From positions 1-34,732 of IMG/VR virus record IMGVR_UViG_3300029319_000206: a stretch of 34,732 nt of DNA; one strand, 5' to 3'. Position 1 is the first letter of the stretch. The number at the start of each line of letters is the position of its first letter. The position numbers were made by a program, and so were the translations under genes. This stretch comes from a virus (taxonomy: Duplodnaviria > Caudoviricetes). Below, one piece after another: positions 1 through 34,732 of the stretch. Below the pieces are notes generated by a model. The model did no database searches. It was given only the letters and a program-made list of their open reading frames with translations, and was not told where the DNA came from.

Positions 1-15
1 GCGTTCTCAAACAGA

Positions 16-843
16 ATGCACAACTCATACTCAGTTAAAATTGACGGATCACCAGCAATCGTATGGGGAGTTAACCCTGATAATGGTAAGTTTTTTGTTG
101 GTACGAAGTCCGTATTTAATAAGGTTAGACCAAAGATTAATTATAGTGTAGAGGACATATGCAACAACCACAAAAACTTTGAGTTGCAATCTATTTTAAT
201 ACGTTGTTTCCATTGTTTGCCACGGAAAGAAGAAGTGCCTTTCCAAGTGTTTCAAGGTGATTTTATTGGGTTCGGTGGTTATCGTGATTATAAACCTAAT
301 GCAATTAGTTACACTTTTGACAGAGTGATGCACGGAGGAGTTGTTGTTGCTCCGCACACTTATTACACAGGTGACGTATTCAAGGACATGGAAGCAAAAC
401 CACTTTCTTTTGTTTTATTAAGTGGTCGTGGTGCAGACTTCATTCAACCTGATGCATGGATTACAGACAAAGAAGCATTAATGCCAGTTATGGATATTGA
501 CATGATGATCGGGTTTGCCCGTCAGATGGCAACAATGGTTGATTTTGTTGATGAGAAAGAAGCAATCCAACTTAAGAAAGATTTGAATGCGTATATTAAA
601 GATGGTGATGAAATCGTTGCGGAGGAGTTCGCAAACTATCAGTTGGTTAGGTTGTGGTTGTTGGTTGAGAGCATAAAGACTGAGTTCACAAAACTGATAA
701 GGGATAATTTCAAGTGTGACTGTTGGTTAGGTAATCAATTTGTCATGGGTGAAGGGTATGTAATGGCAGGTCGTCACGGACTTTATAAGTTGGTAGATAG
801 ACCTACGTTTTCTCATTATAACTTCAATATCATTCGTTCGTGA
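16..843 (+). CDS. Phage protein with covalent nucleotidyltransferase (ligase/capping enzyme)-like motifs, probably DUF6267-like; may be 5'-truncated
   Basis: 275-aa ORF. SVKIDGSPAIVWG (KxDG, motif I-like), VFQGDFIGF (III-like), GEGYVM (IV-like) and YKLVDR (V-like) occur in the correct order. The frame is open back to base 1, so the true start may lie upstream. Family name is from memory. Confidence 0.6.
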   Translation: MHNSYSVKIDGSPAIVWGVNPDNGKFFVGTKSVFNKVRPKINYSVEDICNNHKNFELQSILIRCFHCLPRKEEVPFQVFQGDFIGFGGYRDYKPNAISYTFDRVMHGGVVVAPHTYYTGDVFKDMEAKPLSFVLLSGRGADFIQPDAWITDKEALMPVMDIDMMIGFARQMATMVDFVDEKEAIQLKKDLNAYIKDGDEIVAEEFANYQLVRLWLLVESIKTEFTKLIRDNFKCDCWLGNQFVMGEGYVMAGRHGLYKLVDRPTFSHYNFNIIRS

Positions 844-855
844 CACAGCAGTTAT

Positions 856-880
856 GGGGGTTTATACCCCCCGTTTTAAA
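856..880 (+). terminator. Probable Rho-independent terminator
   Basis: Hairpin GGGGGT-TTAT-ACCCCC (856-871) followed by CGTTTTAAA, 12 nt after the stop of ORF 16..843. Confidence 0.6.
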
Positions 881-982
881 ATCGCAATGGGAACCTAACC
901 TACAAAGTGTTACGGAAGCGTGATAAATGTTGCATTTTATATACAAAAATTTTCCCAATAATATATAAACTGAAAAAGAAAA

Positions 983-1171
983 ATGAAATCCATCTACATG
1001 AAAAAAAATCCCGCAGAAATTTTTACCACCATAGAGACTGATCCAAACACTGGGGAATACTATACTATCATACCAGAATGGATAATGAATGACATGAGTT
1101 GGTATGAGGGTACTGAACTTCGATTTAATATTGATACAGAAGAAGTAATCATTACAGAAAAAGATGACTAA
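983..1171 (+). CDS. Small AbrB/MazE/SpoVT-like swapped-hairpin DNA-binding protein (start may be ATG 998)
   Basis: GEYYTIIPEWIMNDMSWYEGTELRFNIDTEEVII fits the AbrB pattern G-x-x-x-x-IP-x-x-I-x-x-x-[LM]-x-W-x-EG-x-x-L-x-F. Confidence 0.6.
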   Translation: MKSIYMKKNPAEIFTTIETDPNTGEYYTIIPEWIMNDMSWYEGTELRFNIDTEEVIITEKDD

Positions 1172-1271
1172 AAAGAAAGAAGAACGTGAGTATGCAAAAG
1201 ACCGTATGGAATACTTTCGAGAGTTTCATCGTGTAATCGCACCAGTAGTTGTTTTAAAGAAAGACAAATGA
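1164..1271 (+). CDS. Small hypothetical protein, 35 aa (MTKKKEEREYAKDRMEYFREFHRVIAPVVVLKKDK); not in ORF track
   Basis: Hand translation. Overlaps the upstream stop by 8 nt and joins the next gene through an ATGA overlap, filling the gap exactly. Confidence 0.6.
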   Translation: MTKKKEEREYAKDRMEYFREFHRVIAPVVVLKKDK

Positions 1272-1444
1272 AAAACTATCACATTTACTTAAACGATAAA
1301 TGCCTGTTTAAAAATTTAAATCAAGAGGAGTTTGATGTAATTTGGGGAAAAATATATTACTCATATTTCAAAGAGGAACTTACATATGTTGAATGTATAG
1401 ATGATGCATGCATACAAGGTAAAGTCGAAGAACACTCTTATTGA
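1268..1444 (+). CDS. Small hypothetical protein, 58 aa (MKNYHIYLNDKCLFKNLNQEEFDVIWGKIYYSYFKEELTYVECIDDACIQGKVEEHSY); not in ORF track
   Basis: Hand translation. ATGA coupling at 1268-1271; shares the LFxNLxxEE[FY] motif with ORF 2234..2398. Confidence 0.7.
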   Translation: MKNYHIYLNDKCLFKNLNQEEFDVIWGKIYYSYFKEELTYVECIDDACIQGKVEEHSY

Positions 1445-1469
1445 CAACGTATAGATAATAGTGTATTAT
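1441..1469 (+). promoter_or_regulatory. Host sigma70-type (early/middle) promoter upstream of the glycosyltransferase
   Basis: Perfect TTGACA at 1441-1446, 17-nt spacer, TATTAT at 1464-1469; further TATAAT copies at 1469-1474 and 1475-1480; ATG at 1492. Confidence 0.7.
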
Positions 1470-1491
1470 ATAATTATAATTGAACATTAGT

Positions 1492-2256
1492 ATGGCAAAA
1501 GGATTTACTGTTAAATCAGCTGCAGCAAAAGCAAAGAAAGAAGCAAAAGCACCAGAATGGGACTACGATAAAGCAAAAAGAATGATAGCAGGTAAGACAG
1601 TTGTATTCTGTCTGCCAGGTCGAGGAGTATCATATACATTTTTAAAGAACTTTGTGACACTATGCTTTGACTTAGTTCAAAGTAAAGCAAGTATTCAAAT
1701 ATCACAAGACTATTCATCAATGGTAAATTTTGCCCGATGTAAGTGTCTTGGTGCAAATGTTCTTCGAGGTCCTGATCAATTACCTTGGGATGGTAAGTTA
1801 AAGTATGACTATCAGTTATGGATTGACTCAGATATCGTTTTTAACGTTGAGAAGTTCTATCAACTTGTTTTGATGGACGAAAAGATTGCGTCTGGTTGGT
1901 ATTGTACAGAAGATGGTAAGACTACATCAGTTGCTCACTGGTTAGATGAAGATGACTTCAAAGGTAACGGTGGAGTGATGAATCATGAAACAATTGATTC
2001 TATTTCAAAAAGACAAAAACCATTCACAGTTGACTATGCAGGTTTCGGATGGTTACTGATTAAGCACGGTGTCTTTGAAGATTCGCAGATGAAGTATCCG
2101 TGGTTTGCTCCGAAGATGCAAGTATTTGAATCTGGTGCTGTACAGGATATGTGTGGAGAAGATGTCTCATTCTGTTTAGACGCAAAAGAGGCAGGTTTCC
2201 GAATTATGTGTGACCCTCGTATTCGTGTAGGACATGAAAAAACAAGAATTATATAA
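1492..2256 (+). CDS. GT-A fold (family 2-like) glycosyltransferase
   Basis: SMVNFARCK (xxARN-like), QLWIDSDIVF (DxD), VDYAGFGWLLIK, YPWF, MCGEDVSFC (GED) and RVGHEK are typical GT-A motifs. ATG 1492 preferred to TTG 1480 because 1480 abuts the promoter -10 region. Confidence 0.8.
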   Translation: MAKGFTVKSAAAKAKKEAKAPEWDYDKAKRMIAGKTVVFCLPGRGVSYTFLKNFVTLCFDLVQSKASIQISQDYSSMVNFARCKCLGANVLRGPDQLPWDGKLKYDYQLWIDSDIVFNVEKFYQLVLMDEKIASGWYCTEDGKTTSVAHWLDEDDFKGNGGVMNHETIDSISKRQKPFTVDYAGFGWLLIKHGVFEDSQMKYPWFAPKMQVFESGAVQDMCGEDVSFCLDAKEAGFRIMCDPRIRVGHEKTRII

Positions 2257-2398
2257 AATTACTCATAAAGGTGAGGTTCTTTTTGAGAATCTGACAGAGG
2301 AGGAGTACATGGATAAGATGCAGGACTTAGCAGATGAATTTTTTGCGAATGGTACACCGCATCCACTCGAACTTAGAACTGAAATTGAGGAAAATTAA
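2234..2398 (+). CDS. Small acidic hypothetical protein, 54 aa (MKKQELYKITHKGEVLFENLTEEEYMDKMQDLADEFFANGTPHPLELRTEIEEN); not in ORF track
   Basis: Hand translation. AGGA immediately upstream, overlaps the GT 3' end, TAATG coupling to the next gene. Confidence 0.7.
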   Translation: MKKQELYKITHKGEVLFENLTEEEYMDKMQDLADEFFANGTPHPLELRTEIEEN

Positions 2399-2535
2399 TG
2401 GCAAAAACGTTTAGTATGGGTAATACAATCGAAACCCGCCCGAAAAAAACTCGTCAAGGAAAGGGAAAACACTCGAAATACTCGGCAACATCCCGTAACT
2501 CGGCTCGTAAAAGATACAAAGGACAAGGAAAATAG
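2398..2535 (+). CDS. Small highly basic protein, 45 aa (MAKTFSMGNTIETRPKKTRQGKGKHSKYSATSRNSARKRYKGQGK); not in ORF track
   Basis: Hand translation. GAGG upstream, TAATG overlap, stop ends 1 nt before the next ATG; KKTRQG...RKRYxGQG resembles a small family I recall from marine phages. Confidence 0.75.
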   Translation: MAKTFSMGNTIETRPKKTRQGKGKHSKYSATSRNSARKRYKGQGK

Positions 2536-2536
2536 A

Positions 2537-3226
2537 ATGTCTACGTTGATTGCGAATCTACCTTCTTACGAAGTATGGGTAAGAAAAGAGTATTTGACCG
2601 ATCATAAGAGTGGTCATGGTGAATTTGTGAAAGGAGTATGGGTTTCTGCGAAGAGTATACCTGGTCGTGCCTTTTATTTTGAGACATATTTGCCCGAATA
2701 TGCTGCAATGTTCGATAAATTACCGATTTCTGCGTTTACAAGTGACCCAGAGACCCCAAAACCTGACATGACACTGCATAATTTACAGTTTTGGAACTGT
2801 ATGGACTATGGAGTTGTTGCAGTTCAGAAACAATTTATTGGAAGTATGCATTATGAGGTCATGACAAGGGATTATGGCAACCAAACTGGCACATATATTT
2901 GCACTTTAGACAATTATCACTCCGATGTAGACGCAATTGACTACTCTACAAGTGAACAACCTGCTGAACATAAGTCTCATAACCTCTTGGAATTGGATAA
3001 TGGACAGTTTTGCCTCTATCCAAACAACAGAATGCGTATCTATGACAACAGTATTACACCAGAAACACCAAAAATGCCCGATTTTAAGGTTTCAACTGTT
3101 TATTATCAGGTAGAAAACGGTCATGACCGTGATGGATTGGGTTCTGAAGAGAATTATTTCTGGAAAACAGCAAAAGAAAGGCAAAAAACAACAGATCGGA
3201 AACCTTTTGAACCAGAATTAGGATAA
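2537..3226 (+). CDS. Conserved phage hypothetical protein (LIANLP...VRKEYL...YPNNR family)
   Basis: 229-aa ORF with normal codon usage and tight packing; motifs WNCMDY, EHKSHN and GQFCLYPNNR; function unknown. Confidence 0.75.
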   Translation: MSTLIANLPSYEVWVRKEYLTDHKSGHGEFVKGVWVSAKSIPGRAFYFETYLPEYAAMFDKLPISAFTSDPETPKPDMTLHNLQFWNCMDYGVVAVQKQFIGSMHYEVMTRDYGNQTGTYICTLDNYHSDVDAIDYSTSEQPAEHKSHNLLELDNGQFCLYPNNRMRIYDNSITPETPKMPDFKVSTVYYQVENGHDRDGLGSEENYFWKTAKERQKTTDRKPFEPELG

Positions 3227-3258
3227 ATAATAACATTCTGTAAAAAGTGTCATAAATA
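3222..3258 (+). promoter_or_regulatory. Tandem T4-type late promoters upstream of gp25
   Basis: ATAAATA at 3223-3229 and 3252-3258 (T4 gp55 consensus TATAAATA) just before the first structural gene. Confidence 0.65.
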
Positions 3259-3279
3259 AAACAGGAAAGTACCTGTAAC

Positions 3280-3681
3280 ATGGCAATAAATCGGATATCA
3301 AGGGCATTTAAGGACATAAGTTTGTCTTTTACCCCTCATCCTGTCACAAAAGACCTTACAATTCTCAAAAATGAGAATGCAATAAAGAAATCTGTAAGGA
3401 ATTTAGTGCAAACAATTCCAACTGAGAGGTTTTTTAACTCTGCATTGGGATCTGAAGTACGTGATAGTCTATTTGACTTTGTTGATTTTGGTACTGCGTC
3501 TGTTATACAGAACCAAATTGAAATTACACTTGAAAATTTTGAACCTAGAATAGATAATGTAGTAGTTGAGGTTGAACCTAGACCAGATTTAAACGAATTT
3601 GAGGTTACAGTGTTCTTTGATATCGTTGGGCAGGAAATTCCTACACAAGAATTCACATTCATACTCGAAGCAACAAGATAA
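3280..3681 (+). CDS. gp25: Baseplate wedge subunit / sheath polymerisation initiator (T4 gp25-like)
   Basis: FKDISLSF..HPVTKDL, AIKKSVRNLV, ERFF...LGS..LFD, FEPRI; 133 aa; directly before gp6. Confidence 0.93.
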   Translation: MAINRISRAFKDISLSFTPHPVTKDLTILKNENAIKKSVRNLVQTIPTERFFNSALGSEVRDSLFDFVDFGTASVIQNQIEITLENFEPRIDNVVVEVEPRPDLNEFEVTVFFDIVGQEIPTQEFTFILEATR

Positions 3682-5604
3682 ATGCCTTTTACTAAGTTTA
3701 CAAACCTCGATTTTGACCAAATCAAGACTTCAATCAAGGATTATATACGTGCAAACTCAGATTTCACTGATTTTGACTTTGAAGGGTCAAATTTTTCAGT
3801 TTTAATCGATACTTTAGCATATAACACATATATTACAGCATTTAACTCAAATATGATTGTAAATGAGTCGTTTTTAGACTCTGCTACAGTGCGTGAAAAC
3901 GTTGTTTCACTTGCCCGAAACGTTGGATATGTACCAAGATCAAGAACTGCTGCTCAAGCTACCATATCTTTTGACGTTACTACAAGTGGAAACACACCAA
4001 CACTGACTTTACAAGCAGGATTAGTTTGTGTAGGCACAAGTAATGATACTTCTTTTGTTTTTTCAATTCCTGAATCAATAACTTCAATTACAAGTCAGTT
4101 AACTGATAGTGCAGGTAATATAATTTCAAGCACATCCTCATTTAATAATATAATTGTATATCAAGGAACTTACTTAACAAAAACCTTTACTGTTGATGGA
4201 TCACTTGATCAAAGATTTATTCTTGAAAACTCATTTATTGATACTTCGACCATAGTTGTTAAGGTGAGTGGTATTTCTGATACTACTGAGAGAGAATATC
4301 GTAAAGTTGATAATATATTAAACATAACTGATACTTCTGAAGTATACTTACTACAAGAAGTAACTGATGAAAGATATGAATTGCTTTTTGGTGACGGAAT
4401 TTTTGGTAAAAAAATAGATAATGATGCTGTAATCACTGTTTCTTACATTGTCACAGATGGTATAGAGGGTAACGGACCATCATCGTTTAGTTATGCAGGT
4501 AGTGTTGTATCATCTTCAAATCAAGTTCAATTACCATCAACGACACCTACTATTACGACTGTCTCATCGGCATCTAATGGAGGCAACATTGAGTCAATTG
4601 ACTCAATTAAGTATTTTGCACCTAGACTCTATTCATCGCAGTACAGGGCAGTTACATCAAGGGATTATGAGTCAATAATTCAAACAATTTATCCAAATAC
4701 TGAATCGGTGTCTGTTGTTGGGGGTGAAGAACTTGATCCACCTGAATTTGGAACAGTATCAATTACAATCAAACCAAAAAATGGTGAATTTGTATCGGAT
4801 TTTGATAAAACACAAATTTTATCAAAGTTAAAAAGTTACTCATTAACAGGTATCAACCAGAAAATCTTAGATCTTAAATTATTATACGTTGAGCTTGATT
4901 CATATGTTTACTATGACCCCTCTAAAGTATCCACAGTATCTAATTTAAAAACTAAAATTATAAATGGATTGACAACTTATGGACAATCAACTGATCTTAA
5001 CAAATTTGGTGGTAGATTTAAATATAGTAAGGTCATAAATGTAATTGATAACATTGATAATGCAATATCATCAAATATAAGTCGTGTTATAATAAGAAGA
5101 AATCTTAAAGCACTTACAAACACATTTGCACAATATGAATTATGTTATGGTAATAGATTTCATATTAATCCTGAAGGAAGAAATATTAAGAGTAGTGGAT
5201 TCACAATCCAAAATCAAAATGATACTTTATACTTTACCGATATACCAAATAAAAATATTAATGGTAGTTTAGATGGAAGTGGGAAGGGAGTTATAGCTGT
5301 TGTTAAGGGTGATGGTACTCAACTTGTAGTTGCATCTGCTGGAATTGTTGATTATGTGCATGGTGAAATAATTTTAAACACAATTAATATAACATCAACT
5401 GAAAAATCAAACAATATTGTTGAAATTCAAGCATTCCCAGAGTCAAATGATATTTTAAGTTTAAAGGACTTATATCTTACATTTGCGGTAGGTAATAGTG
5501 CCATAAATATGGTTAAAGACACTATTACATCTGGTGAACAGATATCTGGTGTTGGATATAAAGTTACTTCAAGTTATTCAAACGGAGCATTGACAAGAGG
5601 ATAA
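3682..5604 (+). CDS. gp6: Baseplate wedge subunit (T4 gp6-like)
   Basis: LDFDQIK...FTDFDFEGS..SVLID.LAYNT, ESFLDSA..RENVVSLARNVGYVPRS, FGDGIFGK, RAVT..DYE; 640 aa. Confidence 0.95.
   Translation: MPFTKFTNLDFDQIKTSIKDYIRANSDFTDFDFEGSNFSVLIDTLAYNTYITAFNSNMIVNESFLDSATVRENVVSLARNVGYVPRSRTAAQATISFDVTTSGNTPTLTLQAGLVCVGTSNDTSFVFSIPESITSITSQLTDSAGNIISSTSSFNNIIVYQGTYLTKTFTVDGSLDQRFILENSFIDTSTIVVKVSGISDTTEREYRKVDNILNITDTSEVYLLQEVTDERYELLFGDGIFGKKIDNDAVITVSYIVTDGIEGNGPSSFSYAGSVVSSSNQVQLPSTTPTITTVSSASNGGNIESIDSIKYFAPRLYSSQYRAVTSRDYESIIQTIYPNTESVSVVGGEELDPPEFGTVSITIKPKNGEFVSDFDKTQILSKLKSYSLTGINQKILDLKLLYVELDSYVYYDPSKVSTVSNLKTKIINGLTTYGQSTDLNKFGGRFKYSKVINVIDNIDNAISSNISRVIIRRNLKALTNTFAQYELCYGNRFHINPEGRNIKSSGFTIQNQNDTLYFTDIPNKNINGSLDGSGKGVIAVVKGDGTQLVVASAGIVDYVHGEIILNTINITSTEKSNNIVEIQAFPESNDILSLKDLYLTFAVGNSAINMVKDTITSGEQISGVGYKVTSSYSNGALTRG
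5502..5509 (+). promoter_or_regulatory. Possible late promoter for gp7 embedded in the gp6 3' end
   Basis: CATAAATA about 100 nt upstream of the gp7 ATG. AT-rich background makes a chance match possible. Confidence 0.45.
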
Positions 5605-5605
5605 T

Positions 5606-8600
5606 ATGATAACAACTGGAATTGATAAGAGAGTCAAAGTCCAACAGATAATTGAAAATCAAATTCCTGAATTTCTACTATCTGAAAGTCCAAAAGCAGT
5701 AGATTTTTTAAAACAGTATTATATCTCTCAAGAATATCAGGGGGGTTCGATTGACCTGACTGATAATTTAGATCAGTACATAAAATTAGATAATTTAACA
5801 CCAGAAGTTGTAGTAGGTGAAACAACACTAACAAGTGGTATTACAACAGTTGCAACTACAGTAAACGTAAGTAGCACCAAGGGTTTTCCTAAAGAATATG
5901 GTCTATTTAAAATTAATGAAGAAATAATTACATATACAGGATTGACCACCAATACATTTACTGGTTGTGTCAGAGGATTTAGTGGTATTACAACTTATCA
6001 TGCAACAAATCAACCTAATGAACTTATATTTACCGACTCAACTGCCACAAATCATGAAACAGATGCAACTGTTATAAATTTAAGTGCACTTTTTCTTAAA
6101 GAATTTTATAAAAAGACAAAATCAACATTAACACCTGGATTAGAAAATGTTGATTTTGTTGATAATTTGGATGTAAGTAATTTTATAAAAAATTCAAAAT
6201 CATTATATCAATCAAAAGGAACTGAGGAATCGTTTAGAATTTTATTCAATATTTTATATAATGAAACACCTAAAGTAATTGATTTAGAAGAATATCTTAT
6301 AAAACCATCATCAGCAGAGTATATTAGAAGAGAGATAGTTCTTGCAGAAGCTATAGTAGGTGATCCTACAAAACTTCTTGGACAAACAATTATAAAATCT
6401 ACTGATATTAATACAAGAGCTCCAATTGCAGCATCTGTATCAGAAATACAACCTTTTACTAGGAGGGGAAAAACATATTATAAATTAGGTTTATTTGTAG
6501 GTTTTAATGATAGAGATCTTATAGAAGGAACTTTCACAATACCAGGAATTACAAAATCAATAACTGATGTTTCTATAGGTTCAAGTGTTATAACAGTTGA
6601 TTCCACAGTCGGTTTTGCAGCGACGGGATTTGTAGTATCAGGAATAAACACAAACATTTACTATGGTAGTAAATCTATTAATCAATTTTTTGACTGTGAA
6701 AATATTATATCACCAATCTCAACAACAGATGATATTAGAGCTGATGTATTTTATTATGGATATGAAGATGCAGATTTGACTAAAAAAGTAGAGTTAAGAT
6801 TAACTGGCGTACTGTCAGAGTTTGAACCGACATCTGATATTAGATTATTAACTGAAGGTGAAAAGATAACAGTTAAAAATGTTGGTGAAAAGATAACTGA
6901 TCCACTTTTAAACAAATCTAGAAAACAAATATTTGCAAATTCATGGATTTACAATACATCTTCAAGATTTCAAGTTAGTAGTATAAGTGGAAATAATTTT
7001 GTATTATTTACAAGAGATATTGACAAGTCAAGTATCAAAGTTGGTGACGCAGTTCAAATACTTTTTAGAAATGAAGAAAATATAGCAGGAACAGGAGTTG
7101 TAAAAAGTGTTAGTCCATCAACAAGAACAATTGATTTAGATCCTTTAAGTAGTGTAAGTGGTGGATCATTTAGTGTAGATCCAAATAGAGACTATGATAT
7201 TAGAAGATCTATAAAAACAGCAAGTAGTTCTACAGTTGATATTGAGTTTGGAAATAACGTATTAACAGCAGATACAACTAACGTCTATAATCAATTAGAT
7301 GAAAACATGTATGTTGCGTCTAATTCATTACCATCCTATACAATTACTGCATCTATACCTCAATCGATTATACCAAATGCAACTGGAAATATTGATTTGC
7401 AAGGATATAATCCTAGTACATTAAAATATAGTGTAATATCTTTTTCTTCAAATGTTAATTTCATAACTGGTGATGAAATTACATATACTGCTCAAGGAAC
7501 TTTGATTCCAGGTTTGATTGAGGGATCATATTTTGTAGAAGTTCTAAGTGCTAAAAATCAAATTCGTTTGTATAAATCTAGATCATTTATTCCAATAGGA
7601 GATTTTGAAGAGTTTGAATCTTTACCTTTAAATACAGGAACACATACCTTTTCATTAATTGGTACTGTAAATCAGAAAATAGGTGCTCAAAGAATTTTAA
7701 GAGAGTTTCCTTTAAAACCAAATATCGTAAGTTCTAGTAATGAAAAAACTTTACCAGGAACAACTGGATTACTAATTAATGGTGTTGAAATATTAAATTA
7801 TAAATCTAATGATAAAATATATTTTGGACCATTAGAAAGTATTAAAGTATTAAATGGTGGTTCAAATTATGATGTTTTAGTGCCTCCAACATTTGAAGTA
7901 TCCTCACCATCTTCTGGAGGAACAAGGGCATTAGTTCAACCTGTTGTTGTTGGAGAAGTAACTGACATTCAAATTGATCCACAGGATTTTGATATACAAA
8001 AAGTTTTGTCAGTTACTATTGAGGGTGGAAATGGATCTGGTGCAGTATTTGAACCAATATTATCAAAAAGAAAAAGAGAAATAACTTTCGATGGGAGATT
8101 AATTTCTCAATCTGGTGGTATTGATAACGTTAACGAAACTTTAACATTTTTATCTGATCATCATATATCAAGTGGATTGCCATTAATTTACGATAAAAAT
8201 GGTAATAATCCTCTAGGTGTAAGCACAGTTGGAAATGATGGAACATCGGTTGTTGGACTTGGAACAACAACTTTAGTAGATAGTGCAACATACTATCCTT
8301 TAGTTGTTAATGCAAATACTATAAAGTTATTTCAGAATATTAATGACTATAATAGTGGAATTAATACTGTTGGTTTTACTACTTTTAATAAAGATGGAGT
8401 TCATAAATTTAAATTATTTAAAGAAGAAAATACACTTAAAGATATTAAAATATTAGAAGGTGGTAGTAATTATCAAAATAGACAATTATTTGTAAAACCA
8501 ATAGGAATTAATACAAGTAATCATACAATTAACTTTAATAATCATGGTTTTTCAACTGGTGATAAAATAGTTTATTCCAATAATGTTGGATTAGGATCAA

Positions 8601-11600
8601 CTCAACCTCAACAAATAACTGGTTTAAGCACTTATACAGGAATTACTACAACATCAATTTTATATAATGTGCTTGCTGTTGATGACAATTCATTTAGAAT
8701 AACAAATGCAGGATTAGGTGGAACATCACTTGATAATTATGACAGATTAAATTACATAAAATTTTCAGATCAAGGAACAGGATTCCAAGTTTTTAAATAT
8801 CCAGATATAAAATTAAATCTAAAATATGAATTGGCAAATACAAATGTTGGTGTCATAACAGCAACTCCTATTGTTAGAGGTTCAATTGAAGAGTTATATC
8901 TATATGAAAGTGGAAGTGGATATGGTTCTGATATTTTAAATTTAGAAAAACCTGTAAGCATTACTAAAAAATTTGGTAAAGATGCAGAACTCAAACCCAT
9001 AATTTCAAATGGCAAAATAAGTTATGTAGAAATTCAATCTAAAGGTCAAGATTATCAAACTGCACCAGATTTACAAGTAGTTGGTATTGGTACTGGAATA
9101 GGTGCTAAATTAAGAGCAGTTGTTGAAAATGGAAAAATTGTAAATGTTATCATACTAGAAGGTGGATTACAATATGATGAAAATACAACATCTATATTAG
9201 TTAAACCACCAGGATCTGAATTAAAAGTTGATGCATCAATAAGGAGTTTGTTTACTAACTCTTTTGATAGATATGGAAGTGAAGCATTAGTTGAATCACA
9301 AGAAAAATTAAAATATACTTTAGTTGGATATTCTACACAAATTGGAAATGATGCATTTGGTGATGATGGTATAGAACACTCACCTATAATTGGTTGGGCA
9401 TATGATGGTAATCCAATTTATGGACCATATGGATATAGTGATCCTTCTGACGAAAATTCTGCAATTAGACGTTTAGATTGTGGATATGAACTTAATCCAT
9501 CTAATATTATTGATAGACCAACAACATTTAGTTCGGGGTTCTTTATTGATGATTATGTTTTCACTAACGTTGGTGATTTAGATATTCATAATGGAAGATA
9601 TGGTAGAACACCTGAATATCCAAAAGGAACATATGCATATTTTGTTGGTATAACTTCAATATCATTAGAACCAAAATTTCCATATTTTATTGGTAATACT
9701 TATAGATCAAATCCAGTTATTGATAATTATAAGTTAACACAAAAAGATTTTAATATTGAAGATTCAAATCTTATTAGAAATACCTATCCATATAAAGTTT
9801 CAGATCAATTTGCAGATAATGATTTTATAGTAGAATCAAATGAAATATCAAAACAAACATCTGTGGTTGAATCAACTACTTTTGGATCTATTAATTCAAT
9901 ACAAATAATAAATGACGGTGATAATTATCGAGTTTCTAATTCTGCTGAATTTGATAATACGGGCACTGAAGGTGGTGGTCTTAGCGTTTCAGTAGATAGC
10001 ATAAAAGGAAAAACAATAAACTCGATTGATACAACAATCAACTCTTATGATAATGTTGTATTTTTCAAAAATGAAATAGGTGAAATATCTGCATCAATTT
10101 CAACAGCTCCATCACTTAATAATGGTGATAGAGTGGTCATATCTGGATTAAGCACAACATTATTACCTGATTTAAATGGTTCATTTATTATTGGTATAGA
10201 AACTGCAAGAAGTATAGTATATCAAGAAATTCCTAATTCAACTACAACTGGTATCGTAACTGATATTTACGTATCAAAAATACCAAGTAATGTATCAGTT
10301 GGAAGTAGTATTAGTATAGGGACTGAAAAATTATTAGTTCTCAATACTTTTGACCAAAACAACATATTGAGGGTTAGAAGGGGTACATCTGCTGGTGTTC
10401 ATACAGTGGGAACTATTATAAATCTTATTCCAAGTATTTTCAGTTTAGATAATACTGGATTTGGAGTTACTGATATAAATTCAAAATTAAATGATCAGGT
10501 ATTTTTTAACCCTCATGAATCTATCGGTGTAGGTACAGTTGTTGGTTTAGGGTCAACTGCTTTTTCAACTCTTGGAAATGTTAAAAAAGTAGTATCAACT
10601 CCTCTTCAAAGTATAAGATTACCAAATCATCCTTTTGTTACAAATCAAAGAGTTACTCTTACAAAACCTAGTGCTGGATACGCTCTGACAGTATCTGATG
10701 ATGATGGTGTAACTACATTTAAAATTCCAGAATCTGGAGATACTCAAGATGTCTTTATAATTAACAAATCTGAAAACTTTGTAGGTATAGTCACACAAGT
10801 AGGACTAACAACGAACACTAGTGGATTGTCATTCGTTGGTGATACAAAAGTTGGATCAAGTAGTTTTGAATATTCACTAAAAAGTAATTTTGAACAAATA
10901 ACAGGAAAATTACAAAGAATACATGCACAAGTATCACTCTCTACAGCACATAATTTATCTAATAATGAAATAATTGATTTAAATGTTATACCTAATCAGT
11001 CGGTTGGTATAGGAACATCAACATCTGTTAATGTTCGGTATGATGAATTTAACAATATTTTATTAATTAATACTAAAACATGTTCATCTAGTGGAATTAC
11101 CAGTTCTACCAATAATATTAATATTGCTTCTCATGATTTTGAATCAGGTGACAAGATTTATTATTCATCATCTTCACCCTCAGAAGGTTTATCTGATAAA
11201 AATTCGTATTTTGTGTTTAAAGTAGACGATAATAATTTTAAACTTGGAGAAACTATATCAGATGTTGTTAATGATCCGATAAGAATTATTGAACTTTCAT
11301 CAAAAGGTAACAACCATGAATTTTCACTAATTAATCCAAGAATTGAGGTAATTAAAAATAATAATTTAGTTTTTGGTGTAGGTCACTCATCTTTAGAAAA
11401 TTTTGAATTTAAATTATTCCATGATCAAAACTTTAAAAATGAATTTGTATCTACAGGGACAACAAACACATTTCAGGTCTCTGGAGTTGGAACAGTTGGT
11501 GTCACTTCAACTGCAACGGTCACTCTCAGTTTTTATGAGGATAACCCTAATACTTTATATTATAATGTACAAAAAAGTGGATATATTAGTACCTCTGATA

Positions 11601-14600
11601 CCATAGATGTAATCAATCCATCCTCTATTCAATACACTGATAGTGTATATGGTGGTGAATTTGAAGTATTTGATATTATTGGATTGGGTTCTACAATATT
11701 TAATATTTCTTTACCTGAAGTTCCTGAAAAAATATCTTACAACGCATCAGAAACAAGTAAATTATCTTATTCAACCAAATCACGCAATGTTTCAGGACCA
11801 ATTAATGAAGTAAAAATTAATTATGGTGGAATTGGATATAAAAGTTTACCATCTTTTGTAAGTGTTGCATCAACTCAAGGTGTAAATGCTTCTTTAATAC
11901 CTGATTCAACCACTATAAATCGGATTAATAGTATTAGAATATTAAATCCAGGTTTTGAATATTCTTCAGACAATACTCTTAAACCAGAGGCTTTTGTATC
12001 ACCTGTTATATCAATAATAGATTCAAACACAATAACAGATGTTGAAGTTGTTTCTGGAGGAAAAAACTATACATCTGAACCAGATTTAGTTATTGTTAAT
12101 CCAGATACTGGACTACAAGATACAACAGGATCAGTTCAAGCAACAATAAATGGAAGTTCTATATCTAATGCTTCTATTATTGTACCATCAAGAGGTTTAC
12201 AATCGGTTACTCATAAAATATTTGCACTTAATAATAGTAATGGAGCAACTATAAAAACAGTTGAATTTAATTCAGCAACAGGAATCGTGACTTGTACTTT
12301 AGTAACACCAATATTAGGTTTTAGCACTGCACCATTTTCTGTTGGGGAAGAAATATTTGTTGAAGGTATACAGCAATACACTCATCCGTCTATAACAGAG
12401 GGTGATGGATTTAATTCTGAGGATAATGGATTTAACTTCTTCAAAGTAACCTCAATGGTGAACAATAATCCAGCAACAGTTGAATTTGATTTATCAACAT
12501 TTACAAGTAATGCAGGAATTGCAAAAACAAATCAAAATTCATTTGCACAGATTATAAGCAAAGATGATTATCCAGTTTTTGCAGTAACACAGAAAATATT
12601 TAATTTTGTAGTGGGTGAAAAAATATCTGCATTCATTAGAGATTCTTTTACTCCAGTTGAACTTTCAATATCAGAATCTACTGATGAATTTATAAAAATT
12701 GTTGAGGATCAACCTGGTGCATTTGATTTAATTGCAGGACAAAAAATAAGAGGAGCAAATAGTGGTAACATAGCCACCATAAATCAAATATCTGAAAATA
12801 AAGGACAATTTAAAGTTGATTATTCTTTAAAAGAAAATAGAGGATGGAGAAATAATACTGGAAAATTAAACCAAGATTATCAAGTATTACCAGATAATAA
12901 TTATTATCAAAATTTATCATATACTGTTAAAAGTTCAATAACATTTGAAGATTTAATAAATCCTGTCAATCGACTCTTACATACAAGTGGTTTAAAGAAT
13001 TTTGCTGATGTAGGTATTCAATCTTCGACTAGTGCAGGTGTTACAACATCAACTTTTCTTGATACAGTCGCACTCGATATTATAGATCAAAAACGTGTTG
13101 ATACAATTAATAATTTTGATTTTGCTTTGGATATTGACGTTGTAAATAATAAATCAAAATTCTTAAAATTACAAAATACAAAATTATCACCATATATCGA
13201 GTGTAGAACAAATCGAGTTTTGGAAATTGATGATATAAGTCCACTATTTTCAAATACATCAACAGTTTTAGCAAAATTATTAGATATACCAATCAATACT
13301 TCTTTTGCAAGATATTTAATACAAACTAGAAATCCATTTAATAAAAATATTCAATTATCAGATTTAGTTTTATTCAGAGATGAAAATGATGTTTTTACAG
13401 CAGAGCAAACAAAAGTTCATAACACATCATCAGAATTAGGAACTTTAAAATTTGAATTAGATTCAAATGATTTAGTAAACCTAGTGTTTATTCCAGATGA
13501 TCCTGATAATAATGATTATGATTTAAAAATTTTTCAAAATACTTTTAACACAGATTTATCTGGTATAGGAACACAATCTTTAGGATTTATCAATTTAATA
13601 GGAAGTAATAAATCAGTTTCAACAGCTTCTACATCAGAGATAATTTCGTCAAATACTGGAAACACAGATGCATTTTTTGTCTCTGCAGAAGTTAAAAATC
13701 CTACAACTTCAGAAACTAATTTTGTAGAATTATATGCAACTCATGATGGTACAAATACCTTCTTATCTGAATTTTATAGTGATTCAGAACAAGCGTTTAC
13801 CTCTAATTTCATTGGTAGTTTTACTGCTGGTATATCAACAGGTGCATTTAGAATAAAATTTGAAAATGATGAACTAAATGAAATAGAAGTTAGAACTTCA
13901 GTGATTGGTATTGGTACAACTGCTGCAGGTATTGGTACATATAGATTTAAATCGCAAGGTCAATCTGATGGAACTGAAAAAACTGTGAGATTTGAATCTA
14001 AATTTGCTAACGTATCTACTTCTTCAACAATATCATCATATCAGTTACAAGAGATAACTAGTTTCAAGAGTATCATAAGAGTATCGAGTGGTTCCACTAG
14101 TGCGTTGCATCAAGTAATGGTTGCACACAATGAAACTGATACTCATACGACTCAATACCCATTTTTATCTATAGGTAGTACTTCAGGAATAGGAACATTC
14201 TCATCATCATTAAAAGGCACTGATTTAAACTTTAATTTTCATCCAGATCCAGAATTTACTGGTGGTACAAATAATGTACAAATTCAAGTATTAAATAAAT
14301 TATTCCATAAAGACATTGATTTAATAAATCCCCCTCTTGATTTACAATATGGAACAGTGACTGAATCATTATCATTAGCACAATATGATGCTATAAACGG
14401 AAGTAGAGCAAATAAATCGAGTTTTATATTACAATCTAATTCACAACCAATATTCCAAAAGAATTTTAATCCATCTGATTCTACAGTTTTAGATTTAGCA
14501 ACAGGTCAATTTACAATTATTGATCATTTCTTTGAAACTGGTGAAAAAATAATATATTCACCTGGTTCTACTTTTGATGGTGTATCAGTAGCAGGTATTA

Positions 14601-17600
14601 CAACAGCAGGAGGAACTTTAGCAGCAGGAACTGAATTATTTGCAATAAAGGATGGTGGTAATAAAGATAGATTTAAGGTTGCAAAAACAAAACCTGATGC
14701 ATTAAAAGGAATAGCATTATCATTTACGGGTTCAGGATCTGGTAATAGTCATGAATTTGAAATGTCTAAGAAAAATGAAAAGGCTCTTATATCTCTTGAC
14801 GGTGTAATACAATCTCCAATCGCATTTACTCCAATAACTACAAATCTTGAATTTAATATTAATGATAGTGTAACAACATTCAGTGTTACTGGTATTTCTT
14901 CAGTTACCACAGGTGATACAATTAAAATAAATGAAGAATACATGGAGATCACAAATGTTGGTTTAGGAACTACATCTGTTGGTCCAATAACTGAAAGTGG
15001 AGATGTTAAAATTCTTGAGGTTGTAAGAGGATATATTGGTTCTGCAGCAACTAATCATAGTGCTAGTGATATAGCTAGACTTTATTCAGGAAGTTATAAC
15101 ATAGTTGATAGTACAATTCATTTTACTGAAGCACCAAGAGGAACCAATATATCACAAAGAACTCCATCAAATCTAACTCCAGTGAGATCAACATTTAATG
15201 GTAGAGTTTATTTGAGACAAGATTATAGTACTAATCAAATATTTGATGATATATCAGATAGTTTTAATGGTATAGATCAATCGTATAGAGTAAAAGTTGG
15301 AGGAGCAGATACAGTTGGAATTAATACTGGAAGTAGTATTTTATTATTAAATGGAATATTCCAAACACCTACAACCTTTAATAACTTAGGTAACAATTAT
15401 AATTTTGCAACAATTGGTGCTGGAACATCTACTAATGTAGTATTCACAGGAATTACATCTTCTAATGGTAGTTTGATTGTAAGTGATACTGATGTAAATC
15501 AAAATCAACTACCTAGAGGTGGTGTAATTGTATCATTAGGATCAACTGGTGGATTGGGTGTTGCGAATCTTGTTGGTGCAAAGGTGAAAGCAACCATTAA
15601 TGGTAGTGGTTCAATTATAGGACTTACTGGTATTGGAACAACTGGTAGTTCATATGGCATAAGCACCGCATCATATAATAATACAACAGGACAATTAGAA
15701 ATTACCACATCATCCAACCATGATTTTGGTGATATTAATGAGTTTGTAAGACTTGATGGTTTGAACTTTACACCTTCATTAACAATAGCAGATGATTTAT
15801 CATTTGGTATTACAGGAATATTGTCTGCAACAACATTCACCGTAAGTATAGGAGCTAGCACACAGGCGCATACTTATGTTGGTTCTGGAACTGCATTTGA
15901 ATATTTAAATGATCTATCATTTGGTTCTGGTTATAGAAATCCAGTTTCTGTTGCTGTTACAGATTTATCTGGAAATGGAGCAAGTGCTGATATTTCAGCA
16001 GAGGTTGTTTCTAATACTCACGTTTTTGTAAGTGCAGTAGCAAATGCTGTTTCAGTTACTGGAGGTCTTTCTCTTACTCCTACAAATGCCACATATGATC
16101 CAGCAACAGGAGATTTAGTAATTACAAAAGCATCTCACGGTTTAACAACAAGTGATACAGTTGGTCTTGCTACAAATGGATTTGTATTTAGATGTGCTCA
16201 AGATAATTTTTCAACCGATCATTCTTATCCCCGTTCTGGTCCAACACCAAGTTCAGGTGGAGGAGATCCTGCACATGGCAAAACTTTAGCAATTACTTCA
16301 AAAACAACAAATACATTCACAGTTAACGTAGGTATTACAAATACAGGCACAGGTGGTGCTCTTAAATTTACTATCAATAATGCAGGTACTGGTTATATTA
16401 AACCAAGAATATTTGTTGAATCACCATCATATTCTAATCTTCCAATAATAGGAGTATCAAGGAGAGGAATTGGTTCTACGACAGATACAGGTAATGGAGT
16501 TACTCTAACTTTAGACGTAGGTGCTGGAGCTACAACAGTTGGATTAGGTTCAACATCAAATATTATATCTAATTTTGAATTAGATAATCAAGGTTATAAT
16601 TTTAAAGTAGGTGATGTGTTTAAACCTGTTGGATTAGTGACTGATAGATTTTTAAACACTTCACAATTAATAAATGATTTTGAATTGACAGTATTAGATG
16701 TCTTTAGAGATCAATATTCTTCATGGAATTTTGGACAATTTGATTTTATTGACTCAATTAAGGAACTTCAAGATGGCATTAGAAAAAGATTCCCAATAAT
16801 TTACAATGGAAATTTACTTAGTTTTGAAACTGATGAATTAAATGTATCATCTGCTTTAATTGATTTAAAAAGTCTTCTTCTTATATTTGTTAATGGTGTT
16901 GTGCAAGATCCTGGTGAAGCATATAGTTTTGATGGAGGCACGTCTTTTGAATTTTCACAGGCACCTGATCCAACAGATGTAATTGACATATTCTTTTATA
17001 AAGGAACTGAAGGAGTTGATGCTGTGCAAGTTTCAGCAGGAGCATCAGTTGCACCTACCATAAAAGTTGGAGACTCTGTTCAATTAATTAAAAACTCAGG
17101 TGTTACAACCACTCAATCACCAAGAGTTATATATTCTATCAGTAGTTCAGATGAGGTTGAAACAAATTTATATAATGGTATTGGTATTGATGAAGTAAAC
17201 TTCAAACCTTTACATTGGACAAAACAAAAAAGAGATAAAAAAATTAATGGTGAATTTGTATTCAAATCAAGAGACTCAATTGAATCTTTAGTTTATCCAA
17301 CTGCAAAAATTATATCTGATGTTGGTGTGGGTGATACTATATTGTATCTTGATAATGCAACTTTATTCAATTATGAAGAAGATTTTGGATCTATAGATAT
17401 TGGTACAGTTGGTGGTTTAATAGTCGAATCAACCGATTTAGTTGCTGCTGGACTAACAGCAGTAGTTTCTGCTGCTGGTACAATTCAATCATTAGATATT
17501 GTTAATGCTGGTAATGGTTTCGTAGGTTCTGCTGTTACTGTTTCAATATCAGCACCAGCAACTAATAATTATTATTCAATTACTACATCAACCTCACCAC

Positions 17601-18289
17601 CTTCTGGTCTTACAACAGCAACAGCAACAGTTTCTATATCAAATGGTCGCCTAAATACAGTTACTATTACCAATCCTGGTTTTGGATATACTCAAACTAA
17701 ACCTCCTCAAGTATTAGCACCATTCCCAACTATAAAGAAAGAGGATGTTGATTTAATATCAACTATTGAGGGATTTGATGGTGACATCATAGGTGTGGGA
17801 GTGACAGATGGTATAAATGGAAATCCCCTAGCACTTAAATTTACATTAAATGCTAATTTAGGAGCAGGTTCTGGAAATCCATCTGCAACTCTAACTGATT
17901 TGAAGGTTGGATATCCAATCTATGTCTTTGACACTCAGGTTGGACATGGTGTAACCTCTGTTTACAGTGATGGTGCAGTTGTTGCCACAGGTACAACTTG
18001 TGTTGATAACATTTACTTTGTAGATGCATTTAATGAAGGAGTCGGTATTATAACATGTAATATCATGACTGGAGTAAATACTACTGGTATAGATACTTCA
18101 GTGGGATTGGGAACTGCAATTGGTGGATTTTCATGGGGTCGATTAACCAATTTCAATAGATCCTCAAATCCTATATCAATAGGTGTTACAGGTAATATTC
18201 ATTACTCAGGCATCTCATCTTATCCAACAATTCAAAGAAGAGATTTTGGACTTAGAGACTCTGGTGCTTTAAGAAAGGATCTTGGCTAG
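5606..18289 (+). CDS. gp7: Giant baseplate wedge initiator (T4 gp7-like), 4227 aa, with many inserted repeat domains
   Basis: Lies between gp6 and gp8. gp7-type N-terminal block (IPEFL...IKNSKSLYQSKGTEESFRILFNILY) and a second core block (DNNYYQNLSYTVKS...LLHTSGLKNF, ~12890-13010); repeated beta modules and a YHYH-like segment. Confidence 0.85.
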   Translation: MITTGIDKRVKVQQIIENQIPEFLLSESPKAVDFLKQYYISQEYQGGSIDLTDNLDQYIKLDNLTPEVVVGETTLTSGITTVATTVNVSSTKGFPKEYGLFKINEEIITYTGLTTNTFTGCVRGFSGITTYHATNQPNELIFTDSTATNHETDATVINLSALFLKEFYKKTKSTLTPGLENVDFVDNLDVSNFIKNSKSLYQSKGTEESFRILFNILYNETPKVIDLEEYLIKPSSAEYIRREIVLAEAIVGDPTKLLGQTIIKSTDINTRAPIAASVSEIQPFTRRGKTYYKLGLFVGFNDRDLIEGTFTIPGITKSITDVSIGSSVITVDSTVGFAATGFVVSGINTNIYYGSKSINQFFDCENIISPISTTDDIRADVFYYGYEDADLTKKVELRLTGVLSEFEPTSDIRLLTEGEKITVKNVGEKITDPLLNKSRKQIFANSWIYNTSSRFQVSSISGNNFVLFTRDIDKSSIKVGDAVQILFRNEENIAGTGVVKSVSPSTRTIDLDPLSSVSGGSFSVDPNRDYDIRRSIKTASSSTVDIEFGNNVLTADTTNVYNQLDENMYVASNSLPSYTITASIPQSIIPNATGNIDLQGYNPSTLKYSVISFSSNVNFITGDEITYTAQGTLIPGLIEGSYFVEVLSAKNQIRLYKSRSFIPIGDFEEFESLPLNTGTHTFSLIGTVNQKIGAQRILREFPLKPNIVSSSNEKTLPGTTGLLINGVEILNYKSNDKIYFGPLESIKVLNGGSNYDVLVPPTFEVSSPSSGGTRALVQPVVVGEVTDIQIDPQDFDIQKVLSVTIEGGNGSGAVFEPILSKRKREITFDGRLISQSGGIDNVNETLTFLSDHHISSGLPLIYDKNGNNPLGVSTVGNDGTSVVGLGTTTLVDSATYYPLVVNANTIKLFQNINDYNSGINTVGFTTFNKDGVHKFKLFKEENTLKDIKILEGGSNYQNRQLFVKPIGINTSNHTINFNNHGFSTGDKIVYSNNVGLGSTQPQQITGLSTYTGITTTSILYNVLAVDDNSFRITNAGLGGTSLDNYDRLNYIKFSDQGTGFQVFKYPDIKLNLKYELANTNVGVITATPIVRGSIEELYLYESGSGYGSDILNLEKPVSITKKFGKDAELKPIISNGKISYVEIQSKGQDYQTAPDLQVVGIGTGIGAKLRAVVENGKIVNVIILEGGLQYDENTTSILVKPPGSELKVDASIRSLFTNSFDRYGSEALVESQEKLKYTLVGYSTQIGNDAFGDDGIEHSPIIGWAYDGNPIYGPYGYSDPSDENSAIRRLDCGYELNPSNIIDRPTTFSSGFFIDDYVFTNVGDLDIHNGRYGRTPEYPKGTYAYFVGITSISLEPKFPYFIGNTYRSNPVIDNYKLTQKDFNIEDSNLIRNTYPYKVSDQFADNDFIVESNEISKQTSVVESTTFGSINSIQIINDGDNYRVSNSAEFDNTGTEGGGLSVSVDSIKGKTINSIDTTINSYDNVVFFKNEIGEISASISTAPSLNNGDRVVISGLSTTLLPDLNGSFIIGIETARSIVYQEIPNSTTTGIVTDIYVSKIPSNVSVGSSISIGTEKLLVLNTFDQNNILRVRRGTSAGVHTVGTIINLIPSIFSLDNTGFGVTDINSKLNDQVFFNPHESIGVGTVVGLGSTAFSTLGNVKKVVSTPLQSIRLPNHPFVTNQRVTLTKPSAGYALTVSDDDGVTTFKIPESGDTQDVFIINKSENFVGIVTQVGLTTNTSGLSFVGDTKVGSSSFEYSLKSNFEQITGKLQRIHAQVSLSTAHNLSNNEIIDLNVIPNQSVGIGTSTSVNVRYDEFNNILLINTKTCSSSGITSSTNNINIASHDFESGDKIYYSSSSPSEGLSDKNSYFVFKVDDNNFKLGETISDVVNDPIRIIELSSKGNNHEFSLINPRIEVIKNNNLVFGVGHSSLENFEFKLFHDQNFKNEFVSTGTTNTFQVSGVGTVGVTSTATVTLSFYEDNPNTLYYNVQKSGYISTSDTIDVINPSSIQYTDSVYGGEFEVFDIIGLGSTIFNISLPEVPEKISYNASETSKLSYSTKSRNVSGPINEVKINYGGIGYKSLPSFVSVASTQGVNASLIPDSTTINRINSIRILNPGFEYSSDNTLKPEAFVSPVISIIDSNTITDVEVVSGGKNYTSEPDLVIVNPDTGLQDTTGSVQATINGSSISNASIIVPSRGLQSVTHKIFALNNSNGATIKTVEFNSATGIVTCTLVTPILGFSTAPFSVGEEIFVEGIQQYTHPSITEGDGFNSEDNGFNFFKVTSMVNNNPATVEFDLSTFTSNAGIAKTNQNSFAQIISKDDYPVFAVTQKIFNFVVGEKISAFIRDSFTPVELSISESTDEFIKIVEDQPGAFDLIAGQKIRGANSGNIATINQISENKGQFKVDYSLKENRGWRNNTGKLNQDYQVLPDNNYYQNLSYTVKSSITFEDLINPVNRLLHTSGLKNFADVGIQSSTSAGVTTSTFLDTVALDIIDQKRVDTINNFDFALDIDVVNNKSKFLKLQNTKLSPYIECRTNRVLEIDDISPLFSNTSTVLAKLLDIPINTSFARYLIQTRNPFNKNIQLSDLVLFRDENDVFTAEQTKVHNTSSELGTLKFELDSNDLVNLVFIPDDPDNNDYDLKIFQNTFNTDLSGIGTQSLGFINLIGSNKSVSTASTSEIISSNTGNTDAFFVSAEVKNPTTSETNFVELYATHDGTNTFLSEFYSDSEQAFTSNFIGSFTAGISTGAFRIKFENDELNEIEVRTSVIGIGTTAAGIGTYRFKSQGQSDGTEKTVRFESKFANVSTSSTISSYQLQEITSFKSIIRVSSGSTSALHQVMVAHNETDTHTTQYPFLSIGSTSGIGTFSSSLKGTDLNFNFHPDPEFTGGTNNVQIQVLNKLFHKDIDLINPPLDLQYGTVTESLSLAQYDAINGSRANKSSFILQSNSQPIFQKNFNPSDSTVLDLATGQFTIIDHFFETGEKIIYSPGSTFDGVSVAGITTAGGTLAAGTELFAIKDGGNKDRFKVAKTKPDALKGIALSFTGSGSGNSHEFEMSKKNEKALISLDGVIQSPIAFTPITTNLEFNINDSVTTFSVTGISSVTTGDTIKINEEYMEITNVGLGTTSVGPITESGDVKILEVVRGYIGSAATNHSASDIARLYSGSYNIVDSTIHFTEAPRGTNISQRTPSNLTPVRSTFNGRVYLRQDYSTNQIFDDISDSFNGIDQSYRVKVGGADTVGINTGSSILLLNGIFQTPTTFNNLGNNYNFATIGAGTSTNVVFTGITSSNGSLIVSDTDVNQNQLPRGGVIVSLGSTGGLGVANLVGAKVKATINGSGSIIGLTGIGTTGSSYGISTASYNNTTGQLEITTSSNHDFGDINEFVRLDGLNFTPSLTIADDLSFGITGILSATTFTVSIGASTQAHTYVGSGTAFEYLNDLSFGSGYRNPVSVAVTDLSGNGASADISAEVVSNTHVFVSAVANAVSVTGGLSLTPTNATYDPATGDLVITKASHGLTTSDTVGLATNGFVFRCAQDNFSTDHSYPRSGPTPSSGGGDPAHGKTLAITSKTTNTFTVNVGITNTGTGGALKFTINNAGTGYIKPRIFVESPSYSNLPIIGVSRRGIGSTTDTGNGVTLTLDVGAGATTVGLGSTSNIISNFELDNQGYNFKVGDVFKPVGLVTDRFLNTSQLINDFELTVLDVFRDQYSSWNFGQFDFIDSIKELQDGIRKRFPIIYNGNLLSFETDELNVSSALIDLKSLLLIFVNGVVQDPGEAYSFDGGTSFEFSQAPDPTDVIDIFFYKGTEGVDAVQVSAGASVAPTIKVGDSVQLIKNSGVTTTQSPRVIYSISSSDEVETNLYNGIGIDEVNFKPLHWTKQKRDKKINGEFVFKSRDSIESLVYPTAKIISDVGVGDTILYLDNATLFNYEEDFGSIDIGTVGGLIVESTDLVAAGLTAVVSAAGTIQSLDIVNAGNGFVGSAVTVSISAPATNNYYSITTSTSPPSGLTTATATVSISNGRLNTVTITNPGFGYTQTKPPQVLAPFPTIKKEDVDLISTIEGFDGDIIGVGVTDGINGNPLALKFTLNANLGAGSGNPSATLTDLKVGYPIYVFDTQVGHGVTSVYSDGAVVATGTTCVDNIYFVDAFNEGVGIITCNIMTGVNTTGIDTSVGLGTAIGGFSWGRLTNFNRSSNPISIGVTGNIHYSGISSYPTIQRRDFGLRDSGALRKDLG

Positions 18290-18297
18290 TATAAATA
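18290..18297 (+). promoter_or_regulatory. T4-type late promoter upstream of gp8
   Basis: Perfect TATAAATA in the 26-nt intergenic gap, 18 nt before the ATG. Confidence 0.85.
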
Positions 18298-18315
18298 TAG
18301 AAAAAAGCTGAAGAT

Positions 18316-19875
18316 ATGGCTGCTATTGTAACTGATCAATTTAGAATATTAAATGCAAATAATTTTGTAGAGACAATAGATGACTCTACAAATTCATATT
18401 ATGTTGTGGTTGGACTTGCTAATCCAACTTCACCTGTGGTGGGTTTTGGTAGAAGTTCAGACTGGAATACAGAAACTCCCAATCCAATAGATAATTTTAA
18501 TTACACTAATCATATTGGTGATACTACAATTTTTGGTAAAAAGGTAACATCAGATAATACAAGAAGATTAATAAGCAGAAGAAATTGGACTCAAGGAACA
18601 AAATATGAAATGTATCGTCATGATTATAGTTTGAAGAATCCATCACCTGTTACAAGTTCTTCAAGGTTATATGACGCAAGTTATTATGTGATGAATCAAA
18701 ATTTTGATGTATATATTTGTATTGATAATGGTTCAAGTGGAATTAGCACAACAGGTAATGCATCACAAGATGAACCAGTATTTACTGATCTTGAACCATC
18801 TAGAGCAGGTGAAAGTGGTGATGGATATATCTGGAAATACTTATTTACAGTTCCACCAAGTGATATAATTAAATTTGATTCTACCGAATATATTTCAGTT
18901 CCTAGTAATTGGCCTACTGCAACAACCACTCAAATACAGTCAGTTAGAGAAAATGGTGATTCAACTGTAAATAATAATCAAATAAGAAAAGTATATATTG
19001 ATAAACAAGGATTTGGATATACTCAAAATCAATCTGGAGTTGAAGTTGATATTATTGGAGATGGAACTGGAGCAAAAGTTGTTATAGACACTGATAGTGA
19101 GGGTAAAATAACTAAAACTAATGTTTCATCAGGTGGTCAAGGATATACCTATGGTATAGTTGATCTCGGAAGTTTAGGTAATCCAACAACAAGAGCAAAA
19201 TTAGTTCCTATTATACCTCCATCAAGAGGGCATGGATTTGATTTATATAAAGAATTAGGAACTGATAAACTTTTAATTTTTGCAAGATTTGATGATTCAA
19301 CAAAAGATTTTCCAACAGATACAAAATTTGCTCAAATAAGCATTATAAAAAATCCAACATCAATAGGGTCAACTGCAGTTTTTACTGAAAATCAATTTTC
19401 TTCTGTGAATGCAATTAAAGTTATTTCTCCAACAGGGACACCTACTATTGGTGAAAAAATAGAGCAAACAGTAACTGGAGGAACAGCATCAGGTTATATT
19501 GTTTCTTACGATACTGATACTAATGTTGTTAAATATTATCAAGATAGATCTTTAGTATTCAATCAAACAACAGGAGATCAAACAGATTATGTTGGTGTTA
19601 CTACAAACTCTAAAATGTTAAATTTTGCCTCTAGTGCTGATAAAATTATTGCTCCAACAAGTGGTTTTTCTGCATCAGTAGATCAAAATTTTAGTGGTAT
19701 TAGTACAAATCCAACTGGTAATAAAGTTATTTCATTAGGAGTTAACTTTACAAATGGTCTTGCTAATCCTGAGATAAATAAAAAGTCGGGTGAAGTAATT
19801 TACTTAGATAACAGACCTTTAATCACTAGAAACTCTAGACAAAAAGAAGACATCAAAATCATCTTGGAATTTTAA
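18316..19875 (+). CDS. gp8: Baseplate wedge subunit (T4 gp8-like)
   Basis: MAAIVTDQFRILNA, RRNWTQGTKYEMY, YYVMN..FDVYICIDN, DGYIWKYLFT, C-terminal GEVIYLDNR..ITR..RQKEDIKIILEF. Confidence 0.93.
   Translation: MAAIVTDQFRILNANNFVETIDDSTNSYYVVVGLANPTSPVVGFGRSSDWNTETPNPIDNFNYTNHIGDTTIFGKKVTSDNTRRLISRRNWTQGTKYEMYRHDYSLKNPSPVTSSSRLYDASYYVMNQNFDVYICIDNGSSGISTTGNASQDEPVFTDLEPSRAGESGDGYIWKYLFTVPPSDIIKFDSTEYISVPSNWPTATTTQIQSVRENGDSTVNNNQIRKVYIDKQGFGYTQNQSGVEVDIIGDGTGAKVVIDTDSEGKITKTNVSSGGQGYTYGIVDLGSLGNPTTRAKLVPIIPPSRGHGFDLYKELGTDKLLIFARFDDSTKDFPTDTKFAQISIIKNPTSIGSTAVFTENQFSSVNAIKVISPTGTPTIGEKIEQTVTGGTASGYIVSYDTDTNVVKYYQDRSLVFNQTTGDQTDYVGVTTNSKMLNFASSADKIIAPTSGFSASVDQNFSGISTNPTGNKVISLGVNFTNGLANPEINKKSGEVIYLDNRPLITRNSRQKEDIKIILEF
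19773..19780 (+). promoter_or_regulatory. Possible late promoter embedded in the gp8 3' end
   Basis: GATAAATA about 100 nt upstream of ATG 19879, the same geometry as the site at 5502. Confidence 0.45.
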
Positions 19876-19878
19876 GAA

Positions 19879-22800
19879 ATGGCTCAAAAAACAAATTTAA
19901 ATATTAGTCCTTACTATGATGATTATGATAAAAGTGATCAATTTTATAAAGTCTTATTTAAACCTGGTTTTCCAGTTCAAGCTAGAGAATTAAGCACTTT
20001 ACAATCAATTCTTCAAAATCAAGTTGAATCATTTGGAACTCACATGTTCAAAGAGGGTTCGATGGTCATACCTGGTGGTATAGCATATGATCAAGAATAT
20101 TACTCATTGAAAATAGAGGAAGAGCATTTAGGAACACCTGTTACTTTATATCTTAATGAACTTATAGGATTAAGACTTAAAGGTGAAATAACTGGTAACA
20201 TATTATCAATTGATAATTTTGAGTATCCAGAAGATAATGCAGATCTCACTAATCTCACAATATATGTAAAATTTTTAGAGTCAGGTGATGATAATTCAAC
20301 AAATGGTTTAGCAGAAGGTGAAAATTTAATAGTACAAGAAACATTTTCATATGGAAATACCATCGTAAATGCAGGAGAGTCTGTATTAAATTTGATAGAG
20401 AGTGATGATGCTTTTAGAGTTGGATCTGCTGTTGGTATATCAGAAGGTGTTTATTTTATTAGGGGTAATTTTATTCAGGTCAATAGTGAAAAAATTGTTT
20501 TAGATCCATATGATAATGAACCTTCATACCGAGTTGGACTGAATATTGATGAACAATTAACATCAGCAAAAGATGATGATTCATTATATGATAATGCTAG
20601 AGGATTTTCAAATTATGCTGCACCAGGTGCTGATAGATTAAAAATAAAAACAACTTTAACTAAAAAGGGACTAACTGATTTTAATGATACAAATTTTGTT
20701 GAATTAATTAGATTAGATGAAGGAACAATAAAACTCACAGCAGATAAAACTGATTACAACTTAATAAAAGATTATTTTGCAAAAAGAACATTTGAAGAAT
20801 CTGGTAATTATAGTTTAGATGAATTTGAAGTTGATGTTTTTAATACTCTTAATGATGGTATTACAGGAGATGGTGTTTATAGATCAAATGAGATAACTCA
20901 GCAAGGTAATATACCTGATGATGATTTATTGTGTGTAAAAGTATCATCTGGTAAAGCATACGTCAAAGGTTATGATATTCAACTTGAATCATCTCAACTT
21001 ATTGATAATGTTAAACCAAGAGATAAGCAAGTAGTTGATTCAGCTTTAGTTCCATATCAAATGGGAACTGTTTTTAAAGTTAATAATGTATTTGGTGTAC
21101 CAGCTCCAAATATTAATGATGATAGTGTTTTTGTAGAATTAACTAATAAAAGAACAGCATCAAATAGTGCAAAAACAGGGGATTTGATAGGAAGAGCAAG
21201 AGTATATTCATTTGCTGTCTCTGATGCATCATATTTTGACGATTCAACACAGTGGGATCTGCATTTATTTGATGTTCAAATATTTACAAAAATTATATTA
21301 AATCAAGTTGTTACTAACTCTGAGGTGCCAAATACATCCTTTGTAAGGGGTGTTAGCAGTGGTGCTACAGGATATGTTGCTATCGTTTCAAGTGGAGGTA
21401 ACACTCTTCATCTAAGTGAAATTACAGGTCAGTTTATGGCAGGTGAACAATTAATCATAAATGAAGACACTTCTTTTGTTAGATCAATAAGAACGGTTAA
21501 AACTTTTGGTATTCAAGATGTAAAGTCAGTTTATCAAGGCACCTCTTCCTTAGCTGGGTATGCTACTGATTTTGTTGCTGATACTGTTCTTCAGAGAGTA
21601 ATAGGACCTTCTTTCAGTAATTCTGATCAAATTACTATTACTGGTGCAGGTGCGACAACAAACGGTGCTTATAATTTTGTTGGAGTTAGCACTGGAACAA
21701 TATTAAGATATACTCCATCAGGAGAAACAGTTGAAAGATTTAATCGTATAGAAACAGTATCATCAGATGGATTAAGTGTTACTCTTTCTGCAGTTCCAAG
21801 TGTAACAGGTATTACAACAGATATATGTAATGGAGCTTTAAATACTACTAAAATAAGCACCACTTTTGCTTTTGGTGTGCCGAACATTAATTTAGAAGAT
21901 AGTAGAGGATTATATACAGAGATAGATAATAAAAATGTTTCAGATATTGATTTATCGACTGCTACATTACTAGTCGGAAAAAATATTACTGCTGAAAGCA
22001 CCGATGGTTCTGGTGTTCTAACTTTTGATTTATCTGCAAGTGGTATATCAAGTGCATTTTATGAAAGTTTTGATGAGGAAAGATATTCAATTCATTATAG
22101 TGATGGTGCGATTGAACAATTAACTTCAGATCAATTTGTTTTAAGTTCTGATGGGCAAACAGTTACTATCAATGGATTAAGAACTAGTCAATCTAATGTT
22201 GTTGTAAGTTCAACTCTTAAAAAAGAATCTTTAAAGAGTAAACAGAAAAATTATATAAGAAGTCAAAAAATTACTGTTGAAAAAACAGCAGTTGGAATTA
22301 ATACCGCTTTGACTGGAATGGAGATAAGCAAAAATTATGGTCTTCGTGTTGAAGATAAGGAAATATCATTAAACGTGCCAGATGCAGTAAAAGTCATAGG
22401 TGTTTATGAATCACTCAATACATTATCACCTACTTTAGATGTATTTACTTTCCCATCTGGATTATCATTGAATACGGAATCAATATTAGGGGAAAAAATA
22501 GTTGGTTCTGATACTGGAGCAGTTGCACAAATTGTTGGTAGAAATTCAGCAACTGAAGTTGAGATATCAGTTTTATCATCAAACGCATTTAGTATTGGTG
22601 AAATAATTACTTTTGAAGAATCAAATATTACAACCACCCTACAAGATATAACATTTGGCAATAATTTAAATATTACAAATAGATATAAATTAGATAAAGG
22701 TCAGAGAGAAGAGTTTTATGACTATTCTAGAATCGTAAGAAGAAAAGATTTTCCACCAGCATCTAGAAAACTTTTAATAGTTTACGATAGATATGATGTT

Positions 22801-25800
22801 CCATCTAGTGATAGAGGTGATTTCTATACAGTTGCTTCCTACCCTGAAGAGAGATTTGGAAAAGATATTCCACATTTAAAAAATGGATTAAGATCTACTG
22901 ATACAATTGATTTCAGACCAAGAGTTGGTGCATATGGTGGAACAGGATCTCCGTTTGCATTTGCAAATAGAAGTTTTAACAATTCTTCTAATCCAACTTC
23001 TATTGTAACTCCTAATGAGAGTTCAATTATTGGATATAATTTTTATCTCCCAAGAATTGACAAAGTAGTCTTAGATTCTAATGGAGATATAGTTATAATA
23101 ACAGGTGAATCTTCAACTAACCCAACTCCCATATCTGTTCTTGATAATGCTATGGTGTTAGCAACTATAGAATTACCTGCATATCTTTATGATCCAGATG
23201 ATGCAAAAGTTATCATAGAAGATAATGTAAGATTTACTATGAAAGACATAAGTAAGTTAGAAGATAGAATTGAAAATTTAGAAGTTACATCATCTCTAAG
23301 TCTATTAGAATTAGATACAAAAACACTTCAGATCCAAGATGCTGATGGTTTATCAAGATTTAAAACTGGATTTTTTGTAGATGATTTTAAAAATACTAAT
23401 TTAATTAATATTGACGACGTTGATTGCAACGTCACTGTTGATACTGACAAACAAGAATTAGAATCTACAACTAATTTTTGGTCATTAAAACCACAACTAG
23501 CATTAGACCCATCTATTAATATCGCTACTGCTGATTTTTCTACAGATTTACCACTTTTAGATTCAAATTGTAAAAAAACTGGTGATTTAATAACTTTAGA
23601 TTATGAAGAAGTATCTTGGATAGGTAATCCACTTGCTTCAAGAGTAGAAAATGTTAACCCATTTAATTTAACTGGGTTTATTGGAACCGTAAAATTAGAT
23701 CCTGCGAATGATACATGGGTAAGAAATATAGAGGTATCTGGTGGTAGTAAAACAATAACAGGTAAAGTTGCTAAAACTTACGTTGAGAAAAAACAAATTA
23801 GTTCAAAACCTGATGATCATATAAGGTCTCGTAACGTTGGATTTAGTGCAGACGGACTTAGACCAGTTACAAGATTTTATCCATTTTTTGATTATACAAG
23901 TGGGATTAATTTAATTCCCAAATTATTAGAAATATCTATGGTAAATGGTATATTTACCAAAGGTGAAACAGTTGAGGCACTAAAAGATGGTCAAAGAGTT
24001 GCTATATTTAGAATATCTCAACCAGATCATAAAGCTGGAGATATTAATGCACCATCTTTAACATTTAATGCAAACCCATATGACACATCACTTAGTTTAG
24101 GAAGTGTATATTCTGCCTCTTCAACTGTATTGAATATTGATATAAATGCTCTTGCCGATGAAGCAAAAGGTAGTTTTTATGGTTATATTCCTACAACTGG
24201 CACAATTACACTTCTAGGAAAAAGTAGTAATGCACAAGCAACAGTCACTAATGTTAGATTGGTTGCTGATACTTATGGAGATTTATATGGTTCATTCTTC
24301 TTTGAAGATCCTCTTAAAATACCTGCTCCAAGTTTAAGATTTAAAGTTGGAACTAGTACTTTTAAATTAACATCTGAATCCACTATAAACACTGCCGAAG
24401 CAGAAGGAAGTATATTGTTATCAGAGGCTGCTACTGAATATGTCACAAATGGAAAGGTCAATACAATTCAATCTACAAATATAACTGTTCGAGTTCCACC
24501 TCCTGTATTTTATAAAAAATCTGGTGGCAGTAAGTATAAGATAGCCAAAAAGAGTTTGATGGCTAATTTTGATTCCAGATACTCTAGGTTTAAAGGTGGA
24601 TATGTGAAGACCACAGGACCTAAAAAAGTCCAAGCTATGCAGAAAAAGAAGAGGCAACAGAAGAAGAAGAAGAAATCTCCGTACAACTATTATAGTGGTA
24701 AACAGTATCAAGGAATTGACCCTCTATCACAAACATTTAAAGTTGACGAGGATGGTGCATTTTTAACTTCAGTTGATTTATTCTTTGCAAGAAAAGATCC
24801 AAATGAAAATATTTCAGTTGAAATAAGAACAACCGAATTAGGAACACCTACAACTCAATTAGTTCAAGATTTTGCTCGTGTTGTGATAAATCCTGTTGAT
24901 GTTAATGTTTCAAGTAATGGAGAAGTTGCAACTAGAGTAACATTCCCATCACCGATATATCTAGAACCAGATACAGAGTATGCATTAGTTCTTGGAGTAC
25001 AACAATCAATTGAATATGAGGTATGGATATCTCGTATGGGTGATCGAACTGTAAATACACAAAGTTTACCTGATGCGGAATCGGTTATCGTAACTCGTCA
25101 ATATCTTGGTGGTAGTTTATTCAAATCACAAAATGGTTCAGTATGGACTGCTAGCCAATATGAAGATTTAAAATTCCAACTTTATAAAGCATCATTTATT
25201 GAAGATGAAGGAACTGTATTTTTCTACAATTCCAAGATGGAAACTGGAACTGGTAATATCGAAAGATTATTGCCTAATGCAATTAAAACATTACCAAGAA
25301 AATTAAAAGTTGGTATTACAACTACAACTGACACTGACGGATTACTCACAAATGGTGTTAAAGTAAGTGATGCAACAACAGCAACTGCAATTCAAGGATA
25401 TATTGAGAATGTGGGTGGTCCTATATCCACACTTGCGGTAACAAATGCAGGACAAGGATTTGCAGCAAGTCAAACATATACTGCAGTTCCTTTGTATAAT
25501 ATCACTGGTAACGGAAGTGGAATGACTGCTACTATTCAAACAGATAGTTCTGGTAAAGTATCATCCGCTGCGATTTCATCTAATACAGGTGGTGCAGGAT
25601 ATGTTATTGGTGATGTTCTTGGTATTACAACAAGTAATGTAATTAAAGGTTCAGATGCATTAATCAGTGTGACAGCAACTAGTGGTAAGAGTACACTCTA
25701 TCTTAAAAATGTACAAGGTGAAGAATTTACAACTGGTCAACCATTAGTTGTAACAGATGGTGGTTCTCAAGTATCATTAGCAACTACGACCATACTTTCA

Positions 25801-27153
25801 TCTGCGATTTATGATGATAAGTATGAAGGAAATGTTATTGAAGTAAATCATTTTAATCATGGTATGCAAGCTGACAATAACTTTGTAACTCTTGCTGATA
25901 TAGAACCAGACACAACTTCAGTATTGCTAACAGATTCTCTTGCAGTCGATGATCAAGTAATATCAGTTGCAAGCACATCAGAATTTGCAACATTTGCTGG
26001 AATATCAACAACTCAGGGATTTGTTAAGATTAATAGTGAAATTATTTACTATGATAGTATTGGTACAAACCAACTTGGAATTGGAACTAGAGGTGTAGAT
26101 GGAACAATACCAAGAACACATAATACAGGTGATCGTTCGTTAAAATATGAGTTAAATGGTTTAGATTTAAGTAAAATAAACACTACTCATGACATGGCTT
26201 TGATGCCTGTAGGTGTTAATGCACTTAAAAATATTGACCGTTATTATTTGAGTATTAATAGGGGTTCTTCCTCTTCAGGTGATTCTCAAGTTAGTTTTGT
26301 CGATGAATCCAATGTTGGTGGGGATAATATATTTGCATCACAAAACTATCAGTTTGATAAAGTGATTCCACAATTCAATACTTTATTACCAAATTCCAAT
26401 GTAGGAATGTATAATCAAATCAGAACTGTTTCTGGAACTAGTGCTGGTGGAAATGAGGTTTCCTTTATTGATCAAGGATTTGAAAGTGTCACTATTAATA
26501 ATGAAAATACATTATCAACACCTAGACTTTTATGTTCTGAAATAAATGAAATTAATCGATTAACAGATTTGCCTTTGAATCGATCATTTACCTTTTCATG
26601 TATTATGGCTTCATCAAGTCCAAATGTGTCTCCAGTTATTGACATACAAAATGGTGTTATAATTTATGAAAGATCAAGATTAAATCGACCAATACTAGAT
26701 TATGTGAAGGATGGTAGATCAGAACAAGCATCTGGTGATCCTCATTCTTCAGTTTATATAAGTAATCAAATTAATCTTAAAAATCCAGCGACATCTCTCA
26801 AGGTCATTGTTGCTGCATATAGAGATGCATCTGCTGACTTTAGAGCATTTTATCAGTTAGTTAGAGCAGATGGATCTGAAACTGAATTAGCATATAATGC
26901 ATTTCCTGGTTTCGATAATTTGGAAGATACAGATGGTGATGGTTTTGGTGATAAAGTTGTTGATGCATCAAAAAATTCTGGAAGACCAGATGCGTTTGTT
27001 TCTCCAAGTTTAGTTGACGAATTTAAAGAATATCAATTTAGTGTTGATAATTTAGAAGAGTTCATTGGATATAAAATTAAAATTGTGTTTAGTGGAACTA
27101 ATGAAGCAAAGGCACCTAGACTTAAAGATTTACGAACAATCGCACTCGCATGA
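19879..27153 (+). CDS. vrlC: Large virion structural protein, VrlC-like / DUF4815 family
   Basis: N-terminal NLNISPYYDDYD...KVLFKPGFPVQARELSTLQSILQNQ, APGADRLKI, AKRTFEESGNY, YLPRIDK, RFKTGFFVDDF, ENVNPF, DPLSQTF and GSLFKSQNGSVWTASQYEDLKF are characteristic of this family; follows gp8 as in T4-like cyanophages. Confidence 0.85.
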   Translation: MAQKTNLNISPYYDDYDKSDQFYKVLFKPGFPVQARELSTLQSILQNQVESFGTHMFKEGSMVIPGGIAYDQEYYSLKIEEEHLGTPVTLYLNELIGLRLKGEITGNILSIDNFEYPEDNADLTNLTIYVKFLESGDDNSTNGLAEGENLIVQETFSYGNTIVNAGESVLNLIESDDAFRVGSAVGISEGVYFIRGNFIQVNSEKIVLDPYDNEPSYRVGLNIDEQLTSAKDDDSLYDNARGFSNYAAPGADRLKIKTTLTKKGLTDFNDTNFVELIRLDEGTIKLTADKTDYNLIKDYFAKRTFEESGNYSLDEFEVDVFNTLNDGITGDGVYRSNEITQQGNIPDDDLLCVKVSSGKAYVKGYDIQLESSQLIDNVKPRDKQVVDSALVPYQMGTVFKVNNVFGVPAPNINDDSVFVELTNKRTASNSAKTGDLIGRARVYSFAVSDASYFDDSTQWDLHLFDVQIFTKIILNQVVTNSEVPNTSFVRGVSSGATGYVAIVSSGGNTLHLSEITGQFMAGEQLIINEDTSFVRSIRTVKTFGIQDVKSVYQGTSSLAGYATDFVADTVLQRVIGPSFSNSDQITITGAGATTNGAYNFVGVSTGTILRYTPSGETVERFNRIETVSSDGLSVTLSAVPSVTGITTDICNGALNTTKISTTFAFGVPNINLEDSRGLYTEIDNKNVSDIDLSTATLLVGKNITAESTDGSGVLTFDLSASGISSAFYESFDEERYSIHYSDGAIEQLTSDQFVLSSDGQTVTINGLRTSQSNVVVSSTLKKESLKSKQKNYIRSQKITVEKTAVGINTALTGMEISKNYGLRVEDKEISLNVPDAVKVIGVYESLNTLSPTLDVFTFPSGLSLNTESILGEKIVGSDTGAVAQIVGRNSATEVEISVLSSNAFSIGEIITFEESNITTTLQDITFGNNLNITNRYKLDKGQREEFYDYSRIVRRKDFPPASRKLLIVYDRYDVPSSDRGDFYTVASYPEERFGKDIPHLKNGLRSTDTIDFRPRVGAYGGTGSPFAFANRSFNNSSNPTSIVTPNESSIIGYNFYLPRIDKVVLDSNGDIVIITGESSTNPTPISVLDNAMVLATIELPAYLYDPDDAKVIIEDNVRFTMKDISKLEDRIENLEVTSSLSLLELDTKTLQIQDADGLSRFKTGFFVDDFKNTNLINIDDVDCNVTVDTDKQELESTTNFWSLKPQLALDPSINIATADFSTDLPLLDSNCKKTGDLITLDYEEVSWIGNPLASRVENVNPFNLTGFIGTVKLDPANDTWVRNIEVSGGSKTITGKVAKTYVEKKQISSKPDDHIRSRNVGFSADGLRPVTRFYPFFDYTSGINLIPKLLEISMVNGIFTKGETVEALKDGQRVAIFRISQPDHKAGDINAPSLTFNANPYDTSLSLGSVYSASSTVLNIDINALADEAKGSFYGYIPTTGTITLLGKSSNAQATVTNVRLVADTYGDLYGSFFFEDPLKIPAPSLRFKVGTSTFKLTSESTINTAEAEGSILLSEAATEYVTNGKVNTIQSTNITVRVPPPVFYKKSGGSKYKIAKKSLMANFDSRYSRFKGGYVKTTGPKKVQAMQKKKRQQKKKKKSPYNYYSGKQYQGIDPLSQTFKVDEDGAFLTSVDLFFARKDPNENISVEIRTTELGTPTTQLVQDFARVVINPVDVNVSSNGEVATRVTFPSPIYLEPDTEYALVLGVQQSIEYEVWISRMGDRTVNTQSLPDAESVIVTRQYLGGSLFKSQNGSVWTASQYEDLKFQLYKASFIEDEGTVFFYNSKMETGTGNIERLLPNAIKTLPRKLKVGITTTTDTDGLLTNGVKVSDATTATAIQGYIENVGGPISTLAVTNAGQGFAASQTYTAVPLYNITGNGSGMTATIQTDSSGKVSSAAISSNTGGAGYVIGDVLGITTSNVIKGSDALISVTATSGKSTLYLKNVQGEEFTTGQPLVVTDGGSQVSLATTTILSSAIYDDKYEGNVIEVNHFNHGMQADNNFVTLADIEPDTTSVLLTDSLAVDDQVISVASTSEFATFAGISTTQGFVKINSEIIYYDSIGTNQLGIGTRGVDGTIPRTHNTGDRSLKYELNGLDLSKINTTHDMALMPVGVNALKNIDRYYLSINRGSSSSGDSQVSFVDESNVGGDNIFASQNYQFDKVIPQFNTLLPNSNVGMYNQIRTVSGTSAGGNEVSFIDQGFESVTINNENTLSTPRLLCSEINEINRLTDLPLNRSFTFSCIMASSSPNVSPVIDIQNGVIIYERSRLNRPILDYVKDGRSEQASGDPHSSVYISNQINLKNPATSLKVIVAAYRDASADFRAFYQLVRADGSETELAYNAFPGFDNLEDTDGDGFGDKVVDASKNSGRPDAFVSPSLVDEFKEYQFSVDNLEEFIGYKIKIVFSGTNEAKAPRLKDLRTIALA

Positions 27154-27344
27154 TTCCAATTAAAGACCATAAAAATCTTTTCAGAGATGAAAAATCAGGT
27201 GCTGTAGTTAATACAGATACTAACGCTTATGCTCAATATAAAAGAATGAAATCTGCTAAAGTAAGTCAGAGAGAAGAAATTGATAAGATGAAAGAGGACA
27301 TTGAAGAGATTAAATATTTACTTCAACAAATAGTCTCAAAATAG
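27150..27344 (+). CDS. Small hypothetical protein with C-terminal coiled coil
   Basis: 64 aa, ATGA overlap; LFRDEKSGAVVN followed by EIDKMKEDIEEIKYLL heptads. Confidence 0.8.
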   Translation: MIPIKDHKNLFRDEKSGAVVNTDTNAYAQYKRMKSAKVSQREEIDKMKEDIEEIKYLLQQIVSK

Positions 27345-27359
27345 ACGGATTACTGGAAA

Positions 27360-27367
27360 TATAAATA
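27360..27367 (+). promoter_or_regulatory. T4-type late promoter
   Basis: Perfect TATAAATA in the intergenic gap, 27 nt before ATG 27395. Confidence 0.85.
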
Positions 27368-27394
27368 TATCTAGAATCCTGATATTGTTTTTAA

Positions 27395-27733
27395 ATGGCA
27401 GTTTACGTAAGTAATCTAACTGTTAATACTGGTACTACATTTTCTCAGATTTTTACTTTGGAAAGTGCAGACACAAATTCTGCTGCGGATTTGACTGGTT
27501 TTACTGCTTCTGCACAGATGCGTAAGCATCCTGGTGCAAGTAAAGCAACTGATTTCTCAGCTACAATAACTAATGCGACGGGTGGTAAAATAAGAGTTGG
27601 ACTTACAACAAGTCAAACTGCAGCATTAAAACCTGGTAGATTTATGTATGATGTTCTGATTACAGATACATCTGGTGAAGTAACAAGAGTTTTAGAAGGT
27701 GCAGTTTTAGTTAGAGAAGGAGTTACAAGGTAA
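27395..27733 (+). CDS. Small virion/baseplate-associated beta-sandwich protein (possible fibre adaptor)
   Basis: 112 aa; NLTVNTGTTFS..F, DLTGFTASAQMRK, G.I...LT..QT..L.PGR..YDV, RVLEG; a pattern typical of BppU-N-like adaptor proteins beside fibre genes. Confidence 0.65.
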   Translation: MAVYVSNLTVNTGTTFSQIFTLESADTNSAADLTGFTASAQMRKHPGASKATDFSATITNATGGKIRVGLTTSQTAALKPGRFMYDVLITDTSGEVTRVLEGAVLVREGVTR

Positions 27734-27960
27734 TGCCAGAGATTAAAGTAAGAGTCGGTCAAAAAAATGCTGTTAAGGTTACATCCTCATTAGCAGGTGC
27801 TTCAGCAGGAACTATTGGTGAACTAAGTGATGTGAACGCCAGTAATGCACAGAATGGTATGGTTTTAGTGTACAACAGCACCACTGGGCAGTGGACTGGA
27901 ACTTTGGAGTTAACTCCAGGTGCGACACAGAATTTGGACATAAACGGAGGAAGTTTCTGA
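27733..27960 (+). CDS. Small fibre-associated structural protein
   Basis: 75 aa; LSDV...NGMVLVYNSTTGQW fibre repeat and C-terminal INGGSF; TAATG coupling. Confidence 0.7.
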   Translation: MPEIKVRVGQKNAVKVTSSLAGASAGTIGELSDVNASNAQNGMVLVYNSTTGQWTGTLELTPGATQNLDINGGSF

Positions 27961-27961
27961 A

Positions 27962-29578
27962 ATGGCAAGTATTATAAGAGTTAAAAGATCGACTGGAACT
28001 ACAGCACCGTCATCTTTAAATTTCGGTGAAGTCGGTGTAACTCTGAGTGGAAGTGGTACACAAGCAAATAGTGGTGATAGATTATTTATTGGTGATAATG
28101 CAGGTAATCCACAGGTAGTAGGTGGTAGATATTTTACAGATTTATTATCAAATACAGCAGGTTCAGTTGCAAGTGCTGCTAATGCATCAACTGCTGCAAA
28201 TGGTTTTGTTGCGATTGTAGATCAGAATAGAAAAGTAGACCAATGGAATGTAGATAATTTAAGATTAGATGCAAACGTACTTTCAACCACCAATACAGAC
28301 GGAGACTTATTCTTATCACCCAACGGTTCTGGTGAAGTAATTATTCCAGACGATACATTTCTTACTTTTGGTGATAGTAAAGATGCAAAGATAGAGTATG
28401 ATGAGAATGGAACTGATAGAATACAAGTAACTGGTGCTGATTGGACGTATAATAACGGTGTATCAGTTGTAATGGCAGATGTGACTGATTCATCTACAAA
28501 AGACAATGGTGCTCTTGTAGTCGAAGGTGGAGTCGGTATAGAGAAGAGTGTAAATATTGGTGGAAACTTAGGTGTCACTGGTGTTTCAACATTTACAGGT
28601 ATTGGTACTTTTATTAGTGATCTATTCGTAGGTGGAGATCTTCATATTAAAGATGACCTATTTGTTGATGAGATGACTATCCGTAACTTGTTAGTTACTG
28701 GTATATCAACCTTTCAAGGAGATATCTTCCAAACAGGAGGAACACTTACTGCTTTAGATGCAAGATTAGGTGGAGTTGGTATTTCATCCAATATAATTTC
28801 TACTAAAGAGGGACATGGTAATCTTTTGTATATTGACCCATATCCAGATGGTTTAAGTAATGAAGGTACAGTTATTGTTAAAGGTGACTTACAAGTTGAT
28901 GGTACAACTACAACAGTCGATTCATTTACAGTTAATTTAAATGACCCAATCATTAACTTAGGTGTTACGACCAGTACAAGAACTGTAATGATGACAGCAA
29001 ATGCTGGTGTGAGTACAATTAAAATTGACACTGCTGCTGGTATCAACACAGGAGATTCAGTTTCTGGAACTAACGTAGCATCTGGAACTACAATCACAAC
29101 TTATGATTTAACAGAAAAACTAATTACGATAAGTAATGCTGTTCAATCAGGTGGCATTGCTACTACAGGTCAACTTACAGTTACAGCAAATGTTGACACA
29201 AACACTGATCGTGGTGTAGCATTTGGTTATAATACAAGTTCAGGTGCAGGTAATACTAAACAAGGTTTCTTTGGATATCATGATCTAGGTGGTGATGCAA
29301 GTAATGCACCAGAAAGATCATTTACTTACATACCCGATGCAACAATCGTAAATAATCTGGTAAGTGGCACAAAAGGTTTCCTAGATATTAAAGGAATATA
29401 TTTCCAGAATGGTGATTATGACACCACTGGAAATGGTATCGTTTATTTTGATACAACAGGTAAGCAAGTTGGTGCTGCTGGTACAGCTGCTGGTATAACC
29501 ACTTCCAACTTTGTATTAACTACAAATGCTGCTGGCATACCTAAATGGACAACGACAATTGATGGAGGTTCCTTCTAA
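27962..29578 (+). CDS. Tail/collar fibre-like structural protein
   Basis: 538 aa; N-terminal IRVKRSTGT.AP..L.FGE anchor, GALVVEGGVGIEK and G.L.V.G beta-helix repeats, DPII.LG, DRG, C-terminal IDGGSF; sits where T4 has gp12/wac. Confidence 0.75.
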   Translation: MASIIRVKRSTGTTAPSSLNFGEVGVTLSGSGTQANSGDRLFIGDNAGNPQVVGGRYFTDLLSNTAGSVASAANASTAANGFVAIVDQNRKVDQWNVDNLRLDANVLSTTNTDGDLFLSPNGSGEVIIPDDTFLTFGDSKDAKIEYDENGTDRIQVTGADWTYNNGVSVVMADVTDSSTKDNGALVVEGGVGIEKSVNIGGNLGVTGVSTFTGIGTFISDLFVGGDLHIKDDLFVDEMTIRNLLVTGISTFQGDIFQTGGTLTALDARLGGVGISSNIISTKEGHGNLLYIDPYPDGLSNEGTVIVKGDLQVDGTTTTVDSFTVNLNDPIINLGVTTSTRTVMMTANAGVSTIKIDTAAGINTGDSVSGTNVASGTTITTYDLTEKLITISNAVQSGGIATTGQLTVTANVDTNTDRGVAFGYNTSSGAGNTKQGFFGYHDLGGDASNAPERSFTYIPDATIVNNLVSGTKGFLDIKGIYFQNGDYDTTGNGIVYFDTTGKQVGAAGTAAGITTSNFVLTTNAAGIPKWTTTIDGGSF

Positions 29579-29581
29579 ACT

Positions 29582-29806
29582 ATGGCACAAAATAATGATG
29601 TTGATGTGAATACTTTAATTAAAGTGTATAACAGTAAAATTTCTACATTAACCAACCAAAATATTCTTCTTGAAGCAAAATTGCAGACAATCGTACAAGA
29701 TCATCTTGATGCTCAAAAAGAATTATTAGCAGAAAAACTTGAACTGCAAGAAAAATACGACAATCTATTAGCAGATATCGAAGAAGATGGCGAAACCAGC
29801 AACTAG
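29582..29806 (+). CDS. Small coiled-coil hypothetical protein (possible fibre assembly chaperone)
   Basis: 74 aa, continuous heptad pattern, between the fibre gene and gp13. Confidence 0.7.
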   Translation: MAQNNDVDVNTLIKVYNSKISTLTNQNILLEAKLQTIVQDHLDAQKELLAEKLELQEKYDNLLADIEEDGETSN

Positions 29807-30659
29807 ACAACAATTAATTGACTACTGTTTTAGGAAGTTGGGTGCTCCTGTCTTGGAGATAAATGTTGATGATGATCAAGTAGATGATTTAGTTGATGAT
29901 GCGATACAACTTTTTAATGAAAGACACTTTGATGGTGTTGAAAGAATGTATCTTAAATATGAAATTACACAAGGTGATATTGATAGAGGTGTAGGTGCAA
30001 AGATTGCAGGTGAAAGTGCAATAGATGGAAAAAATGGTATTGGTATAGTTACAACTACAACTACTTCTACAAATATACCTGGTTATGGAACTACTACGAC
30101 AACATTTTACGAAAATTCAAATTTTTTACAAATACCTGAATCCGTTGTAGGTGTGCATAAAATATTTAAATTTGATACCAGCTCAATATCTGGTAGCATG
30201 TTTAGTATTAAATATCAGTTATTTCTAAATGATTTATATTACTTCAACTCTGTTGAACTTCTTCAATATAGTATGACAAAAACTCGTCTTGAAGATATTG
30301 ATTTCTTACTTACACCTGAAGCACAAGTAAGATTTAATCAAAGGCAAGATAGATTATACATGGATATTGATTGGGGTGCACAGAAAGCTGGTAATTTTTT
30401 AGTGATAGATTGTCAAAGAGCATTAGATCCTGAGACATTCAATCAGGTTTATAATGATTATTTTGTAAAATTATATCTTACTGCTTTGATAAAAAGACAG
30501 TGGGGACAAAATTTAATTAAGTTTAGAGGTGTAAAATTACCTGGTGGTTTAGAACTTAATGGAAGAGAAATATATGACGATGCAGAAAGAGATTTAGAAA
30601 GAATCAAAGAGAAGATGATGCTTGAGTATGAATTACCTCCTCTTGATTTTATAGGGTAA
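29787..30659 (+). CDS. gp13: Neck protein (T4 gp13-like)
   Basis: LIDYCFRKLGAPVLEINVDDDQ, RHFDG, ALIKRQWGQNLIKF.GVKLPGG..LNG, C-terminal PPLDFIG. Confidence 0.95.
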   Translation: MAKPATRQQLIDYCFRKLGAPVLEINVDDDQVDDLVDDAIQLFNERHFDGVERMYLKYEITQGDIDRGVGAKIAGESAIDGKNGIGIVTTTTTSTNIPGYGTTTTTFYENSNFLQIPESVVGVHKIFKFDTSSISGSMFSIKYQLFLNDLYYFNSVELLQYSMTKTRLEDIDFLLTPEAQVRFNQRQDRLYMDIDWGAQKAGNFLVIDCQRALDPETFNQVYNDYFVKLYLTALIKRQWGQNLIKFRGVKLPGGLELNGREIYDDAERDLERIKEKMMLEYELPPLDFIG

Positions 30660-30665
30660 TGATCG

Positions 30666-32306
30666 ATGGCATTAAATCCCTTTTTTCTACAAGGATCTCA
30701 AAGTGAACAAAGGCTTGTTCAAAATTTAATTAATGAACAACTTCAAATTTATGGTGTTGAAGTAACTTATATACCAAGAAAATTTGTAAGAAAACAAACA
30801 ATAATTAAAGAAGTTCAATCATCAGCTTTTGATGATAATTTTTTATTAGAAGCGTATGTAAATACCTATGAAGGTTATGGTGGTCAAGGAGACATCATGA
30901 CTAAATTTGGTGTGAGTTTAAGAGATGAACTTACACTCACCATATCAAGAGAAAGATTTGAAGATTTTATATCACCTTTCCTAGAAGCAGATGATGATTA
31001 TGAGTTAGCATCAAGACCTCGTGAAGGAGATATTATATTTTTTCCACTTGGAGCAAGATTATTTGAAGTTAAGTTTGTTGAACATGAAGAACCTTTCTAT
31101 CAACTAGGAAAAAATTACGTATATCAACTTAAATGTGAACTCTTTGAATATGAGGATGAAGTTATTGATACTGGTATTGATATAATTGATTCTCAACTTG
31201 AAGATATTGGATATATTTCAACATTACAGTTAATTGGAACTGGTGTAACTGCAACTGCAAACGCACAACTCAGCACAATCAATAAAGGATATATTCGTGA
31301 AATTGTTTTGAATAATGATGGTAGTGGATACACGAGCACTCCAAACGTTGCAATTTCTACTGCTCCTTTTGGTGTAGGTAATGTTAATGCCACTGCTGTT
31401 GCTATTACAACTACAAGAGCTGGTCTATTCTCTATTGATAGAATTTTATTAACTAATGCAGGTGCTGGTTATACAACACCACCATTAGTCACTATTACAG
31501 GTGGAGGTGGAGTGGGTGCAGCTGCAACTGCTGCGGTTGAACAATCAGACTTTGGTATTGTTGACTTTGTTATTACTAACAATGGTGTAGGTTATGCAGC
31601 AACTCCTACTGTAACTATTACTGGTTTAAGTACATCACCAGCATCTGCGGAGGTAAATCTATTAGCAGATAATACAATATCTGATGTTTTAATTAAAAAT
31701 GCAGGTATTGGATATACTGTTGCTCCAACTGTAACAATTGCAAATCCATCACTCATTAGTGGTGTTGGCAATTTTAAAAGAGGTGAAATTATTAGAGGAC
31801 TTTCATCTGGTATTGAAGCAAGAGTTAAAGAATGGGATACTGATACTAAAATTCTTAAAATATCAAATGTTGGTATTGGAACTACTCAAGCAGCATTTAT
31901 TCCTGGTGAAACTATTCAAGCGACTGAATCAACATTCTTTAATGTTGGTTTGACTACTGTTGCAACAATTGGTGTTACAACGACAATATTAACGGGTATT
32001 AATACTTCAAATATCACATTAAATCAAGATATAAATCAAGTAAAATTTGGTCAAACTATTGTTGTGGGAACTGGGGTAACTGTTACAAGTATTGGTGCTG
32101 GTACAATCACCATAAGTTCTCCTACGTTAAATACTACTGGTGTTACTACAGTAGTTTCTTTCGGATCTACAGTATTTTCAAATTATTCACTTGATTTCTT
32201 TAGTGAAGAAAATCAAGACACGACCTTTGAATCAAACGATATACTCGAAACTGAAGCTGACGATATACTCGATTTTTCAGAAGGTAATCCATTCGGTACA
32301 TTCTAA
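30666..32306 (+). CDS. gp14: Neck protein / head closure (T4 gp14-like) with ~330-aa repeat insertion
   Basis: EQRLVQNLINEQLQIYG..V.YIPR, SRPREGDIIFFP, FEVKFVEHEEPFYQLGKNYVYQLKCELFEY, C-terminal DFSEGNPFG. Confidence 0.93.
   Translation: MALNPFFLQGSQSEQRLVQNLINEQLQIYGVEVTYIPRKFVRKQTIIKEVQSSAFDDNFLLEAYVNTYEGYGGQGDIMTKFGVSLRDELTLTISRERFEDFISPFLEADDDYELASRPREGDIIFFPLGARLFEVKFVEHEEPFYQLGKNYVYQLKCELFEYEDEVIDTGIDIIDSQLEDIGYISTLQLIGTGVTATANAQLSTINKGYIREIVLNNDGSGYTSTPNVAISTAPFGVGNVNATAVAITTTRAGLFSIDRILLTNAGAGYTTPPLVTITGGGGVGAAATAAVEQSDFGIVDFVITNNGVGYAATPTVTITGLSTSPASAEVNLLADNTISDVLIKNAGIGYTVAPTVTIANPSLISGVGNFKRGEIIRGLSSGIEARVKEWDTDTKILKISNVGIGTTQAAFIPGETIQATESTFFNVGLTTVATIGVTTTILTGINTSNITLNQDINQVKFGQTIVVGTGVTVTSIGAGTITISSPTLNTTGVTTVVSFGSTVFSNYSLDFFSEENQDTTFESNDILETEADDILDFSEGNPFGTF
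31293..31745 (+). repeat. Four tandem ~40-45-aa protein-level repeats (I-x-x-[IVF]-x-[ILV]-x-N-x-G-x-GY-x-x-x-P-x-V-x-I) inside gp14
   Basis: IREIVLNNDGSGYTSTPNVAI; IDRILLTNAGAGYTTPPLVTI; IVDFVITNNGVGYAATPTVTI; ISDVLIKNAGIGYTVAPTVTI. Confidence 0.85.
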
Positions 32307-33349
32307 TGTTAGGACAATATTACTATCACGAAATACTCAGAAAAACCATAATTGCCTTTGGTACTATTTTTAATGACATTCATATACGTCATCGAGATGG
32401 TGCAGGAAAAGAAACAAGTGACATGAGAGTGCCACTTGCTTATGGTCCTATGCAAAAATTCCTAGCAAGATTAGAACAACAACCAGATTTAAATCGTGCT
32501 GTTCAGATTACATTACCACGTATGTCATTTGAAACAACTAATATTGCATATGATGCAACGAGAAAGGGTGGAATAACTCAAACATTTAAAGCAACTGATG
32601 GGAATAAACTAAGAAAGGTTTTCATGCCAGTTCCATATAATCTTGGATTTGAATTAAACATACTTGTTAAATTAAACGATGATGCGTTACAGATAATAGA
32701 ACAGATACTACCATATTTTCAACCATCATTTAATGTCACTGTAGATCTAGTAAATGTGATTGGTGAGAAGAGAGATGTTCCAATCGTATTAGATAATATA
32801 TCATTTCAAGATGATTATGAAGGAGATTTTGCAACAAGAAGAGCACTTATATACACTTTAAACTTTACTGCTAAAACTTATCTCTTCGGTCCTGTATCTG
32901 ATTCTAGTGAGGGTCTTATTAAGAAAGTTCAGGTTGATTATCATGCATCTGTTGATACTGAGAATGCAAGAAGAGAGTTAAGGTACACTGCAACTCCTCA
33001 AGCACTGAAGGATTATAATGATGATAATACTGCTGAATTAAAGACAGATTTGAGTAAAACTAAGACAAGATTTGATGTCACTTCAACTTCTGCTTTATCT
33101 GTTGGTATGAGAATTATTATAGATAAAGAAATAATGAAGATCAAAGAAATCGTTGATGCGAATACAATTACAGTATTCAGAGGATATCAAAGCACTGCTG
33201 CAACACACGTTGCACCAGCATCAATTGATGTATTAACAGCAGCTGACGATTTACTTGTTGAACCTGATGATGATTTTGGATTTAATGGCAATCTTGAAGT
33301 ATTTAATGATTCAAGATCATATAGTCCAACACAACAAAAAGATATCTAA
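32306..33349 (+). CDS. gp15: Tail sheath stabiliser / tail terminator (T4 gp15-like) with an extra C-terminal module
   Basis: YYYHEILRKTIIAFGTIFNDI, VPLAYGP.QKFLARL, LPRMSFE, PVPYNL.FEL, QIIEQILPYFQP, DDYEGDF..RR, DDDFGF. Confidence 0.95.
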   Translation: MLGQYYYHEILRKTIIAFGTIFNDIHIRHRDGAGKETSDMRVPLAYGPMQKFLARLEQQPDLNRAVQITLPRMSFETTNIAYDATRKGGITQTFKATDGNKLRKVFMPVPYNLGFELNILVKLNDDALQIIEQILPYFQPSFNVTVDLVNVIGEKRDVPIVLDNISFQDDYEGDFATRRALIYTLNFTAKTYLFGPVSDSSEGLIKKVQVDYHASVDTENARRELRYTATPQALKDYNDDNTAELKTDLSKTKTRFDVTSTSALSVGMRIIIDKEIMKIKEIVDANTITVFRGYQSTAATHVAPASIDVLTAADDLLVEPDDDFGFNGNLEVFNDSRSYSPTQQKDI

Positions 33350-33780
33350 TGAATACCATGACTAACTATGATTCTATTGATAAAGCGTTAAACACAAGTA
33401 GTGCGATTGATGTTAAATCAGTCAGCACACCTAAAAAAGTAAAAAAAACTGAAACTGATGATATCAAGAAAGATTATGATTATACTCGTGCTAATCTTTA
33501 TTCTTTAATTGAAAAAGGTCAGGAATCATTAAATGGTGTTTTAGAAGTTGCAGGTGAAACCGCAAGTCCAAGAGCATATGAAGTTGCAGGTCAAATTATA
33601 AAATCAGTTGCAGATACAACTGATAAATTAATGGAACTTCAGAAAAAAGTTAAAGAAGTAGACGAGGATAAAAAGCAAACAACTAATAATGTAACTAATA
33701 ACGCACTCTTTGTAGGTTCAACATCTGAACTATCAAAGATGTTAAAGCAAGGAATACTAAATAATAAAGAGGATTCTTAA
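33349..33780 (+). CDS. gp16: Terminase small subunit (T4 gp16-like); start may be ATG 33358
   Basis: DYDYTRANLYSLIEKG, SPRAYEVAGQIIK, NNALFVGSTSELSKML; follows gp15. Confidence 0.93.
   Translation: MNTMTNYDSIDKALNTSSAIDVKSVSTPKKVKKTETDDIKKDYDYTRANLYSLIEKGQESLNGVLEVAGETASPRAYEVAGQIIKSVADTTDKLMELQKKVKEVDEDKKQTTNNVTNNALFVGSTSELSKMLKQGILNNKEDS
33757..33763 (+). promoter_or_regulatory. Probable late promoter variant for the ORF after gp16
   Basis: CTAAATA, 22 nt before ATG 33786; spacing matches the other late promoters here (18-27 nt). Confidence 0.5.
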
Positions 33781-33785
33781 TTTTA

Positions 33786-34732
33786 ATGAGTAATTCAGTT
33801 ACTATTGAAGATTCAAAAGGAGAAACTTTTGCAGAAGTTATCGATGTTATTGGTGTGTCTGAGGTCAAAAAAGCATTTCAACAATCTGTAAAAGAAGGTT
33901 CACTTCATAAGTGGTTCAAAGGTTCAAAATCCAAAGATGGCAAACCTGGTTGGGTGAATGTCGTCACTGGAGGAACTTGTGCTAGTGACAAACCTGGTGA
34001 AGGTACACCTAAATGTGTATCATCATCAAAGAGAGCAAGTATGACAAAAGCAGAAAGACTCTCTGCTGCTCGTAGGAAAAAGAAAGCAGATCCTGGTCAA
34101 CAAGCAAAAACTGGTGCTGCAAAACCAACCTATGTCTCAACTGATAAACCAAAAAAGAAAATGAGTGAAGAGATGAAAAGAGATGAGTATGGTGATCCAA
34201 TTGGTGGTCCTAAAATTTCAAAAAAAGAGATGAAAAAAAATCTTATGAAAAACGTACCTGACGAACAACATACAACTACAACAAGTGAATCATATATTGA
34301 TTTACCATTGCATGTTGAGATTCCAAAAAGTGACGGAGACTTCAAATTAGGTCTTATGTTCCGTGAGAGTTTAGACATTGACAAGGGTATGCTCTTTATA
34401 TTTGAAGAAGTTGGTCAACATTCATTCCATATGAGAAATACTCGTATTCCACTTGATATTGCATTTATAAAAGAAGACGGAACTATCGAAAGTATAAAAG
34501 AATTAACACCATATAGTAGTTTACCTGTATATTCAGATGGTGAAGTATTATTTGCAATTGAAGCAAATCGTGGTTGGTTTACAGAAAACAATGTAGAAGT
34601 CGGAGATGAGATAGTTTTAGGAGAAGCAAAAGATAAGAAAGGTAAGGGTAGTGGATCTAAAGATGCTTGCTATCATAAAGTTAAGTCAAGATATTCAGTT
34701 TGGCCAAGTGCATATGCATCAGGTGCATTAGT
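33786..34732 (+). CDS. 3'-truncated modular protein (>315 aa): basic Cys/Trp module(s), DUF5872-like, plus a DUF192 domain; not in ORF track
   Basis: Hand translation, open from ATG 33786 to the window end. GLMFRESL...GMLFIF...FHMRNTRIPLDIAFI...AIEANRGWF...VEVGD (~34290-34620) is a clear DUF192 signature, flanked by GSLHKWFK...PKCV...AARRKK and KDACYHKVKSRYSVWPSAYASGAL. Confidence 0.85.
   Translation, partial: MSNSVTIEDSKGETFAEVIDVIGVSEVKKAFQQSVKEGSLHKWFKGSKSKDGKPGWVNVVTGGTCASDKPGEGTPKCVSSSKRASMTKAERLSAARRKKKADPGQQAKTGAAKPTYVSTDKPKKKMSEEMKRDEYGDPIGGPKISKKEMKKNLMKNVPDEQHTTTTSESYIDLPLHVEIPKSDGDFKLGLMFRESLDIDKGMLFIFEEVGQHSFHMRNTRIPLDIAFIKEDGTIESIKELTPYSSLPVYSDGEVLFAIEANRGWFTENNVEVGDEIVLGEAKDKKGKGSGSKDACYHKVKSRYSVWPSAYASGAL

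What the first reader, a model, noticed from the sequence alone, without database searches (positions are those of the whole stretch)
33786..34732. Unannotated late ORF after gp16 looks like a capsid-packaged polyprotein of unrelated modules, including DUF192, split by prohead-protease-like sites
Seen: the ORF is a chain of dissimilar blocks. (a) acidic leader MSNSVTIED...QQSVKE, ending 33896; (b) basic Cys/Trp module GSLHKWFKG...TCASD...PKCVSS...AARRKKKADP...KKKMSE, ending 34169; (c) ~40-aa peptide EMKRDEYGDPIGGPK...TTTSE, ending 34289; (d) complete DUF192 domain ending VLGE at 34625; (e) another basic module AKDKKGKGSGSKDACYHKVKSRYSVWPSAYASGAL. Every boundary ends in Glu: VKE, MSE, TSE, LGE. 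Established: T4 gp21 prohead protease cleaves after [LIV]-X-E and matures internal proteins (IPI-III, Alt) that are injected into the host. Inference: one late gene is packaged and cut into several small DNA-binding or effector proteins, with a bacterial-type DUF192 captured as a cassette. This could be an undescribed cargo-delivery or anti-defence system. Caveat: X-X-E tripeptides are common, and TSE is a weak match.
Basis: partly seen in the sequence, partly recalled or inferred. Interest (0 to 1): 0.8.

Follow-up and report, generated by a model that had tools for sequence, protein, structure and literature searches.

The report
Cyanophage head polyprotein carrying captured DUF192
This gene of a T4-like ocean virus encodes a chain of small, swappable protein modules, one of them related to cellular proteins; it is likely packed into the virus head and likely cut apart there by the head protease, but no cut has been measured.

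Summary
The ORF (33786 to the window end, 315 aa, cut off; close relatives 481-615 aa) belongs to cyanophage family T4-GC119, whose members are virion-associated in S-SM1 and S-SCSM1. A motif-blind search finds swap points at all four proposed borders. Across relatives, 117 of 205 collapsed swap points hold [LIVM]-x-Glu (shuffled 48.5); other genes from the same loci give 35 of 471 (shuffled 44.7). A Glu directly precedes module b in 104 of 106 contexts, and 5 of 150 relatives put a T4-type capsid-targeting leader at that Glu. DUF192 is optional (11 of 150) and folds alone. Phage copies form one clade and lack the export leader of cellular copies; a flanking site follows it in 69 of 71 phage copies versus 7 of 76 cellular ones. 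Against: no cut measured; only LGE fits T4's strict L/I-x-E; TSE is unsupported; DUF192 holds three internal motifs; this copy has no canonical leader; ejection and anti-defence are untested. Best reading: a head-cargo polyprotein, a variant of T4 internal proteins (0.62). This scan already noted the chain on other genomes; the DUF192 analysis is what this window adds. Ten literature searches found no description.

The parts
33786..34732 (+). T4-GC119-family module-chain ORF, 315 aa in the window, 3' end missing
   Evidence: close relatives 481-615 aa
33786..33896 (+). Module a: acidic 37-aa leader; the same module occurs internally or as a separate gene in relatives; its last ten residues partly resemble a capsid-targeting leader (Phe at 4, Glu at 10, but Ser at 7)
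33888..33896 (+). Joint a/b, V-K-E; best-supported candidate cut position
   Evidence: Glu directly before module b in 104 of 106 distinct contexts, [LIVM]-x-E in 80 of 106
33897..34169 (+). Module b: 91 aa, net +15, 2 Cys, 2 Trp; no Pfam hit; Atlas lead to DUF5872 on 26% of one cluster
34161..34169 (+). Joint b/c, M-S-E
   Evidence: first Glu after module b has L/I/V/M at P3 in 94 of 125 distinct contexts; swap points aa 121-131
34170..34289 (+). Module c: 40-aa optional peptide, net 0
   Evidence: 21 of 150 relatives carry it; absent in S-SM2
34281..34289 (+). Joint c/d, T-S-E: a swap point, but not a hydrophobic-x-Glu match
34290..34625 (+). Module d: DUF192 (PF02643; Pfam span 34311-34613), acidic, no export leader, optional
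34617..34625 (+). Joint d/e, L-G-E: the only joint of the four that fits L/I-x-E
   Evidence: site after DUF192 in 69 of 71 phage copies, 7 of 76 cellular copies; 28 of 28 distinct contexts
34626..34732 (+). Module e: basic Cys/Trp module, cut off by the window end
   Evidence: 78 of 150 relatives carry it
33349..33780 (+). gp16 small terminase (context)
   Evidence: PF11053, phrog_445
30666..33349 (+). gp14 neck and gp15 tail-sheath stabiliser genes (context)
   Evidence: PF11649, PF16724

Best explanation
The ORF encodes a chain of swappable modules joined mostly at hydrophobic-x-Glu motifs; it is likely drawn into the prohead and likely cut there by the phage's gp21-type protease into small basic peptides and one folded DUF192 piece that would stay with the DNA and would enter the host. 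Shown: modular shuffling, the joint motif, late-gene position, virion association of relatives, DUF192 as an optional independently folding module. Inferred: packaging of this copy (signal unknown; module a or a WR-containing linker in the missing tail are candidates), cutting at V-K-E, M-S-E and L-G-E (T-S-E doubtful, so c and DUF192 may remain one piece), protection of DUF192's inner motifs by its fold. Least certain (about 0.35 taken alone): that the pieces are ejected and act on DNA or host defences as T4 IPI does. The chain would let a phage gain or drop a cargo by splicing it between two protease sites, under one packaging signal.
For: (1) Motif-blind swap points fall at all four borders. 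(2) [LIVM]-x-E in 261 of 496 distinct swap windows (shuffled 115 +/- 8.5) against 89 of 1284 in 406 other ORFs of the same loci (shuffled 127); after collapsing similar windows 117 of 205 (shuffled 48.5, 0 of 500 reach it), strict [LI]-x-E 67 of 205 (29.0), L-x-E 33 of 205 (17.6); [LIVM]-x-D 27 (27.1) and adjacent [LIVM]-E 39 (53.2) are not enriched. T4 gp21 needs Glu, and Asp blocks it (PMC9026906 section 2.6). (3) Independent set of 150 cluster representatives: Glu directly before module b in 104 of 106 contexts; 43 of 60 unrelated upstream neighbours end in [LIVM]-x-E. (4) Where module b is first, a 3-9-residue leader still precedes it: 14 of 16 distinct leaders end in [LIVM]-x-E (three of them only through the start Met) and the other 2 are T4-type targeting leaders (5 proteins) ending at the same Glu. 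(5) These phages keep the T4 system: a relative 92% identical in this ORF has gp21 (PF03420); gp23 has L-x-E at the position matching T4's cut in 34 of 43 distinct contexts exactly and, read by eye, one residue off in the other 9; neighbouring genes begin with targeting-type leaders. (6) T4-GC119 was detected in S-SM1 virions (13 counts; Table S8 of PMC3037559; it shares modules b and e); the S-SCSM1 homologue is annotated 'virion protein' in a phage with a virion proteome. (7) DUF192 folds alone (pLDDT 95); contigs of 2 of 4 runs laid join c to e without it, in frame, through M-G-E and I-T-E (read by hand).
Against: No cleavage, ejection or activity has been measured; no peptide list was found. 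Only 1 of the 4 joints here fits L/I-x-E; Met is the most enriched P3 residue (79 vs 17.8), whereas gp23 sites use Leu (one relative shows M-Y-E). Thr is not enriched (27 vs 29.9). About half of the swap windows lack the motif (235 of 496), and one swap point in this protein (aa 291) has no Glu. Phage DUF192 is not depleted of inner motifs (3.6 per copy vs 1.9 in cellular copies), and the site before it is present in only 41 of 71 copies. This copy has no canonical N-terminal targeting leader; only 7 of 150 relatives start with one. The family was not detected in Syn9 virions, and scaffold gp22 was detected in S-SM1 too, so detection does not prove retained cargo; S-SM1 samples went through a 10% gel, which would tend to lose 4-10 kDa pieces.
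Confidence: 0.62

Rival explanations
1. The protein is packed into the head but stays mostly whole, losing only a leader; the joint motifs are left over from fusions of small genes that each carried a cleavable leader, and it works as one flexible multi-module protein.
For: Targeting-type and very short leaders sit at the same Glu in relatives; chains are split into separate genes in some loci; three of four joints here miss the strict T4 motif; detection after a 10% gel.
Against: Relic sites should decay, yet Glu is kept in 104 of 106 contexts and Asp does not replace it; a flanking site follows DUF192 in 69 of 71 phage copies although cellular copies rarely have one; exposed motifs inside a prohead would be hard to spare from a protease with so short a motif (established for T4 core proteins, PMC9026906).
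Confidence: 0.2
2. It is a core or assembly protein like T4 gp67/gp68: cut into pieces so that it can leave the head; the pieces have no role in the next host.
For: T4 core proteins are the known substrates cut at many sites (PMC9026906, PMC7411985); gp22 also appears in the S-SM1 list; DUF192 is acidic and holds inner motifs.
Against: Modules are strongly basic and hold invariant Cys and Trp, unlike the acidic gp22; content is optional and gene length runs from 276 to 2985 nt; S-PM2 lacks the gene.
Confidence: 0.12
3. The joints are recombination hot spots or internal translation starts (M-x-E), unrelated to the head protease; the protein is an outer virion or cytoplasmic protein.
For: Met is the most enriched P3 residue and one 9-base word accounts for 31 of 261 sites.
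Against: The signal holds without Met ([LIV]-x-E 90 of 205 vs 42.0); 137 different 9-base words encode the 261 sites and the four joints of this ORF share no DNA repeat; mosaic fibre and neck genes from the same loci show no such motif.
Confidence: 0.06

Closest known systems
Phage T4 internal proteins IPI, IPII, IPIII and Alt (capsid targeting sequence plus gp21 processing)
   Same: Late product of a T4-like phage, relatives in virions, Glu-specific motif with a hydrophobic P3, targeting-type leaders in some relatives and neighbouring genes; small basic mature products predicted.
   Different: T4 IPs are one mature protein per gene with one short propeptide removed; here many modules share one chain and are shuffled; this copy has no canonical leader; Met and Val are common at P3; processing and ejection are unmeasured.
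T4 core proteins gp22, gp67, gp68
   Same: Many gp21-type motifs along one chain; cut into several fragments.
   Different: Those are acidic, essential and mostly expelled; here the modules are basic, optional and individually conserved.
Polyvalent proteins of phages and conjugative elements (Iyer et al. 2017, PMC5512222)
   Same: Mosaic multi-domain chains in virion-gene context, proposed to be packaged and delivered.
   Different: Those carry enzymes (metallopeptidase, ART, nucleases) and are whole or self-cut in the passages read; none of those domains was found here, modules are 30-110 aa, and joints carry a head-protease-type motif; 'cyanophage' does not occur in that paper's main text.
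Cellular DUF192 / COG1430 / UPF0127 proteins (PDB 3PJY, 3M7A)
   Same: Same family and fold (36% and 31% identity in the structural alignments, Z 18.8 and 17.2).
   Different: Cellular copies are stand-alone with a hydrophobic leader (61 of 76) and end within 12 residues (71 of 76); the phage copy has no leader and is embedded in a chain. No function was found in print for either.
Cyanophage gene cluster T4-GC119 (Sullivan et al. 2010, PMC3037559); PHROGs 3477, 727, 12753
   Same: This ORF is a member; often between gp16 and gp17; listed as a structural protein.
   Different: The paper treats it as a hypothetical protein in a mobile cassette; it does not describe modules, joints or processing in the passages read.

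Membership tests
T4-type internal proteins (IPI-III, Alt) | N-terminal 10-19-residue capsid targeting sequence (key positions 4 and 7; cut set by 8 and 10) | tested here: not met
   This ORF opens with a 37-aa leader whose end matches only partly; met in 7 of 150 relatives, 5 of them directly before module b. The search pattern was built from the paper's positions, from recall of the T4 leader and from leaders seen in the loci.
T4-type internal proteins (IPI-III, Alt) | Cut by gp21 after L/I-x-E | tested here: inconclusive
   Motif enriched at swap points; 1 of 4 joints here fits strictly; no cut observed
T4-type internal proteins (IPI-III, Alt) | Present in the mature virion | tested here: inconclusive
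   Relatives: S-SM1 yes, Syn9 no, S-SCSM1 by annotation; none of these carries DUF192; this phage is uncultured
T4-type internal proteins (IPI-III, Alt) | Ejected into the host with the DNA | not testable with these tools
   Needs infection proteomics
T4-type internal proteins (IPI-III, Alt) | One mature protein per gene | tested here: not met
   Chain of at least five modules here, about eight in close relatives
Polyvalent proteins (Iyer 2017) | Several shuffled domains in one polypeptide, in virion-gene context | tested here: met
Polyvalent proteins (Iyer 2017) | Characteristic effector domains (MPTase, ART, ParB-like, BECR and others) | tested here: inconclusive
   Pfam on this ORF and 15 related or neighbouring proteins gave only DUF192, DUF6321 and DUF3008 above cut-off; the paper's own profiles were not run
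DUF192 (PF02643) | Profile score over the curated cut-off and the 3PJY/3M7A fold | tested here: met
   94.3 vs 27 bits; rmsd 1.8 A over 112 and 110 residues
DUF192 (PF02643) | Stand-alone protein with an export leader, as in most cellular copies fetched | tested here: not met
T4-GC119 | Homology to annotated members | tested here: met
   59% over aa 35-315 to S-SM2 gene 109; also P-SSM4, S-SSM7, S-SM1

The most novel reading that the evidence does not exclude
Marine T4-like cyanophages run a plug-in delivery system: one packaged chain is cut by the head protease into a rack of injected mini-effectors, and any gene spliced between two protease sites becomes cargo. DUF192 records such a capture: a cell-envelope protein that lost its export leader, gained a protease site behind it and now travels in the head. 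The rack would be a large untapped pool of day-zero host-takeover or anti-defence peptides in Prochlorococcus and Synechococcus.
Probability: 0.33. Interest if true: 0.88.

Novelty: new variant of a known kind. Interest (0 to 1): 0.66.

Why it matters
T4-GC119 occurs in 15 of 16 cyanomyovirus genomes in Sullivan et al. 2010 and is still called hypothetical. If it is cut as predicted, one of the commonest phage groups in the ocean makes true polyproteins, and dozens of small virion peptides have been missed by standard tryptic proteomics. Each joint gives an exact predicted N-terminus, so the idea can be tested by re-searching existing spectra. It also gives DUF192, a widespread family with solved structures and no function found, a second setting in which to test it.

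Tried and rejected
Whole-chain fold (modules a-e of L002, 96% identical; 27-row alignment): mean pLDDT 36, pTM 0.32; it shows no integrated fold but is too poor to count, and was not used for a fold search. Alignment A1 of 100 fragments was misaligned and dropped. NCBIfam gave only a sub-threshold DUF192-like hit. ESM Atlas for module b gave unnamed viral clusters and a DUF5872 lead at 26%. Fold searches for DUF192 gave no function; the only other strong match is chain EH of the T. brucei mitoribosome assembly intermediate (Z 11.3, rmsd 2.3 A, 108 aligned). No donor for DUF192: none of the best 80 genome loci (of 373) was cyanobacterial, but only two short patterns were scanned, and the tree is a quick one. 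The count of 101 architectures in 106 proteins is inflated by partial ORFs and split labels and is used only qualitatively; two gp23 ORFs were in that set and left out. The gp23-propeptide/DUF192 fusion in L130 may be a chimeric assembly and is not used as evidence. RNA run X15 covers the stretch as contigs only: not evidence of expression. No peptide-level data: S-SCSM1 supplement, S-SCSM2R passages, S-SM1 Table S8 gives counts only. Literature searches without a description of this system; the library lacks most subscription papers (for example the Syn9 and S-PM2 proteomics papers were not read) and bioRxiv supplements are closed. No complex prediction was run.

Full report
Setting. The window is a fragment of a T4-like phage genome; it is the only contig of its assembly. 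The ORF follows gp14, gp15 and gp16 and is cut off by the window end after 315 aa. Relatives 86-96% identical are 481-615 aa long, and in L046 the gene is followed by gp17 and gp18. Of 308 phage records that match, 300 are named Synechococcus, Prochlorococcus or Cyanophage. The matches in S-SM2, P-SSM4, S-SSM7 and S-SM1 are labelled T4-GC 119.

The observation. The five blocks and four Glu borders are at the stated places, and DUF192 is complete. To test the borders without using the motif, I extended exact 8-residue seeds between pairs of 81 non-redundant proteins and recorded where likeness stops abruptly. In this protein the swap points are aa 34-36, 121-131, 162-169 and 270-282, next to the proposed cuts at 37, 128, 168 and 280; there is also one at 291 inside module e, without Glu, and a weak one at 147-153. 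Modules are gained, lost and reordered across the family. Among 150 cluster representatives that hold module b, 10 hold a, 21 c, 11 DUF192 and 78 e (some of these proteins are fragments). Population contigs agree: 2 of 4 runs laid join c to e with DUF192 missing, and 2 of 4 join b to e.

Is the joint motif more than chance? In 106 family ORFs, 261 of 496 distinct 12-residue swap windows hold [LIVM]-x-E against 115 +/- 8.5 after shuffling within windows; the same pipeline on 406 other ORFs from the same loci (fibres, neck, tail) gave 89 of 1284 against 127. After collapsing similar windows: 117 of 205 (48.5 shuffled), [LIV]-x-E 90 (42.0), [LI]-x-E 67 (29.0), L-x-E 33 (17.6), none reached by 500 shuffles; Asp in place of Glu and the adjacent spacing are not enriched; controls 35 of 471 (44.7). 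Control swap points are partly edges of divergence, so that control is imperfect. An independent set confirms the position: Glu stands directly before module b in 104 of 106 distinct contexts, with L/I/V/M at P3 in 80, across 60 unrelated upstream neighbours. The joints are not a DNA repeat: 137 different 9-base words over 261 sites. By residue, Met, Ile, Leu and Val are enriched at P3, Arg less so, and Thr is not.

Link to the head protease. T4 gp21 cuts after L/I-X-E; internal proteins are targeted by a short leader, with positions 4 and 7 for targeting and 8 and 10 for cutting, and Asp at 10 blocks cutting (PMC9026906: passages and section 2.6; PMC7411985: passages). A relative 92% identical in this ORF encodes gp21, gp22 and gp23. 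T4 gp23 is 521 aa and its mature form 456 aa in the PDB; the matching place in relatives reads L-x-E in 34 of 43 distinct contexts and one residue off in the other 9 (62 of 80 loci parsed). Genes beside this family begin with targeting-type leaders, among them the P-SSM4 cytidyltransferase whose cluster is virion-detected. Five of 150 relatives put such a leader directly in front of module b, ending at the Glu that is V-K-E here. This copy does not: its 37-aa leader ends in a partial match, and the leader itself recurs inside other chains or as a separate gene. A second recurring linker, [SYF][DNS]WR-x-x-hydrophobic, occurs in 45 of 67 complete family ORFs and 0 of 284 controls; close relatives have it in the part missing from the window. 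Either may be the packaging signal; this is inference.

Virion evidence. Table S8 of PMC3037559 lists T4-GC119 as a structural protein detected in S-SM1 (13 counts), absent from the S-PM2 genome and undetected in Syn9 (column order inferred from the pattern of entries; I read passages, the methods section and parts 3-4 of supplementary file 1). The S-SM1 protein shares a diverged module b and module e with ours but has no DUF192. The S-SCSM1 homologue is annotated 'virion protein' (PMC9602691 passages and supplement search). gp22 is in the S-SM1 list as well, and the samples ran through a 10% gel, so these data do not tell cut from uncut, or cargo from remnant.

DUF192. Only three cultured cyanophages (S-SM2, Bellamy, SynMITS9220M01; 5 of 7 matching records) carry it in this chain. 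Modelled alone it folds with pLDDT 95 onto 3PJY and 3M7A; its three inner motifs lie in or at the ends of strands, the closing L-G-E in a low-confidence tail. In a quick tree of 93 rows all 26 phage copies group with three marine genome-bin contigs (support 99); two of these three have module e right behind DUF192 and the third shows a leader-like module, so they are probably mis-binned phage DNA. Cellular copies have a hydrophobic leader (61 of 76), end at once (71 of 76) and rarely have flanking motifs (2 and 7 of 76). Phage copies have a motif before in 41 of 71 and after in 69 of 71, but more inner motifs, not fewer (3.6 vs 1.9). In L136, L139 and L141 DUF192 ends a 245-aa protein that starts with a targeting-type leader. 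One capture followed by shuffling fits these data; the donor is not identified.

How it most likely works. The chain is made late, drawn into the prohead core, and cut by gp21 at the exposed joints, releasing basic 30-90-residue pieces and a folded DUF192 (possibly still joined to c). The pieces stay with the DNA and enter the next host, where they may shield the DNA or act on host proteins as IPI does. Steps shown: shuffling, motif, context, virion association of relatives. Steps inferred: packaging of this copy, cutting (together 0.62), ejection and effector role (about 0.35). Rivals: packed but mostly whole (0.2), cut only to be removed (0.12), unrelated to the protease (0.06). A model of the whole chain was uninformative.

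Comparison and novelty. It works like T4's internal proteins but fails two membership features (canonical leader; one product per gene). It resembles polyvalent proteins in mosaicism (PMC5512222: start of abstract and passages) but not in domains found. Ten searches of the held library (listings only unless named above) found no account of this family as a protease-cut chain and no function for DUF192; subscription papers are mostly missing. This scan has reported the same idea on at least seven other windows; those are unchecked AI notes and not support, and a word search found none that includes DUF192. I rate it a new variant of a known kind, interest 0.66: surprising and directly testable, but resting on sequence statistics.

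Noticed in passing
L143:11146-11700 (- strand; G001), also L081:2880-3308, L136:633-1367: A small gene begins with a targeting-type leader and then carries a near copy of the segment that follows the presumed gp23 cut in the same genome; in L136, L139 and L141 the same kind of protein ends in DUF192.
   Followed up: partly
L130:4439-5317: ORF fusing the gp23 propeptide to that small protein and DUF192, directly after gp22 and before gp17; may be a chimeric assembly across the shared segment.
   Followed up: no
L046:7200-7300 and many family members: Recurring linker [SYF][DNS]WR-x-x-hydrophobic between two Glu motifs; 45 of 67 complete family ORFs, 0 of 284 controls. Candidate packaging or docking signal.
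   Followed up: partly
BFVD entry A0A218MMM0: DUF192 fold in a 947-aa viral protein named cytidyltransferase-like; that enzyme family is virion-detected in cyanophages and starts with a targeting-type leader in P-SSM4 (L083:785).
   Followed up: no
PDB 6yxx chain EH: A trypanosome mitoribosome assembly-intermediate chain matches the DUF192 fold (Z 11.3, rmsd 2.3 A, 108 aligned); a lead toward RNA or ribosome binding, untested.
   Followed up: no
L051, L056, L059, L062, L064-L066 downstream of the chain gene: Runs of 45-140-aa ORFs that each begin with a targeting-type leader: arrays of candidate single internal proteins beside the chain.
   Followed up: no
P0151: A 997-aa chain with two different DUF192 modules; could be a real duplication or a chimeric contig.
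   Followed up: no
L223, L224, L225: Contigs in marine archaeal and gammaproteobacterial genome bins carry the phage-type DUF192 with neighbouring modules; probably mis-binned phage DNA.
   Followed up: partly
window 27360-27367: The only match to a T4-type late-promoter pattern from 27000 to the end, upstream of the small ORFs and fibre-like gene that precede the neck genes.
   Followed up: no
window 5606-18289 and 19879-27153: Very long ORFs (4227 and 2424 aa) after the baseplate-like gene; not examined.
   Followed up: no
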